This document shows, piece by piece, positions 1 through 64,000 of a DNA stretch of 64,000 nt. Within the stretch, counting starts at the first letter, position 1; each line of letters begins with the position of its first letter. The notes under the pieces are model-generated. The model ran no database searches. It saw only the letters and a list, made by a program, of their open reading frames with translations, and was not told the DNA's origin. This DNA is from Nannocystales bacterium (GTDB lineage: Bacteria > Myxococcota_A > Polyangia > Nannocystales > Nannocystaceae): positions 1 through 64,000 of the forward strand of contig JBOEGF010000036.1 of NCBI GenBank assembly GCA_050633305.1. Direction: 5' to 3'. Position numbers and translations under genes: made by a program.

Positions 1-55
1 TCCTCGACCTCGGCGACGAGAACTGACTTTTTCTCGACGTTACGGACTCAGGACA

Positions 56-222
56 CTAGCAGGGTGAGGAAAAAGTCCCACGCAGTGCATAACGGCGCCC
101 TCGCCATGCATAGCTGCGTTCCTCATCGGTCACAGGTGTCCAACCAGCTCCCTCTTCGTGCCTTGCTCTGCATGGCGATGACACCGTTCTGCATACGCGC
201 GACTTTTTCCTCACCCTGCTAG
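56..222. mobile_element. MITE-like element: 18-bp terminal inverted repeats flanked by CTAG, with internal arms also complementary (long hairpin)
   Basis: ctagcagggtgaggaaaaagtc (56-77) is the exact reverse complement of gactttttcctcaccctgctag (201-222). Inner segments tgcataacggcgccctcgccatgcatagc and gctctgcatggcgatgacaccgttctgca also pair imperfectly. The ends resemble CAGG..GAAAAAGTC termini of IS5/IS1182-type elements. Confidence 0.6.
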
Positions 223-281
223 AAAAGAGCATGCTTGGCCTCAGAACCCTGCCCGGTCGCGCCGTCGCCAGCCGCCTCCTC

Positions 282-2942
282 CTATCTCGACCTGCTGCTG
301 GGGTCATCCTGGAGCAGAATCCGAATCAGAGGCCCTAGAAGACTTCCAAGGCGCTCGGGCTTTGTGCCGAGTCTTGACAGATAGTCCGCCACCTTCTCGT
401 CATCTGGTGCCCGAGCCTTCCCGAGTTGTTTTGCGACTACAAGGACCGCGGCGTCTGCCTCGTGAGGGCCATGCCGAAGCACCTGGTTCAGCATAGCATC
501 GAACACAACATCGTGACGTTCGAGATCAATCCCAGCGAGCCAGCGGCCAAGCGAATCGTAGAATTCAGCGCTCGTCGCTTGCGCAATATTTCGCGCGAAC
601 TCCGGTCCGACAGCGGACCCCTGAGAGTGTGTCGCGCGCCCAAGCCGGATCCCCGCCGCAAGAGCGCCGCTCTTCTCGGCGGTCTCAAGAACATCTCGGA
701 TGGCCTCTCGTGAAGGCAGAATATCCGCCAACTCCAGCGATGCCACAGTGAGGTTATGGACAAGGACCTTGTGCGGAGTTGTTGGTTCGGGGATCGCGAA
801 CGGGGCGAGAATCGTTGGTGTCTTAACGGCGTGGAGCCATACGTTGGCGAGCGCATCTTCCACTCTGCGGAGCGACTCGTCGAAAGCGCTCCCGAGCATG
901 TCCCGGATCTGCGAGTTCCGGGACACAACAAGAAGCAACGCATCGTAGACATGTGGGAGACCGAGGCTGGGACGTCCGGACGCAGCTGATTCGAGAATAC
1001 GAGCTATGCTCCGGAGCGCCTCTTCCACCGCCCCGCGCCCGGTAAAGCGCGGCGCGAGCAAAAGGGCGCAGGTGCTCTCAGTGACTCGCGAGCTGTGAAG
1101 TGCTTTCGTATCTTCACAGACCGCCGAAATCGTCGATTCGATTCGTTGGCGGAGGTGTTCCCCTTCGAGGAGATCGGGATCGAATCTCTGAAGATAGAAG
1201 AACAGCCGAGAATGCTCTGTGTCTTGTTCAACTCCGAATCGGACAACTTGTTCAACGATTCCGGTACCGAGCGATGCGTCAGAAGTCGAGAGGTCCACGA
1301 CTGGTCTTGAGGTCAAGAAATCCAGACATGGTCGTACCAGCGGCCAAAGGCCCAGCGCCGGGTCCAGTTGTTCAAGGCGTTGGACCACTGTGGTCGCAAT
1401 CGAGGAAAGCTGAGAATCGTCGAAGACTTCCCCGTAGCCGCGCGCGAGTTTTGCTGCGGCCTCCGCGGTTCGCCAACTCGTGCTCAACAGTCCCTCAAGC
1501 ACCGCGTCCTTGACCGCGCTACGAACTCTTAATCTGAGCTCCGGCTTGGAAGCCCTAACCGCATTTAGGGCCTCGAGGGACCGTGTTGAAAGGGAACTTC
1601 CGAACGCTCGGGAGGATTCATCCTTTCTAACAAGTCCCGAAACCCACCCAAGTGCTTCGCACGCGCCCTCTTCTTCATTGACTCCAGAAACGGGAATACA
1701 ACCCGCGAATAGCTCAACCAACACGGCGGAGCGTTCCGCGCGGACACCGGCGTGGGCAGCCGCACGCTTCACCAGGCCTGACACAGCTGCTTTGGTCAGG
1801 ACTTCCGACGCGCCAAATGCCGTCCACTGCGCGTGCTTAAGTAGTCCGGGGTTCGCGGATTCTATAAGAAGTCTGGCCGAAGCAGCGATCGCCCCTGTCC
1901 GCGGCCGAGATCCGCCCGAGTGCTCGCGATTGATGTTCTGCATCGCAAAAATTGCCCGTGCATCGCGGGCGCGAGCGAGTGATCCGATCGCAGTAAGTCG
2001 GCGCACAACGGCCCAGCAGTGCCTGTCTTCCTTGTCATAGTCCGCATTGACCGCGAACTTGAGCGCGACTCCGATATCATGGGACGTCTGAAGCAACGGC
2101 GCTGTGGCGATCTCCGGATTCGCCAAGAAAGAGTTTCTCCTGCGGGAAAGGAAAGCAAGATCCGATCTCGCATTGAGCCTAATCTGAGGTGATACTTCAG
2201 CATTTTCTGGAGGGATCCGTGCCAGTTCTTGTTCGGCGAGATCGGCCCCCTCAGTAACGTAGAGCGCCGCCGCGCTGGCGTGTCGTATGAGGCAGGACCA
2301 GTCTGCTATTGTGGTGCTCTCGACTCGGCGTTCGTCGATTAGGCCCTGCGCTTTCCGATAGCTCAGGAGCGCGGAATTCCAATCGTCGGCGTCCGCTAGC
2401 AGGTCTCCCGCGTGCTTAGTCGCAATCGCATTGAGTGGAAATGGGAGAGCGTCAAGGTCGTTGATCACGTCCGTAGGGGGACTGTTGCTCTCATGTGCGG
2501 CCGATAGTTTTGATACAGAGTCTCTCAGGGTCTTGAAACTCTTCTGGAAAGGGAATAGTTCGCCAATCTTATCAATCGAAGCGAGGTCGCTGGACAGATC
2601 GGCACTGCCGAGTGCAAGTGCCGCTGCGACGCGCTCGGCAATACCCTCCGATGTGGGATTCGACAGGACTACGGGGGAAAGGTCGTCGTCGGAGCGTACG
2701 GCTGAGAGAATAAGACGCTGTAGTTTCCCAAGATCAGCGGGTCGGCTTGATCGCGGAAGAACCGCAAGGCTGTCGGGCCAACCTTCCTCCGCTGATATCC
2801 AATGCTCGAACATCTCACCGAATTTCCCAAGTGACAAGTTCTGGATGGTTGCAAGCAACGTGCGAACCGGCAAGAAATGCCGGAGTGCGATCCATGCCAT
2901 CCAGTGCGATTCCAAGTGATCTGTTGAAAAAATTCTAGTCAT
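282..2942 (-). CDS. Large uncharacterised alpha-helical (TPR/HEAT-like) protein, ~886 aa
   Basis: Long ORF (track 282..3029). The ATG at 2942 overlaps the stop of the upstream gene (2935-2937), implying coupling. Ala/Leu-rich helices, TPR-like AGDLLADADDWNSALLSYRKA, no catalytic motif recognised. Confidence 0.75.
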   Translation of the reverse strand: MTRIFSTDHLESHWMAWIALRHFLPVRTLLATIQNLSLGKFGEMFEHWISAEEGWPDSLAVLPRSSRPADLGKLQRLILSAVRSDDDLSPVVLSNPTSEGIAERVAAALALGSADLSSDLASIDKIGELFPFQKSFKTLRDSVSKLSAAHESNSPPTDVINDLDALPFPLNAIATKHAGDLLADADDWNSALLSYRKAQGLIDERRVESTTIADWSCLIRHASAAALYVTEGADLAEQELARIPPENAEVSPQIRLNARSDLAFLSRRRNSFLANPEIATAPLLQTSHDIGVALKFAVNADYDKEDRHCWAVVRRLTAIGSLARARDARAIFAMQNINREHSGGSRPRTGAIAASARLLIESANPGLLKHAQWTAFGASEVLTKAAVSGLVKRAAAHAGVRAERSAVLVELFAGCIPVSGVNEEEGACEALGWVSGLVRKDESSRAFGSSLSTRSLEALNAVRASKPELRLRVRSAVKDAVLEGLLSTSWRTAEAAAKLARGYGEVFDDSQLSSIATTVVQRLEQLDPALGLWPLVRPCLDFLTSRPVVDLSTSDASLGTGIVEQVVRFGVEQDTEHSRLFFYLQRFDPDLLEGEHLRQRIESTISAVCEDTKALHSSRVTESTCALLLAPRFTGRGAVEEALRSIARILESAASGRPSLGLPHVYDALLLVVSRNSQIRDMLGSAFDESLRRVEDALANVWLHAVKTPTILAPFAIPEPTTPHKVLVHNLTVASLELADILPSREAIRDVLETAEKSGALAAGIRLGRATHSQGSAVGPEFARNIAQATSAEFYDSLGRWLAGIDLERHDVVFDAMLNQVLRHGPHEADAAVLVVAKQLGKARAPDDEKVADYLSRLGTKPERLGSLLGPLIRILLQDDPSSRSR

Positions 2943-4221
2943 CGGAGCCCCCTCGGCTTCTGAACTGTATGTTTTCCTCAGCGTCTCGGATGCCGTCCGC
3001 GATGGTGCAGCTCGCGGCGGTGAGCGCACTGTCGTGCCCGGAAATGTCTCTCGGCAGACGATGAAGTGTAAAGGAAAGGGTGGATACGACAGCTTCTTCC
3101 GGGCCTCGAGGCATTTGCACCAGATGCGCTGCTACTTCGTTCGGTTGTGAGCGGTCGAACCACGCGTTGTCCTGCTGCGACCCTTCCCGACCGTAGAAGT
3201 CGAAGTTCAGTTCTCCGCTCGGTGTTCCAGAGAGCTTTGCGGGGATGAATGCTCCGGATAACCCCGCTGGAGCATTTGCGACTTCTCCGAAGTTCGACAG
3301 GACGAACACTGCGTGCTTGTGTCGGCGAAATGGCTCCGTGAAGGCTGCGCTGGCGAAGGCCTCCCGGAAAGCTTGCTTCCACCTGGTTGAAGCAGTGACC
3401 TTTCCCGCTCCCACGAGTTGCGGCGTGCATGCGGAAACCGAGACAATATCGATCGCCTGGGGCGTGGGTGTTATCGTGCAATGGTCGCTGGAGATGCATC
3501 GTACTGGGTTGGGAAGACCCCGGTCGGATTCCCCGATGAGTGTGTCGGAACACACTACGGGTTGCACCGAAATTGTAGTTGTGGCCGCTCTCGAAGGCTC
3601 GAGGTTGACTACGGTTAATATTTCGCCTTCTTCCATGTACGTCTCCGGGAGGCTGCCCCTTTCATATTTGGATCTGATACTCTTAGGGAAGAGACACAGC
3701 TTCAGAGCTTGTTGGTCTGAGTCGTAGGCCATTGCAATGGCGAGGTTCACATGGGCTTCGTCAACAAGTCCCTCTAACCACTCCTTGACAATAGAGTTGT
3801 CGTCTGGCGAAAACGCGGTGGTCGCCGCGACTAGCTCGAGAGCGCTACGCTTCGTGAAAAGGTGCGACGCTCCCTGGTCATCTGGCCTGAGTCCGGTCTG
3901 AAGGCACCCTTCGAGCGCTTGTACCGCGCGGGAGCTTGCGAACTTCAAAAGAGCCGATGCCGGGAGGAAGGCCTCGGGAAAGGTGGTCAAGTCGGGTGGT
4001 CGCGGCGATGGTTCCGGGCCGGACCTATCACCCGGCGTTGCGAAGGTTGACTTCCCGCCGACGATGAGGCCAAACACGCTGTAGAAGATCTCCTCATGTG
4101 TCCCGGGAGCGTACTTGCGCGGTTCGACCACACAAACCCGGAATGGGTGTTGACTTCGACGCGTGCGCCAGGTTCTCGCGTTCGCAGCCAGCCGGCTGCC
4201 TGCCATATGAAGATCTGCCAC
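2935..4221 (-). CDS. Carbon-nitrogen hydrolase (nitrilase)-fold protein
   Basis: Ordered motifs PDLTTFPEAFLP (Glu), LFPKSIRSKYE (Lys) and VQPVVCSD (Cys) match the E-K-C triad layout. Start is GTG 4221 or ATG 4206. Confidence 0.65.
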   Translation of the reverse strand: MADLHMAGSRLAANARTWRTRRSQHPFRVCVVEPRKYAPGTHEEIFYSVFGLIVGGKSTFATPGDRSGPEPSPRPPDLTTFPEAFLPASALLKFASSRAVQALEGCLQTGLRPDDQGASHLFTKRSALELVAATTAFSPDDNSIVKEWLEGLVDEAHVNLAIAMAYDSDQQALKLCLFPKSIRSKYERGSLPETYMEEGEILTVVNLEPSRAATTTISVQPVVCSDTLIGESDRGLPNPVRCISSDHCTITPTPQAIDIVSVSACTPQLVGAGKVTASTRWKQAFREAFASAAFTEPFRRHKHAVFVLSNFGEVANAPAGLSGAFIPAKLSGTPSGELNFDFYGREGSQQDNAWFDRSQPNEVAAHLVQMPRGPEEAVVSTLSFTLHRLPRDISGHDSALTAASCTIADGIRDAEENIQFRSRGGSDD

Positions 4222-4328
4222 GTCTGAGCACTAGGGTGCACGCCCCTTCCTGCTTTTGGAAGGGGAAACCCGCGACCGCCGTAGCCCAGTTCTGTGAAAG
4301 ACAGTGGGAGTCCCTTTGACTCTCGCGC

Positions 4329-5378
4329 GTGGGGACGGACATGCCCACCTCCTCGCCACCCCCCATCCCCGCCAGCACCTGCGTCGTCGCCGTCCGCCCC
4401 GACTGGACCGACAACCGCGGCTTGCTCGGCTACTACAACCCGATCACCCGCGAGTACCAACCCACCCCCTTCCTGCGGCTCTTGGTCGCCGCCGCCGACG
4501 AGTACCGCCAGGCCCAGCGCGCCCGTCGGCCCTCGCTCCCGTTCTTCGCCATCCTCGACGAGATGAACCTCGCCCGGGTCGAGCACTACTTCTCCGACTT
4601 CCTCTCCTGCCTCGAGTCCGGCGAACCCATCCATCTGCACGACGACCCCCTCGTCGCCGCCGGTGCCTCCGAGGACGGAGACCCCGTCCCCCTGCACATC
4701 ACCATTCCTCCCAACCTCTTCATCACCGGCACCGTCAACGTCGACGAGACCACCTACATGTTCAGCCCCAAGGTGCTCGACCGAGCCTTCGTGCTCGAGT
4801 TCAACGACGTCAATCTGCACGGCCTCGGCGCCAGCGACAGCGACGACGCCGACCAAGACCCCAGCCCCCTCAGCCTCAAGCGCTTCGCCGGCGCCCTCGA
4901 CGTCCGCGGCAAGCCCACCCCCTCCGACTACGGCTCCTTCCGCGAGCTCCTGGGCGGCGCCCTGCACCGTGCCCTCCTGGGCCTCAACGCCCGCCTGCAG
5001 ACCGAGCACCGACACTTCGGCTACCGCGTCGCCATCGAGATCGCCCGCTTCGTCGGTCTCGCCCGCACCCAGGCCGGCGAGGGCGCACCAGTCCTGTGGG
5101 ACGCCTTCGATGTCGCCCTTGTCGCCAAGGTCCTCCCCAAGCTCCACGGCACCCAACAGGAGGTCGAGGAGATCCTCGAGCGACTGCTCGCCTTCGCCGT
5201 CGATGTCGAGGCCACCGGCGACCAACGCGACAGCGGTGCCGACTGGGACCTCGCCGACGGTCAGCTCGTCGCCAACGGCGAGGGCAGGGCGCCCCCACGC
5301 CTGCCGCGAGCGGCGGCCAAGCTCTGGCGCATGCTCCGGCGCGTCCGCCAGATCGGCTTCGTCTCGTTCATCGAGTAG
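4329..5378 (+). pseudogene. mcrB: McrB-family AAA+ GTPase, 5'-truncated (no Walker A, no N-terminal recognition domain)
   Basis: VAVRPDWTDNRGLLGYYNP, ILDEMNLARVEHYFSDFLS (Walker B), GTVNVDETT (NxxD-type) and FSPKVLDRA are present. No GxxGxGKT is found in or upstream of the ORF. Confidence 0.75.
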
Positions 5379-5385
5379 GCCGCCC

Positions 5386-7023
5386 ATGGCGCTGTCCATC
5401 ACCTCGCATCGCACCGGAGACCCGCCCGAGCGCAGCCCCTGTGGCGCAACGCGACTGTCCGCCGAAGTCCCCTGGCTCGTCCAGGGCGATGCCGAACTCG
5501 TCGCCGCCGTCGAGAACGAGCTGCCCCTGTTCTGCGAGCGCGTCGGCCCTGCGCTGCTCTTGCGCTTCGGCAACGCCGTCGGCGGATTCGATGGCGGTCC
5601 CCTCGGGCGCTTGTCCGTGCACTCCGACAAGTGGGGCGAGTCCGACTTCGATCGCATGCTCGGCGAGATCGCCGGCCGCCTCGCCATCTTGCCCTTCGCC
5701 GCCTCCACCGGAGCCGAGCGAGCACTGCAGCACCGTGGCCCCGCCGCGCACCGCGTCCTCTACCACGCCTTCGCCTACCTTCGATATCTGCTCAGCCCCG
5801 CCGCGCTCCCCGACGACCGCCTCGCCGTCGCCCTGCGCCTGATCCTCTCCCGTCCCCACCGAAGGCTCCGCCGCGTCACCCAGTGGTCTCCCTTGGGGGC
5901 GCTTTGGAGCATCGAGCCACGCGCACTCCTGGCTGCCGTCACCCCGCGCGCCGCCCTCCACCGCGCCCCTCCCGGCCGCGCCCCCGCATTCGCCCGCTCG
6001 CTGCGAGGCCATCTCCCCGAGCAACTCGAAGAGACCCGCGCCCAGGACATGCTCGACGTCCCCGAGAACCGCTTCGTGAAGGCCTTCCTGGTCGAGGCTG
6101 AGTCGATCATCGAGCGCGTCCGCGACCTGGCCCTCCACATGAAGCCAGGCCACTTCCGCGACCGCCTGCTCGCCGACAGCGACCGCATGACCCGGACCCT
6201 CGCCCCCGTCCGCAAACACCCCCTGTGGCGCGAAGTCTCCCAGATGCCTCGCCTCCCCGCCGAGTCCCAGGTCCTCCAGCGCGGCCGAGGCTACCGCGAG
6301 GTCTTCCGCAGCTACATCCGCCTGCGCCAAAGCGCCCGCCTCCTCCCGATGGACGACGAGGCAACCCAGCACCTCCTCGAGATCAAGGACATCGCCGAGC
6401 TCTACGAGATGTGGTGCTTCTTCGAAGTCCAGCGCCAGGTCACCATCGCCCTCGGCCGACCGCCCATCCTCGCCGAGACCGCCACCGTCGGCGACCTCGC
6501 CGCCCACCTCGGCCGCGGCCTCCGCGTGGCCTGGGACGGCGACGTCGAGCTCTTCTACAACCTCAGCCACTCCCGCACCGGGGCGAACCGCTCCTACTCC
6601 GTCTTGCTGCGCCCCGACATCGTCCTGCGCGTGCCCAGAGACTCCGGCCACGAGGACCACGTCTTCGACGCCAAGTTCAAGGTCCGCCGGATCGCCCCCG
6701 ACATCCCCGACATCGCCGACACCGACGAGGAGAACCGCGGCGTCTTCAAGCGAGCCGACCTGTACAAGATGCACGCCTACCGAGACGCCCTCCCAGCCGT
6801 GCGCTCAGCCTGGGTTCTCTATCCCGGGACCGACCTGCGGTTCTTCGCCATGAGCGGCGCCGTGGCCAACTCCGTAGACGAGCTTCCGCTCGATCCTTCC
6901 GGCGTGGGCGCTGTTCCGCTCAGCCCCGGCGGTGACAACGACATCGCTCGCATCATCGGGAAGCTCATCACAAGGGATGAGACCTCGCCCGTTCTGCCTC
7001 GATCCAACCCGTCGGGCGCTTGA
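5386..7023 (+). CDS. McrC-like DUF2357 / PD-(D/E)XK restriction nuclease subunit
   Basis: ATG 7 nt after the mcrB stop. DVPENRFVK, LYEMWCFF, LRPDIVL, FDAKFK and DLYKMHAYRDAL motifs. Confidence 0.85.
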   Translation: MALSITSHRTGDPPERSPCGATRLSAEVPWLVQGDAELVAAVENELPLFCERVGPALLLRFGNAVGGFDGGPLGRLSVHSDKWGESDFDRMLGEIAGRLAILPFAASTGAERALQHRGPAAHRVLYHAFAYLRYLLSPAALPDDRLAVALRLILSRPHRRLRRVTQWSPLGALWSIEPRALLAAVTPRAALHRAPPGRAPAFARSLRGHLPEQLEETRAQDMLDVPENRFVKAFLVEAESIIERVRDLALHMKPGHFRDRLLADSDRMTRTLAPVRKHPLWREVSQMPRLPAESQVLQRGRGYREVFRSYIRLRQSARLLPMDDEATQHLLEIKDIAELYEMWCFFEVQRQVTIALGRPPILAETATVGDLAAHLGRGLRVAWDGDVELFYNLSHSRTGANRSYSVLLRPDIVLRVPRDSGHEDHVFDAKFKVRRIAPDIPDIADTDEENRGVFKRADLYKMHAYRDALPAVRSAWVLYPGTDLRFFAMSGAVANSVDELPLDPSGVGAVPLSPGGDNDIARIIGKLITRDETSPVLPRSNPSGA

Positions 7024-7214
7024 ACTTCTGGTCCCTGCGACAGCTCGTCCAGCCGGGCTGGTGCCGAATCCTGCCTTGTCCGCAAGCGGTTGCGACGCCT
7101 TGGGACAGGTGTCTGTCGAGCGGTGCCGCGCGCGACAGTTCCACGACGGAACGTCGATTGTGGGTTCGAAGCCGGATGCGCTTCATCGAAACACCAACGT
7201 AGGAAGCAATCACG

Positions 7215-8306
7215 ATGACGAAGAAGAGAATCGGACGACAGTGTGCCCTCGCTTTGGCGGTGGCTATCCTCGGCTCAGCCTGTGGAACCTTCGACGAGCC
7301 CGAGGGCGAGACCGACTCCGGCGGCGCCGGCGGTGACAGCACCGGACAGGACAACCAGAACGACGGTCCCGGGGTATGGCTCGACTGTGGCTATCATTTG
7401 ATCGACACCAACTTCCCAACCGCGTCAGGAGTGGCCTATCCGCATCCTCGGACGATGTGTGTCGACCCGGCTTCCCCGCAGTTTGACGGCAACGGTGACG
7501 GCTCGCTCAACCTGGAGGAGATGATCGGCGCCTGTGAACTCAAGTGCCCCAATGGGCCTGGCGGCTACCCTTTCGACGGGCCTGGGCTCTCGGGGAGTTG
7601 GGATGCTTTCGCGCCCACCGACGTGCATCCTCCGTTCAATGGGTGCTTTGCCGTGGAAGCTCGTGTCGACCAGGACGAAGGAGCGTGTGATCCCTCCAGT
7701 CCTGTTCATTCTGAGCCTTGGCCCACGACGCTCACGCCCCCCACGCACGAAGGGACGTTCACATCTGATCAGACCGGAAGCCATGCAACCGTCAACGTCA
7801 ACGGCGTCCCGCAGTCGCTCGAGTTTGCCGGGGATGTGGCATTCTCGGTCTACGACTGCGAGGAGCGCGGACGTCAGCAAGCCTGTCTGCTCGACTTGCA
7901 GCACCTCGCTATCACGCTCGGGTCCGTGCCCGTGTTCGGGGAGTACGAGGTCAGCTTCGCGCAGCTGAGCTTCAACCGCACGACGACGGCTCCCGTGTCC
8001 TTCGCCTGCGATGCGAGCGGGTGCTCGGGGAGCTTCGAGTTCCTCGCACGGTCGGGAACGACGATCGCAGCTGATCTCAACTTTGAGCAAAAGCATCTCT
8101 CGACCGGGACACCCGGCGGGGGCTACATCGGCTTGGGAGCGGACGGGCTTGGACAGTTCACCCGGGTGATCGGTGAACTCGACCTCGACACGACAAAGTC
8201 TACCGGTACGCTCTGGCTGCGGGGCGAGGGAAAGGACGCGATGGGCGGCGAGTTCGCATCGACAACCTTCGACTTGACCTCCGCAGTCAGTCGACCGAGC
8301 CTGTAG
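7215..8306 (+). CDS. Hypothetical lipoprotein (Cys-containing, beta-rich C-terminus)
   Basis: Signal peptide with lipobox ILGSAC, acidic Gly-rich linker, RBS-like aggaag upstream. Confidence 0.75.
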   Translation: MTKKRIGRQCALALAVAILGSACGTFDEPEGETDSGGAGGDSTGQDNQNDGPGVWLDCGYHLIDTNFPTASGVAYPHPRTMCVDPASPQFDGNGDGSLNLEEMIGACELKCPNGPGGYPFDGPGLSGSWDAFAPTDVHPPFNGCFAVEARVDQDEGACDPSSPVHSEPWPTTLTPPTHEGTFTSDQTGSHATVNVNGVPQSLEFAGDVAFSVYDCEERGRQQACLLDLQHLAITLGSVPVFGEYEVSFAQLSFNRTTTAPVSFACDASGCSGSFEFLARSGTTIAADLNFEQKHLSTGTPGGGYIGLGADGLGQFTRVIGELDLDTTKSTGTLWLRGEGKDAMGGEFASTTFDLTSAVSRPSL

Positions 8307-8308
8307 CC

Positions 8309-9370
8309 GTGCCTCGGCGACGAACGCTTGGTCTCGCGGCGGCCGCGGCGGCGCTCCTGGGCTGCCAACCCTCGTCCGCCACGTCTACGTGGAACGGAGC
8401 GTTCGTCACGGCCTACTCCGACGAGGGCGTCGAGCTGTGCGGCGGGACCTCCGACTTCCTCGACCGCTATGCCCGGAGTATCGGGACCTACTGGACCGGC
8501 GAACGCTGGTCCGGCCCACAGGAGCCCTTCACAATCGAGCTCCGCGCCACCCCGGGTGACGCGGCGGGACGCTCCCTCTCTGCTGAGTTCGCTTGGGTTG
8601 GCGCAGGATCGAGCCTGCAGCATGAACTCGTCCACCTTGTAACGTGGACGGAGGACGGGGTCTCCGCACCCGCGCTGGCCGAGGGGGTTGCGGAGGGGCT
8701 CGGCGCCAGCCGGACCGCCGAGATCTGGTTCGATGCGTTCGCCCAGGAGCACCCCGAGGACTTCGCCTTTTTGCCTGCGGAGGAGTTTCAGCCCGATACC
8801 GGTACGTACTACGTCGGAGCCGCGCAGATGGTTGCGGCGCTCGAGCGGCGATACGGTATCGAGGCCGTTCGCCGTGCTTATCAACGCGCACCTCGCGACG
8901 GGCCGCCCGATGAGATCGAGGACGCTTATCTCGAGGCCTTCGGGGACAGTCTCTACGAGACCTTCGACGAAACCGCGGACGAGCGGCCTTGCGGGTTCCG
9001 TCAGTGGCAATGCGACGCCTCCGTCGTTCCCACCGTCGAGCTGCCCTTCGGGTTCACCGCGGCCCAGACCGCAGCGTGCGGGGATGAAACACTCATCGGG
9101 GCCGAACTTTCCGGGGACAGCCACTGGTACCCCGAGGCGGTGTTCGCCCTCGAGCTCGACCAGGAGACGTCGTTCATCTTCGAGGAGGACAACGCGTTCG
9201 TCCACGGGTTCACTTGTCGAACCACCTGCGAAGGCCCGAACGGGGTCCCTCCGGATGTCGTCTATCCCTACGTCGGCGTGCCGACCACGCTTCCAGCGGG
9301 GCGATACTTCTTTCGGGTTCGGTCGGGAGACCGCGTGAATCCGTTCTCGTTTTCGCTGCGGCCGGCTTGA
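8309..9370 (+). CDS. Lipoprotein with HEXXH zinc-metallopeptidase motif (gluzincin-like)
   Basis: Lipobox ALLGC; LQHELVHLV followed by ALAEGVAE; starts 2 nt after the previous gene. Confidence 0.75.
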   Translation: MPRRRTLGLAAAAAALLGCQPSSATSTWNGAFVTAYSDEGVELCGGTSDFLDRYARSIGTYWTGERWSGPQEPFTIELRATPGDAAGRSLSAEFAWVGAGSSLQHELVHLVTWTEDGVSAPALAEGVAEGLGASRTAEIWFDAFAQEHPEDFAFLPAEEFQPDTGTYYVGAAQMVAALERRYGIEAVRRAYQRAPRDGPPDEIEDAYLEAFGDSLYETFDETADERPCGFRQWQCDASVVPTVELPFGFTAAQTAACGDETLIGAELSGDSHWYPEAVFALELDQETSFIFEEDNAFVHGFTCRTTCEGPNGVPPDVVYPYVGVPTTLPAGRYFFRVRSGDRVNPFSFSLRPA

Positions 9371-9547
9371 GTCGGTGCACAGCGCTCGATGGTACCGTCC
9401 AACCGGTCCTGCTTCGCTTCGACGTTCCCGCGCACCCACGCAACCCCGGGAAAGAACCGATGGGATCCGTGGTCGTCTCGGCCGTCGGTGCGCTTCCGCT
9501 CATGCCACGAGTGCAGCTAGATGTCGTGGCGGAACTCGTCGCGAAGA

Positions 9548-10885
9548 TCACTGCTGGAGCGTGACCTCCACGTGTGTCCCATGACGCACGGCACGACCGA
9601 GCGAGCGCGGGTCATCAGGGTGGCCGACGTAGCAGGCGAACAAGTGGACCGCCGTGATGCGGTCCAACAGAGACTCGAGCTTCCGCTCGAGCTCTTTACC
9701 AGACATCGGCCCGAGAACTCTGTTCGTGTTCTCGAATGTGACGCTCGATCCCCACGCCGCGTGGACTGTGCGCGCGTGGGATTCGGCGTTCCGGATCGTT
9801 GCGACATCGGGATCGAGGAGGCTGAGCGGTCCCTCATCCCTCCACATGTCCTGCAGCGTGCCGATGAGCTTTCCGACGGACTTCCTGGCCTCCACGCTCT
9901 CCTTGGTGAGCGATGCCAACACCTGAAGCACAGGCCTGTAGGCGCGTTCCGCGAGCTTTCCGATCAGGCTCGCGCACGCTCTGCAACGGTGCTCCGGTTG
10001 GATGGCGGTCTCAAAGGCGAGGAAATCGGGCAGGCACTCCACCAGACCGAGACCCACATCTCGCTGCAGCTGAGTCATGAGCTCCTCGTAGCGGTGCGCG
10101 GAAAGGCCGGCATCCCAGCGCGTCTTCATCCACGCGTGCAGCTCCGCCGCTTCTGGCTTCGCGAGCAGGCTGTCGCGAGCGGCGCGAGTGCTCTCTCGGA
10201 ATGAGTCGATGAACTCCTCTTCCTCGAACAACGGTTTCAGCCAGACCTTCGGGTCGCCGTCCTGAGCGACGAGGCCTCCCATGACGGCGACGAGAGTCGT
10301 CGGCTCGTGCAGCAAGGCGCCATTGTCGCCTATGAGGCTGATTGCCGTCGCGAGGTGGGATCGGCTAATCATCTGCTGCATCCAGTACGGGAAGCGTCCG
10401 AACCGCTCCTCACGGCGGAGGCGGCGAATGCCAAGCTCCTGGGCAAGCTTCATCGCCGTCCCGAAGAGCGTCTTCCGCTTCTGAACGAGCTCGGCCCTTA
10501 GACCGGCGTCGAACCCCTGTACTCGGAGGCCGACTGTTAGCTCCGCGCACGCGATGTCGGCGTGCATGTACTCGACCCGCAAGCGTGCCTCCGAGTCCAG
10601 GGCGAGCTCCAGGGCCAGCAGCTTTTCGAGACCGTAGCGGGCCTTGCCGAGCCTCGCGAGCTCAGGCTCGTCTTGAAAGGTCGCGCGCAGCCGAGCGGCC
10701 TCCACGAGATGTCGGTGGATCTCGACCCAGAGTTCAAAGATCTCCAGAGCCTCGAGCTCGAGATCCTGCGCGTGCTCCTCGATCTCTGCGAGCGTGGACC
10801 GTGCTTCGTCCCACTGCTGCCCGTCGCGAAAGCCGGTGACGGCCTGGAATCGCCCCTTCATGAACTCTGCAATCATGCTGATCAC
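9548..10885 (-). CDS. Hypothetical protein with putative C-terminal HEPN domain
   Basis: GAGGAG RBS before GTG 10885. Helical protein with LAERAY...SVGKLIGTL...IRNAESH (Rx4H motif). Confidence 0.6.
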   Translation of the reverse strand: MISMIAEFMKGRFQAVTGFRDGQQWDEARSTLAEIEEHAQDLELEALEIFELWVEIHRHLVEAARLRATFQDEPELARLGKARYGLEKLLALELALDSEARLRVEYMHADIACAELTVGLRVQGFDAGLRAELVQKRKTLFGTAMKLAQELGIRRLRREERFGRFPYWMQQMISRSHLATAISLIGDNGALLHEPTTLVAVMGGLVAQDGDPKVWLKPLFEEEEFIDSFRESTRAARDSLLAKPEAAELHAWMKTRWDAGLSAHRYEELMTQLQRDVGLGLVECLPDFLAFETAIQPEHRCRACASLIGKLAERAYRPVLQVLASLTKESVEARKSVGKLIGTLQDMWRDEGPLSLLDPDVATIRNAESHARTVHAAWGSSVTFENTNRVLGPMSGKELERKLESLLDRITAVHLFACYVGHPDDPRSLGRAVRHGTHVEVTLQQ

Positions 10886-10950
10886 CTCGATCTCTCCTCG
10901 GCCATCCTCGAATTGCCCAACAGCCCACCGCCATCCAGCGCCGGCCCCTT

Positions 10951-10995
10951 CTTGTCAGCTTGTCACGTGCGACGAAATCGTCAATGTGATAAGTT
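10951..10995 (+). promoter_or_regulatory. Putative divergent promoter/operator: imperfect palindrome overlapping an extended -10
   Basis: cttgtcac-gtgc-gacga-aa-tcgtc-aat-gtgataag (10959-10993). TG-a-TAAGTT at 10987-10995 ends 6 nt before GTG 11002, consistent with a leaderless transcript. Confidence 0.4.
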
Positions 10996-11001
10996 GAGAT
11001 C

Positions 11002-12168
11002 GTGCTCCCCACACACCACCTCGCGGCCAATCTGCGGCGGTTCCGTACCGCGCAGGGCTTGAGCCAGAGCGCACTCGCGGAGCGCGCCGGCCTGTCGCGC
11101 GTCGGCTACCGAGACCTCGAAACCGGCAAGTCGACCCCGCGTCCTGACACCCTTCAGAGTCTCGCCGATGCCCTCGGCGTCGCCATTCCGCATCTCCTTG
11201 CGCCCGTTCGCGAACTTCACCACGTCCGGTTCAGAGCCGACCGTCAGCTGGCGAAGCGCGAGAACATTCTCGCCGAGGTCGGCCGTTGGCTCGACGGCTA
11301 TCAGGAAGTCGAGCAAGCCCTTGAGTCGACCGCGGACTGGAAGCTCGCAGGGCTCGCCAAGAAGCTTCAGAGGTCTACACGCAGTGGCCAAGGTCTCGCC
11401 GAGTACGCAGCCCAGGAGGTCCGCAAGGACCTCGGCCTCGACGGCCAGCTCATTCGGGATATGTGCGGTCTGCTCGAGGACAACGGCGTCAAGCTGCTGA
11501 CCGTGCCCGTCGCCACCGATGGCTTCTTCGGACTCTCCGTAGGCCCGCAAGACGGTGGCCCCGCGGTCGTCATCAATGTTTGGGAGCGCATTACCGTCGA
11601 GCGCTGGATCTTCTCCGCCGCGCACGAACTCGCTCACCTGCTTCTGCATCCCACCGCCTACGACGTCGAGCGCGCCGACGAGAACCTCGAGGAAGAGAGA
11701 GAGGCCGACCTCTTCGCCAGTTTCTTCATTATGCCCCAGGACCTGTTTCAGACCGAGTGGGACGAGGCTCGCGGGCTCGGCCTCGTCGACCGGGTCTTCA
11801 AGCTCAAGCGGATTTTCAAGGTGAGCTGGCAGACCGTCGTCTACCGCGTCACTCTGGGGCTGCCCCGAGCGGAGAAGGACGCCATCTGGACCAGTTTTCG
11901 AGATGCCTATCGGGCGCGATTCGGACACGAAGCGCCAACGACCACCGAGCCCGAGGCCCTCACCGCCGATGCCTTCACCGGACCCCCGATCTCCCGGGCC
12001 GCCGATGAACCCGCCCGCTTCCTCGGCGACGACTTCCAGGAAGACCGACTCTGTGGACTCGTCCGCAAGGCCCTCGAAACCGAGAACATCTCGCTCGGCC
12101 GGGGCGCCGAGATCCTCGGCCTGAGTCTCCTCGACATGCGAGAGTTGCGGAACTCCTGGATCGACTGA
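11002..12168 (+). CDS. XRE-family HTH fused to ImmA/IrrE zinc metallopeptidase
   Basis: N-terminal LRRFRTAQGLSQSALAERAGLSRVGYRDLETG HTH; ERWIFSAAHELAHLLLH; EREADLFASFFIMP. Confidence 0.92.
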   Translation: MLPTHHLAANLRRFRTAQGLSQSALAERAGLSRVGYRDLETGKSTPRPDTLQSLADALGVAIPHLLAPVRELHHVRFRADRQLAKRENILAEVGRWLDGYQEVEQALESTADWKLAGLAKKLQRSTRSGQGLAEYAAQEVRKDLGLDGQLIRDMCGLLEDNGVKLLTVPVATDGFFGLSVGPQDGGPAVVINVWERITVERWIFSAAHELAHLLLHPTAYDVERADENLEEEREADLFASFFIMPQDLFQTEWDEARGLGLVDRVFKLKRIFKVSWQTVVYRVTLGLPRAEKDAIWTSFRDAYRARFGHEAPTTTEPEALTADAFTGPPISRAADEPARFLGDDFQEDRLCGLVRKALETENISLGRGAEILGLSLLDMRELRNSWID

Positions 12169-12172
12169 GCCT

Positions 12173-12667
12173 GTGACACGCGCTCTGTTGATCGTCGATG
12201 CGTGTGTGCTCATCGACTTCTGGCATGCCGACCCCAGCGTCGTCGCTTTGCTCTGTCGGCACGTCGGACAGCTGAACGTCGCGCAGGGCGTACTCGCCGA
12301 AGTTCACGGGCTCGATTCCAGCACCGCCCAAGACGCAGGCCTTCGAGTCATCCACCCAGAGTTCGAGGTCTTGGCCGAAGCTGCCACCGCGAAGCGTGGC
12401 CTGAGCTACCAGGACCAGCAGTGCCTCATCCTCGCGCGGATACACGGCTGGACCTGTGTCACCAACGACGGCCGGCTGCGACGGGTGTGCGCCGAGGATG
12501 GCGTCGACGTGCTCTGGGGTCTCGAGCTGCTCGCACAACTCGTCGAGGCGGCCGGAATCCCGGCCGCACAAGCCGTTGCACTCGCCTACGAGATGGCCCG
12601 CGCTAACCGTTACCTGACCGCCGCGATTTTGACCCGGTTCGAGGACCGCGTTTGTAGCCTCGATTGA
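12173..12667 (+). CDS. PIN-domain nuclease (putative toxin)
   Basis: LIVDACVLIDF, LSYQD and VTNDGRLR acidic PIN motifs; starts 4 nt after the XRE-ImmA gene. Confidence 0.8.
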   Translation: MTRALLIVDACVLIDFWHADPSVVALLCRHVGQLNVAQGVLAEVHGLDSSTAQDAGLRVIHPEFEVLAEAATAKRGLSYQDQQCLILARIHGWTCVTNDGRLRRVCAEDGVDVLWGLELLAQLVEAAGIPAAQAVALAYEMARANRYLTAAILTRFEDRVCSLD

Positions 12668-12724
12668 GCCGCCTCATTGGGGCTGACCGACCACACCCCG
12701 TGGTATCAACATCTACGCCGCGCC

Positions 12725-15700
12725 ATGAAGCCGAACACCTCTCAGCGGTCCCATCTCCTTGGCGCGCTGCGTGCCGACCTCATCGGCCCCTACGCCCCCG
12801 AGACGGGCGAGGAGGTCCTCGTGAAGCCGCCCATGCGGTGGTATCTCACCGGCTTCCTCGTCCCCGAAGGCGAGCTCAACCACGACACCGCTGCCGCCGG
12901 TGACGAAGATGAAGAGCTGGGTGCCGGCGATGAGCCTCAGGGCGAGGACAACCCCGAGCCGGCCGCCAAGCAGCGGCCCATCCTGCCCAGCGCCATCGGT
13001 CTGAGCGTCCTACTCCCCGATGCCCCCAGCTCCGGCCCGGACACCGTCGTCCTCGACCTCGCGTGGGGCGAGTACGTCCTGCACAACAAGAAGCAGGACG
13101 TCGAGAAGCTGTGTGCTGCGCGGCGGATCCCCGACAAGCGTGCCTTCACTGGTAAGGGGCTCGCTCGAGACCTCTGGGAGCGCGTAGCGAGGCAGGCCAA
13201 AGGCGTCACCCTCGATCTCAGCAAGGCAAAGAACGGCACGCTCGAGAAGTTCAATGTCCCGGGCGCTCCGGGCGTCAAGATCGAGTACCGCGTCGAGCGG
13301 CTCGAGCCCGCCGTCGCCGACAAGCTGCGCATCGGCAAGCCCGGCCAGGCCGCACGGGCGCTCGCCGTCTTCCTCGTCAACGGTCGCACCATCATGGCTG
13401 ACCGCGAGCAGGACGGCCGGGGCTACTCCCGCGAGCTCAACGCACAGAGCCTCTTCCAGCTCGACCTCAGCCTGCGCGCCAGCGGGGGCCTGCTTCCTCG
13501 GCCCGACGCCCACTTCAGCCGGTCCCAGGACTTCGACGACCGGATGGTCGACGTTCAGTTTCGTGACGAGGTCGAGTGGGTCGTCGGGCACGGCATCGCC
13601 GCCGAGCCGATCTGCGTCGACCCCTCCAAGCGACCGCACCCCAAGACCAACCCCGCCCTCGGTGCCAAGATCGAGTGGTTCCCGCGAACCCGCGTCGCCC
13701 GCGTCAAGCCGATCAACACCGACGACCTCGGCGTCGACGTCGACATGTTCAGCCTCGCCGACATCGACTCCCCCGAGGGCGTCGACAAGGCCCTCGGCAC
13801 CCTCCCGGCCGCCTATGCCGCCTGGATCCACAACCAGGCCAAGATCCCCCTCGAGGAGCCCGGGCATTGCCAGACCCAAGCCGAGCTCGTTCGCAGAGCC
13901 CAGACCGCGCTCGAGCGCATCCAGGCCGGCATCGATCTGCTGAAGGAAGACCCTGAGCTTCGTCAGGCCTTCGCCTGGGCCAACCGCGCCATGGCCGAGG
14001 TCGCCAAGCGCCGGATCAAGGTCCCCCGGCCCACGTGGCGCCTTTTCCAGCTCGCCTTCCTCCTGCTCAACATTCGCGGCGTCTCCGACCCGTCCCACAA
14101 GGACCGCCGCGACGTCGAGCTGCTCTTCTTCCCCACCGGCGGGGGCAAGACCGAGGCCTACCTCGGAGTCATCGCGATGACCCTGCTGCTTCGCCGGATG
14201 CGAGGGCAGACCCGCGAGGACGGAGGTCTCGGGGTCACCGTACTGCTGCGCTACACCCTGCGGCTGCTCACCCTCGACCAGCTCGAGCGCGCCTCTGCCC
14301 TCGTCTGTAGCCTCGAGCTGATCCGGCGAGAGCACCCCGACCAGCTCGGCAAGGAGCGGTACTCCATTGGTCTGTGGGTCGGCCGCTCCGGCTCTCCGAA
14401 CTATCTCAAGGAGGCCAAGAAGGCGATCGAGGCTTTCAAAGGCAACACCGCGGAGTCGCGCGGATCCCCGTTCCCGCTGGTCAAGTGCCCTTGGTGCGAG
14501 ACCGAGATCAAGGGCCGGCTCATGGCCACCCTCCCGCACGGCAAGGCCGCTCCCACGCGGACCGTCGTTGTCTGCGCCAACCGGGACTGCGAGTTCTCCA
14601 GCTCGGGTCGCGGCGAGGCCGGCAAGAAGGTCGGCGAGCTTCCCGTCCTCTTTGTCGACGAGCACATCTACGACGAGCTGCCCTGCTTCGTCGTCGCGAC
14701 CGTCGACAAGTTCGCCATGCTCACCCACCGCGGCCAGGCCGGAAAGCTCTTCGGTCGTGTACACAGCTACACTGACCAGGTCGGCGAGCACCGCCGCTAC
14801 TGGGGCGGTGGGGACGGCGAGAACCACGTCCGCCCCGGCAAGGGGGCCGAGCTTCTGCCCGATGGCCTGAGGCCCCCCGAGCTGATCGTGCAGGACGAGC
14901 TGCACCTGATCTCCGGCCCGCTCGGCACCATGGTCGGCCTCTTCGAGACGCTCGTCGAGTCCCTGTGCGAACTCGGGGATCCAGAGCATCGCACCGGACC
15001 CAAGATTATCGCCGCGACCGCCACCGTTCGCCGGGCGAGCGAGCAGGTCCGGGCGCTGTACGGTCGCGACAACGCCGAGCAGACCAAGCTCTTCCCGCCC
15101 CAGGGCGTCGATGCCTGGCAGACCTTCTTCGCCGAGCGCGACGCTGATGCCAACGAGCGCATGTACGTCGGCGTCGCTGCTGCGGGCCGCTCCATGAAGC
15201 GGAACCTGCTCACCACCTACCTCGCCTTGCTCGGTTCAGGCGAGGCACTGTTCAAGCAGGACCCCAAGTCCGCCGACCCCTACAAGACCGTCGTCGGCTA
15301 CTTCAACAGCCTCCGCGAGCTGGGCGGCATGCGCCGTCTCGTCGATGACGAGGTCCACTCCCGCGCCGGCAAGCTCGACGAGCGGATCCCGCTGGACCAC
15401 CGGGCCCCGCATCTGTGGTTCGCCAACCGAGAGATCGGCGAGCCTGTCGAGCTGACCAGCCGAGAGCGAACCTCCAACATCAGCCGCAACAAGGCCCGCC
15501 TCGAGACCGGCTTCCTCACCGATGGCGAGACGAAGAAGGACCGCGACGCCCTCACCCCCGTCGACGTCGCCCTCGCCAGCAACATGATCGCGGTCGGCGT
15601 TGACATCGACCGGCTCGGCATCATGGTCATGGCCGGCCAGCCCAAGACCACAAGCGAGTACATTCAGGCCAGCAGCCGCGTGGGCCGGGACGACAAGCGC

Positions 15701-16306
15701 CCCGGGCTCGTGGTCACCGTCTACAACCTGCACAAGCCTCGCGACCGCTCGCACTACGAGCACTTCGTCGCGTATCACGAGAGCTTCTACCGCTACGTCG
15801 AGGCGCAGAGCGTTACCCCGTTCTCCCTGCCTGCGCTCGATCGCGGACTCGCGTCGGTCGTCGTCGGCATGGTCCGGCATACCCGAGAGCCCAAGCTCGC
15901 CGCGCCGCGGGGTGCCGAGGAGACCGAGGCACTCGGTCGCGCCATGCCCTCGGTGGCGGATGTGCTTGCCACGCGCGCCGCCGCCCAGACCGAGGACCCC
16001 GCGATGTCGATGGAACATGCCGTCGTCACCCGGGCCAAGACCATCGGGGACAAGTGGCGAAACATCATCGACCCCACCGTCGACAGTGCGGGCTCCAAGG
16101 GACGCTACTGCTACTCGCCGTATGAGCGGACTGCCGCCAACGCCAAAGCGTTGATGCGGACGCCCGAGCAAGACGCCTCGGCGCCCGACGACGAGAAGAT
16201 CTCCTACACCGACAATCGCTACCCCTTCGTCGCGCCGACCTCCATGCGCGACGTGGAGCCGAGTATTGCGCTTTGGGTCCGCCGCCAACCGAAGAAGAAC
16301 GACTGA
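12725..16306 (+). CDS. drmA: DISARM SF2 helicase DrmA
   Basis: FPTGGGKTEAYLG, RYTLRLLTLDQ, ATVDKFA, QDELHLISGPLGTMVGLFE, NMIAVGVDIDRLG, GQPKTTSEYIQASSRVGR, PRDRSHYE and TSMRDVE. Alternative start at 12677. Confidence 0.93.
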   Translation: MKPNTSQRSHLLGALRADLIGPYAPETGEEVLVKPPMRWYLTGFLVPEGELNHDTAAAGDEDEELGAGDEPQGEDNPEPAAKQRPILPSAIGLSVLLPDAPSSGPDTVVLDLAWGEYVLHNKKQDVEKLCAARRIPDKRAFTGKGLARDLWERVARQAKGVTLDLSKAKNGTLEKFNVPGAPGVKIEYRVERLEPAVADKLRIGKPGQAARALAVFLVNGRTIMADREQDGRGYSRELNAQSLFQLDLSLRASGGLLPRPDAHFSRSQDFDDRMVDVQFRDEVEWVVGHGIAAEPICVDPSKRPHPKTNPALGAKIEWFPRTRVARVKPINTDDLGVDVDMFSLADIDSPEGVDKALGTLPAAYAAWIHNQAKIPLEEPGHCQTQAELVRRAQTALERIQAGIDLLKEDPELRQAFAWANRAMAEVAKRRIKVPRPTWRLFQLAFLLLNIRGVSDPSHKDRRDVELLFFPTGGGKTEAYLGVIAMTLLLRRMRGQTREDGGLGVTVLLRYTLRLLTLDQLERASALVCSLELIRREHPDQLGKERYSIGLWVGRSGSPNYLKEAKKAIEAFKGNTAESRGSPFPLVKCPWCETEIKGRLMATLPHGKAAPTRTVVVCANRDCEFSSSGRGEAGKKVGELPVLFVDEHIYDELPCFVVATVDKFAMLTHRGQAGKLFGRVHSYTDQVGEHRRYWGGGDGENHVRPGKGAELLPDGLRPPELIVQDELHLISGPLGTMVGLFETLVESLCELGDPEHRTGPKIIAATATVRRASEQVRALYGRDNAEQTKLFPPQGVDAWQTFFAERDADANERMYVGVAAAGRSMKRNLLTTYLALLGSGEALFKQDPKSADPYKTVVGYFNSLRELGGMRRLVDDEVHSRAGKLDERIPLDHRAPHLWFANREIGEPVELTSRERTSNISRNKARLETGFLTDGETKKDRDALTPVDVALASNMIAVGVDIDRLGIMVMAGQPKTTSEYIQASSRVGRDDKRPGLVVTVYNLHKPRDRSHYEHFVAYHESFYRYVEAQSVTPFSLPALDRGLASVVVGMVRHTREPKLAAPRGAEETEALGRAMPSVADVLATRAAAQTEDPAMSMEHAVVTRAKTIGDKWRNIIDPTVDSAGSKGRYCYSPYERTAANAKALMRTPEQDASAPDDEKISYTDNRYPFVAPTSMRDVEPSIALWVRRQPKKND

Positions 16307-16310
16307 AGCC

Positions 16311-18236
16311 ATGGCACGAGCAAGCAAGACTGGAGGCAAGGGCGGCAAGCCGCGCCCCGACGGCGAACTGCGGCAGAGCCAGATGATCACCACGTACGGG
16401 CCCGGTGCCCTCGTCGACCTGGTCGCGGACGCCGTCCTGATCCCTGGCCTCGAGCACTGGCACTACAACGGAGCTTCGGGCTACGGCATCGAGCACGACC
16501 GGCTGGCCCAGAACCTGCGCAAGCGGGGCCTCAAGCTGTCCAAGGGGTTGCCGTTTCGAGCGCCGCCCGTCAACGCCGACGAAGACCCCCACCGTGGATG
16601 CGGCATCGGGGCCGTGGAGTTTCCTAGCTGGTTCGTGTGCCCGCAGCGGGGGTGCGGACAGCTGTTGCACAAGCGGGATACCGAGCACCGCAGTGGACGC
16701 CGGGTCCACCGCTGCGTGAGCGCGAAGAAGGACAGCAAGCTCGTTCCGGTCCGTTTCGTCATGGCCTGCAAGAACGGCCACCTCGACGACTTTCCGTGGA
16801 ATTGGTTCGTGCACAAGGAGAAGGGCAGCATTTGTGCCGCGCCTGAGCTGCGCCTCACCGACAGCGGCAGCGGCGACCTCAGCGACGTCTTCGTGCGGTG
16901 CGATGGCTGCGGCGAGCGTCGTTCGATGGCTCAAGCCAGGGGCGAGAAGGCGCTACCTGGCTGTAAAGGCAAGCGTCCGTGGCTGGGCTACGGCGTTGGC
17001 GACAACAACGTCCGCGAGGAGTGCACCGAGGACCAGCGGTTGTTGCTGCGAACTGCGAGCAACGGCTACTTCTCCCTTGTCGAAAGCGCGCTGTCGATCC
17101 CGGTGCACAGCGGGCTGAAGGAGGACGTCAAGGCGTTCTTCGACCAGTACGAGGCCAAGCAGCTTCGCAAGCTCGACTCGCAAGCGAAGGTTGAGCTGAT
17201 GCGCGAGATGCTTCCGTGCATCAGCGATGACGCTCCCGCCTGCATCGCCAAACTCTCCGATGCCGAGCTCTGGGAGCGCCTGCAGACCTTCCGCACCGAA
17301 CGCGACGCCGACGTGGACTCTGGACCCGTTCGAGCGACGGAATACGCCACGATCCTCACCGCGGGCCCCGAGCGGCCGGGGAGCAAGTTCGACAGCTACG
17401 GGGAGCAGCGCGACTACTACGCCGAGCGTCCCGCTCCCGGCACCTGCCCGCTGCCGCAGGGGGTTCACGACCTCGTCCTGCTCAAGCGCCTCCGAGAGGT
17501 CCGGGTGCTCATGGGCTTCACGCGCCTGGAGTCCAAGTCCCAGGACATCTACGGCGAGTTCAACCTTGGGTCCGCGATCGCATCGGTCTCGGCCGCCAGC
17601 GATTGGCTTCCCGCCTCAGAGATCCGCGGCGAGGGCGTGTTCGTGGAGCTGGACATCGACCGGCTCGAGGCCTGGGAGCAGCGGGAGGCGGTGCTGGAGA
17701 GAGAAGCCAAGCTCCGGACCGGGTTTTTCGCTCGGTTCCCGAAAGCCGCCGAACAGGGGATCGACTTTCCCGGCGCCCGCTTCTATCTGCTGCACACGCT
17801 TTCCCACCTCTTGATCACACAGCTCGCGCTGACGTGCGGCTATGCGGCGTCGGCGATCCGCGAGCGGATCTACTGCAGCCTGCGCGGTTCGGACACCAAG
17901 GCTCCGATGGCCGGGATTCTGCTGTCGACCGGAAGCGCCGGCAGCGAGGGCACGCTGGGTGGACTCGTCGAACAAGGCCGGCGCATCGAGTTCCACCTCA
18001 CAGAAGCCTTGCGACGGGCCAACCTGTGCTCGCACGACCCCGTGTGCGCACGGCACAGTCCCTCCAGCGGCATCCCCGGGCGCTCCCTGCTCGGGGCTGC
18101 GTGCCATGGCTGCCTCTTCATCGCCGAGTGTTCGTGTGAGCGCGCAAATCAGTATCTCGACCGTGCGCTCGTCGTCCCGATCTTGGGTGAGCCCAAGGCC
18201 GAACAACTCGCCTTCTTCGACCCCGTCCGCGGCTGA
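16311..18236 (+). CDS. drmB: DISARM DrmB (DUF1998 domain)
   Basis: ELRQSQMITTYGPGALVDL, VRFVMACKNGHLDDFPW, LHTLSHLLI, GSEGTLGGL, CSHDPVC and AACHGCLFIAECSCE. Confidence 0.93.
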   Translation: MARASKTGGKGGKPRPDGELRQSQMITTYGPGALVDLVADAVLIPGLEHWHYNGASGYGIEHDRLAQNLRKRGLKLSKGLPFRAPPVNADEDPHRGCGIGAVEFPSWFVCPQRGCGQLLHKRDTEHRSGRRVHRCVSAKKDSKLVPVRFVMACKNGHLDDFPWNWFVHKEKGSICAAPELRLTDSGSGDLSDVFVRCDGCGERRSMAQARGEKALPGCKGKRPWLGYGVGDNNVREECTEDQRLLLRTASNGYFSLVESALSIPVHSGLKEDVKAFFDQYEAKQLRKLDSQAKVELMREMLPCISDDAPACIAKLSDAELWERLQTFRTERDADVDSGPVRATEYATILTAGPERPGSKFDSYGEQRDYYAERPAPGTCPLPQGVHDLVLLKRLREVRVLMGFTRLESKSQDIYGEFNLGSAIASVSAASDWLPASEIRGEGVFVELDIDRLEAWEQREAVLEREAKLRTGFFARFPKAAEQGIDFPGARFYLLHTLSHLLITQLALTCGYAASAIRERIYCSLRGSDTKAPMAGILLSTGSAGSEGTLGGLVEQGRRIEFHLTEALRRANLCSHDPVCARHSPSSGIPGRSLLGAACHGCLFIAECSCERANQYLDRALVVPILGEPKAEQLAFFDPVRG

Positions 18237-18240
18237 CCCG

Positions 18241-19122
18241 ATGACGCAAGACAAGTTCTCCCTGCGCACCGTCACCCCTGAGGTGCTCGAGGCGGCTTGG
18301 CAGCTCTTCACCGCGTTGCCGGCCCGTGCCCGCGTCACCGAAGCGCACGTCGTCGACGAGCAGCTCCGCGTCGCGCTCGTCGATTTTCTCGGCCAGCCCG
18401 CTTGGATCCTCGCAGGCATGCTCGAGGCCGTTCTCTCCGAGCGGGGTCGCATCGAGACCACGCAGCCACCCGCCGGAGTCGCACCGCGGCCCGTGTTCCG
18501 TCTGGAGCGCCGCTACGGGAACAACACACCTGAGTTGGTTTGGAGCGGACCCACAGGTGGCCGCAGCGGCGCACGAGCGACCCGGCACGTCATCGAAGAG
18601 CTATTTCGAGCCGCGAAAACGAGCGTGTTCATCGCTGGCTACAGCTTCTACCGCGCAGCGGAGTTGTTCGAGCCGCTCCGCGAACGGGTGAACCGTCAGC
18701 CCGAGAACGGGGCTCCAGCCTTAAAAATCCGCATCGTCATCGATTGCTCTGGCGTCAAGGACCCCTCGATGTCGACGGACGAGATCGTTCAGAAGTCGAT
18801 CGCAGAGTTCGTACGGTCGTGTCCGCAGGTCCGGGAACTCGGCGCGCGGGTTCAGTACTACGTGCCTTCCGCGTCGCGCACCGACAAGGGAAGAGCACTG
18901 TGCAGCATGCACGCGAAGTGCATCGTCGTAGACGACGAGTCCGTCCTCGTTGGATCCGCAAACTTCTCGAACCGTGGCCGTGATGATCGGAACCTTGAAG
19001 TCGGCGCGTTGATTCGCGATGCCAATTTCGCGTCCGTGCTCCTGGCGGCCTGGAGAGACGTCTCGAAGGACCTCGTGGACGTCTCGCTGCCTCCGAAGTC
19101 GTCGGGATCGTTGCCTGGTTAA
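18241..19122 (+). CDS. drmC: DISARM phospholipase D-family nuclease DrmC
   Basis: ELVWSGP and a single HKD motif MHAKCIVVD...VGSANFS...NLEVG, directly after drmB. Confidence 0.88.
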   Translation: MTQDKFSLRTVTPEVLEAAWQLFTALPARARVTEAHVVDEQLRVALVDFLGQPAWILAGMLEAVLSERGRIETTQPPAGVAPRPVFRLERRYGNNTPELVWSGPTGGRSGARATRHVIEELFRAAKTSVFIAGYSFYRAAELFEPLRERVNRQPENGAPALKIRIVIDCSGVKDPSMSTDEIVQKSIAEFVRSCPQVRELGARVQYYVPSASRTDKGRALCSMHAKCIVVDDESVLVGSANFSNRGRDDRNLEVGALIRDANFASVLLAAWRDVSKDLVDVSLPPKSSGSLPG

Positions 19123-19124
19123 GC

Positions 19125-21560
19125 GCCTTCGTCGGAACCGGAGGCCTCGAGTACCTCTTCGGACGGGTCGTCGCCAGCGATGACCACGCGCCCGAGTACC
19201 ACCAGCGCTGGGCACTCGATGGCGCCCAAGAACGCGACATGTTCGAGGCCTTCGTCGACGAGATCATGGACCGCTGGCGGCGGTTCCCCGACCTTCACGT
19301 CTACCACTACGCCCCCTACGAGCCCGGCGCCATCAAGCGCCTCATGGGCCGCTACGCCACCCGCGAGGATGAGGTCGATCGCATGCTCCGCGCTGGCGTC
19401 TTCGTCGACCTCTACTCCATCACCAAGCAAGCCCTGCGCGCCAGCGTCGAGCGCTACTCCATCAAGGACCTCGAGCAGTTCTTCGGCTATCAGCGCCAGA
19501 TCGAGCTGCGCGAAGCCTCCATGAACCTACGCGCCTTCGAGCGCACCCTCGAGCTGCACCAGGTCGACGTCGTCCCCCAACCCGTCCGCGTCGCCGTGCA
19601 GGCCTACAACCGCGACGACTGCGTCTCCACCCTGCGGCTGCGCGATTGGCTCGAGGGTCTGCGCGCGGGCCTCGTGGAGGGTGGGGAGGACGTCCCGCGT
19701 CCCGTGCCTCGCGACGCCGAGCCGAGTGAGGAGGTCGACGAGCGCCAGCAGCAGGTGCTTGCCCTCATGCAGCAGCTGCTGCGAGACGTTCCCGTCGACC
19801 GCGAGGAGCGTTCGGAGGAGGAACACGCGCGCTGGCTGCTGGCCCACATGCTGGGTTGGCACCGCCGCGAGGGCAAGGTCCCGTGGTGGGAGTACTTCCG
19901 CCTGGCCGAGTTGGACGAAGAAGAACTCATGGATGAGAGGGCAGGGGTTGCGGGGCTCGAGTTCGTCGAGCCCGCGGGTGGGACGGCGAAGTGTCCCATC
20001 CACCGCTACCGGTTTCCGTCGCAGGACACCGCCGTGCGAGACGAGGACGAGCTCCACACCGGGGTCGACGCCAAGTTCGGAAAAGTGGTCGGCATCGATC
20101 TGACCGGTCGAACCGTCGACATCAAGAAGCGTGGGGACACGGCCGACCTCCACCCGAGCGCCGCTTTCGCACACTCCACCGTCGGAACCACCGTCCTGTC
20201 GGACTCCCTCTTCCGCCTCGGCGAGTGGGTCGCTGCCCACGGGGTCAACGCGCACGGCCCGCTCAGAGCAGGGCGGGACCTCCTGTTGGGTCTCGTGCCT
20301 CGATGCTTGGGGCCTGCCCAACCCGGCGCTGCCCTCCAGCGCACGGGCGAGACCGCGCTCGAAGCCGCTCGCCGCCTTGCCCTGGAACTCGACGGTGGCG
20401 TCCTCGCCATCCAAGGCCCTCCCGGCGCCGGCAAGACCTTCACCGGGGCCCGCATGATCTGCGAACTCGTCCGCGCCGGGAAGAAGGTCGGCATCACCGC
20501 TGGCGGGCACAAGGTGATCCGAAACCTGCTCGAGGCCGTCGTCGAGGCCGCTGCACAGGAGGGTCTCTCGATTCGCTGTCTTCAGAAGGTCAAGGGCAAG
20601 GCCGCCAAGGACGAAGGCCAGCCGATCCGCGAGACCGCGAAGAACCAGGACCTGGACGCCGCGCTCGCCGACGGCACTGTCGATGTTGCCGCGGGCACCG
20701 CATGGCTCTGGTCCCGGGAGGCCGCCGCCGAGTCCCTCGACGTCCTCTTCGTCGACGAGGCCGGGCAGATGTCCCTCGCGAACGTCCTCGCCGTCTCCCA
20801 GGCCGCCCACAGCGTCGTCCTCCTCGGCGACCCCCAACAGCTCGAGCAACCCCTCCAGGGCACTCACCCCGAGGGCACCGACGTCTCCGCCCTCGAGCAC
20901 CTCCTGCGCGGCAAGCAGACCATCGCCGCCGACCGCGGCTTGTTCCTGGCCGAGACCTACCGCCTGCACCCCTCTATCTGCCAGCTCACCTCCGAGCTGT
21001 CTTACGAAGGCCGCCTCACCTCGCGCCCCGAGCTCGCCCAACAAGCCCTCCTCGGCGACACCCCCTTCGCCGGTGCAGGCCTGTGGACCGTCGCCGTTGC
21101 GCACGACGGCAACCGCAACAGCTCCAGCGAAGAGGTCGAAGCCGTCGCCGAGATCTACGAGGGACTCCTCTCTGGCGATGTCTCCTGGCGGAATCAGGAC
21201 GGTGTCGAAGCCAAGCTCACCGCCGCCGACATCCTGATCGTCGCCCCCTACAATGCCCACGTTGGCCTCCTCGGCGAGCGGCTGCCGGGCGCCAAGATCG
21301 GAACCGTCGACAAGTTCCAGGGCCAAGAGGCACCCGTCGTCATCTACTCCATGGCGACCTCATCCCCCGACGAGGCGCCGCGGGGGATGGAGTTCCTGTT
21401 CAGCCTCCACCGGCTCAACGTGGCCACATCGAGGGCTCGCTGCGCCTGTATCCTCGTCGCAAGCCCGCGCTTGTTCGAACCCGACTGCCGGACGCCCAGG
21501 CAGATGCAGCTCGCGAACGCGTTCTGCCGCTGCGCGGAGCTGGCGACGACGGTCGAATAG
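19125..21560 (+). pseudogene. TM0106-like RecB/RNase H/Upf1-type SF1 helicase, N-terminally truncated (first ATG 19239)
   Basis: The frame is homologous from AFVGTGGLEYLFG just after the drmC stop. HVYHYAPYE, YSIKDLE, YNRDDC, QGPPGAGKT, VDEAGQ, GDPQQL, GTVDKFQGQE and RLNVATSRA are present. The N-terminal nuclease part is missing. Confidence 0.75.
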
Positions 21561-21624
21561 GAGCCGAGCACCATGCCTTCGCCGACGTGCCCACCGCGGG
21601 GGCAGGGACTCCGGCGCCCGCCCG

Positions 21625-21736
21625 TCACTCGTCCTTCCCCTCCAGCCGCTTCACCTCTCGCTCGAAGTCACTCTCGAACTCCCGGTCCTGCTGCACGCGG
21701 TACTTCGCATACACCTCCTCTGCGAGCCTCCCGGCG
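21625..21736 (-). repeat. Direct repeat copy 1 (112 bp): 3' end remnant of a RhuM-family gene
   Basis: Minus strand encodes RLAEEVYAKYRVQQDREFESDFEREVKRLEGKDE*; 7 mismatches versus copy 2. Confidence 0.8.
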
Positions 21737-21872
21737 GGGTGGATGCGCTGGCGAAGCTCGCGAAAGCCGTCGCGTAGTTGCGCGACTCAACGCGCTGCGA
21801 ACTGCGACTCCGTCGCAGATCAAGAGTCGGTCGGCGGAGAACCGTACCCGGTCCCCGCGAATCAGAAGACCG

Positions 21873-22082
21873 TCACCCGCCCGAAAGATACGGCGGCTCT
21901 TCCGGTAGCTTTGGAGAACCGTCTTCGTTCCTCCGGCCGCGCCGGATCTCTGCCGCGAGATGGTCTTCCCGAGAGGTATTCTTGAGCCGTTCGAGCATGC
22001 GCTGGAAGACGCGCTCCGCTTCGCGAACCGAGGGGTCCACGATGACCCTCTTCGTGCTTGGCTCCGACATCAGCTTAACCAT
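21873..22082 (-). CDS. Small charged protein, putative antitoxin
   Basis: 69-aa ORF MVKLMSEPSTK...; its ATG overlaps the stop of the upstream ART-like gene. Confidence 0.55.
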   Translation of the reverse strand: MVKLMSEPSTKRVIVDPSVREAERVFQRMLERLKNTSREDHLAAEIRRGRRNEDGSPKLPEEPPYLSGG

Positions 22083-22677
22083 GACGAGCTTGCCCTGCCT
22101 GTGCAAGTTGCGCGGGTTCCACCGGGTCGTTGCTCGTCTCGAGTGACGGCCGGAACAGCCCGATGAGCGCTTCTGGCCTTCGAACGACGATCTGGATGTG
22201 ATTCTCCCCGAGAATCTCGGAGCCGGGCGCAACGGGCCTCCCCTCTTGAAACAGACCTCGCACGGTGTGGAACGCGGCGCCCTCCACCTCCTCCATCTGG
22301 TCGCAAAAGCTGTTCACCAAGAAGCAGTCCAGGTCGCGCCTCTTGTCCCGGTTCTGCGGGAACTCATCGCCCCTCTCCTGAAGGACAGTCGCAATCTCGG
22401 CGAGCCGGCGCGTGTGATCCGTGTCGAGAAGGTCGAGGCAGTTCCCGAGCTGGATAATCGCTCCAACCACCGCGAACTTAGGTCCCTCCTGGGAGCCCCA
22501 CCTCTCCCGCGCCCAATCATGGGCCCTTTGCAAGCCGAACTCCCAGAAGTAGATGCCATGGCCAAGCCAATCCCACGAGTTCTTGCTGTGCTTGAACCCC
22601 TCACCTTCGAGTAGCAGGCGGTCGGCAACCTCTTTCGAGCAAGCGTGGTAGCCGATGACTCTGCGGTCGTACTGCAT
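22075..22677 (-). CDS. Putative ADP-ribosyltransferase (PARP/ART-like fold) toxin
   Basis: VIGYHAC...GFKHS...DWLGHGIYFWE...NHIQIVVR follows an H-Y-[Q/E] ART-like motif arrangement. Confidence 0.6.
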   Translation of the reverse strand: MQYDRRVIGYHACSKEVADRLLLEGEGFKHSKNSWDWLGHGIYFWEFGLQRAHDWARERWGSQEGPKFAVVGAIIQLGNCLDLLDTDHTRRLAEIATVLQERGDEFPQNRDKRRDLDCFLVNSFCDQMEEVEGAAFHTVRGLFQEGRPVAPGSEILGENHIQIVVRRPEALIGLFRPSLETSNDPVEPAQLAQAGQARHG

Positions 22678-22878
22678 GCCGACGAGCAGCCTATCGGCCT
22701 CCGCGATGACGCCACAATCGGCGAGGCGCTTCGGGGACAGGTTGAAGCTCGAGGAGCGTGTCGAAGCGTCGGAGCAGAGCGACCAGGCGGGAGCGATTCA
22801 ATCCACACGACCCGGAGACCTGTCCCTCGGTCGCCCGCAACCTTGTCCCACCCTCCGCAACCTTCCAAGGTCCTGCCG

Positions 22879-23943
22879 ATGGGCGTGCACGTGAACCTCT
22901 GGGTCGAACACAGTCGGATCGACCCCGAGGCATGGACGGCATACTTCGACGAAGCGCTCGTCACCACCCGGGCGTATCCACCAGGCGCGCTGTCGCTGGG
23001 CATGCTCGAGGTCGGGGGGGTCGAGATCCCCGCCTACACCAACGAGGTGCTTCAAGCGCGCGGCGGCGTTCCCTGCATTCGCATCGCAGGCGATCGAGCC
23101 TCCAAACGCACGGCGGAGTCGTTCGAGATTCCCCAGCACCTCCGGCCCAGCCGCGTCCCCTCTGGCCGCGCGGCGCCGCACGCCCACGTACTGTGTCACT
23201 TCGGCGACGACGATTCGTGGCCGGCCACCGTGTTTGCGCGCAAGACCCAGGGCCATCCGTTCCACGTGCTCATGGTCGCGCTCGGTCTTCTGGCCGAGTG
23301 TCGTTTTCCCGGGGTCGCGGCCGTCGGCGGAGACATCGACGCTCGCGATGGCGAGCAGGCGCGCGCGCTACTGCAACAGCTCCTCGGCCAACGCTTCGAC
23401 AGGCCGCTTTGCACCGACGAGCCTCGTCTCCGCTCCACACTCCAACCCAGCCTCAGCCCTGTCGCCATCGACCGCGCTGTTCAACACCTGGTCCGGCCGC
23501 TCGACCCCGCGATCATCGGCGACATTCTCGGCCACCTGCGCGCGGCCCCGTTGGGCAAGGTCCGACACGAACTCGAGACCTTCGTACCGAGCGCCCCCAG
23601 CTTTGAGGTGCTGTGCAACGAGACGCAGGAGGTCTTTGTGACGCTCGCGGGCTCCCTCTCGCGAGCGTTCGACGATCCGACGTCCGAAGAACTCCTCGCG
23701 GCGTTGGACCACGCCCGCGCCCTGCAGATCCTTGCCAGAACCACCCACAGGCGCCGTCTCACGCTCACCGAAGACGCCTGGGTTTCTCTACGTCAGGCCC
23801 CGACGGAGGTCCTGAGATTTTGCGTCCGCTTCGCGGCCTTCGAGTGGAAGGGGTGGGAACTCCATCAGGTCGTCCGGGGCATCTTCGAGAACGAGCACGT
23901 CCGCGAAGCCATGTTCGCGCGATGGAGCGAGGGCCCCGTGTAG
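22879..23943 (+). CDS. Conserved hypothetical protein
   Basis: MGVHVNLWV... ORF with KTQGHPFH-x-LLAECRFP-x-VGGDI motif and host-like codon usage. Confidence 0.7.
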   Translation: MGVHVNLWVEHSRIDPEAWTAYFDEALVTTRAYPPGALSLGMLEVGGVEIPAYTNEVLQARGGVPCIRIAGDRASKRTAESFEIPQHLRPSRVPSGRAAPHAHVLCHFGDDDSWPATVFARKTQGHPFHVLMVALGLLAECRFPGVAAVGGDIDARDGEQARALLQQLLGQRFDRPLCTDEPRLRSTLQPSLSPVAIDRAVQHLVRPLDPAIIGDILGHLRAAPLGKVRHELETFVPSAPSFEVLCNETQEVFVTLAGSLSRAFDDPTSEELLAALDHARALQILARTTHRRRLTLTEDAWVSLRQAPTEVLRFCVRFAAFEWKGWELHQVVRGIFENEHVREAMFARWSEGPV

Positions 23944-24019
23944 CTCACTACGCACTCCGCCTTCGCGCGCGGCGTGAAGTCGAACCCGCTCTCCGCTGCG
24001 ATCCTCGGAACGAGCCGCG

Positions 24020-24364
24020 GTGTCGCCAGCGCTCCTCGAGGACACCGACGCGCAGATCCTCATCGCCGAGGCCGACGGCGAGGCGTTGGGCTACCTCGTG
24101 GCGAAGCACGAGCGCCGCGAGCACCCGATGGTCACGCCGCGATCGTTCGTGCTGATCGACGCACTCGCAGTGTCGGCGAAGGTGTGGCGGCGCGGCCCGG
24201 AGGCTGATGGATGCCGCGACGGCCCACGCCCAGGCACTGGGACCGAGCCCGTGGAGCTGACGGTGCGATCGTTCAACCGCGAGGCGATCGTGTGCTACGA
24301 GGCGCTGGGGTTTGGGGCCGAGCCGCTGCGGATGAGCCTTCCGAACCGCGAGCCCGACGCGTGA
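24020..24364 (+). pseudogene. Degenerate GNAT acetyltransferase
   Basis: ILIAEADGEALGY, LIDALAVSAKVWRRG and VELTVRSFNREAIVCYEALGF are present. The N-terminus is missing and the motif A region is disrupted. Confidence 0.6.
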
Positions 24365-24368
24365 ACCA

Positions 24369-24480
24369 TCACTCGTCCTTCCCCTTCAGCCGCTTCATCT
24401 CTCGCTCGAAGTCACTCTCGAACTCCCGGTCCTGCTGCACGCGATACTTCGCATACTCTTTCTCTGCGAGCCTCCGGGCG
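24369..24480 (-). repeat. Direct repeat copy 2 (112 bp): RhuM-family 3' end remnant
   Basis: Minus strand encodes (NAGQVSAAVA)RRLAEKEYAKYRVQQDREFESDFEREMKRLKGKDE*. Confidence 0.8.
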
Positions 24481-24793
24481 ACGGCTGCCGACACCTGACC
24501 GGCATTTCGCGAGAAACCGAGCGATTCCCCTTGGTTCGAACGACTCTCTCACCGTTGGTAGCCACAACGTCGTCCGGATCACCCGCCCCCAGCGCTAGGC
24601 GCCGGCCTCGGCGGACTGCCATGGAACACCGTACGCGAGCGCGTCACGGACTCCCTCGGGTCGCTCGAAGGCGTGCAGGTCTTTCTCTACGCGCCCAAGT
24701 GACGAACCCCCGCAAACCTGTCCCTGGGGTCCGTGCTCGAAGAAGATCTCACCTTCCATGCAACACCGCCATCCGACGGCCGACCCAACCAGC

Positions 24794-25219
24794 ATGACGC
24801 ACAGCTACCCCGAGCACCCACCCGAAGTCCTCCCGCCCGAGGGCGTCATCGAGATGGCCTGCACGAAGTACGGCGACGACCCCGAGCTCTTCCACGCGTA
24901 TGCATCTTTTGCGGGCAGGGTCGATGCATTTCTCTCCTGTCGCGGCCTTCAGGGATGGGACGCGTTGGACGTGGAGCGCTTCATCCTCTCGGCGAGGACA
25001 CCGTCGGAGGCGGGAACCCTGTGCTGCATGCTGGCGACGGTGCTGCCCTGGATGGTCGGAGCCGAAGACATCTCCCGGTTCGACGCGAGCCGCCAACTCG
25101 CAGCACTCCTCGAATCCTGCCCGGGAGACGTCCAGGCGCGCACTTGCGTGAAGCAGGCGATCGAACAACTCGAGGAGACCGAGGCTTGGGCAGACGGATC
25201 GGAGGAACTCCGACACTGA
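24794..25219 (+). CDS. Hypothetical protein
   Basis: 141-aa ORF with host-like codon usage, convergent with the next gene. Confidence 0.55.
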   Translation: MTHSYPEHPPEVLPPEGVIEMACTKYGDDPELFHAYASFAGRVDAFLSCRGLQGWDALDVERFILSARTPSEAGTLCCMLATVLPWMVGAEDISRFDASRQLAALLESCPGDVQARTCVKQAIEQLEETEAWADGSEELRH

Positions 25220-25234
25220 GATGTCGAGCAGCCC

Positions 25235-26218
25235 TCAGGCCCAGCGGATCTGATAACGCAGGCTGTGCCCGCACACTTCGGAGAACCGCTGCACGGAGCG
25301 GGCGCTCATCTTCTCGGAGACGGCGATGGGGATTCGGGTGGTGAGCCAGCTGCCGAGGGAGGGGACCTCGCCCTGAAATGTGGGGCCTTCGGCGGGCTCG
25401 CGCAGGACGACGTGGGCGTCGATGGCATCGGCCCGGTCCATGAGGTCGAAGACCTGGCGGAAGAGGATGTAGGAGGTGTCGCTGCGGTGGGCGGACCAGT
25501 TGGCGACGGGCATGAAATCCACGAGGTGGATGAGCTGGTAGTTCATGGCCTCCCAGAACTGCTCTCCGGTCAACTCGAGGGGCTCGTTGTCGATCACGCG
25601 CCTCATGGAGACGGCCTTGATCGGACGACCGACGTTCCGGCGGAGCTCGTGGCGAATCTCGCCGGAGTACAGGAGGCGAAGCAGGCTGGGGAAGGCGGCG
25701 ACCTGTAAGAAATCGGAAGGACTGAGCAAGGCCTCCAGGCGCGGGATCTTGTTCGCCTCCATGGCGAAGGTGTTGGTCCCGGTGCCCAGGATGCTGTGCA
25801 GCAGCATGACCAAGGGGCTTCCGGCTGGGTAGTACTTGGCGGTGTACTCGAAGCAAAAGTACAGGTGGTCGAGGAAGGAACCGTCGGCGTGCTCGACGTC
25901 GAAGTTGCACTCCTGAACGAGGAAGCTGGCGAGGGCTTCGGGAACGGGGGGGAGTTCGAGACCCTCGGTGGCGCGGTCGTAGGCGGCCTGAACGTCGGCG
26001 GATGCGTCGCTCTGCCAGGAGACATCCTTCCCAACTCGGTGCCGAATCACGTAGCGCGCGGCGGGGCTCTGCAAGGTCTGGAAAATCGTTCGATTGAGGT
26101 CGAAGTCTTCGATCGGCTTCACCTCGACCTTGCCCTTGTGGTCGCGTGCCCCGGCGTAGGCAATGGCGGCCTTGCGCGCGACGGTGGGCTCGGGCCTTTC
26201 TGCGGCGTTCTGCGGCAT
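25235..26218 (-). CDS. Hypothetical protein with HD-like (DUF6817-like) motif
   Basis: VEHADGSFLDHLYFC...LLHSILGTGTNTF; ATG at 26218. Confidence 0.7.
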   Translation of the reverse strand: MPQNAAERPEPTVARKAAIAYAGARDHKGKVEVKPIEDFDLNRTIFQTLQSPAARYVIRHRVGKDVSWQSDASADVQAAYDRATEGLELPPVPEALASFLVQECNFDVEHADGSFLDHLYFCFEYTAKYYPAGSPLVMLLHSILGTGTNTFAMEANKIPRLEALLSPSDFLQVAAFPSLLRLLYSGEIRHELRRNVGRPIKAVSMRRVIDNEPLELTGEQFWEAMNYQLIHLVDFMPVANWSAHRSDTSYILFRQVFDLMDRADAIDAHVVLREPAEGPTFQGEVPSLGSWLTTRIPIAVSEKMSARSVQRFSEVCGHSLRYQIRWA

Positions 26219-26356
26219 CTCAGCGCGAAGCGTAGCAGAGGTCGTTCGGGCTCGGGACGCAGGGCAGGTGGCGCTGCGACCGTGGGTAACCGGCCACGGA
26301 GTTCGGACGGAGACGGGGTCCGGGCGGACGCACGGTGTGCAATCCTCGGTACCGCG

Positions 26357-27538
26357 ATGGTGAAGACCCGAAAGCACGTGGACGATCTTCGGGGTGCGGG
26401 ACGGCTGGCGGTGGAGGCGACGCGCGGTGTGACGGCGTTGGTGGAAGCGATGCACCGAACGATCGGCAGCGGGCCGGCGGTGTTGGGCAAGCCGTTGGCG
26501 GGCCCGGTCGAGGTGGGGACGGCCGCGGTGTACGGGGCGATTCGCGGCGTGAGCGGGGTGGTGGGCGCGGGCATCGACGCGGCGCTGGCCGGGGTCGGCC
26601 CGTTGCTGGGAGAGAGCACGCCTGGACCCGCGCGGGAGGCCTTGCTGTCGGGACTCTGCGGGGTGCTGGGCGACTATCTGGAGGACACGGGCAATCCGTT
26701 GGCGCTGTCGATGCTGTTGCGCCGCGGCGGGGTGGCGCTTCCGGTCTCGGATCTGAAGGCGATGGCGGAGGCGGTGCCGGACGCGAGCTCGAGCATCCTG
26801 CTGACGGTCCACGGGTCGTGCATGAACGACCGGCAGTGGCGATACAAGGAGCACGACCACGCGGACGCCTTGCAGGAGGCGCTGGGGTGGACGCGGGTCG
26901 ATGCGGTCTACAACAGCGGCCTGCACATCTCGACCAACGGGAGGACGCTCGCGACTCAACTCGAAGCGCTGGTGGATGCGTGGCCCACTGGGGTCGAGCG
27001 GATCGTCGTGCTGGGGCACAGCATGGGAGGGCTGGTCGCCCGCAGTGCCTGCCGCATCGCAGAAGACACGCCGCTTCGGTGGCGGGGGCTGCTTGGCGGT
27101 CTGGTTTGTCTGGGGACGCCGCACCACGGAGCGCCGCTGGAGCGCGGCGGCAATGGCATCGATGTGCTGCTGGGCTTGAGCCCATACAGCGCACCGCTGG
27201 CCGGACTCGGCAAGATCCGCAGCGCAGGCGTGACAGACCTACGCTACGGCAACGTGTTGGACGCCCACTGGGAGGGCCGCGACCGTTTTGAGCCCGGCGC
27301 GGATCGGCGCAGCCCGGTGCCGCTGCCTGCGGGGGTGGACTGCTACGCGGTCGCGGGGCAGCGGGGTCGTGGTGGGGATGGGTTGGTCCCGGTCGACAGC
27401 GCGCTGGGCAGACATCGCGACGCGCAGCAGACGCTCGCGTTTGCGGCGGAGCACACGCTGGTGGTCCCGGAGACGAGCCACCTCGACCTGCTGGGCCACC
27501 CGGACATCTACACGCAACTCGAGGCGTGGCTACGCTGA
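26357..27538 (+). CDS. PGAP1-like alpha/beta hydrolase (lipase family)
   Basis: LTVHGSCM, YNSGLHIS, GHSMGG nucleophile elbow, LGTPHHGAPLE and GDGLVPVDSA. Confidence 0.9.
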   Translation: MVKTRKHVDDLRGAGRLAVEATRGVTALVEAMHRTIGSGPAVLGKPLAGPVEVGTAAVYGAIRGVSGVVGAGIDAALAGVGPLLGESTPGPAREALLSGLCGVLGDYLEDTGNPLALSMLLRRGGVALPVSDLKAMAEAVPDASSSILLTVHGSCMNDRQWRYKEHDHADALQEALGWTRVDAVYNSGLHISTNGRTLATQLEALVDAWPTGVERIVVLGHSMGGLVARSACRIAEDTPLRWRGLLGGLVCLGTPHHGAPLERGGNGIDVLLGLSPYSAPLAGLGKIRSAGVTDLRYGNVLDAHWEGRDRFEPGADRRSPVPLPAGVDCYAVAGQRGRGGDGLVPVDSALGRHRDAQQTLAFAAEHTLVVPETSHLDLLGHPDIYTQLEAWLR

Positions 27539-27565
27539 GATACGCCCGCCCGAGCCTGGGCGCGG

Positions 27566-28636
27566 CTACCTCTCGTAGAGGGTCTCGGCTGGACCGAGGT
27601 CGTCCTCGCCGGGCGCGTCGGCGGCATCGAGCACGAACATGAACTTGTCGATCTCGACGCCGTCTTCGCGCATGGAGACCTGGACGTCATGCCAGCCGGG
27701 CTCGTCGACCTCGAACCAGATGTTGGCGTCCTGCTGCGACACGCCCTCGATGTCGACGCCGCCGGTGTGCTGGTTCTGGCCGCGACGGTGGTTGACGAAG
27801 CGCCAGCCGTTGGGGAACTGCCAGCGCATGCCGGAGTTGTCGCCGAGCTCGTTGCTGGGCCACTGGCCGTCGATGCCCAGGTGCAGGCCGTTGGCGGCGG
27901 GACCCCGCCCCCGGGCGCGGCAGTAGCCGTAGTACCGCCCGGTCTGGTTGAAGAAGACTCGGTAGCTCAGCACGGCAACGGCACCGGGGGTGTTGCTGAA
28001 CCCACCGGAGGGTTCTTCGTCGGCGGAGTCGGCACGTCGGCGATCGGGGAGGACCTCCAAGTAGGTCTCGTTGGAGGCATCGGCGGGGTCGGTCAGGGCG
28101 TTGCCTTCGCCGCCGAGGCCGTCGCCATCACACTCGGAGTACAGGTTGCACAGCGGGGTGTTGTCGGCGGTGCAGGGGGTGTCGACGACGCAGCCATCGA
28201 TCTGATCGTCGGGGATGTCTCCGCTGGCGCTCGAGATCTCGTACCAACGCAAGCGGTTGGGCTCGGTGTTGGTCTGCTCGGTGTAGTGCTCGGCTTCGAA
28301 CACGACGATGCCGTCGATTTCCTCGAAGTCGGTGTTTGGGCCCACGCCGCCGGTTGTTTCATCCCCGGTCGAGCTCGCGTTGGTGGGGTCGATGGTGGTG
28401 CCCGGGTCGCTGGTTGAGCCGGTGGTGGCGCTCGTGGGCGCGCCGGTGGTGCTCGTGGATGACGTGGCGGATGCGGGTCCGCTGCCGGACCCCGTTCCGG
28501 TGGGGTCGGTGCCATCGGTCGTGGGTGTCTCGGTCGCGGATGCGTCTTCGGTGTCGGCGCCCGTGTCGTCGGAGCCGCACCCAAACACGCCGACGCAGAT
28601 CGCGATTCCCCATGCCTGCTTCAACTTCGCCATCAT
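27566..28636 (-). CDS. Lipoprotein with Ser/Thr linker and CBM-like (GH115 C-terminal-like) domain
   Basis: Lipobox VFGC; FEEIDGIVVFEAEHY, LSYRVFFNQTGRY and MREDGVEIDKF. Confidence 0.7.
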   Translation of the reverse strand: MMAKLKQAWGIAICVGVFGCGSDDTGADTEDASATETPTTDGTDPTGTGSGSGPASATSSTSTTGAPTSATTGSTSDPGTTIDPTNASSTGDETTGGVGPNTDFEEIDGIVVFEAEHYTEQTNTEPNRLRWYEISSASGDIPDDQIDGCVVDTPCTADNTPLCNLYSECDGDGLGGEGNALTDPADASNETYLEVLPDRRRADSADEEPSGGFSNTPGAVAVLSYRVFFNQTGRYYGYCRARGRGPAANGLHLGIDGQWPSNELGDNSGMRWQFPNGWRFVNHRRGQNQHTGGVDIEGVSQQDANIWFEVDEPGWHDVQVSMREDGVEIDKFMFVLDAADAPGEDDLGPAETLYER

Positions 28637-28700
28637 CGACAACCACGGTACGCGAGCGGGCGTCCGCGTGTGCTGCAGGTTCGGTGAGGTTGACCCGGGC

Positions 28701-29801
28701 TTAGGGCAGCGCGTGCTGCTCGAAGAGGTCGAGCATGAGCTCGTTGGCGCGCACGGTGAGGGAGCTGGTTCCGGAGAGGCAGAACTCCTGGCCCGGCCAG
28801 CAGTGCCCGACGCCGTCGAGGGTGCACAGGGTGACGGTGGCATCGGCATCACACCCGTCCCAGGTCTGGCACGAGGCGTCGTCCATCTCCAAGGTGACGG
28901 AAGACTCGGGGTCGCAGCCGTTGCGGTCTGCCCAGCCCTGAAGCGACTCCTCCACGGGAGGGAAGCCGGTGAGGTTTCCGGGGTAGGGGACGACGGTGTC
29001 GGCGGTGCCGTGAAAGTGGATCACGGGAATCGGGCGGACGGGGTCGCAGTCCTCGGGCGGGAGGCCCAGCGGTCCTGCGACGGGACCGACCGCGGTGATG
29101 ATGTCGGCGGCTTCGCAGGCGAGTCGGTGGGACATGAACCCGCCGTTGGACATGCCGGTGGCGTAGACGCGGCTTCTGTCGATGCACAGGGTCGTGGCGA
29201 CTTCATCGAGCAGCGCCCGGACGAAGCCAACATCGTCCACCTCTCGCCCGGTGGCGACGCCGCAGCACGCTCCGCCGTTCCACGAGTTGGACACACCATT
29301 GGGGTAGACGGCGATGACCCCTCGCTCCTCGGCATCGACGTTGAGGTCGGAGAAGAAAGCCTGCTGCGCGGCGTTGGACCCGAACCCGTGAAAGTTGAAC
29401 ACTAAGGGCGTGGCTTCCGAGCCGTCGTAGCTGCTGGGGACGAAGAGGTTGTAGTTGCGAGTTCGGCCGTCGAACTCGAGTTGCAGCCCGATTTGCTCGC
29501 CGGGGCGAACGGTGGTGCCTGGACACGCTGCGGGGTCGCCGGTGCTGGAGGAGGACTCGCCGCCGACCGAGGTGTCGGAAGGTGTGGGGCCGGTGGATGT
29601 CTCCGCGCTGCTCGTGCCGCTCGCGGAGTCGGTGGTGCTCCCGGACGTGACGGTCGCAGGCGTGGTGGTGCTTGGCGCTTCGGTCGTGGTGCTGGTGCCG
29701 TCGGTGTCGGTCTCCGCGCTCCCGGGCCCATCGCTGTCCCCACAGCCGAGCACCGCCACGAGACTCCATCCGACGACCAGGTTCACACGGCTGCGACGCA
29801 T
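28701..29801 (-). CDS. PHB depolymerase/LpqC-family esterase lipoprotein
   Basis: Lipobox VLGC; PLVFNFHG, WNGGACC, VDDVGF, YATGMSNGG, FHGTAD and GHCWPG. Confidence 0.9.
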   Translation of the reverse strand: MRRSRVNLVVGWSLVAVLGCGDSDGPGSAETDTDGTSTTTEAPSTTTPATVTSGSTTDSASGTSSAETSTGPTPSDTSVGGESSSSTGDPAACPGTTVRPGEQIGLQLEFDGRTRNYNLFVPSSYDGSEATPLVFNFHGFGSNAAQQAFFSDLNVDAEERGVIAVYPNGVSNSWNGGACCGVATGREVDDVGFVRALLDEVATTLCIDRSRVYATGMSNGGFMSHRLACEAADIITAVGPVAGPLGLPPEDCDPVRPIPVIHFHGTADTVVPYPGNLTGFPPVEESLQGWADRNGCDPESSVTLEMDDASCQTWDGCDADATVTLCTLDGVGHCWPGQEFCLSGTSSLTVRANELMLDLFEQHALP

Positions 29802-29957
29802 CGCCAGAGGGTACCTCCGAAGTCCGCTCGGGATGCGGCGGGACGCACGCAGCGTCGAGGGCCGTGAGGCGGGCGGCTGTGGTGCTGCGTCGCACGTTCG
29901 GTTCGGGGGCTTGCAACGTGTCCGGGTCCTTGGTGAATCGTGAGAATCTCTCGCGAC

Positions 29958-30797
29958 ATGGAACGGTCCGAGATCGAGGCGAACGTCCGCGCAGTCTTCG
30001 ACACGGTGGCGGCGGGGTACGACCACCCGGGAAGCTACTGGTTCGACCAAACGGCGCAGGCGATCGCGACGGCGGCGGGGCTTGGGGATGGAGACGAGGC
30101 GCTCGACGTGGCGACGGGGACCGGCAAGGTGGCGTTGGCGCTCGCGGGGTCGGCTTCGGGGGCCCGAGTCGTGGGGGCGGACTTGTCGGAGGGCATGCTG
30201 GGCGAGGCCCGTCGCAAGGCGGACGCGGTTGGCCTGCGCAACACGGAGTTCGTGCAGTCGTCCTTCGAGGGGTTGGCATTCGGCGAGCGGTTCGACGTGG
30301 TGACGTGCAGCTTCGGGATCTTCTTCGTGCCCGAGATGGTCGACACGCTGAAGCGGTTTGCCGCGCAAGCAAAGTCGGGAGGGCGAGTCATCCTCTCCAC
30401 GTTTGCGGTGGGTTCGTTCTCGCCGTTGAGCGACGCGTTTGTCCGCCTCTATGAAGAGTTCGGCTTCGAGGTGGGACCGCGGCCGTGGTTGCGTGTGGGG
30501 TCCCCCGAGCTCCTTGGCGGGCTGTACGACGAGGCGGGACTGCCCGGCGCGGAGGTGGTGGAGCACGACTTTGGCTTCGAACTCCGCGACGAGAATGTCT
30601 GGTGGGACATCGTGTTCAACGCTGGCTATCGGGGCATGCTCGAACAGCTCAGCGAAGAACAGGCACCCCGGTTCAAGGAGCGGCACCTGTCCGAGGTCCG
30701 CGACTTGCTCGCACAGGACGGCGGGTCCCGGCTCGACGTTCGAGTTCTGATTGGCCAGGCCGCAAAAACCGGGTCGGGCCAGTCGCTCTCATCGTGA
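29958..30797 (+). CDS. Class I SAM-dependent methyltransferase (UbiE-like)
   Basis: LDVATGTG, GADLSEGML and FDVVTCSFGIFF. Confidence 0.9.
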   Translation: MERSEIEANVRAVFDTVAAGYDHPGSYWFDQTAQAIATAAGLGDGDEALDVATGTGKVALALAGSASGARVVGADLSEGMLGEARRKADAVGLRNTEFVQSSFEGLAFGERFDVVTCSFGIFFVPEMVDTLKRFAAQAKSGGRVILSTFAVGSFSPLSDAFVRLYEEFGFEVGPRPWLRVGSPELLGGLYDEAGLPGAEVVEHDFGFELRDENVWWDIVFNAGYRGMLEQLSEEQAPRFKERHLSEVRDLLAQDGGSRLDVRVLIGQAAKTGSGQSLSS

Positions 30798-30972
30798 CCC
30801 GGGGGGCAGCGACGAGCACGGTGCTCGAGCGCTCCAAGCCTCGCAGGTGCAGGCGAGGGCGGTGTATGTGGTGACCGCGCAGGCCGCGGACCCCGCGGCG
30901 GATCGGGTTTCGTGTACGAATTGATGCTCCGCTGAGTTTCAACGTCCAAGCTCAGCAGAGCCGTCCGAGAAC

Positions 30973-32154
30973 ATGCGCCGAGCCAACCCAACGTCCGCCT
31001 CCTCGGGGTGGGAATGGAACGCCCAGGGTCCGCCCTCGTCCCAGCCGCCTTCGCAGCGGCCCGGTCCCCCTCGCGGTGGATCGACGGAGGCGGTGTTGGC
31101 AGGCGTCGTGTTTGTGGTCGTGGCGGCGGTGGCGGTGGCGGCGTACTTCGTGCTGAGCTCCGAGGACAACGACCCGGACGCGAGTGTTTCGGAGGTCGAG
31201 GACAGCTCTCCGGCTCCAGCCGCCCCGCCGAAGCCAGCCGAGCCGGATGCAGACGCCACGCCGAAGACCCAACGCGCCGTCCCGTCGTTCGACACGATCG
31301 CGTGGCACACCACGGACCCGACCACGCTCCAAGACCTCGTCCGGGTGTGGTCGGTGCCGCGTGATGTGCTGACCAAGCTCAACCCCGAGTTGCCTCTGTC
31401 GAAGTCGCTCGAGGTTGGGACTCCGGTTGTTGTGTACTCGCGGAGTCTGGGCGCCAGCGCATCGATCGGCCCGCCCAATGACGGGCGGCTGATCTGGGGC
31501 GTTCCGTTGCCTGAAGACGAGGCGTGGACGCTCCCCGAAGATCGGACTCGGGCGTTTGCGACTACAGAGACGATCGCTTCGGTGGTCGGAGGGTTCCATG
31601 CGTACGCCGACCGGTTCCCCGATGCGGCGCCGATCGTCGTGGGGGACCTTTCCGCCCGGCGCGGTGGGAGAATCTACGGCCACCAGTCCCACCAAAGCGG
31701 CTTGGACATCGACATCCGTCTCGTCAAGGACAGCACGGGAGAGGGATTCGACGCGGAGCGCAACTGGTTCCTCGCCAAAGCGTTGATCGACGGCAGTGAG
31801 GTGCGGGCGATCTTCCTCAACCGGACGGAACAGGCGTGGCTGCGTGCAGCGGCGGAGGCCGATGTGGGTGCAGCTTCCGCGCAGGAGTACTTCGCGCTGA
31901 TTCGCCACGAGCCAGGCCATACGATTCACATGCATGTCCGCTTCGTGTGCGCCAAGGAGGACAAACGCTGCGTTGGGTACTCGTTGCCGGACACCGACGA
32001 GAAGGACCCGAAGAAGGCGAGCAAGCTCCCCGGCGGGGCGGGCGGGACGTCTCGCGGGGGTGCATCGAAGCGGCCGCGCCTCCTGCCCAAGGGCGGTGGC
32101 AAGACCGCGGGCAAGAAGAAAAAACGAAAAAAGAAGAAGGCCAAGAAGAAGTAG
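30973..32154 (+). CDS. mepA: Penicillin-insensitive murein endopeptidase (MepA family), membrane-anchored, Lys-rich tail
   Basis: VGDLSARRGG, GHQSHQSGLDIDI and HEPGHTIHMHVRF; N-terminal TM helix. Confidence 0.8.
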   Translation: MRRANPTSASSGWEWNAQGPPSSQPPSQRPGPPRGGSTEAVLAGVVFVVVAAVAVAAYFVLSSEDNDPDASVSEVEDSSPAPAAPPKPAEPDADATPKTQRAVPSFDTIAWHTTDPTTLQDLVRVWSVPRDVLTKLNPELPLSKSLEVGTPVVVYSRSLGASASIGPPNDGRLIWGVPLPEDEAWTLPEDRTRAFATTETIASVVGGFHAYADRFPDAAPIVVGDLSARRGGRIYGHQSHQSGLDIDIRLVKDSTGEGFDAERNWFLAKALIDGSEVRAIFLNRTEQAWLRAAAEADVGAASAQEYFALIRHEPGHTIHMHVRFVCAKEDKRCVGYSLPDTDEKDPKKASKLPGGAGGTSRGGASKRPRLLPKGGGKTAGKKKKRKKKKAKKK

Positions 32155-32318
32155 CCGCAGCGGGATCCGAGGAGACCGGGCTGAGTCTCGCGGATCGGGG
32201 GGCGAACCAGCGGCGGACAGCGAATGCGACAGGGGTGTCACATTTGGCGCGTACGAAACATGCAGTCCGGCGGGTCTTCCCGATACGGCGCGGGCTCCCG
32301 TGGTACCTCCTGTGACAG

Positions 32319-34121
32319 ATGGCATGGGTCCGAGTCCAGAGGTCTGCAGCGGGGGTCATGGGCGCGGTCTTGCTGGGGTGCGCTCCAGAGGCCGGGCTTT
32401 CTTCGGTGGGAACGACGGGGGCGGCTTCGACGGGGGCGGATGCGTCGACGAGCACCGGGGAAGCAACGACGGGCACGGCGGGTGCAGACGGCTCGTCGTC
32501 GTCCTCGAGCACAGGCGCCGCATCGCTGTGTGGTGATGGGGTGCTCGATGAGGGGGAGGCGTGCGACGACGGGTCCGCCAACGCGCAGAACGCCGCGTGC
32601 CTGCTCGATTGCACCGTCGCATCGTGCGGCGATGGAAACGTGCAGGAGGGGGTTGAGGCTTGTGACGATGGAAACGACGACGACACCGACGCGTGCACCT
32701 CGGTGTGCGAGGCCGCGGCGTGCGGCGATGGATCGGTGCAAGGCGATGAAGAGTGCGACGACGGGCGGGACAACGGCGACTCCCGAGCTTGCAAGTCGGA
32801 CTGCACCGCCGCGGTGTGCGGCGACGGCCTCATCTTGGCGGGCGAAGAGCAGTGCGACGACGCCAACGACGACAACAACGATGGGTGCAGCGAGCTGTGT
32901 CTGTTCACAGATTGTGGGGATGGGTTCTGGAACCCGGAGATCAACGAGGTCTGTGACGATGGTCCGGGCACGCCTGGCGACGTGTGCAACGACGACTGCC
33001 TCACATGGGGGCAGTGGACCGAGACCTTCAACGGGAGTGGAGACTCCAACGACCTGATCTATGGGGTGGCATTCGACAGCGCTGGCAACCCCGTGGTCGC
33101 AGGCGTGACGCTGCCCGACAACGGCAACGGTGACGACATCTGGGTCCGCAAGTACGACGCAACGGGGGCGGAGTCCTGGACGCGGACGTTTCATGGCGTG
33201 ACCTCAGACCTGGGTTATGGGGTCGCGGTCGCGCCGAACGACGACGTGTTCGTGGTTGGTTCGGTCTTCACGCTGACCGACAACCGGGATATCTGGGTGC
33301 GGCGATACGCGTCCGATGGCACGCCCGGCTTCACGCGGACGCACAACGGGTCCGACGACGAGGCGGACGAGGGCCGCGGAATTGCCATCGATGCGGCGGG
33401 CAACCTCGGCGTCGTCGGCTACGTCACCCAATCCTCGGACACGGAGATCTTCGTCCGCAAGTACACGCCCGGGGGCGCAACGTTGTGGACCGTGGTCGAG
33501 TCGGGTCCGGCGGGCGGGGACGATGAGGGCCACGGGGTCGCGTTCGATGCCGCGGGCAACTTGGTCGCGACCGGGTTCGTCTCGACCGGTGGGGGCGCGG
33601 AAGACATCTGGGTTGCCAAGTACAACGCGTCGGGGACGGAACTGTGGGCTCGGACGCATGCGGGCTCGGGCGGGACCAACGACGCTGGGGAAGGGGTCGC
33701 GTTCGATGGCGGTGGCAATGTCGTGGTCGCAGGCTTTGAGGCCGTGGCCGGGGAGAGCGACAACGCCTGGATTCGCAAGTACGACCCGGACGGCACCGAG
33801 CTGTGGACGCAGACCTTCAATGGCCCCAGTGGCGGCCGAGATCGTGCACAGGCTGTCACGGTCGCGGCCGCCGACGAAATCGTCGTCGCGGGGTCGACGT
33901 TCGAGGACTCCCAGTCCGACAACATCTGGCTCCGCCGTTACGACGCGGACGGCAACGAGGTCTACCCGTGGGCGACCGAGTACAACTCTCCGGGGTTCCT
34001 CTCCGATGTCGCGCACGGGGTGGCGGTGGACGGCGATGGCAACGTCGCCGTGGGTGGATTCGAGACCCGTTCCGAGAACGGTGAGGCCCGGAACACCTGG
34101 TTGCGGTACGTGCTCCCATGA
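32319..34121 (+). CDS. Lipoprotein with Myxococcus Cys-rich repeats (DUF4215-like) and SBBP-type beta-propeller
   Basis: Repeated CGDG..EACDDGN units followed by GVAFDAAGN..DIWVRKYD repeats. Start may be 32358. Confidence 0.88.
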   Translation: MAWVRVQRSAAGVMGAVLLGCAPEAGLSSVGTTGAASTGADASTSTGEATTGTAGADGSSSSSSTGAASLCGDGVLDEGEACDDGSANAQNAACLLDCTVASCGDGNVQEGVEACDDGNDDDTDACTSVCEAAACGDGSVQGDEECDDGRDNGDSRACKSDCTAAVCGDGLILAGEEQCDDANDDNNDGCSELCLFTDCGDGFWNPEINEVCDDGPGTPGDVCNDDCLTWGQWTETFNGSGDSNDLIYGVAFDSAGNPVVAGVTLPDNGNGDDIWVRKYDATGAESWTRTFHGVTSDLGYGVAVAPNDDVFVVGSVFTLTDNRDIWVRRYASDGTPGFTRTHNGSDDEADEGRGIAIDAAGNLGVVGYVTQSSDTEIFVRKYTPGGATLWTVVESGPAGGDDEGHGVAFDAAGNLVATGFVSTGGGAEDIWVAKYNASGTELWARTHAGSGGTNDAGEGVAFDGGGNVVVAGFEAVAGESDNAWIRKYDPDGTELWTQTFNGPSGGRDRAQAVTVAAADEIVVAGSTFEDSQSDNIWLRRYDADGNEVYPWATEYNSPGFLSDVAHGVAVDGDGNVAVGGFETRSENGEARNTWLRYVLP

Positions 34122-34139
34122 ACACGTCTCCGGTCCACC

Positions 34140-34673
34140 GTGGGGAGTGCCCCCGCGCTCCTGAGGAGTTCGTCGGTGGCGCGTCTTCCCCGTGAAGCAC
34201 TCTCCCGCAACGGTGGGTGGCTGGTTCTCGTGCCGCTTGGCATCAGCCTGGCTCTGTGGAGCGCGCTGCCGCCGGCCTACGCGCCCGAAAACTTCGGCGC
34301 GGGCATCCCCACCTGGTTGAGCTTGTCGGAGAACGTGTTTCGCGTACTGGTGTTCGCGACGCCAGGGGCGCTTCTCGTCGGGGCATCGAGTCGGGTGCAG
34401 CGCCTCGGCTGGGGGCTGTACTCGATCGGCCTGGCCCTGTACCTGGCCAGCTACGTTCTGCTGGCGATTTGGCCCGACGGGGCGTGGGCGGGCAGCGCCC
34501 TTGGGTTCACGGCGCCGGCGTGGACCCCGGCGCTGTGGCTCATCGGTGTCGCGTTGATCTGCCAGGACTCCTGGGTGAACGCACGGTGGATCTGGTGGCT
34601 GTACCTCGGTCCCGTCGCCGCGTTCCTTGGGCTGCATGTGGGCCACGCGGCGCTCGTGTGGTCGGGGCTCTAG
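34140..34673 (+). CDS. Hypothetical membrane protein
   Basis: About five hydrophobic segments. Confidence 0.7.
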   Translation: MGSAPALLRSSSVARLPREALSRNGGWLVLVPLGISLALWSALPPAYAPENFGAGIPTWLSLSENVFRVLVFATPGALLVGASSRVQRLGWGLYSIGLALYLASYVLLAIWPDGAWAGSALGFTAPAWTPALWLIGVALICQDSWVNARWIWWLYLGPVAAFLGLHVGHAALVWSGL

Positions 34674-34726
34674 CAGACGCATGGGGTGCTCGCGGTCTGG
34701 GCGCAACTTCGGCACACTCGAAGTCG

Positions 34727-35371
34727 ATGACGTCGACACAGCCGCCGCTGGACCGCGATGCGCTCGCGGAGCTGACCGAGTCGACCCTCGGGCACTACGA
34801 GGATCGGGCCGATGCGTTCTGGGAAGGCACCCGGGACCATGACGTGAGCCAGAATCGCGACGCGCTGCTCAGACATTTGCGAACCGAGGGCCCCGCACGG
34901 ATTCTCGACTTCGGCTGCGGTCCCGGCCGCGACCTCATGGCGTTCGCAGCCGCGGGACACGATCCCGTCGGACTGGACGGCGCGGCGCGCTTCTGCGAGA
35001 TGGCTCGGCGCCACTCTGGCTGCGAGGTGCTGCACCAAGATTTCCTGCAGCTCTCGCTGCCGGACGGCGGGTTCGACGGGGTGTTCGCCAACGCGTCGCT
35101 GTTTCATGTGCCCGCGCAGGAGCTGCCCCGGGTCCTCTCACAGTTGTGGGCGACGCTGCGGCCCGACGGCGTGCTGTTCGCCTCCAACCCGCGTGGGGAC
35201 AACCGAGAGGGGTTCAATGGGGCTCGCTACGGCAGCTACCACGATCATTCGCGATGGCAGGACTTGGTGACAGCCTGCGGCTTTGTCGAACTCGAGCACT
35301 ACTTCCGCCCGCCGGGTCGTCCGCGTGCTGAGCAGCCGTGGCTCGCCACCGTGTACCGCAAGCCCTGCTAG
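34727..35371 (+). CDS. Class I SAM-dependent methyltransferase
   Basis: FWEGTRDHDVSQN, ILDFGCGPGRD and FDGVFANASLFHVP. Confidence 0.9.
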   Translation: MTSTQPPLDRDALAELTESTLGHYEDRADAFWEGTRDHDVSQNRDALLRHLRTEGPARILDFGCGPGRDLMAFAAAGHDPVGLDGAARFCEMARRHSGCEVLHQDFLQLSLPDGGFDGVFANASLFHVPAQELPRVLSQLWATLRPDGVLFASNPRGDNREGFNGARYGSYHDHSRWQDLVTACGFVELEHYFRPPGRPRAEQPWLATVYRKPC

Positions 35372-36009
35372 GCCGGGGGCGGGAAGAAGACGGGCTCGTC
35401 GCCGGGCTGCCATGGAGGCGACTTGTGCATGCAGCGAGCGAACAGCGCAGAGGCGCACCATGCTTCCAGCCAGCGGCGGGTGCTGGGGAAGGGAGCCTGC
35501 TGCCACTGGGCCCTGTCGACACCCGCGAACTGTCGGACGAACGGGAAGAGGGCCGCGTCGACGAGGCGCGGGGCGTCGCCCATTAGGTACCTCGCGTGGG
35601 TCAGACGGGCTTCGAGCTTGGCAATGTACGCGGAGGCGCGGTCTCGCTCCTGGCGAGGGTCGATGGAGTCGTCCCGCGACGCGTACTTGTAGCGATCGAG
35701 GTGGTGTTTGAACGGGCCGTCGTTGTCTCGCAACAATACGCGCGTCTCGTCCGGCGGGCTGTCGTTCCACGAGTCGGGGTCGCGGCACGCCAGCGCCCAC
35801 TGCATGACGTCGATGCTCTCGTCGAGGACGCGGTCGGGCAGGACCAGGACCGGCACGGTTCCCTTGGGCGATGCCTCGAGCATGGCCGCAGGCTTGTCTC
35901 GCAGAAGGATCTCTCGGAGCTCGCAACGGACGTTGGCCACGGCGAGCGCCAAGCGGGCCCGCATCGCGTACGGGCACCGACGGAAGCTGTACAGAATCGG
36001 AGTCGTCAT
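35368..36009 (-). CDS. Glutathione S-transferase
   Basis: LYSFRRCPYAMRARLAL, SPKGTVPVL and FPFVRQFA. Confidence 0.93.
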   Translation of the reverse strand: MTTPILYSFRRCPYAMRARLALAVANVRCELREILLRDKPAAMLEASPKGTVPVLVLPDRVLDESIDVMQWALACRDPDSWNDSPPDETRVLLRDNDGPFKHHLDRYKYASRDDSIDPRQERDRASAYIAKLEARLTHARYLMGDAPRLVDAALFPFVRQFAGVDRAQWQQAPFPSTRRWLEAWCASALFARCMHKSPPWQPGDEPVFFPPPA

Positions 36010-36036
36010 GCTCGCGTGGGAACCCGCTGGGCGTGG

Positions 36037-36492
36037 TCACTCGGGAATGTGTGTGCCATCGGGGCTGAAGTTGACCTCGCGCAGCATCAAGACCTGGCTG
36101 TCGCGAAAGCGGCTGACCTTCACCCGCACACGCGGAGCGCTCGCGCCGTCGACCGGCTTGACGACGACTCGGTGGGACTGGGGCTGGCGGGGCGGGACAA
36201 AGCCTGACCATTGGGCGACCCCGTCGACCACGAACATCTCGTCGACCGCGACGTCCAGCGCGAGCTTGTCCATCTCCTCGGTCCCGACGGCCACGAGCCG
36301 GAAGCTCAGTTCGGATTCGTTGCCGGGTCGGTCGAGCAGCGTCATCTCGACGTTGACGGTTCCGCTCTCGTCCGACGCTGTCCCGCTGCCGAGGTCGAGT
36401 GGCGAGGTGGACGGCTTGTCGCACCCACTCGCCAGGGTGAGCACCGCAAGCGCCAGCGCGGCGAACCGGGGAATGCGATGGGGCAGCAGCAC
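36037..36492 (-). CDS. Hypothetical lipoprotein
   Basis: FAALALAVLTLASGC lipobox; start GTG ~36492. Confidence 0.6.
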   Translation of the reverse strand: MLLPHRIPRFAALALAVLTLASGCDKPSTSPLDLGSGTASDESGTVNVEMTLLDRPGNESELSFRLVAVGTEEMDKLALDVAVDEMFVVDGVAQWSGFVPPRQPQSHRVVVKPVDGASAPRVRVKVSRFRDSQVLMLREVNFSPDGTHIPE

Positions 36493-36557
36493 GTCGGCGA
36501 GTCTACCGTTTGTCGGGGAGGTTGGCTCTGCCCTGCCGAGCCAGCCGCCGCGCGACG

Positions 36558-37079
36558 CTATGGACCCGGTGGCCCCGCACGGACCACGGTGTCGAAGTAC
36601 GGGTTGTCGTGACCGTTGATTCGCAAGACCGATCGCAGCGGCACGTGCGTCGCAGGCTGACCGAGGTATTCGACGTCGACCATTCCTCCGGGCAGCAGCG
36701 TTGTCCGTGCCGCGGGCCAAAGGCCGAAGGTGACGTGTTCCACGATGGCCCCCTGCCGACCCACAGTCCTCGCGAGAGGTCCGTACAGCCGGGTCGTTTT
36801 GCGCAGGTCCTCCGCCGCGAGAAGTCCTGCTCGGGTTCGGCGCGCATCCACGGCGAAGAGCCACAGGGGCGCGCCCAACAGCGTGACCACAAACAGGCCG
36901 AGCGCGGCCTTGCCCGGTTGCGAGAAGTCGGTGGGCGTGGAGAGCAGGAATGCGGCCGTGGCAAGGTGGGTTGCGATGGCCAGGGCGATGCTGCGACGGA
37001 CCGCGAGTCGTGTTCGCTCCGCCCGTGTTCGGATTCGCCGCAGGTCGTGGTCGCGCAGTGGCTGCTCGGTTTGCGGCAT
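36558..37079 (-). CDS. Hypothetical membrane protein (2 TM)
   Basis: MPQTEQPL... with two hydrophobic helices. Confidence 0.55.
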   Translation of the reverse strand: MPQTEQPLRDHDLRRIRTRAERTRLAVRRSIALAIATHLATAAFLLSTPTDFSQPGKAALGLFVVTLLGAPLWLFAVDARRTRAGLLAAEDLRKTTRLYGPLARTVGRQGAIVEHVTFGLWPAARTTLLPGGMVDVEYLGQPATHVPLRSVLRINGHDNPYFDTVVRAGPPGP

Positions 37080-37175
37080 CGGCCCGCGGTTAGAATAGGC
37101 CGTCTTGGCCCTGCGGGGACACGCTCCGACGCGGACGGCCGCGACAGGGCGGGAGCGGTGCTTTAGTCTGGGTCT

Positions 37176-37697
37176 GTGACCGAGGAGAAGACCGCGAGTC
37201 CGAGGTTCCGCGTGGGACGACTCGACCATGTGCACATTCGTGTCCCTGACCGGGCCAAAGCGGCCGCGTGGTACGCCGAGCACCTCGGTTTCGAGCCCGT
37301 CGAACGCTTCGACTTCTGGGCCACTGGGTTCGAAGGGGGACCCCTGCAGATCACTGCGGATGGTGGCAAGACGATGCTTGCGCTGTTCGAGGCGTCGCAG
37401 CGGCACCCGATGATCAGCCAGGAGACGGGGGTCGCCTTCAGCGTCGACGCGGAGATGTTCATGGTGTTCACCCGCGCGCTGCCTGGGGGCATCCGCGGAG
37501 CGTCAGGCGAACCGCTGGCCCCCGATGAGGTCATCGACTTCGATCTTTGTTGGGCGTTCGACTTCGCCGACCCGTGGGGCAACCGCTATGAACTCAACTG
37601 CTACGACTACGACCGGATCGCGACCGAGTTGATCGCCGCGGACGGCATCAGCCCGGTCCGGTACTGGCCACGCGGGCTGTACGAAGCGCAGCGCTGA
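37176..37697 (+). CDS. VOC/glyoxalase family protein
   Basis: LDHVHIRVPD...AAAWYAEHLGF and FADPWGNRYEL. Confidence 0.88.
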   Translation: MTEEKTASPRFRVGRLDHVHIRVPDRAKAAAWYAEHLGFEPVERFDFWATGFEGGPLQITADGGKTMLALFEASQRHPMISQETGVAFSVDAEMFMVFTRALPGGIRGASGEPLAPDEVIDFDLCWAFDFADPWGNRYELNCYDYDRIATELIAADGISPVRYWPRGLYEAQR

Positions 37698-37718
37698 CTC
37701 GGCTGCTCTGTGGGGTCG

Positions 37719-38429
37719 CTACCGTGTGTGGGGGAGGCGGTCCTGTTGGAGTCTCCACATGATCTTGGCCATCCGTTTCGGCGGAGGGCCGTCGGTGATG
37801 ATCAGCAGGCCCATGCGGCGTCCATCCTTGCGCCGGACTTCACACTGCAACAGCAGTTCGAGCGAGCCCAAGGCGATACGCAACGAGAGGTGGGCGCCGA
37901 CGGAGACCCGTTGGGCACGCAAGGCGTCCAACTCGACGAGGATTCCCGTGAGGCTGATGTCGATGGGGACGACGTTTCCGCGGACGCCATCGCCCTGGAC
38001 GACCGCAGCGACGAGCGTGTCGGGTGGCACGGGAACCCGAACCGCAGAGCGTCGGGTCGCTGCGGTGAGTTGCTCGGGAAGCGCGAGGGTCGCGAGCGTC
38101 TCCCCTTCGGGTGTCTTGTCGACTCCGATGACTTCCGAGGCGAACCCCTTCGTTCCACCGCCTGAGGGAAACGTCACCGCCGCGCTGCTTCCAAGCAGCG
38201 TGCCATCGGGTGGGTTCGGGAGCTCGACGACCACGCCGTCGCTGGAGGCCGAACGAAAACGACCGGTACACGACAGGGACATGTGGGCTGCCATCAACGC
38301 GACGGGTGTCTTCGAGAGGCAGGCGACCTGCAGGACGGGTAACACCACGGACCGGAGGGCGTCGTCGGGCCCAGGGGTCGCGGCGGGGGAGGGGGCGTCC
38401 TTCTCGGGTGTGCCTTCTTCGGCGCTCAT
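37719..38429 (-). CDS. PilZ domain protein
   Basis: RRSAVR (RxxxR) and DISLTG (DxSxxG) c-di-GMP motifs. Confidence 0.8.
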   Translation of the reverse strand: MSAEEGTPEKDAPSPAATPGPDDALRSVVLPVLQVACLSKTPVALMAAHMSLSCTGRFRSASSDGVVVELPNPPDGTLLGSSAAVTFPSGGGTKGFASEVIGVDKTPEGETLATLALPEQLTAATRRSAVRVPVPPDTLVAAVVQGDGVRGNVVPIDISLTGILVELDALRAQRVSVGAHLSLRIALGSLELLLQCEVRRKDGRRMGLLIITDGPPPKRMAKIMWRLQQDRLPHTR

Positions 38430-38604
38430 ACGCTTGGGTGCTCCAGCGTATCGCGAACGCGGGGGCCCTGCGTTGACGTTCTCTTTCCAACGTCCGGACC
38501 CGGAGCGGAACCGCACCATGCGGCCCAGATCTCGAGCGGGATGGGACCGGATGCAGCTCCTGCACAAAGCGCCCCATCTCCGGTCCATGTCGCTAAGGTC
38601 AGGC

Positions 38605-39237
38605 ATGGCTTCGCCCCTGCGATCCCCAACGGTTGTGTTGAGAACGCCCTTTCACCTTGCCGTGTCGCTCTTGGCGTGCGCATGCGCCACAGCCAAGCCC
38701 GCCGCGCCCCCTCGGCACGTCGCCCACGGTCACGCCATCGCCACGATCGAGCGGGACGAAGGGGAGCCGGAGATGATGCTCGAGCGCGTTGAGGACGAAG
38801 ACACACACTGGGTCGAGCTGCCGCACTTCGGCGAGTGCCCCTACGAGGACGGTGAGGTCCCGCCGTACACGCCCGTCGACGACTCGGACATCCCCAGTCT
38901 GGATGCCAAACGCACCCGCCTGACCAACATGGACGCTGGAGAGGCCACCATCCACAACGAGGCGCTGCTCCAGCATCTCGATCGCGCCACCGCGGAGGTG
39001 CTGGCATGTGTGAGCGTGTCCGCGTGTTACGACGACCGGGCGCTGGAGCCGGGCTCGATCGAGCTGAGCTTCGAGGTGGCACCGGATGGTCAGGTGCGGG
39101 GCGTGAATGTCGAGCCCACCGCTGGGTTGGATCACACGGGGATCCGTCCTTGCGCGCGTCGAGCGATCTGGGACACGACGTTCCCGGCGTTCGACGGCGC
39201 GGACATGGTGGTCAGCTACAGCCTCGATATCGACTGA
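38605..39237 (+). CDS. Lipoprotein with AgmX/PglI (TonB-C-like) C-terminal domain
   Basis: LLACAC lipobox; GSIELSFEVAPDGQV...C...FPAF..VVSY. Confidence 0.7.
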   Translation: MASPLRSPTVVLRTPFHLAVSLLACACATAKPAAPPRHVAHGHAIATIERDEGEPEMMLERVEDEDTHWVELPHFGECPYEDGEVPPYTPVDDSDIPSLDAKRTRLTNMDAGEATIHNEALLQHLDRATAEVLACVSVSACYDDRALEPGSIELSFEVAPDGQVRGVNVEPTAGLDHTGIRPCARRAIWDTTFPAFDGADMVVSYSLDID

Positions 39238-39362
39238 GGACCTCCAAAGCGCTGTTCTTGGGGGTCCTCGGCCCCTTGGCGCTCGCCCTTGGCCAATCGT
39301 CTCTCGTCGACGACACTGTCGGCGCGTCCAGGGTCCAGGCGACCCAGAGCGCCCAAGAAGTC

Positions 39363-41123
39363 ATGCAGCACTACACCGCGCCCATCGACGACATGATGTT
39401 TCAGCTCGCCGCCTTCGGTTACGAAGCCGTGGCGAAACTCGACCGGTTCGAGGCTTTCGATTTCGAGACCGCTCGGATGTTCCTCGAGCAGACAGGCACG
39501 CTCGCCTCAGAGATTCTGCTTCCCTCGAACCGAACCGGGGACACAGAAGGGACCAAATGGGATCCCAAGACCGGGGCGGTGACGATCGCGAGCGGATACG
39601 AAGCGGGACACCAGGCCCTGGCCGAGAACGGCTTCTACGGCCTGACCGCGGACGTCGAGCATGGTGGCGGTGGCGCACCGATCTCGTTGGGGACGCTGGC
39701 CAAGGAGATGCTGATGTCGGGGAACAAGTCCCTGTCGATGTGCCCGGGCCTGACCAACGGTCTCATCGAGGCGCTCGAGGCGTTCGGCTCGGACGAGCAA
39801 AAAGAGATGTATCTCCCCAAGCTCGCCGCGGGCGAGTGGACCGGGACGATGTGTCTGACCGAGGCGCACAGCGGGACGGACCTCGGTCTGTTGGGCACCA
39901 AGGCCGAAGCGTTCGAGGATCACTTCAAGCTGTCCGGGTCGAAGATCTGGATCACCTGGGGCGAGCACGAGCTCTCCGAGAACATCATCCACCTGGTGCT
40001 CGCCCGTCTGCCCGGCGCCCCTGCGGGCATCAAGGGCATCAGCACCTTCATCGTGCCGAAGTTCCTGGCCGACGGGAGTCGCAACGGCATCTCGTGCGCC
40101 GGTCTCGAGCACAAGATGGGCATCCACGGCTCCCCTACCTGCGTCATGGCGCTGGAGGAGGCCGAGGGCTGGTTGGTCGGTGAGCCCCACAAGGGCATGC
40201 GCACGATGTTCATCATGATGAACGCCGCTCGCCTCTTCACCGGGGTCGAGGGCATCTCGCTGGGCGAGATCGCGTACCAAGCCGCACTCGACTTCGCCAA
40301 GGAGCGCCGTCAGAGCCGTGCCATGGCGATGGGCAAGCGCGAGGCGGGTCAGGCCGCCGACACCATCCTCGTGCACCCTGACGTGCGCCGGATGCTGCTG
40401 GACGTCAAGTCCACCACCGAGGCCCTGCGAGGCCTGTCGGTGTTCATCTCCGCCAACATCGACATCTCCACCGACCACCCCGACGAAGCCACCCGTCAAG
40501 AGTCGGACGACCTGGTCGCGCTCATGATTCCGATCATGAAGGCGTACGGCACCGAGCGCGGCTTCAAGAACGTGTCCGACTGCATGCAGGTGTGTGGCGG
40601 CATGGGCTACACGGTCGACGGCGAGATCGAGCAGTACCTCCGAGACCTTCGCATCGCGATGATCTACGAGGGCACCAACCACATCCAAGCGCTGGACTTG
40701 GTTGGGCGCAAACTCGGCCTGAGCAATGGCCGGCTGTACCAGGTGTTTGGCAAGCGGGTCCGCGCGGCCATCGACACCGCCAAGGCCAACGAGGCCACCG
40801 CGCCCTTCGCGACCAAGCTCGGGGAGACGCTGTCGGCCCTGGATGCGGCCACGATGGCACTGGGCAAGCGGGCCTCTGACGACCCGGAGGTCATGGGGGC
40901 GTCGGCCTCGACCTACCTCAGCGCATTTGGCCTGGTGGTCTGCGGGTTCTCGCTGCTCACGCAGGCCAACCACGCCGTGACCGCAAAGACCGACAACCAG
41001 CGGTCCAAGCTCGGGGTCACGCGTCACTTCTTCGACCGGGTACTCCCCGAGATCGAGGGACACTTCGCACTGCTGGGTGCGAACCACGAGTCGATCACCC
41101 AGTTCGACGACGCGGATTTCTAG
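39363..41123 (+). CDS. Acyl-CoA dehydrogenase
   Basis: GTMCLTEAHSGTDLG, GSKIWIT, EHKMGIHGSPTC and IYEGTNHIQALDL. Confidence 0.95.
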   Translation: MQHYTAPIDDMMFQLAAFGYEAVAKLDRFEAFDFETARMFLEQTGTLASEILLPSNRTGDTEGTKWDPKTGAVTIASGYEAGHQALAENGFYGLTADVEHGGGGAPISLGTLAKEMLMSGNKSLSMCPGLTNGLIEALEAFGSDEQKEMYLPKLAAGEWTGTMCLTEAHSGTDLGLLGTKAEAFEDHFKLSGSKIWITWGEHELSENIIHLVLARLPGAPAGIKGISTFIVPKFLADGSRNGISCAGLEHKMGIHGSPTCVMALEEAEGWLVGEPHKGMRTMFIMMNAARLFTGVEGISLGEIAYQAALDFAKERRQSRAMAMGKREAGQAADTILVHPDVRRMLLDVKSTTEALRGLSVFISANIDISTDHPDEATRQESDDLVALMIPIMKAYGTERGFKNVSDCMQVCGGMGYTVDGEIEQYLRDLRIAMIYEGTNHIQALDLVGRKLGLSNGRLYQVFGKRVRAAIDTAKANEATAPFATKLGETLSALDAATMALGKRASDDPEVMGASASTYLSAFGLVVCGFSLLTQANHAVTAKTDNQRSKLGVTRHFFDRVLPEIEGHFALLGANHESITQFDDADF

Positions 41124-41188
41124 AACGCCGCTGAGGCCAGGCTCCCTCTGTCACCGATCGACGAGGGGGCCAGGCCGACGACGAGCTG

Positions 41189-42076
41189 CTAAAAGAACTC
41201 GTCGCGTCGGGCTTGGAGTTCGCGAGCTTTCTGTTGCTCCACCCGGTTCTCGGCGGCGATTCTTGGAATCGCATCTGCATCGGCTTTGAGAACCTCGTCG
41301 AGCAGTCGGTCAAACGTCGCTTCGTCCTGGGTCTTCACCGCGAGCTCGGCTGCCCACAGGACTCTCGTGGAAAGGACATCAGGCGAGATCTCGAGCGCCG
41401 CCTCGAAATGCTCGCGCGATTTGTCGAGGTCGCCCCCGGCAATCGCGGGCGCGACTGCGTAGAACACTCCGAAGTAGGTGTGCGGTGCGCCTCCCAGGAA
41501 TGTGGGGTCGAGCGTCAGGACTCGCTCCATCGTGACCTTGATGTTGTCTTTGTGCCGCAGCATCACCGCGAACCCCTGCTTCTTGGCCCACTTCCCCAGT
41601 GCGGTCGCGTACCAGAACATCGCGGGGACGCCCTGTTCCCCGACTTGCGCGACCGCATCGGGGTACTTCGCGTCCGCTGCCATTGCCGCCGCGAACTCTG
41701 GCGATGACGCCACCATGGCTTGCTCGCCCCAGTGCAGCCCAGCTTCGAGGGCGTCGAGGTATGCGTCCTCGTCGTGGCGAAGGTACCCGTCGGCGAGGAA
41801 GTAGTACGCGTGGGTCAGCTTCACCAGCACCTCGGCATGGCTGGGTTCGGTCGCGACCACACCCTCCCAATGGGCGATGGCCTCCCGGACGTTCTGGGGG
41901 TCGGTTCGTTCTGCCCAACGCGCATCGCCAAGCGCCACCGGATCCACCGGGTTGGCTTCGGGCTCGGCGGGCTGCGTGACCGGCTCGGGCGGGGACTCGA
42001 TACGCCATTCCGGCTGACGACCCGCACATGCGACGAGGGCAAGGCTCAAGACGAGGAGGGGGAAGGCGCGTGTCAT
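41189..42076 (-). CDS. TRAP transporter TatT-family TPR lipoprotein
   Basis: LVAC lipobox; MFWYATALG, LDPTFLGGAPH, GGDLDKSREHFE and ENRVEQQKA. Confidence 0.8.
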   Translation of the reverse strand: MTRAFPLLVLSLALVACAGRQPEWRIESPPEPVTQPAEPEANPVDPVALGDARWAERTDPQNVREAIAHWEGVVATEPSHAEVLVKLTHAYYFLADGYLRHDEDAYLDALEAGLHWGEQAMVASSPEFAAAMAADAKYPDAVAQVGEQGVPAMFWYATALGKWAKKQGFAVMLRHKDNIKVTMERVLTLDPTFLGGAPHTYFGVFYAVAPAIAGGDLDKSREHFEAALEISPDVLSTRVLWAAELAVKTQDEATFDRLLDEVLKADADAIPRIAAENRVEQQKARELQARRDEFF

Positions 42077-42139
42077 CGAAACTCCTGACTCGATGCTATC
42101 GGTTGCGTGCGTCCTGCGCGGGTCTAAACTGGGAGAGCC

Positions 42140-42430
42140 ATGCGACCGTTTCGGATCTCGCTCGGAGCCGCCGTTGGCCTCGTGCTCGCGCTCCTTGCGA
42201 CCGGGTGCGGTGCGCAAGACTGCGGGTGCGGTGCGAGCCCCGACGACGCGTTCGCCGAACATGACTTGTCGTACCCCGGCGAGCACGACCTTACCAACGA
42301 GTGCGCCTGCCGATGCGCGGACGGTCCCGTGCAGCCAATCCCCCTGGATGACGAAGGGGGCTGTGAGTACGCGGGCGCCGAGTGTATCGATGACGAGGGG
42401 TACCCCGCCGAACTCGTGTGCTCGGGCTAG
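42140..42430 (+). CDS. Small Cys-rich lipoprotein
   Basis: LLATGC lipobox; several Cys in an acidic 96-aa protein. Confidence 0.65.
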   Translation: MRPFRISLGAAVGLVLALLATGCGAQDCGCGASPDDAFAEHDLSYPGEHDLTNECACRCADGPVQPIPLDDEGGCEYAGAECIDDEGYPAELVCSG

Positions 42431-42513
42431 GGGCCGCCCGCGCTGGTACCGGGTTCCCTCGGTCGCATCTCGGGCGCGTAGGAGCGCGCCCAGGGGTGAG
42501 GTAGCCTTTCGGG

Positions 42514-43311
42514 ATGAGCGACGAGCCGCCGATGGATCTCGATGTGGCGGCCTGCTTGGCGGATGCGTACGGCGTGAAGCCGCCCCGTGTTCTTGTCGAC
42601 CTCGCCCAGACCGCGTTCGTTCACGCGACCCGGGAGGGCTTTGTCAACGACACCGACTACCTGTCGTACGGTGGCCTTGGGTTCGACCTCGCTGGCTTCG
42701 CACAGCGTCCCGTTTGGCCGGATTGCGAGCCGCATAGCTACCCATGTACGCCGCCCGAGTTGTTCGTCTTCGGCTCGCCTGGGGTCGATGGCATTCACTA
42801 CGGCTTCCTCGTCTACGCCGCCGAGTTGCAACCGTATCCGTTCGCCGCGCTCAACCCGATGAGCACCCGGAGTGGGGTCCGAGCATTGGGGGCAACGGAC
42901 GATGAGAGGGGGGCGTTGCTGGGCCCGGGTCGGTCCGGAGCGGCCGTGTTCGATCCCGCTTGGCCTGCGGTCGAGCCCGTCGTCCCCGAGGGGTGGCGGT
43001 ACGTGACGACGAGCGATGGTGTCGGGGTCTTGGCGCCGAAGGAGGCGTTTGGTGACCGACCCATGGTGGATGTTGGATACTACGCAGCTCTTGCCCCGGT
43101 GGAGCGCGCAGCGACCCGCGCACTCATGCAAGGCCACCCGGCAACGAGCCTGAGGGTGCTCCGGGAGTTCTTCGCGAACAACCATCAGGGGGATGCGGTC
43201 TCAGCCCGGGCGGTGCTGCGTCTCATGGCCCAGGCCTACCGCGCACTCGATCGCCCACTGCTCGCCGACGTGGCGCTTGGGCATGCACAGCGGCATTGGC
43301 CAAAAGGGTGA
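42514..43311 (+). CDS. HPF1/DUF2228-like (SUKH-related) protein
   Basis: TPPELFVFGSPGVDGIHYGF, TSDGVGVLAP, DVGY and AYRALDRPLLADVALGH. Confidence 0.55.
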   Translation: MSDEPPMDLDVAACLADAYGVKPPRVLVDLAQTAFVHATREGFVNDTDYLSYGGLGFDLAGFAQRPVWPDCEPHSYPCTPPELFVFGSPGVDGIHYGFLVYAAELQPYPFAALNPMSTRSGVRALGATDDERGALLGPGRSGAAVFDPAWPAVEPVVPEGWRYVTTSDGVGVLAPKEAFGDRPMVDVGYYAALAPVERAATRALMQGHPATSLRVLREFFANNHQGDAVSARAVLRLMAQAYRALDRPLLADVALGHAQRHWPKG

Positions 43312-43326
43312 GAGCCTCACATCGCC

Positions 43327-43902
43327 TCACCAAAACAGGCTCAGCACGAGGGAGCTCGCCATGCCGTACATCGCGAGAAGGCCCAGCGTCATGAACAGCC
43401 CGCGCGTGCCATCGTGGCCTCGTAGATAGCTATACGTGTAGCCCAATCGAGCGACGGCAAAACCGATGATCCAAGCTTGGGCTGCTGCGGGCGTTGGCGA
43501 GGCGAGCGAGAAGACGACCGCCAGCAACCCGAAGTGGACCGTGTTCTCCGTGGTGTTGCGGTGTGCGTTGTGGTGCCGCTCGAGTTCTCGGACGCCTTCC
43601 CGCGGAGCATCGTCGGGGCTCGTGCCGGCCTCGGCCCACTCCTCCGGGGTCGCGTGCATCTTGAATCGCCCCCGCGTCAGTTCGGTCGCCGTCATCAGCC
43701 ACGTGTGGTTGAGTGCAAGCAGACCGGCTGCGATAGCGAGCGCGCGCATCGCCTCGACGGAGGGCAACCCGACCACGTTGGGCTTCACACCAAACGCAAA
43801 GACGTTCAACGCCACGCTGACGAGGAGCACGACGACGGGATAGAGGGTCACGATCGTCACGGCGCGACGTCGGCGTTTCGTTTCGTCGATGCTGGACTTC
43901 AT
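43327..43902 (-). CDS. MAPEG family membrane protein
   Basis: ERHHNAHRNTTEN and FAVARLGYTYSY. Confidence 0.8.
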   Translation of the reverse strand: MKSSIDETKRRRRAVTIVTLYPVVVLLVSVALNVFAFGVKPNVVGLPSVEAMRALAIAAGLLALNHTWLMTATELTRGRFKMHATPEEWAEAGTSPDDAPREGVRELERHHNAHRNTTENTVHFGLLAVVFSLASPTPAAAQAWIIGFAVARLGYTYSYLRGHDGTRGLFMTLGLLAMYGMASSLVLSLFW

Positions 43903-44040
43903 GCTCTGGAATCGCCCCTCCGGTCGCACGGGCGACCCTCAGAGCCTCCCCTCAAGCTAGGCCATCGCGGCCCGCGGCGCGCGGAGCGAATCTGGACCGC
44001 AGGGGTGCAAATTTGATCCTCAGGAGTGAAGGCCGGTTGC

Positions 44041-44649
44041 TCAGCGCGAAGGGGCCACCATGGGGCTCAATGCGACCCGGGCCTGCTGCCGAACACTCTC
44101 GGGGTCGAGGCCGAGCCCCATCTGCACGAGTACCGCGGCGAGCTGGGTATCGACACATCGCGCCGCAAGCTCCGCTGAGTGTTCGGGGTTGGCCTCGCCA
44201 CGCTCGAGGCCACTGCGATACCAGCGCGCGAACGCGTCGAGTTGCTCCTGCTCGAGCTGACGAACCCTGTCCGCCGCCAGGGGCCCAAGCTTCGAGCGGT
44301 CGATTCTCATTCGCGTGAACAGACAACCGGATGGCGTTCCTCGGTCCGACGTCAATGCCACGATCGCTCCGTCGAGCGTCGCCGCAAAAGGTCGTTCGAC
44401 GAACAGCGCCTGGAGCATCGGGACGACCACGACTTCACGGTAGGCATCGAGGGCGGCGGCTTGAAGACCGTCCTCGCCCCCAAACTCGCGGTACAGGGCG
44501 GGCTTGGAGATCCCCGCGAGACGGCACATCTCGTTGAGCGAGACCGAGGACAAGCCCCGCCGCCAGTACTGGTCCATCGCGACCTCGACGGCGGCGCCCC
44601 GGTTGACGGAGCGCGGCCGCCCTCGCGCTCGCTTTTCACCAGTCGCCAT
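44041..44649 (-). CDS. TetR/AcrR family transcriptional regulator
   Basis: RGRPR...YWRRGLSSVSLNEMCRLAGISKPALYREFG HTH. Confidence 0.92.
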   Translation of the reverse strand: MATGEKRARGRPRSVNRGAAVEVAMDQYWRRGLSSVSLNEMCRLAGISKPALYREFGGEDGLQAAALDAYREVVVVPMLQALFVERPFAATLDGAIVALTSDRGTPSGCLFTRMRIDRSKLGPLAADRVRQLEQEQLDAFARWYRSGLERGEANPEHSAELAARCVDTQLAAVLVQMGLGLDPESVRQQARVALSPMVAPSR

Positions 44650-44651
44650 GT

Positions 44652-44730
44652 TTTCGTACCTTACGGTACGAAAGACCTTGACACCATCCACTGCGTGCAT
44701 CAAATGTTTTGGTACCGCTCGGTACGAAAA
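44652..44730. promoter_or_regulatory. Two palindromic TetR-type operators flanking a TTGACA -35 element
   Basis: tttcgtacc-ttac-ggtacgaaa (44652-44673, perfect) and ttttggtacc-gctc-ggtacgaaaa (44707-44730, one mismatch); TTGACA at 44678-44683. Confidence 0.75.
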
Positions 44731-44750
44731 TCCGTGCGCAGGAGAACGAG

Positions 44751-45455
44751 ATGCTCGCAGGTCACTTCACGACAGCCATTCTGGCCCGACAGAGGGTCCC
44801 CTCAGGCCATATCGGGTTCTACCTGGTCGCCTCTCAGCTGCCGGATCTCCTGTGGCTGGCCTTCCACTACTTGGGACTCGAGCCGACGGCCCCCGACAAC
44901 TTCATGGTGATGACCCTCCAGACCCTGGATGCCAACATGACGTACAGCCACGACCTGCTCCCGCTGCCGGTCTGGGCGCTTGTGACGTTGCTGGCGGGTC
45001 GGGGCCTCTTTGGCTCGTGGAAGCCGGGCCAGGCCGGCGCCGTGTTGGTGGTGGTGCACGGCCTGGTCGACTTTCTCGGGGGGTTCGACCACCACGTATT
45101 CGGGCCGGACACACCGTCCGTGGCGACCGCTCTGTATGGAACTGCGCCGTACCTCGCGATCACGCTCGAGCTCGTCTTCGTCGTCGCCACCATGGCTTGG
45201 GTTGTGCGCACGGACGCGGCCAACGGGGTCCGTCGGGGTCGTCGGACCTGGGGCATGCGAGTTGCCGTGTTCGGAGGCGGTCTCGCGTTCATGTACTTGA
45301 CGGCGACCCAGTCTGTCGCGGAGCTGTGGGGCGTGGATCCGAACCCGAACCTGTCGGGCACCGCGATGCCGACGCTGATCGGCACCTATTGGGGGCTCCT
45401 CCTCGCGCTGTGGTGGGGCGAGAGCCAAGACGGCACTCAGAGCTCGACCCTGTGA
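44751..45455 (+). CDS. Membrane protein, metal-dependent hydrolase (YdjM/LexA-binding-like)
   Basis: MLAGH, SQLPDLLW, YSHDL and VHGLVD motifs; divergent from tetR. Confidence 0.75.
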   Translation: MLAGHFTTAILARQRVPSGHIGFYLVASQLPDLLWLAFHYLGLEPTAPDNFMVMTLQTLDANMTYSHDLLPLPVWALVTLLAGRGLFGSWKPGQAGAVLVVVHGLVDFLGGFDHHVFGPDTPSVATALYGTAPYLAITLELVFVVATMAWVVRTDAANGVRRGRRTWGMRVAVFGGGLAFMYLTATQSVAELWGVDPNPNLSGTAMPTLIGTYWGLLLALWWGESQDGTQSSTL

Positions 45456-45464
45456 CGACTCCCG

Positions 45465-46058
45465 TCACACTCCGCGAAGCTGCTTGCACCAGAGCAACTG
45501 CACCTCGTCCGGCAGTTCCGGGTAGGCACCGTGGTTTGCCGCCCTGAGCACGCTTCCCATGCGTTCGTAAAATCGACACGCGGGAACGTTGTTGTTCTGC
45601 GTCTCGACCTCGAGCTGGCGGAACCCCTTCATCGCTGCCCATCTCTCTGCGGCCCTGAACAGGGCGGAGCCCACACCCTGATGGCGAGCGTTGTCCGATA
45701 CTCGCAGGTCCCAGAGGAGGGCGACGTCGTCCCGCCCCTCGGCCAGGTCCAGGCTGCCTGTGGGATCGACGGCGACGGCCGCCCCGCCGACTCGGTTGCC
45801 ACCGATGGTCGCACCGAACAAGCCCCACGCCGACAGGTCGAAGCGCTCGGGCCAGCGAATCGGCCCACCGTCGAGAATGTCGTAGTCCTTTCGATACGAG
45901 GATGCCAGGCGACGGGCGGGCTCGATGAGCCTCGGTGTTCCGTTGGCTCCGCGACCCATGTCGAATACCTCATGGACCTCGAATGCGATCGAGACCTCTG
46001 CGTATTGTTCGAGCATTCCGCGGGGCTCACTCGTCACCTCGATGGGGCCTGCGGGCAT
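45465..46058 (-). CDS. GNAT acetyltransferase (streptothricin acetyltransferase-like)
   Basis: YRKDYD, LWDLRV..ARHQGVGSAL and ETQNNNVPACRFY. Confidence 0.85.
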   Translation of the reverse strand: MPAGPIEVTSEPRGMLEQYAEVSIAFEVHEVFDMGRGANGTPRLIEPARRLASSYRKDYDILDGGPIRWPERFDLSAWGLFGATIGGNRVGGAAVAVDPTGSLDLAEGRDDVALLWDLRVSDNARHQGVGSALFRAAERWAAMKGFRQLEVETQNNNVPACRFYERMGSVLRAANHGAYPELPDEVQLLWCKQLRGV

Positions 46059-46155
46059 TTCGAGAGTATAGATTGAGCACGCAAAGCGAGGCGGGGGATG
46101 ACGTGCAAGAGCACATGGCCGCTGAAGTGGTTGTTGCCCCGCCCAAGGGGTCGAT

Positions 46156-47310
46156 GTGCTCGAACGGCCATCCATGTGGGACATCGAACACCCGCAACCC
46201 GTATCGGACGGGGTCTCGACCCCGGCGGATCGAGAAAAAGTGGACCGGCCACATGGCCGCTTTACGATAGGTTATGCCGTGCTCGTCGTACTCGCGCTCA
46301 CGATGCAAGTCGCGACTGGGCCCGTCCCGGCTCGGGGGGTCGCCGACCAACAGGCCGAGGAAACGCGTGTCGTGGTCGTTCGCAGTCAGGCCGATCTCGG
46401 CGTGCCGGAGGCTGGCGTCCGGCGTGCCCTCGAAGGACATGTTTCCGACATGGGCTACGAAGTCCGCGTGGACTTCTCTGCGGGCGACCAGCCCTGGCCA
46501 CCGTCCACCACGCAGGTTGAGCTCATCCCCGACGGGGAAGGGGGGCTGAGGGTTGCGATGCGGCGTGAGATGGACCCCCAGCCGTGGACGCGGACCCTCC
46601 CCGAACAAGGGGACACCGATCTCCTCCTCGAGTCTTTGGGTGTGCTGATGAGAAGCATGCTGGGTGCGCCGGAACCGGAACCGGAACCGGAACCGGAACC
46701 GGAACCGGAACCCGTGCCCGAACCCGATCCGGGACCGGAGTCGACCCGCGAGCCCGAACCCGAACCCCCGCCCGAGTCAACGTCAGTCCCCGGTGCGCTC
46801 GACGTTGCGGTTGGGTATCGAGGGGACACGGTCGCGGCCGGGCATCGCTGGCACTCGGGTGTGGGGCTGGACCTCGCGGGGCGCCTACCCATCGGGCTTG
46901 GGTTGGGCGGCGGTCTCGCGTTCACCCCTCAGCACGCAGGCGCCGGGCTGTCCGTCCGTCGCCTCGGTGGCCATGTGCGGGTTGGAGGATCGTTCCGTCC
47001 ACAAGCCCGGTTGCAGCCCGCGGTGTTCGCTGTGCTGTCCGCGGAGGGCCTGGGTTGGTCCGATGCGCCGACACGGTCGCAACCGCAGCCGGGCTGGGCC
47101 GTGCGGGTTGGAGCGGGGCTAGGCGCCGAAGTCCGGGCCTTTGTGACCGGGCGATGGTTCGTCGTGGTCCGCGGGTCCGCGCTGGGATGGGTCCGTGGCG
47201 TACAACTCGACCAAGAACAAGGCGAGGCGCGCGATGTCCTCATCCGCACAGATCCCGTGGCCTTTGAGGGGTGGGTCGGTTTGGGACGCCGCTGGACGCT
47301 TGCGCGCTAG
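46156..47310 (+). CDS. Hypothetical exported protein with Pro-Glu linker and beta-barrel-like C-terminus
   Basis: Hydrophobic signal segment, (PE)n linker, alternating beta-strand C-terminus; start uncertain. Confidence 0.7.
46669..46710 (+). repeat. (CCGGAA)7 in-frame microsatellite
   Basis: Seven exact hexamer units encoding (PE)7. Confidence 0.95.
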
Positions 47311-47350
47311 ATTTTGTCATCCATTTGCCATGCGCGGTCACCACAGACAG

Positions 47351-47665
47351 ATGAGCGTGACTCGGACTCGCACAACACCCGGAAAGGGGGAGGATTTCGC
47401 CCTCTGCCAGCATCGCACCCGCGGCGACCGAAGCACGGCTCGGTTTCGTGCGTGCTCGATGATGCCTGGCGCGGGCGATGCCGCACGTGGACCAGCACCC
47501 CGTCCGTTGCGGGACAGCGCCGCGCAGACCGCCGTTCGCGCGGTGGTACGATGGCAAGCCCGCTACGGAAGCCCCCTACGGCGGGCGGTTTTGGTGTTTC
47601 ACCACAGCCTCCGCACCGCGGTTCCGCGAGACATCCAGGTCGATGCCCTAGGAGCGATCGCATGA
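47351..47665 (+). pseudogene. Possible degenerate ECF sigma factor
   Basis: EDFALCQHRTRGDRSTAR and LRRAVLVFHH resemble ECF N-terminal and region-4 segments. The stop overlaps (ATGA) the anti-sigma-like gene. Confidence 0.35.
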
Positions 47666-48828
47666 CACTACACCTTGACGATGCGCGCTGGCGCGCCGCG
47701 GTGGACGCGGAACACAGGGGGGAGGCGAGCCCCACGCAGCGGAAACTCCTGGAGCAGTACAAGCCTCGCGGCGCGGAGTACCGAGCCGAGCAAGCCTTCC
47801 TCGAAGCCTTGAGCGCACCTCCAGCCTACGAGGACACTCGCCCCGAGTGGCTCGACGAGGTGCTCGACTCCATGGCGACAGAGGTGGAGGACCGGTCTCC
47901 GCCACGCACTCGTTGGCTGCCTTGGGTGAGCGTCGCCGCTGCGGTCCTTCTCACGACGGTCGCGGCAGTCGTGGGCATGCGCTGGGTCGGCGAGGAGCCG
48001 AGCCGCGCGGAGCCGATCGCATTCAGTGTTCCCTCGCTTCCCGACGCGTCGGCGCTCGAGTCACCCCCCGGTGGCTCACCGCAGGTCGACCCCACGTCGG
48101 CGGGGACGCAACCCGGGGCGAGCATCGCTCCGTCCTCACTCTGTGCGAGCGGACCACAGCACTCGATCTGCGCAAAGCCGGATGCGCGCGTCACAGCGGT
48201 CGACTCTGGCGCGGTCGCACTCCACCAAGGCGTCGTCACGATCCGAAGCCAAGACACCGAAGAGGCGCACGTACAACTCGACGACGTGACCGTTCGCGCT
48301 GGCCGTCATAGCGTCGTCGTTGTCGAGCGCACCACAGCAGGGTGGTCGGTCAGCATCGAGTCGGGGACGGCAACCGTGGTCGAAATTGGATCGGCGCGTC
48401 GCCTCGACCGAGGAGAGAGCTTGGAGCGTGGCCGCGGTAAGGCCCCGGCCGCGGCGCCGAAGCCCGGGCCTCGTCCGGTCAAGGCGAGCACGTTGCTGGC
48501 CCGCGCCCGGGCGCAACGCCGAGACGGGAACACGGCCAGCGCGATGAAGACCTACGCCGACCTGATCCGGCAGCATCCCCGGTCCCCGGCTGCCCAAACG
48601 GCTCGGATGAGCCTGGCGCAACTCCATCTCGACCGCGGCAAGACCAAGGATGCGCTGCGACTGTTCCGGGCGTATGAGAAGCGTGGCGGGCCGCTGGCTG
48701 AGGAAGCGGCGTACGGGGAGTTCCGCGCCTTGAAGAAGCTCGGTCGAGGCGCCGAGGCCCAGCGTGTCGCCGAAGCGTTCGCGCGGCGTTTTCCCGACAG
48801 CCACTACAGTGCGAAGCTCGACCGATGA
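47662..48828 (+). CDS. Anti-sigma/FecR-like membrane protein with C-terminal TPR
   Basis: Cytoplasmic N-terminus, single TM, FecR-like VALHQG..VSIESG, TPR ending FARRFPDSHY. Confidence 0.75.
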   Translation: MTLHLDDARWRAAVDAEHRGEASPTQRKLLEQYKPRGAEYRAEQAFLEALSAPPAYEDTRPEWLDEVLDSMATEVEDRSPPRTRWLPWVSVAAAVLLTTVAAVVGMRWVGEEPSRAEPIAFSVPSLPDASALESPPGGSPQVDPTSAGTQPGASIAPSSLCASGPQHSICAKPDARVTAVDSGAVALHQGVVTIRSQDTEEAHVQLDDVTVRAGRHSVVVVERTTAGWSVSIESGTATVVEIGSARRLDRGESLERGRGKAPAAAPKPGPRPVKASTLLARARAQRRDGNTASAMKTYADLIRQHPRSPAAQTARMSLAQLHLDRGKTKDALRLFRAYEKRGGPLAEEAAYGEFRALKKLGRGAEAQRVAEAFARRFPDSHYSAKLDR

Positions 48829-50021
48829 TGCGGGCCTCCCTGGTGATGTCCGTCGCGCTCACCCTTGGGTGCAGCCCCAGCCACATCGCGGCCGTGGCTC
48901 CGGCCACCGACGGAGCGTCCGGGTCGGACGCAGACTCCGCGCCCGTGGGCTCGTCGAGCTCGGGCGAAACGAGCACGACCGGGGGGACCGCTGCAGAGGC
49001 AGAGGCAGAGGCAGAGGCAGAGGCAGAGGCAGAGGCAGAGGCGACGAGTGGCGGGGCTCCCTCCTCGGACGAAGGGTCTTCGTCCGAGACGACGGAGGGC
49101 TCGGAGACCACCGACGCGGCGTTGTGCCCTCCGCAGCCAACTCCAGGCTGCGATGAGACGGGCGACCCTCTCGACGCGGCCGAAGTGACTTGTTTTGACG
49201 GTATCTCGGCGCAGTTCGAGAGCAGCGACTCCATGGCGTGGCGAAGCGCTCATGAGTTCGGAAACTCGCAGTGGGTGTCGACCGAGTCGGAAGCCGTCCT
49301 CGTCCTCACCACTGGGGTTCTTCCCGAACCGGGTCTCGTGGGCGAAGTCAACGTCACGCCAGGGGCGGCCGAGAACTCTCCCACCAACAACGGCAACCCA
49401 GACGGCGTCGCGCTTCCGTCGGGGATCAACCCCCTCTTTGGCAGCACATCGGCGACGCCCTTCGCCGACTGCAACGGCATCGCCGACTGCTCGGGGACTC
49501 TCGCGATTGCGTTTGATGGCAGCGCCGACGACCTGGTCTGGTTCTCATTCGACGCGACCGTACCGGCCGATGTGTATGGTTACAGCATCCAGGTCGGCTT
49601 TCTCAGCGCCGCGTATCCCGAGGACCTCTTGGAGTTCAGCAGCGACCTCTTCGTGTGGTGGCACGAGAGCGAGGACTACGTGGGCAACCTGGCGACGCTC
49701 GATGGCTACCCCGCCAATGTTCTGGGTCTCGCCCCGCGCCTGCACGAGCACTCGACGGACCATCCGGCACTGCAACGGACCGGGATGGAGGGCACGACCG
49801 GGGAGACCTGCGAGGTGCAAGGCGCGAGTGTGGACTGCCCAATCGGCGCCTCCACGGGATGGATGGAGCTGCGGGGTCCGGCCCAGCCGGGCGAGGATAT
49901 CCATGTGGTCGTCGCGCTCCTCGACCAAGGAGCGCTCGACCGGGACACCACCGTGGTGCTGGACGGGTTCAGCTGGGTTTGCGAGCCATGTACCCCCGGC
50001 GGGTCTTGCGGCTTGCAGTAG
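48825..50021 (+). CDS. Lipoprotein with choice-of-anchor-L-like domain
   Basis: LTLGC lipobox; VLVLTTG, DLVWFSFDATVP, FLSAAYPE, GASTGW and DTTVVLDGF. Confidence 0.7.
   Translation: MMRASLVMSVALTLGCSPSHIAAVAPATDGASGSDADSAPVGSSSSGETSTTGGTAAEAEAEAEAEAEAEAEATSGGAPSSDEGSSSETTEGSETTDAALCPPQPTPGCDETGDPLDAAEVTCFDGISAQFESSDSMAWRSAHEFGNSQWVSTESEAVLVLTTGVLPEPGLVGEVNVTPGAAENSPTNNGNPDGVALPSGINPLFGSTSATPFADCNGIADCSGTLAIAFDGSADDLVWFSFDATVPADVYGYSIQVGFLSAAYPEDLLEFSSDLFVWWHESEDYVGNLATLDGYPANVLGLAPRLHEHSTDHPALQRTGMEGTTGETCEVQGASVDCPIGASTGWMELRGPAQPGEDIHVVVALLDQGALDRDTTVVLDGFSWVCEPCTPGGSCGLQ
48993..49040 (+). repeat. (GCAGAG)8 in-frame microsatellite
   Basis: Eight exact units encoding (AE)8. Confidence 0.95.
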
Positions 50022-50322
50022 GGGCCGACGTCTCGACGCCGATGCCGTTTCTCGAAGACGCGGCGCTCGAAGTCCTGCGCAAGACTGCATGAACTGACCC
50101 GAGCCGGGACGGTGAACGCAGCCGGCTGGACTCCGCCGAGGCGATGCGCCGTGCGTGACTGGGCGGTCTTCCTCTGCTTGTCGTCTGAGGCCTTGGCGCG
50201 TCGGCTCTGGTCGCTGCGGCAGCCCGCTGCTTCGCGCGGCGCGGCCGCAGACTCGCCGATCATTTCTTCATCCAAAGGCACGGTGAGACAGACACATTCG
50301 GTCATCAGGCCATAGAGCCGGA

Positions 50323-51510
50323 ATGTCCCCAGAAGCCACATCCTGTCCAATGTACAGACCTACTCTCACGCAGCCCTCTGAGCATCCCACACGGAACGGA
50401 ACGACCGCGATGCGGCTTTGCCCGGCTGTGAAGGTGCGTCCTCGGACCCCGGAGCCCTTCGGCCGCACGCCGATTGAGGAAGCCCTGCTTCAACTCTCCG
50501 AACTCGAGTTTCGCATCACACATTGGGATACGGCCGCAGCGGAAGACTCGGCTTCGAAGGAGGCGTTGGTCCGCCTCGTCTCCACCGGGGAGGCGATCGC
50601 CGAGGAGTCGGTCTACATCCTCCAAGGGCTGTCCGACGGGTCTCCCGCGGACGCTTCCACGCGGACGCCGGGCGCTGTCCCACAGACGGTCGCTGACGTG
50701 GCGTTCGTCGCTGCCATGGAGACGAACACGCTACGGGCACGACTCTCGGGGCTCGAGGGGCTACAGGAGAAGTGGCGCGTGCTCGAGACGTGTCAACGGA
50801 CCAAACGACACGTGCTGCGCGCGGTCACCTCGGTCGCGCAGGAACTCCTCGGCCACACCGACGCAGGGGACCGAACGCCGCGGTTCCACAAGGCCCTGCT
50901 CGGCTCGCTTCGTTGCCGCCGTGCTCTCTCGAAGTTCTGGCACCAAGTCGAGACGAACAAGGGGCGCTCCACTGCCGAGCGGTTACAGACTGCCTACGAC
51001 GCGATTGCGGTGCTTCGCAGGGATGAATACTACCGGGAGCTTCGTATCAATGACCGACGCGTCCTGCACGAACTCCGAACACGTCTACTCGCCCGACTGC
51101 GGGAGGACGATGGACCCAACCTGCACACCGATCAACTCCTGCAAGACGTCGATGGGTTCGTGGTCTTGAGCCGACGGATCAACAGCCGGATGGAGCTGGT
51201 CGACCACGACCGGGCAATCCTCCGGGAACTCGAGCGAAGCCTGCCTCCACAAGACGAAGACCCTCTGCCTTTGCCGATACCGCTCGTGCTCCGACTGCAC
51301 CAGCTCCAGGGCCTCGCGCCCGTGCTCGACAGCGCACTGTTCGGTCGGCACACCATCTCCACCGCCGACCTCCGTCGAATCCTGTGGTCACTGGAACGGT
51401 GGCCACAACAGGAGTTCGACGGCCACGGGAGTGGAGCGTGGGGCCGCGCTATCCCGGCCGCGGCGCGAATGCCTACGACCGAACGGTCGGAGATGCCGCG
51501 GGGCGTATGA
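50323..51510 (+). CDS. Hypothetical helical protein
   Basis: Long ORF with INSRMELVDHDR motif; start uncertain (50323/50410). Confidence 0.65.
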   Translation: MSPEATSCPMYRPTLTQPSEHPTRNGTTAMRLCPAVKVRPRTPEPFGRTPIEEALLQLSELEFRITHWDTAAAEDSASKEALVRLVSTGEAIAEESVYILQGLSDGSPADASTRTPGAVPQTVADVAFVAAMETNTLRARLSGLEGLQEKWRVLETCQRTKRHVLRAVTSVAQELLGHTDAGDRTPRFHKALLGSLRCRRALSKFWHQVETNKGRSTAERLQTAYDAIAVLRRDEYYRELRINDRRVLHELRTRLLARLREDDGPNLHTDQLLQDVDGFVVLSRRINSRMELVDHDRAILRELERSLPPQDEDPLPLPIPLVLRLHQLQGLAPVLDSALFGRHTISTADLRRILWSLERWPQQEFDGHGSGAWGRAIPAAARMPTTERSEMPRGV

Positions 51511-51617
51511 CCCGTCTCGGCGACGCGCCACCGGCCCTCTGCGGAACGACGCGTCACCCTCTTCGCCTATCGAACAACCACGAACACCGCTCATCGCCGC
51601 AAGAAGGAACACCCGCC

Positions 51618-52286
51618 ATGTCATCGACGTCCACCGCTCTCCCCTCTTCCCTTCAGACACGCGTCTCGCGGCCGGCTCCGAAGTGTTCGACACCGGCCCC
51701 ACCGCCGCCGGTGCATGTCCTGGACAAGGAGGCGGTCGACGATTTGCTGAGACGTGCACGAGCCCTCGCGGGCCGGGGCCGAGATCCCGCGGCCGCCCAT
51801 GCCATGTTCACGACCGTTCTCAGGCTCGACCCGGTCCGACTCGAGGCCCACATCGACCTCGTTCAACTCGAGGTCCAAGCCGGAAACCTCGAGCGCGCCC
51901 GCAAGCGGATGGAGCGACTCTCCGAGGAGTACTCCTGCCGATCACGTCAGAGCAACGCGACACGGCTCTTCAAGGGCTCCGACGGCTGGGAGGAGGAGTT
52001 CTCGGCAAGCTGGGACGACCACCTTCGACCAGACGCTGCGCGGTCGGGTCCTCGAAGGGGTGCGAGCATCGGACACTCGAACTCGAAGCTTCCGCCTCCT
52101 CCGACGAAGGGCTCGGCCGAGTCCGTGCTGTCTGTCGAGCGACGCGAGGAGTTGCTCTCGCGATACTCGGTCCGCACGCTCCGCGCACGCGCCATGGTGC
52201 GGCGTGACCCCTCCGTCACGCGTCGCGAATCGGGCACCAGCCTGGCGCATTCGCTGCGCAAGCTCGCTCGGGGCGCTTCCAAGTAG
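51618..52286 (+). CDS. Hypothetical protein with TPR-like segment
   Basis: aaggaa RBS; AAAHAMFTTVLRLDPVRLEAHIDLVQLEVQAGNLERA. Confidence 0.55.
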   Translation: MSSTSTALPSSLQTRVSRPAPKCSTPAPPPPVHVLDKEAVDDLLRRARALAGRGRDPAAAHAMFTTVLRLDPVRLEAHIDLVQLEVQAGNLERARKRMERLSEEYSCRSRQSNATRLFKGSDGWEEEFSASWDDHLRPDAARSGPRRGASIGHSNSKLPPPPTKGSAESVLSVERREELLSRYSVRTLRARAMVRRDPSVTRRESGTSLAHSLRKLARGASK

Positions 52287-52610
52287 ACGACGGGCAACCG
52301 CTCGAGCGGTCCGAGCGTGGTCCGGTGTTCTCCGCCGTAGAGGCTCAGCCGTTCGGGGCGTCACGGCTTTGCGAGACCGTGGACCGTGGACGAGTGACCC
52401 AAACACCGCGAGGTCCGGCGCGCCCGAGGTCTGAGTATCGGTCTCGGCCAGGTGCTCTGTTGACGTCGCCTCGAGTGCACGCGGCATACCAACGTCGAAA
52501 TGACTACCGTCGGGGGGTTGAGACGAACCTGGGGGGACCTCGGAAGAGGCGCTTCATGCGACAGCCGAGGTCTCGTGGAATCGGCGCCGCGGGTGCTCTA
52601 CAGTCCCCGC

Positions 52611-54248
52611 ATGTGGACCCCACGCGCGGGCTTCATCCCGTTGTTCTTCCTGATCGCGTGCGGAGGGTCGTCTGGCTCTGGCGACGACGTCGGGACCGAG
52701 GCGAGCACCGCCAACGCTGACAGCTCGAGCACCGCGGACGCCACCACGGCAATGGGGGAGGGGACTTCGACGACGACCACCACCGGTGGTCCCGTCGAGC
52801 CACCCGAGGGGACCGCACTCGTCACGCTCGACCTCGAAGCGGTGGTGGCCGAGGTCTCCCCGCGCTACCTCTCGGTCGCCGTGGACAGCTCCCAGGTCCT
52901 GGGCGGTAGCTTTTGGGGCGAGGGCGGCGCGAGCGGAGGCCTCGGCCAGAAGGAGGTCGACCCCTACGACTTCGAGCGCCCCAGACTCCGCGCGCTCGCG
53001 GCCGAGCTGGCACCGGCGTACCTCCGCATCGGCGGCTCCGAAGCCGACGTCGTCTACTACGACCTCTCCGAGACGCCAGTCGACGAAGCGCCCGGACCGT
53101 ACGCGCTGTTGCTGACCGCGCAGCGCTGGGCCGAGCTCGTCGAGTTTTCTGCGTCGATGGGCTTCGAGCTGTTCTTCACGCTCAACGCGGGACCGGGGCC
53201 ACGCGACGAGAACAACGCTTGGCAACCCGACAACGCCCGGACCCTGTTGCAACACGCGGCCGACCGCGGTGACCCCGTCGGCGTTTGGGAGCTTGGCAAC
53301 GAGATCAACGGCTACCCGCTGTTCCACGCGCTCCTGCTCACCGGTGAGGACTACGCCGAGGACGTGCGGGCCGCTCGGACATTGGTCGACGCGGTGGATC
53401 CCGACGCGCTTCTGGCCGGGCCGTCCAGCGCCTATTGGCCTGTACGCGGCGAGCAGAACCCGATCATGCCCGACTTCATCGCGGCGGGCGGCGACGCGCT
53501 CGATGTGGTCACGTGGCACTACTACCCGACCCAGTCCGAACGCTGCCCGCTTCCCAGCCGAAGCTCCGAGCTCACCACCCTGCTCGAAGCGGCCAACTTG
53601 GACGAGGTCGAGAAGTGGGCGGAGGACGTCGAGACGCTGGTCTCCGACCATGCTCCTGAGGCGGAGCTGTGGATGGGCGAGTCGGGCAATGCCCAATGCG
53701 GTGGTCAACCCGGCGTCTCCGATCGCTTCGTCGGGAGTCTGTGGTGGGTGGACCAACTGGGCCTGCTCGCCCGCCGGGGACACCGCGTCACGGTGAGACA
53801 GACGTTGTCGGGATCCGACTATGGCCTCATCGATGACGCGACACTCGATCCCCGTCCCGACTACTGGGCATCGGTGTTGTGGAAGCGCCTGATGGGTGCA
53901 CGCGTGCTCGCGACATCCCACGAGGGACCCACCTCCTTGCGAAGCTACGCGCATTGCGGTGAGCGTGGCGGAGTGACGGTGGTACTCATCAACCTCGACC
54001 AATCCGAAACGCTGGATGTCAGCCTTCGCGCCGACGCGGCCGACGTCTATCTCGTTCATGCCGAGACGCTCGACGCCACCGAGATCCGGCTCAATGGAAG
54101 CGCTCTCCCCGACGACGACGTCGAAGCGCTCGCGGCACTCACCCCCGCCGACGCTGAGCTCGTGCAGGGGCACGCGGTTGTCGCCCTCCCTCCGACGTCG
54201 TTTGCGTTCGTACACCTTCCTGGGCTCAGCTCGGCTGCGTGCGGCTGA
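52611..54248 (+). CDS. Glycoside hydrolase family 79 (heparanase/beta-glucuronidase-like) lipoprotein
   Basis: LIAC lipobox; PAYLRIGGSEAD, WELGNE (acid/base), LWMGESG (nucleophile) and PRPDYW..LWKRLMG. Confidence 0.9.
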   Translation: MWTPRAGFIPLFFLIACGGSSGSGDDVGTEASTANADSSSTADATTAMGEGTSTTTTTGGPVEPPEGTALVTLDLEAVVAEVSPRYLSVAVDSSQVLGGSFWGEGGASGGLGQKEVDPYDFERPRLRALAAELAPAYLRIGGSEADVVYYDLSETPVDEAPGPYALLLTAQRWAELVEFSASMGFELFFTLNAGPGPRDENNAWQPDNARTLLQHAADRGDPVGVWELGNEINGYPLFHALLLTGEDYAEDVRAARTLVDAVDPDALLAGPSSAYWPVRGEQNPIMPDFIAAGGDALDVVTWHYYPTQSERCPLPSRSSELTTLLEAANLDEVEKWAEDVETLVSDHAPEAELWMGESGNAQCGGQPGVSDRFVGSLWWVDQLGLLARRGHRVTVRQTLSGSDYGLIDDATLDPRPDYWASVLWKRLMGARVLATSHEGPTSLRSYAHCGERGGVTVVLINLDQSETLDVSLRADAADVYLVHAETLDATEIRLNGSALPDDDVEALAALTPADAELVQGHAVVALPPTSFAFVHLPGLSSAACG

Positions 54249-54924
54249 CCCCGAGTCTCCTGCGGCTCTTGCACTGTTTGCACGGTGCGTGAAGCCGCTC
54301 CAAATGCGACAGCGCTGTCGTATTTGGGGACGCCCTGGCGACTCGAAACGTCTGAGCTTGCTCCGCAAGAGGCTCCGCCCTTCGGTATGGACGACTCCTG
54401 CCGGAGTGCGGTCGCGACCACGAGGCGAGGGCGACCGCTCGGGCCCGCTGACGGTCACGCCGCGGGTCCGGACCGTTCGAGGTCGCGACCCAAGGTCGCC
54501 AGGCCCGATTCGACGCCGGTTCGAGGTCTTGGGTTCGGCAGCACGTCTCGAATCCCGGACAGGATCGGCGTCCCGTTGCGGGCTGCGGAGCACGGAACGT
54601 GGACTCGTGAGACCCGTATCGGCGTGAACGGCCACATCGTCGGGCCGCCGACCGCACAGGGAGCATCCGTATAGGGCTCGACGGAACCAAGCCGGCGCGA
54701 CCGGAGCCCTTGAATCTGTGCGGGTCGCAACGATGAATCTTGGAGAGCCCTCGGCTCCAACAGGTCGCATGCACCCCGCAGCCATTTCCTCCGTCCTGGT
54801 GCTTGTGTCGCTCCGCCGGACGGACAGGCCCGCCGTTGGTGCAGAGCGTCAACTCGCAGGCGCGGAGATTGGCGCCATCTGCCGCTTCTGAACGACGACG
54901 TCGTGCTCGGAAGGACCCCCGACA

Positions 54925-55176
54925 ATGACACCACTGAAAAAGATTCTCGGAACCCCACTGATCCACGCGGTGCTTGGGTTCATGTTCTTGGCCGCGTTCT
55001 CGTGGCCGATCTTCTCGTTCGAGGAGCCGATCAACACCTGGAAGTTCATGTATGGCGCCTGGGCGGTTGGCATCGGACTCCTGTTCCTCACCACGACGTT
55101 CGGAAGTGCGCCGGAGGCAGACGAGATGGACGACGATGAAGACGTGGATGTGGAAGGCGTAGGCCAGAATGTTTAG
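54925..55176 (+). CDS. Small two-TM membrane protein overlapping the downstream kinase gene
   Basis: 83 aa with two TM helices and an acidic tail; 8-bp overlap with the 55169 start. Confidence 0.7.
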   Translation: MTPLKKILGTPLIHAVLGFMFLAAFSWPIFSFEEPINTWKFMYGAWAVGIGLLFLTTTFGSAPEADEMDDDEDVDVEGVGQNV

Positions 55177-58100
55177 TCCATGGACAATTATTGGCGTGAT
55201 CGTCGCCTATGTCGCGGTGCTGTTCGTCATCGCGCAATGGGCCGAACGATCCAAGGCCGGCAAATACGTCTCAAAGTACTCCGGCGTCTACGCCCTCGGA
55301 CTGGCTGTCTACTGCACGACCTGGACGTACTACGGTTCGGTTGGCAAGGCCTCGACGGGCGGGATGGGCTTCCTTCCCGTGTACTTGGGTCCCACGTTGG
55401 GGCTGCTGCTGGGGTGGACGATCTTCAGGCGGATCGTTCGTCTCAAGCACGCTCACCGTATTACGAGTATCGCCGACTTTATCTCCAGCCGGTACGGGAA
55501 GTCGCAGGCGGTCGCCGCCATGGTCACCGTCATCATGATGGTGGGAATTATTCCGTATGTTGGCCTGCAGCTGAAGGCCGTGACGGGGACCTTCGTGCAG
55601 ATCACCGCGGGGTCGACCGATGGCGCGGGGATGGCGGGTTGGTTCAGCCCGATCATCGCGACTTTGATGACGATCTTCACGATCGCTTTCGGTATTCGGC
55701 ATATTGACCCCACCGAGCGTCACCCCGGGATGGTGGTGTCGCTGGCCATCGAGTCCACGTTCAAACTCGTCGCTTTCTTGGTCGCGGGCTTCTTCATCGT
55801 GAAGTCGGCGTTCGGCGGTCTCGGTGGCTTCGTCGAGTCCTTCACAGCCAATCCGCCCGATCTCCCGATGCTCAAGGCCGGGGACTCCAAGCAGATCATG
55901 GTGTGGATCACCGTGACGCTGTTGTCGATGTCGGCGTTCTCCTTCCTGCCTCGGCAGTTCCACGTCGGCGTGGTCGAGAACGGTGACCCCGAGCAAGTCA
56001 AGAAGGCTGCGTGGCTCACCCCGCTGTACCTCATCGCCATCAACCTTCTGGTGGTGCCCATTGCGATGGGCGGGTCGTTGCTGGCCGAGGCTGGTACGAC
56101 CGGAGACCAGTTCGTGTTGGCCATTCCCGTGCAATCGGGCCAGGCTGCGCTGTCGTTGGGGGTGTTCATCGGCGGCTTCTCGGCTGCAATCGGCATGATC
56201 ATGATCTCCAGCATGACGATGGCGACCATGATCTCGAACCACCTGGTCATGCCTCTCATCTCAGCCGTGCCCGCGCTGTCGTTCCTGCGACGCCGTATGC
56301 TCTACGTGCGGTGGGTGGCTGCCGCTGGGTTCATCTTCGCCGGCTATGGCTTTGAGGTTGGGGTCGGCGACTCGTACATGTTGGTGGCCATTGGCCTGAT
56401 CTCCTTCGCGGCTGCGTTCATCGTGGCACCGGTTGTGCTCATCGGCCTGTTTTGGCGCAACGCCAGCCGTGGCGGCGCGTTGTTGGGCCTGGGATCCGGC
56501 TTCGTGTTCTGGGCGTACACCCTGTTCATGCCCAGTCTGATCAAGAGTGGCTGGCTCCCCGAGAGCATCCTCGAACACGGCGCGTTCGGGCTGAGCGCCC
56601 TGCGACCCGAAGCTCTGTTCGGCCTCGCTGGTCTTCCCTCGCTGACCCACGGTGTGTTGTTCAGCGGCGTTGCCACCATCACGGGCCTGCTTGCGGGCAG
56701 TGTGCTCTTCCCGTCCAAGGGCGAAGAGCGGGCACTGACCGACGAGTTTCTCGACGAGGGCGAAGGGGGCTTCTCCCACCTCGATGACAAGAATCGCACC
56801 ATCGATGTGGGAGAGAAGCGTGAGGCGACGCTGCGCGTTCTGGGGAAGTACTTCGACCACGCAGAGGCGGGCGAGATGTGCCAGACCTGTTTCCAAGAGG
56901 CGGGAGTGCAAGAGCAGGAGAAGCTCACGGTGGTCGAGATGGCCGAGCTTCACTCGACGATCGAGAAGCACCTCGCCGGTGCGGTGGGTGCAGCATCGGC
57001 GCACGGTGCGATGAAGGACTGGGGAACGATCGATCGTCAGGACTCCAAGTCGCTCGCTCGCTCGTACGGCAAGATGCTGGCCAAGCTCAAGCTCTCGCCG
57101 AAGGAACTCAAGGAGCGCATCGACTTCCAGCAGGAGCGGGAATCCTTGCTCTCCGAGCAGTTCCGCGAGCTTCAGAAGAAGATCGACGAACGCGATGCAG
57201 AGATCGTCGAGCGACAGAAGGCCGAGGTCGCGCTTCAAGCCGCGCACGACGAGCTGGAAGACCGGGTCGAGCTACGCACGGCAGAGCTCAACAAGCGCAA
57301 CAAAGAGATGCGCCTGGTGTTCGACACCGTGAACCAGGGCTTCATCACCATTGACCTCGAGGGTTCCATCGGAGCCGAGCGGTCGCGAGTCGTCTCCGAG
57401 TGGTTCGGCGTTCAAGATGGGCCCGTGCAGAGCAAGCTGCACGAGGTCCTGGCCGGGCTCGATGAGCGGACTGGGACGGCGCTGGAGATGGGCCTGGAGC
57501 AGGTCAAGATGGGCATCTTGCCGCTGGACGTCTCGCTGGATCAGTTGCCGACGGCTTTCGAGGCAGACGGCCGATACTACGAGGCGGACTACCACCCGAC
57601 AGGAGAGATCGACGAGTCGAGTGATGAGTCGCCCGACAACCTCCTGGTCGTCGTTTCCGACGCCACCGCTCGGGTCCAGCAGGAGCGCTCCGAAGAGCGT
57701 CAGAAGGAAGTGGTCGGCTTGTTCGAACGCTTCATGAACGACCGCAACTCGGTTCTCTCCTTCCTCGGAGATGGTGACTCGCTGATCGAGCAGATCACCG
57801 CGTGGAGGGAGGGGGACGAGGACGTCCTCATTCGCCGCAACCTGCACACGCTCAAGGGCAACGCCGGCATCATGGCGGTGGGTAGCATCGCGCGGCTGTG
57901 CCACGCACTCGAGGAGCAGTTCGAGAATGGTGCGCTGTCCCCGGAGGACTCGGAGCGCTTGGCAAACGAATGGAAGAATCTCCGTGGTCGTATCGACGAC
58001 ATCGTCGACACCGAGACCGACACCATCGAGCTGGAACCGCGCGACTACGACGCGATTCTCAAGGCGCTCAACACTGGACGCCCCGCGAAGGACATCGAGG

Positions 58101-58684
58101 CGCTCGTGCTCGGCTGGAAGCTCGAGCCCACGCGCAAGACCCTGAGTCGTCTCGGTGAGCAGGTCTCTCGTCTTGCCGAAGAACTCGGCAAGGGGGAGGT
58201 CGACGTTGTCGTCGAAGACAACGACGTACGCCTGGATGCGGAGGAGTGGGGCGACTTCTGGTCCAATCTCGTGCACGTTGTACGAAACGCGGTCGACCAT
58301 GGCCTGGAGGAGCCTTCCGAACGCGAGAGCGCCGGGAAGAACCCCAATGGCAAGGTCACGCTTCGAACCGAGGACACGGTACAGGCTCTCACGGTGGTCA
58401 TCGAAGACGATGGTCGCGGCATCAACTGGGATGCGCTGCGCAAGAAATGCAAGACGCATGGCCTTCCGTACGAGACGCAGAGCGACCTCGTCGAGGCGCT
58501 GTTCGCCGATGGTGTCTCCACCCGGGACGAGGTCTCGACAACCTCGGGACGCGGCGTCGGCATGGCGGCTGTCCGGGGCGATACCGAAGCCCGTGGTGGC
58601 TCGGTCAAGGTCGACAGCCGGCCCGGCAAGGGCACACGCTGGACGTTCCGCTTCCCCAAGGCGGCGCCTGCGAAGGTCGCGTAG
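55169..58684 (+). CDS. Na+/solute symporter (SLC5)-STAC-PAS-like-HPt-CheA-type HATPase hybrid kinase
   Basis: AVYCTTWTYYGSVG, SIADFISSRYGKS and LPRQFHVGVVEN (CrbS/CbrA-type SLC5); EKHLAGAVGAASA (STAC); LHTLKGNA (HPt); HVVRNAVDHGLE, EDDGRG and SGRGVGM (CheA P4-type). Confidence 0.88.
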   Translation: MFSPWTIIGVIVAYVAVLFVIAQWAERSKAGKYVSKYSGVYALGLAVYCTTWTYYGSVGKASTGGMGFLPVYLGPTLGLLLGWTIFRRIVRLKHAHRITSIADFISSRYGKSQAVAAMVTVIMMVGIIPYVGLQLKAVTGTFVQITAGSTDGAGMAGWFSPIIATLMTIFTIAFGIRHIDPTERHPGMVVSLAIESTFKLVAFLVAGFFIVKSAFGGLGGFVESFTANPPDLPMLKAGDSKQIMVWITVTLLSMSAFSFLPRQFHVGVVENGDPEQVKKAAWLTPLYLIAINLLVVPIAMGGSLLAEAGTTGDQFVLAIPVQSGQAALSLGVFIGGFSAAIGMIMISSMTMATMISNHLVMPLISAVPALSFLRRRMLYVRWVAAAGFIFAGYGFEVGVGDSYMLVAIGLISFAAAFIVAPVVLIGLFWRNASRGGALLGLGSGFVFWAYTLFMPSLIKSGWLPESILEHGAFGLSALRPEALFGLAGLPSLTHGVLFSGVATITGLLAGSVLFPSKGEERALTDEFLDEGEGGFSHLDDKNRTIDVGEKREATLRVLGKYFDHAEAGEMCQTCFQEAGVQEQEKLTVVEMAELHSTIEKHLAGAVGAASAHGAMKDWGTIDRQDSKSLARSYGKMLAKLKLSPKELKERIDFQQERESLLSEQFRELQKKIDERDAEIVERQKAEVALQAAHDELEDRVELRTAELNKRNKEMRLVFDTVNQGFITIDLEGSIGAERSRVVSEWFGVQDGPVQSKLHEVLAGLDERTGTALEMGLEQVKMGILPLDVSLDQLPTAFEADGRYYEADYHPTGEIDESSDESPDNLLVVVSDATARVQQERSEERQKEVVGLFERFMNDRNSVLSFLGDGDSLIEQITAWREGDEDVLIRRNLHTLKGNAGIMAVGSIARLCHALEEQFENGALSPEDSERLANEWKNLRGRIDDIVDTETDTIELEPRDYDAILKALNTGRPAKDIEALVLGWKLEPTRKTLSRLGEQVSRLAEELGKGEVDVVVEDNDVRLDAEEWGDFWSNLVHVVRNAVDHGLEEPSERESAGKNPNGKVTLRTEDTVQALTVVIEDDGRGINWDALRKKCKTHGLPYETQSDLVEALFADGVSTRDEVSTTSGRGVGMAAVRGDTEARGGSVKVDSRPGKGTRWTFRFPKAAPAKVA

Positions 58685-58824
58685 CGACCTGCGAGGAGTC
58701 CTGCGAAGGGCGGCGAGCTTTGGGCTCGTCGCCCTTGGTCGTTGATGGATCCGGATTGGATCTTGCGGTCGAGGAGCGTTTGCGCCCTTGCAGAGCCAGT
58801 AGGGTGCTCGAGCCGCGTTTGCGC

Positions 58825-59742
58825 TCACGGACTGTTTCCCCAGTCGAGCAGGTCGGTTGTCGAGGGCGTCGCAAGAACCTCGCACAACCGGGAGCGTCGC
58901 CACTGCAGGCGAGCGCGCCCGCGTTGCACGGCATCATGAACGGTCCGTACCACCTCCGCATGCTGGTGATCAGCGAGTTGGCTTGCAGCGCGTTCCGTCC
59001 GGTCGATGACGGCACCGGGTTCGAGAAACTCGCGTAACCTCCCAAGGTTGGCAACATCCCACCGCTCTTCGAACCCCGTGCTTGCGTACTCCCACAGTGC
59101 AGGCGGGCCGCCTCCGGCATCGGGTGTCCATGGATCGAACACGGGGTTGTCGTCGCCATCGAACGCCAACACCGACGCGTATTGGATCCACGCGACGGCA
59201 TGGCCAACGCACCCGATCCGGTTCCACATCCCCAGAACTTCGCCGACGTTGGGTCCGAGAGTTCCGTACGACGCGAGACAGGAAAACCAACGGTGGGGTG
59301 GGGCGTCCATCCCGTTGTGCCGCAGGCTCGTTTCCTCCTCCATGCGTGCGAGCAACGACTGCCGAATGAACGTGTAGAAAACGTCGCTGATGTCTGGCCC
59401 AAGCGTGTCTGTGATGACGGTCCGGCGCTTGGCGAGGCTCGCGTGAAGTTGCTCGATGACCCCGCCGAGCGCACCACTGCGCAACCCGTGTTGCCATGTC
59501 TCGAGGCACAGGGGCAAGACATGAGCCATCAGATCGGGTTGCAACGGTTGGGCGTGCATGAGGTCCAGCGCGTACTCGTTGATCTCCCGGCCGCACGGAC
59601 CTACACCGACCACGCGCGCGGCCAGGGCTTCGAGCGGGGCCTGCTCGTAGTCGAACGCCTTTTGGGTCACCTTCGTCGGCGGCTCGGGAGACCCTATGTC
59701 TCGGTGAAAGTCCGTTGGGCAGGGGTAGTGATGACGTGACAT
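58825..59742 (-). CDS. Hypothetical protein
   Basis: MSRHHYPC... 305-aa ORF with aaggaa RBS. Confidence 0.65.
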   Translation of the reverse strand: MSRHHYPCPTDFHRDIGSPEPPTKVTQKAFDYEQAPLEALAARVVGVGPCGREINEYALDLMHAQPLQPDLMAHVLPLCLETWQHGLRSGALGGVIEQLHASLAKRRTVITDTLGPDISDVFYTFIRQSLLARMEEETSLRHNGMDAPPHRWFSCLASYGTLGPNVGEVLGMWNRIGCVGHAVAWIQYASVLAFDGDDNPVFDPWTPDAGGGPPALWEYASTGFEERWDVANLGRLREFLEPGAVIDRTERAASQLADHQHAEVVRTVHDAVQRGRARLQWRRSRLCEVLATPSTTDLLDWGNSP

Positions 59743-60004
59743 GCCGATTCCTTCGTGTTGTGAGCGTCGCCCCTCGGTGTCTGCGGGAATGCTAGGCCGA
59801 CGCACGTCGTGACGAGGGGCCTGCCGGTGCGACCCCCTTCGTCGGTGGGGGCGCCGGATGCCGAAGAGTACGTGCTCGTGCCGCCGCGCAGACAGGAGAG
59901 ACTCCACCGTTCGCTACCGAAGCGAGCAGCTCGCGGCGATCTGACGCGAAGACGGGGCCCGAGGCGGAAGTCCGCAGGAACCCGACAGTTCGGTGAAAGG
60001 CGTT

Positions 60005-60121
60005 CCTGAGTTCCACGACTTCGGCCTTGTACGCGTCGGAGAACCTCCGCCGCTTCCTCCTGGACACTTGGTTCCCGATTCTCTCTTCGGTCGGGGGTGT
60101 CCACCAAACCGGGGAAGTTCA
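60005..60121 (-). mobile_element. IS3-family remnant (left IR + start of orfA)
   Basis: Minus strand begins TGAACTTCCCCGGTTTGGTGGACACC, then MSRRKRRRFSDAYKAEVVEL; homology then stops. Confidence 0.75.
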
Positions 60122-60179
60122 TGATTGTCACCGCGATTCAGCCTGCTCGCCGCCGTCCGCATCCGGACCAGAGGCGCGG

Positions 60180-60920
60180 TCAGCCGCCGTCGGGGAAGTC
60201 GAAGGCGAGGTCGTCGAAGCCGAGGCCGTAGGAGTCGTCGACATCGACGACCTCGAGCCGGGTGATGTCCGAGGCGTCCGCGAACGTGAGAACCACCGGC
60301 TCGTATGGGTCGCCCAGGCCCATGGCCGCCTCCTCGACCACCACCGACCCATCTTCGGCGAGCAGCCGGACGGTCCCGACGACCCCGGAGTTGTTGACCC
60401 CCGCCAGCGTGATTGATGGCGCACGTACGGGCGCAGCGAAGTCGATGTAGAATGGGGCGTTCGGAGCCGTGTCGCACGAGTAGTACGCGAACACGTAGTA
60501 GGGCTCGGAGCTCGCGGTACCCGCTGCGCTGGTCACCTCGAACGAACAACCCGGAGACGAGGATATGACCCCGTACTCGGCATATTGGTCGGTCACGACC
60601 TCCCCGTCGGCCAGCTCGTCGAAGTCTAGCTCGATCCGCGTGTAGGTCGGCCGCTCGGCGCCGCTCGAGCTCGAGCCGTCCGTCTCCGGGTCTCCCGACG
60701 TCGAGCTCGCGTCACTGCTGGTCGCGGTGGACCCGTCGTTGGGGCTGTCGTTGTCCTCGGGCGGGTCGTCGTCGTCGGGGGTACCGCTCTCGTCGCCGCC
60801 AGCCGTGCCGTCGTCCTCGGTCCCCCCTTCGGTCGGCATATCGTCCACGGGGTCGTCCTCGCCGGACGAGCCACAACCGAGGAGGAGGAGCAGAAGGGGC
60901 CAGGGACGGGAAACAATCAC
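60180..60920 (-). CDS. Hypothetical lipoprotein with acidic linker
   Basis: LLLLLLGC lipobox; IELDFDEL..VVTDQYAEYGV and GLGFDDLAF. Confidence 0.7.
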   Translation of the reverse strand: MIVSRPWPLLLLLLGCGSSGEDDPVDDMPTEGGTEDDGTAGGDESGTPDDDDPPEDNDSPNDGSTATSSDASSTSGDPETDGSSSSGAERPTYTRIELDFDELADGEVVTDQYAEYGVISSSPGCSFEVTSAAGTASSEPYYVFAYYSCDTAPNAPFYIDFAAPVRAPSITLAGVNNSGVVGTVRLLAEDGSVVVEEAAMGLGDPYEPVVLTFADASDITRLEVVDVDDSYGLGFDDLAFDFPDGG

Positions 60921-61159
60921 GAGCCGAGCGCTGTGCAACACGTGTGCCCAGCAAAACCCGACGGTTACACGACCCGCCCTCCCGGATCGGGAAGCTCGGG
61001 ACCCGGCGACCCTCCCGGATCGACTCCATCTGCCGGCATGTGCTCTCCGCGCAGGCGTCGGCGAGCCCGCGGCGGTTGGGAGCGAACACGTGCTCCCCAA
61101 GTCCGAGCACCCAGAACCGCCGGAACGGTCTCCGCCGACGCGCTGAGACGCCTTGGGCG

Positions 61160-61720
61160 TCAGTCCTCCCAGTGGAAGAGCGCGTCGAACTCTCGGTACG
61201 GGCCATTGGAGAGGAGCGTCGGAACGGCGACCCCTCGGGTGAGCAGGCCGGCCAGATCGGATGTGCGGAGCCTGTTGTACCCCCAGCGCTCGAGCCTCAG
61301 CTCGACCTGGTGCGAGAGGTTCGCGACGGCGTCGGTCTCAAGAACGTCTACGCTCTCGAAGGTCGGAAGGTAGGACGCCGCGCCGGTGGGGGCCCAGGAC
61401 TTCTCGCCTTCGAGGAAGCAGTACACAGGAGCCAGTCGGCTCAGGAGGACGGCGAGTCCCGTGAAGTGAGCGGCGTGGGGTTTCCGCTGAAAGGACGATT
61501 CGCGGCGGTAGAACCACGCGTCGATGAACGATGCGTAGCCCGACCCGTAGTGGTCGAACTCGGCCCGCAACTCGGCGCGCAGGTCCGCGGCAAGCGAGCG
61601 AACGACGCTGCGCAGCTCGGCCTCCACGGCAACCTCGTCGCGTGGTGACCATGGCGGCCTCAGCGGCGGTTGATGGGTCGCGAGCAGCCTGGCGACGATG
61701 TCTTCGAGTTCTTCGTTCAT
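61160..61720 (-). CDS. Hypothetical protein
   Basis: MNEELEDIV...HYGSGYASFIDAW...FDALFHWED. Confidence 0.7.
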   Translation of the reverse strand: MNEELEDIVARLLATHQPPLRPPWSPRDEVAVEAELRSVVRSLAADLRAELRAEFDHYGSGYASFIDAWFYRRESSFQRKPHAAHFTGLAVLLSRLAPVYCFLEGEKSWAPTGAASYLPTFESVDVLETDAVANLSHQVELRLERWGYNRLRTSDLAGLLTRGVAVPTLLSNGPYREFDALFHWED

Positions 61721-61802
61721 GAGCTGCGTTCCTGAATCAGGACGACTACCCTTCTTCTTCGCTGCCGTCCGCCAATCAGCCCCACCCGCGTGAGCGGGAT
61801 TC

Positions 61803-62013
61803 ACACTGCGGCACACGTTCGCCTCGCACCCGACGATGCGCGATGCGCCGCGTGCCGCTCAAGGCGGTGCAGGAGCTTCTCGGTCACGCAACAATCGAGA
61901 TGACGATGCGATACGCGCATCTGTCCCCGACTGTGGCCCGAGACGCGGTGCGTCTCCTCGACCGCGATCACCGCGGTGTGACCACAGGTGTGACCAAAAC
62001 CGCCGCCATGTAG
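61803..62013 (+). pseudogene. Tyrosine recombinase/integrase C-terminal remnant, frameshifted
   Basis: TLRHTFASH (61803-61829), then after a 7-bp tandem duplication (cgatgcg) VPLKAVQELLGHATIEMTMRYAHLSP...* (61852-62013). Not in the ORF track. Confidence 0.85.
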
Positions 62014-62048
62014 AAAACGGCCCCTAGCGTGGTGCTAGAGGCCGTTTT
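62014..62048. terminator. Bidirectional-type hairpin between integrase end and att site
   Basis: aaaacggcc-c-ctagc-gtggt-gctag-a-ggccgtttt. Confidence 0.6.
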
Positions 62049-62051
62049 TCA

Positions 62052-62077
62052 GTGGAGGCGCCGGGAGTCGAACCCGG
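62052..62077 (-). other. tmRNA (ssrA)-type 3'-end fragment, att site
   Basis: Minus strand CCGGG-TTCGACT-CCCGG-CGCCTCC-AC gives a T-arm plus acceptor 3' strand; upstream sequence does not continue as the RNA gene. Confidence 0.7.
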
Positions 62078-62888
62078 TAGGGACAACAGCCGATCGTGAC
62101 CGATCGTTAACCATCGTTGCCCCTGAAACCGCCGAGGGAGATGGGTCGAGCCCAAATCGTGTCGACGGCGTCGCCGATGTTGGCCGATCGTCGCCCCTCG
62201 ACTGTCGTGAAACCACGACAGAGATCGACGCGGCAATATCCGAGCTGGAGCGGGGGAGGGTGGACCTGGCGCTGGACCGGCTGAGAGCGTTAGCTCTTAC
62301 CGTCCGCCACGACCGATAGCCGGCCCGCGTCGCAATCGAGCGGCGCCAACCCGCTCACACCGCTGATGTGCCGCCGCCTGATATGGGAAGCGTCGCCCGC
62401 GCTGGGTACCCGATCTCCGAGGTGACGGCGCCCTGTTTCCCATATCCCCATATCCCCCTAATACTTGCGGAACAACCGGCCGGCGGACGCGTCTAGTTCG
62501 TCAAACAGGTCTCGGCTCATTTGGGCAAAGTTCTGGACGACCATACGAGCGTCCTCGATATCCACGTAGCACTCGGCGAGTTCGCCCATCGCGCGAACGA
62601 CATCATTTGAGTGAAACCCAACGTCCAGATTACGGCGATGCTGATTGAGTGCGAGTCAACGCCGGCGCTCTCTTTCAATCTTGGAGACTTGAGGAGTCCC
62701 AAGAGCCCGAGTCAGATTGGCGCGGTGCCCGTTGGAATGACGCGAGCCCCAGCCGAGGGCAGCTGGAGCCGATCCACTACCGCCATGCTATCGATCGAAG
62801 GCGGGGTCGATTTCTCCGATAGACCGGCGGAGGTTGGTCGGACCAGCCAGATCGATGTTCCCGCACCGACGCGCGGCAGCATCCCGCG

Positions 62889-64000
62889 CTACTTACACGT
62901 GCAGACCTGCACGCCGCGTGCGAGCTGCCATCCACCGGGACCGTCGACCAGATGGACGGGCTGCTTCGGTCGCGAAGCTGCTCGGCAAAGCGTGCAAACC
63001 CTGTTCGCACCTGAGAGATAGGTCGCGCCTGGCCGCTTCCGGTAGTTGCCATCGCTGCGGACCCATTGTGGATCGAGGCCCGAAGGAAGACTGGCCGCGA
63101 TCACGCCGTAGGCCGCCGCGTTTGTCTCTGCGCCGTGGTGAGGTGCTGTCACCAGGGGCGTACGTGTGGCCGGCACGGAGCGCAACGAGGCCAGGTCGGA
63201 GTCCGCGCTGAAGATGACGGCTGAGTTGTTTGGGTCCTCGGGGGCCACGAAGACCAGGGACTCCCGGTTCGCGACGCTCAGCCGAAGGAATCGCAGCGCA
63301 CTGACCTTGCGGCGAAGCATGTGCGCTGTCAGCTCGACGGAGTTGATCGGGTGAAGGAATGCCTCGCCGCCCGCGGGCGTTCCGCGCCGTCGCGCTTCCT
63401 CGAAGTCGAACCACCTAATTCTCGCGCCATGGTGATGAGCGGCTCTCGCGACCTTGCGGATCCGTGCGGCCGCCTGCACCGCCTCAATCCACAGGGCCCC
63501 TCGTGCGCTCCCAACGAGATCGGTCGACGGAAGCCAGACGCCGTCTGCAAGCCCGTCTAGGATGTCCGGTGCCAGGGGATCCTCCAAACCGAGCGCCGCT
63601 TCAACCCCATCGAGGTCAACGTCTACGTCCTCCCCGCGTTCCGACCCCTCGCGGGCGTCGGGCGACTCCAGGGAGCCCGCCTCCTGCTCGGCGCGCACGT
63701 CCGTGAGCAGTTCGTCGAGGAAGTCTGCCGGCCGGACGATGAGATCTACAAGGCGCTCTGTCCACCGCCCGGGGAGCCACACGTCGCGGACCACTGCAAG
63801 GGAGGCCTCTAGCAGCCCGACAAGACCCTCGGCGTGATCGGCATCGGCATGCGTGCACACGGCCACGTCGATCGCGGGCGTGGGCCGCACCAACATCAGT
63901 TGGGCCGCGAACACCGTGCGCGCGCGACCGCCATCCACGAGTATCGTCTTGCCGTCCGCGCGTTCGAGCAGGAACGCATCCCCTTGGCCCACTGGGACTG
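62889..64000 (-). CDS. ComEC/Rec2-like MBL-fold metallo-hydrolase (5' end probably outside window)
   Basis: PVGQGDAFLL, ILVDGG, CTHADADHAEG, NRESLV, FSADSD and TAPHHG. Confidence 0.85.
   Translation of the reverse strand, partial: VPVGQGDAFLLERADGKTILVDGGRARTVFAAQLMLVRPTPAIDVAVCTHADADHAEGLVGLLEASLAVVRDVWLPGRWTERLVDLIVRPADFLDELLTDVRAEQEAGSLESPDAREGSERGEDVDVDLDGVEAALGLEDPLAPDILDGLADGVWLPSTDLVGSARGALWIEAVQAAARIRKVARAAHHHGARIRWFDFEEARRRGTPAGGEAFLHPINSVELTAHMLRRKVSALRFLRLSVANRESLVFVAPEDPNNSAVIFSADSDLASLRSVPATRTPLVTAPHHGAETNAAAYGVIAASLPSGLDPQWVRSDGNYRKRPGATYLSGANRVCTLCRAASRPKQPVHLVDGPGGWQLARGVQVCTCK

What the first reader, a model, noticed from the sequence alone, without database searches (positions are those of the whole stretch)
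282..4221. Candidate undescribed defence system: stand-alone nitrilase-fold enzyme coupled to a ~890-aa helical-repeat protein
Seen: two overlapping minus-strand genes, visibly more AT-rich than the flanks, at the edge of a defence island (next to McrBC and near DISARM). The first has an E-K-C triad layout (FPE ~3974, PKSIRSKYE ~3683, VVCSD ~3551). The second is a large TPR/HEAT-like protein with no recognisable enzyme motif. Known: nitrilase domains act in anti-phage defence when linked to reverse transcriptases (DRT type 1), and helical-repeat proteins often serve as phage sensors. No RT is present here. Inference: a sensor (helical protein) plus effector (amidase/deaminase acting on a nucleotide or cofactor) anti-phage pair that I cannot match to a named system.
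Basis: partly seen in the sequence, partly recalled or inferred. Interest (0 to 1): 0.8.

Follow-up and report, generated by a model that had tools for sequence, protein, structure and literature searches.

The report
Nitrilase plus helical-repeat defence candidate pair
Two genes, one for an amide-cleaving enzyme and one for a large helical scaffold, travel together as a mobile cassette in scattered soil and water bacteria and probably form an undescribed anti-virus system, although neither the defence role nor the enzyme's target has been tested.

Summary
The cassette encodes a 423-aa nitrilase-fold enzyme (fold search Z up to 17.8; Glu-Lys-Glu-Cys kept in 171-172 of 172 homologues) and, overlapping it by 8 bp, an 886-aa helical TPR/HEAT-like protein. 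In 67 of 67 homologous loci where the enzyme match reaches its C-terminus, the partner starts within 120 bp. The two diverge together and are under purifying selection. The cassette is rare and mobile: lower GC than its flanks in 40 of 45 loci, beside a tRNA in 6 of 38, not found in 35 same-family genomes. Here it replaces the 5' half of mcrB. No reverse transcriptase was found near any copy, and Pfam, PADLOC and NCBIfam do not recognise either protein, so it is not DRT1/UG5. The enzyme does share four active-site features with DRT nitrilases. Defence neighbours are only about twofold enriched (11/47 vs 3/29, p=0.13). Best reading: a reverse-transcriptase-free sensor/inhibitor plus nitrilase abortive-infection system (about 50%; any defence role about 65%). 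Binding, trigger and substrate are untested. The scan's notes held no sequence match; similar one-protein solenoid-nitrilase fusions were noted in Asgard archaea.

The parts
2935..4206 (-). Gene A: divergent nitrilase/C-N hydrolase-fold enzyme, 423 aa from ATG 4206 (longest ORF starts at GTG 4221). Catalytic E78, K175, E182, C219 in 423-aa numbering (E53, K150, E157, C194 in P0001).
   Evidence: AF2 pLDDT 90.7; the 24 chains at Z>=8 are all nitrilase superfamily, Z 14.4-17.8, next fold 7.4; tetrad kept in 171-172 of 172 full-length homologues
282..2942 (-). Gene B: 886-aa alpha-solenoid, TPR-like around residues 167-286 and HEAT-like beyond; no transmembrane segment; conserved patches W17-H22, K176-W188, W310-G320, H729-W731, G825-D830
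   Evidence: AF2 pLDDT 84.3, nearly all helix; fold matches only to generic TPR/HEAT proteins; alignment of 52; hydropathy
2935..2942 (-). 8-bp overlap of the gene B start codon with the end of gene A (translational coupling inferred)
   Evidence: sequence; similar overlaps or short gaps in homologous loci
56..222 (.). MITE-like element just downstream of gene B, with terminal inverted repeats of about 19 bp bounded by CTAG; flanks the cassette, probably not part of it
   Evidence: near-full copies on contigs C2, C9, C13, C19, C24, C27; paired inverted repeats about 160 bp apart
4343..5378 (+). 5'-truncated mcrB-like remnant marking the right boundary of the low-GC cassette
   Evidence: matches residues 417-747 of the intact gene in G009 at 90% identity; Walker A missing

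Best explanation
A two-gene, horizontally moving anti-phage system of the sensor-plus-effector kind that uses a nitrilase without a reverse transcriptase. Step 1 (shown): the genes are inherited as one unit and gene A keeps a complete catalytic tetrad. Step 2 (inferred): solenoid B holds enzyme A inactive and recognises a phage protein or another infection cue through its TPR/HEAT surface. Step 3 (inferred by analogy with DRT1): recognition lets A reach its active oligomeric state. Step 4 (inferred, weakest): A hydrolyses a C-N bond of an essential small molecule, most likely a nucleotide or NAD-type amide, and the infected cell arrests or dies.
For: Linkage 67 of 67; the one new full-length B found by B-first searches has A directly upstream. 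A and B distances correlate over 46 pairs (Spearman 0.72, 0 of 2000 permutations) and dN/dS is 0.11-0.34 in the six closest pairs. Mobile signature: GC below flanks in 40 of 45 loci, by 5 points or more in 18 of 45 against 0 of 34 control regions; tRNA within 1 kb in 6 of 38 against 18 of 1042 control windows; B in 0 of 35 same-family genomes. 11 of 87 loci are broken by insertion sequences, frameshifts or deletions. Neighbours include Gabija, IetAS, CBASS, type I RM, SEFIR, PifA, STAND/NACHT proteins and ubiquitin-like operons. A shares four features with RT-linked defence nitrilases that housekeeping nitrilases mostly lack. Some A homologues carry an N-terminal trypsin-like or alpha/beta-hydrolase domain. 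Nitrilase catalysis is required for immunity in DRT1 and DRT11 (PMC13275509, PMC13436386). No locus has intact A with broken B, whereas 2 have broken A with intact B; this is a weak hint that B restrains A.
Against: Defence-neighbour enrichment is modest: strict 11 of 47 vs 3 of 29 control regions (p=0.13), broad 20 of 47 vs 7 of 29 (p=0.08), and 3 of 18 in the genomes with matched controls. Several copies (L019, L024, L026, L031) sit alone among housekeeping genes. Profile comparison does not link A to the RT-linked nitrilases (probability 3.5%; 24.7% to housekeeping nitrilases). No solved structure stands out as nearest, so the fold gives no substrate. No experiment exists.
Confidence: 0.5

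Rival explanations
1. A conflict or defence system in which A acts on protein rather than a small molecule: an N-terminal or side-chain deamidase like yeast Nta1, with B as the substrate-recruiting adaptor that delivers a host or phage protein.
For: Nta1 gives the best Foldseek E-value (4e-6) and the longest structural alignments (255-262 residues against 207-237 for other nitrilases). TPR/HEAT scaffolds typically bind proteins (established knowledge). Two A homologues are fused to trypsin-like proteases, which would create new N-termini.
Against: Nta1's Z (16.8-17.5) is tied with NAD-synthetase glutaminase domains (up to 18.1) and Nit2 (17.5), at 10-17% identity. The longer alignment may only reflect similar size.
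Confidence: 0.18
2. A toxin-antitoxin or addiction module: A is a toxic amidase, B its neutraliser, and the pair persists by killing cells that lose it, with no direct phage sensing.
For: Fixed two-gene coupling, solitary low-GC insertions, and no intact A without intact B.
Against: A 900-aa antitoxin encoded downstream of its toxin, with no DNA-binding domain recognised, is atypical (established knowledge). No copy was found on 72,556 plasmid records.
Confidence: 0.15
3. A metabolic or detoxifying amidase with a dedicated scaffold or chaperone.
For: Most nitrilase-superfamily enzymes are metabolic (established knowledge); many copies have housekeeping neighbours.
Against: No transporter, regulator or pathway gene recurs next to the cassette; the cassette is rare, low in GC, tRNA-adjacent and often decayed.
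Confidence: 0.08
4. The remnant of a class 3 RT-nitrilase system (DRT1, UG5, UG6) that lost its reverse transcriptase in this genome.
For: Shared active-site features with UG nitrilases; DRT1 also has helical repeats (PMC13275509).
Against: No RT model hit among 419 flanking genes of 66 loci. PADLOC's RT-nitrilase models recognise DRT11 (E 8e-122) but none of 7 A homologues nor the window protein. The pair is conserved without an RT across several phyla.
Confidence: 0.03

Closest known systems
DRT1 (UG1) and UG5-large/DRT11, class 3 UG/Abi RT-nitrilase anti-phage proteins (PMC13275509, PMC13436386, PMC9226505)
   Same: A nitrilase with a catalytic tetrad next to alpha-helical repeats; short loop after the catalytic Glu, Glu seven residues after the Lys, a conserved Asn and a C-S-[D/E] motif.
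   Different: No RT; nitrilase and helical repeats are separate proteins, enzyme first; the enzyme is about 423 aa against about 300; no profile-level similarity.
UG5-small (cluster 249) and UG6 (cluster 285): stand-alone nitrilase gene beside an RT (PMC9226505)
   Same: Nitrilase encoded as its own gene in a defence-type operon.
   Different: The partner here is a 900-aa solenoid with no RT match; PADLOC's RTasNitrilase model does not hit the family.
Helical-sensor plus enzyme-effector defence proteins such as DSR2 and Avs/STAND (mechanisms recalled; DSR2 abstract seen in listing)
   Same: Proposed logic: a helical-repeat region recognises a phage component and switches on a destructive enzyme.
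   Different: Split into two proteins, no NTPase or sirtuin domain, nitrilase effector; no PADLOC or NCBIfam match.
Housekeeping nitrilase superfamily: glutaminase domain of NAD synthetase, Nit2, Nta1 N-terminal amidase
   Same: Same fold, Z 16.5-18.1, rmsd about 3-4 A.
   Different: 10-17% identity, no Pfam CN_hydrolase hit, short post-Glu loop, obligate solenoid partner, rare and mobile.

Membership tests
Nitrilase (C-N hydrolase) superfamily | Four-layer alpha-beta-beta-alpha nitrilase fold | tested here: met
   All 24 chains at Z>=8 are superfamily members (best Z 17.8, rmsd 3.7, 233 aligned); next fold Z 7.4
Nitrilase (C-N hydrolase) superfamily | Glu-Lys-Cys triad plus second Glu | tested here: met
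   E 171/172, K 172/172, second E 171/172, C 172/172; assignment by motif and order, model coordinates were not inspected
Nitrilase (C-N hydrolase) superfamily | C-N hydrolase activity | not testable with these tools
   needs an enzyme assay
Class 3 UG/Abi RT systems (DRT1, UG5, UG6, UG29) | RT domain fused to or encoded beside the nitrilase | tested here: not met
   No RT model hit on A, B or 419 flanking genes within 5 kb in 66 loci; longest of the 150 best representatives is 725 aa
Class 3 UG/Abi RT systems (DRT1, UG5, UG6, UG29) | Nitrilase belongs to the UG-associated clade | tested here: inconclusive
   Four shared motif features, but no PADLOC hit and hhalign probability 3.5% with only 8 UG sequences; the DRT1 structure 9yfd did not appear in any fold list
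Any system in PADLOC 2.0 or NCBIfam 20.0 | Profile match of either protein | tested here: not met
   No family for the window proteins; homologues gave only chance-level hits
Avs/STAND and DSR sensor-effectors | STAND NTPase or sirtuin domain in the sensor protein | tested here: not met
   No Pfam, PADLOC or NCBIfam hit on B; the model is nearly all helix with two short strands
Anti-phage defence system (functional class) | Enrichment beside known defence genes | tested here: inconclusive
   11/47 vs 3/29 strict (p=0.13); 20/47 vs 7/29 broad (p=0.08)
Anti-phage defence system (functional class) | Protection against phage | not testable with these tools
   needs phage challenge

The most novel reading that the evidence does not exclude
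This is the first two-protein immune system in which a free TPR/HEAT solenoid directly gates a nitrilase-fold effector, with no reverse transcriptase, NTPase or second messenger. It would show that the defence nitrilase is a portable killing module with an undescribed chemistry, either destroying an essential amide-bearing metabolite or deamidating proteins.
Probability: 0.4. Interest if true: 0.85.

Novelty: new variant of a known kind. Interest (0 to 1): 0.68.

Why it matters
The substrate of the anti-phage nitrilase is an open question that the DRT1 structure paper states outright (PMC13275509, passages), and in DRT1 the enzyme only works after RT-driven assembly. A stand-alone, soluble nitrilase with a single dedicated partner would let that chemistry be assayed without the RT. 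It would also add a new sensor-effector architecture, found here in alphaproteobacteria, betaproteobacteria, acidobacteria and myxococcal or deltaproteobacterial genomes, that current annotation libraries do not recognise.

Tried and rejected
Co-folding B(1-600) with A gave no support (score 0.00, controls not run); this is no evidence either way. No sequencing run was listed for the region. No A relative in viral contigs, phage records or plasmid records. No conserved upstream or downstream DNA beyond close pairs, so no sign of a shared ncRNA; the only Rfam matches were sub-threshold hairpin hits on the MITE. No sigma-70-like promoter and no excess of terminators. No conserved third gene: the most recurrent non-transporter neighbour, a ~1700-aa STAND-like protein, occurs in at most 5 loci. 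Sequence searches of the PDB with either profile gave nothing significant. The DRT1 structure is in the sequence copy of the PDB but did not appear in the fold lists, possibly because of its release date, so that comparison was not made. ESM Atlas hits were unnamed clusters; a DUF4062-fused helical protein at score 0.87 is a lead only. Word-index searches for B found only 1 and 4 relatives although 50 or more exist in the loci, so fused forms of B are not excluded. PADLOC hits rejected as housekeeping look-alikes: QatD beside metG (L082), DrmD = IstB (L066), sigma-54 AAA regulators, ABC ATPases, a Ser/Thr kinase, an orphan methyltransferase, WYL. A single-sequence RT search of the loci had no positive control and is not relied on. 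The tree of A is a quick tree with the window protein on a long branch; no donor is claimed.
Full report
Observation. The window is the first 64 kb of contig C36 of an 11-Mb genome of about 66% GC. Two minus-strand ORFs lie at 2935-4221 and 282-3029. Homologue N-termini favour starts at ATG 4206 (gene A, 423 aa) and ATG 2942 (gene B, 886 aa), an 8-bp overlap. GC is 54-60% over the genes and 65-73% over the next 3 kb. Neither protein matches Pfam, PADLOC or NCBIfam at E up to 1.

Gene A is a nitrilase-fold enzyme. A word-index search gave 99 proteins at E<=0.001, the window's own included, the others 28-43% identical. A profile search of 1.84 billion representatives gave 209 hits. The AF2 model has mean pLDDT 90.7. 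Against 48,161 chains, the 24 at Z>=8 are all nitrilase-superfamily members (Z 14.4-17.8) and the next fold scores 7.4. Among 172 homologues of 330-530 aa, the Glu, Lys, second Glu and Cys are kept in 171, 172, 171 and 172. No solved subfamily stands out: NAD-synthetase glutaminase domains (Z up to 18.1), Nit2 (17.5) and Nta1 (17.5, with the longest alignments) are tied at 10-17% identity. The substrate therefore cannot be read from the fold.

Gene B is a solenoid. The model (pLDDT 84.3, pTM 0.75) is nearly all helix. Residues 167-286 match TPR domains (Z 13.7, rmsd 3.1, 115 aligned, about the generic level for helical repeats), and the whole chain matches HEAT proteins such as PP2A subunit A and importins at TM 0.30 or less. 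Neither protein has a transmembrane-like stretch. Conserved polar patches occur at K176-W188, W310-G320 and H729-W731; a binding role for them is inference.

The pair is one unit. Pattern scans with the A alignment returned 30 genome loci and 57 metagenome loci. In 67 of the 67 where the A match reaches its C-terminus and at least 150 bp follow, B starts within 120 bp; the other 20 are cut by a contig end, truncated or divergent. Nineteen of 20 genomes searched whole had B at one locus only, and the miss is a contig that ends inside A. B-first searches of three samples (400, 400 and 340 genomes besides the centre, two candidates scored per genome) found one new full-length copy, with A directly upstream. 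Over 46 non-redundant pairs, A and B distances correlate (Spearman 0.72; 0 of 2000 permutations), which shows co-inheritance rather than co-evolution; dN/dS is 0.11-0.34 in the six closest pairs. No third gene and no flanking DNA element is conserved.

The cassette is rare and mobile. B was found in 0 of 35 same-family genomes and 1 of 59 relatives in all. Cassette GC is below that of the flanks in 40 of 45 loci, by 5 points or more in 18 of 45, against 0 of 34 control regions; a tRNA lies within 1 kb in 6 of 38 loci against 18 of 1042 control windows. L024 has 36% GC in 65% flanks. Eleven of 87 loci are broken by insertion sequences, frameshifts or deletions (frameshifts in assembled metagenomes can be errors). 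In this window the cassette stands where same-genus genome G009 has the first 416 codons of mcrB, Walker A included, and a MITE-like element lies at its other end.

Defence context is suggestive, not proven. I called genes with a simple script and scanned 419 genes within 5 kb of the cassette in 66 loci, and 297 of 338 genes from 29 of 34 control regions about 80-160 kb away on the same contigs. I tallied by hand, dropped 19 loci with fewer than four genes, and excluded housekeeping look-alikes after seeing the results. Strict hits (E<=1e-15, at least 60% of the profile) occur in 11 of 47 loci against 3 of 29 controls (p=0.13); broad hits in 20 of 47 against 7 of 29 (p=0.08). In the 18 genomes with matched controls only 3 pass the strict rule. 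Some positives are kin (L004/L012, L045/L047), and some controls may lie in the same islands. Named neighbours include Gabija, IetAS, CBASS with TGT and OGG, type I RM, SEFIR and PifA; Pfam and NCBIfam add NACHT or Avs-like proteins, ubiquitin-like operons and DndB (238 test genes in Pfam, no Pfam control). Other copies sit alone among housekeeping genes. A homologues fused to a trypsin-like protease (P0011, P0153) or an alpha/beta-hydrolase (P0058, P0127, L071) exist; that such domains are common conflict effectors is recalled, not tested.

Relation to RT-nitrilase systems. Class 3 UG/Abi systems are defined by an RT with a fused or adjacent nitrilase (PMC9226505, passages). No RT model hit A, B or any scanned neighbour, and PADLOC models that recognise DRT11 at E 8e-122 miss all seven A homologues tried. 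Profile comparison puts A far from both 8 UG nitrilases (3.5%) and 24 housekeeping nitrilases (24.7%), which match each other at 96%. At motif level A sides with the UG set: the catalytic Glu is 22-31 residues from the next strand's Gly (UG 25 in 8 of 8; housekeeping 40 or more in 19 of 24); Glu sits seven residues after the Lys in 168 of 171 (UG 8 of 8; housekeeping 4 of 24); an Asn column is kept in 171 of 171 (8 of 8; 5 of 24); and Ser follows the Cys in 155 of 171 (5 of 8; 0 of 24). The columns were matched by eye between separate alignments, so this is a lead for shared ancestry, not a proof. It may work like the DRT1 effector without being a member.

Mechanism. In DRT1 and DRT11 the nitrilase cysteine is required for abortive-type immunity and the substrate is unknown; the DRT1 authors propose an essential amine- or amide-bearing molecule such as ATP, GTP or NAD (PMC13275509, passages; PMC13436386, passages and section 23). 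I infer that B replaces the RT as the safety catch and sensor: it restrains A until a phage component is recognised, and A then destroys such a molecule. A weak hint for restraint is that no locus has intact A with broken B although B is twice as long, whereas L025 and L034 have broken A with intact B. I put this reading at 0.5, a protein-deamidase version at 0.18, an addiction module at 0.15, metabolism at 0.08 and an RT remnant at 0.03.

Novelty. Eight full-text searches returned RT-linked nitrilase papers and nothing that, from titles and abstract starts, describes an RT-free nitrilase with a helical partner; a survey of 132 systems mentions nitrilase only in Rst_RT-nitrilase-Tm in the two passages found (10.1101/2024.10.26.620412). 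Subscription papers and supplementary candidate lists were not seen and could list these families. The scan's own notes had no sequence match to either protein but describe Asgard archaeal one-protein solenoid-nitrilase fusions; I did not check those, and they are not support. Verdict: a real, strictly linked, mobile two-gene family, probably an undescribed defence system; new variant of a known kind; interest 0.68.

Noticed in passing
window 56-222: MITE-like element of about 165 bp with terminal inverted repeats and CTAG ends; near-full copies on at least six other contigs; no autonomous partner identified.
   Followed up: partly
window 4343-7023: mcrB-like gene truncated before its Walker A motif, followed by an McrC-like gene. 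Same-genus G009 has it intact (747 aa); in G007 the match starts even later, so the site looks like a rearrangement hotspot.
   Followed up: yes
window 11002-12667: HTH plus M78 zinc-peptidase gene (RmrA-like, E 6e-33) followed by a small PIN-like gene: a probable toxin-antitoxin or defence pair, also present in G007.
   Followed up: no
window 12677-21560: DISARM drmA and drmB, a PLD-motif gene (drmC-like, by sequence only) and an RNase H-fold plus SF1 helicase gene.
   Followed up: partly
L006:4503-9569, L033:11046-16040, L068:14273-19477: A family of ~1700-aa proteins with weak Avs4 similarity lies within 400 bp of the cassette, on the same strand, in three loci; possibly an unnamed Avs-type family.
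   Followed up: partly
L071:9056-11230; P0058, P0127, P0011, P0153: Nitrilase homologues with an N-terminal alpha/beta-hydrolase (matching the N-terminal part of PADLOC DUF626_VIII) or a trypsin-like protease; catalytic motifs of both domains look intact.
   Followed up: partly
L005:15473-17533 and L014:4536-8286: Ubiquitin-like operons (ThiF/E1, E2-like or multiubiquitin, DUF6527) near the cassette in two alphaproteobacteria.
   Followed up: no
P0162; L029, L030, L084: Deletions that join the front of gene A to the middle or end of gene B; P0162 is such an in-frame hybrid.
   Followed up: partly
L123 (G000:C36:75000-89000): An Avs2-like gene and a split SNF2/DrmD-like helicase lie about 75-85 kb along the same contig, so the defence region may be much larger than the window's first 22 kb.
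   Followed up: no
P0199, P0201, P0206, P0209, P0210, P0215, P0216; L081: A more divergent branch of the enzyme family keeps the tetrad; the one divergent copy with context (L081, 33% GC) still has the helical partner, at 18% identity.
   Followed up: partly
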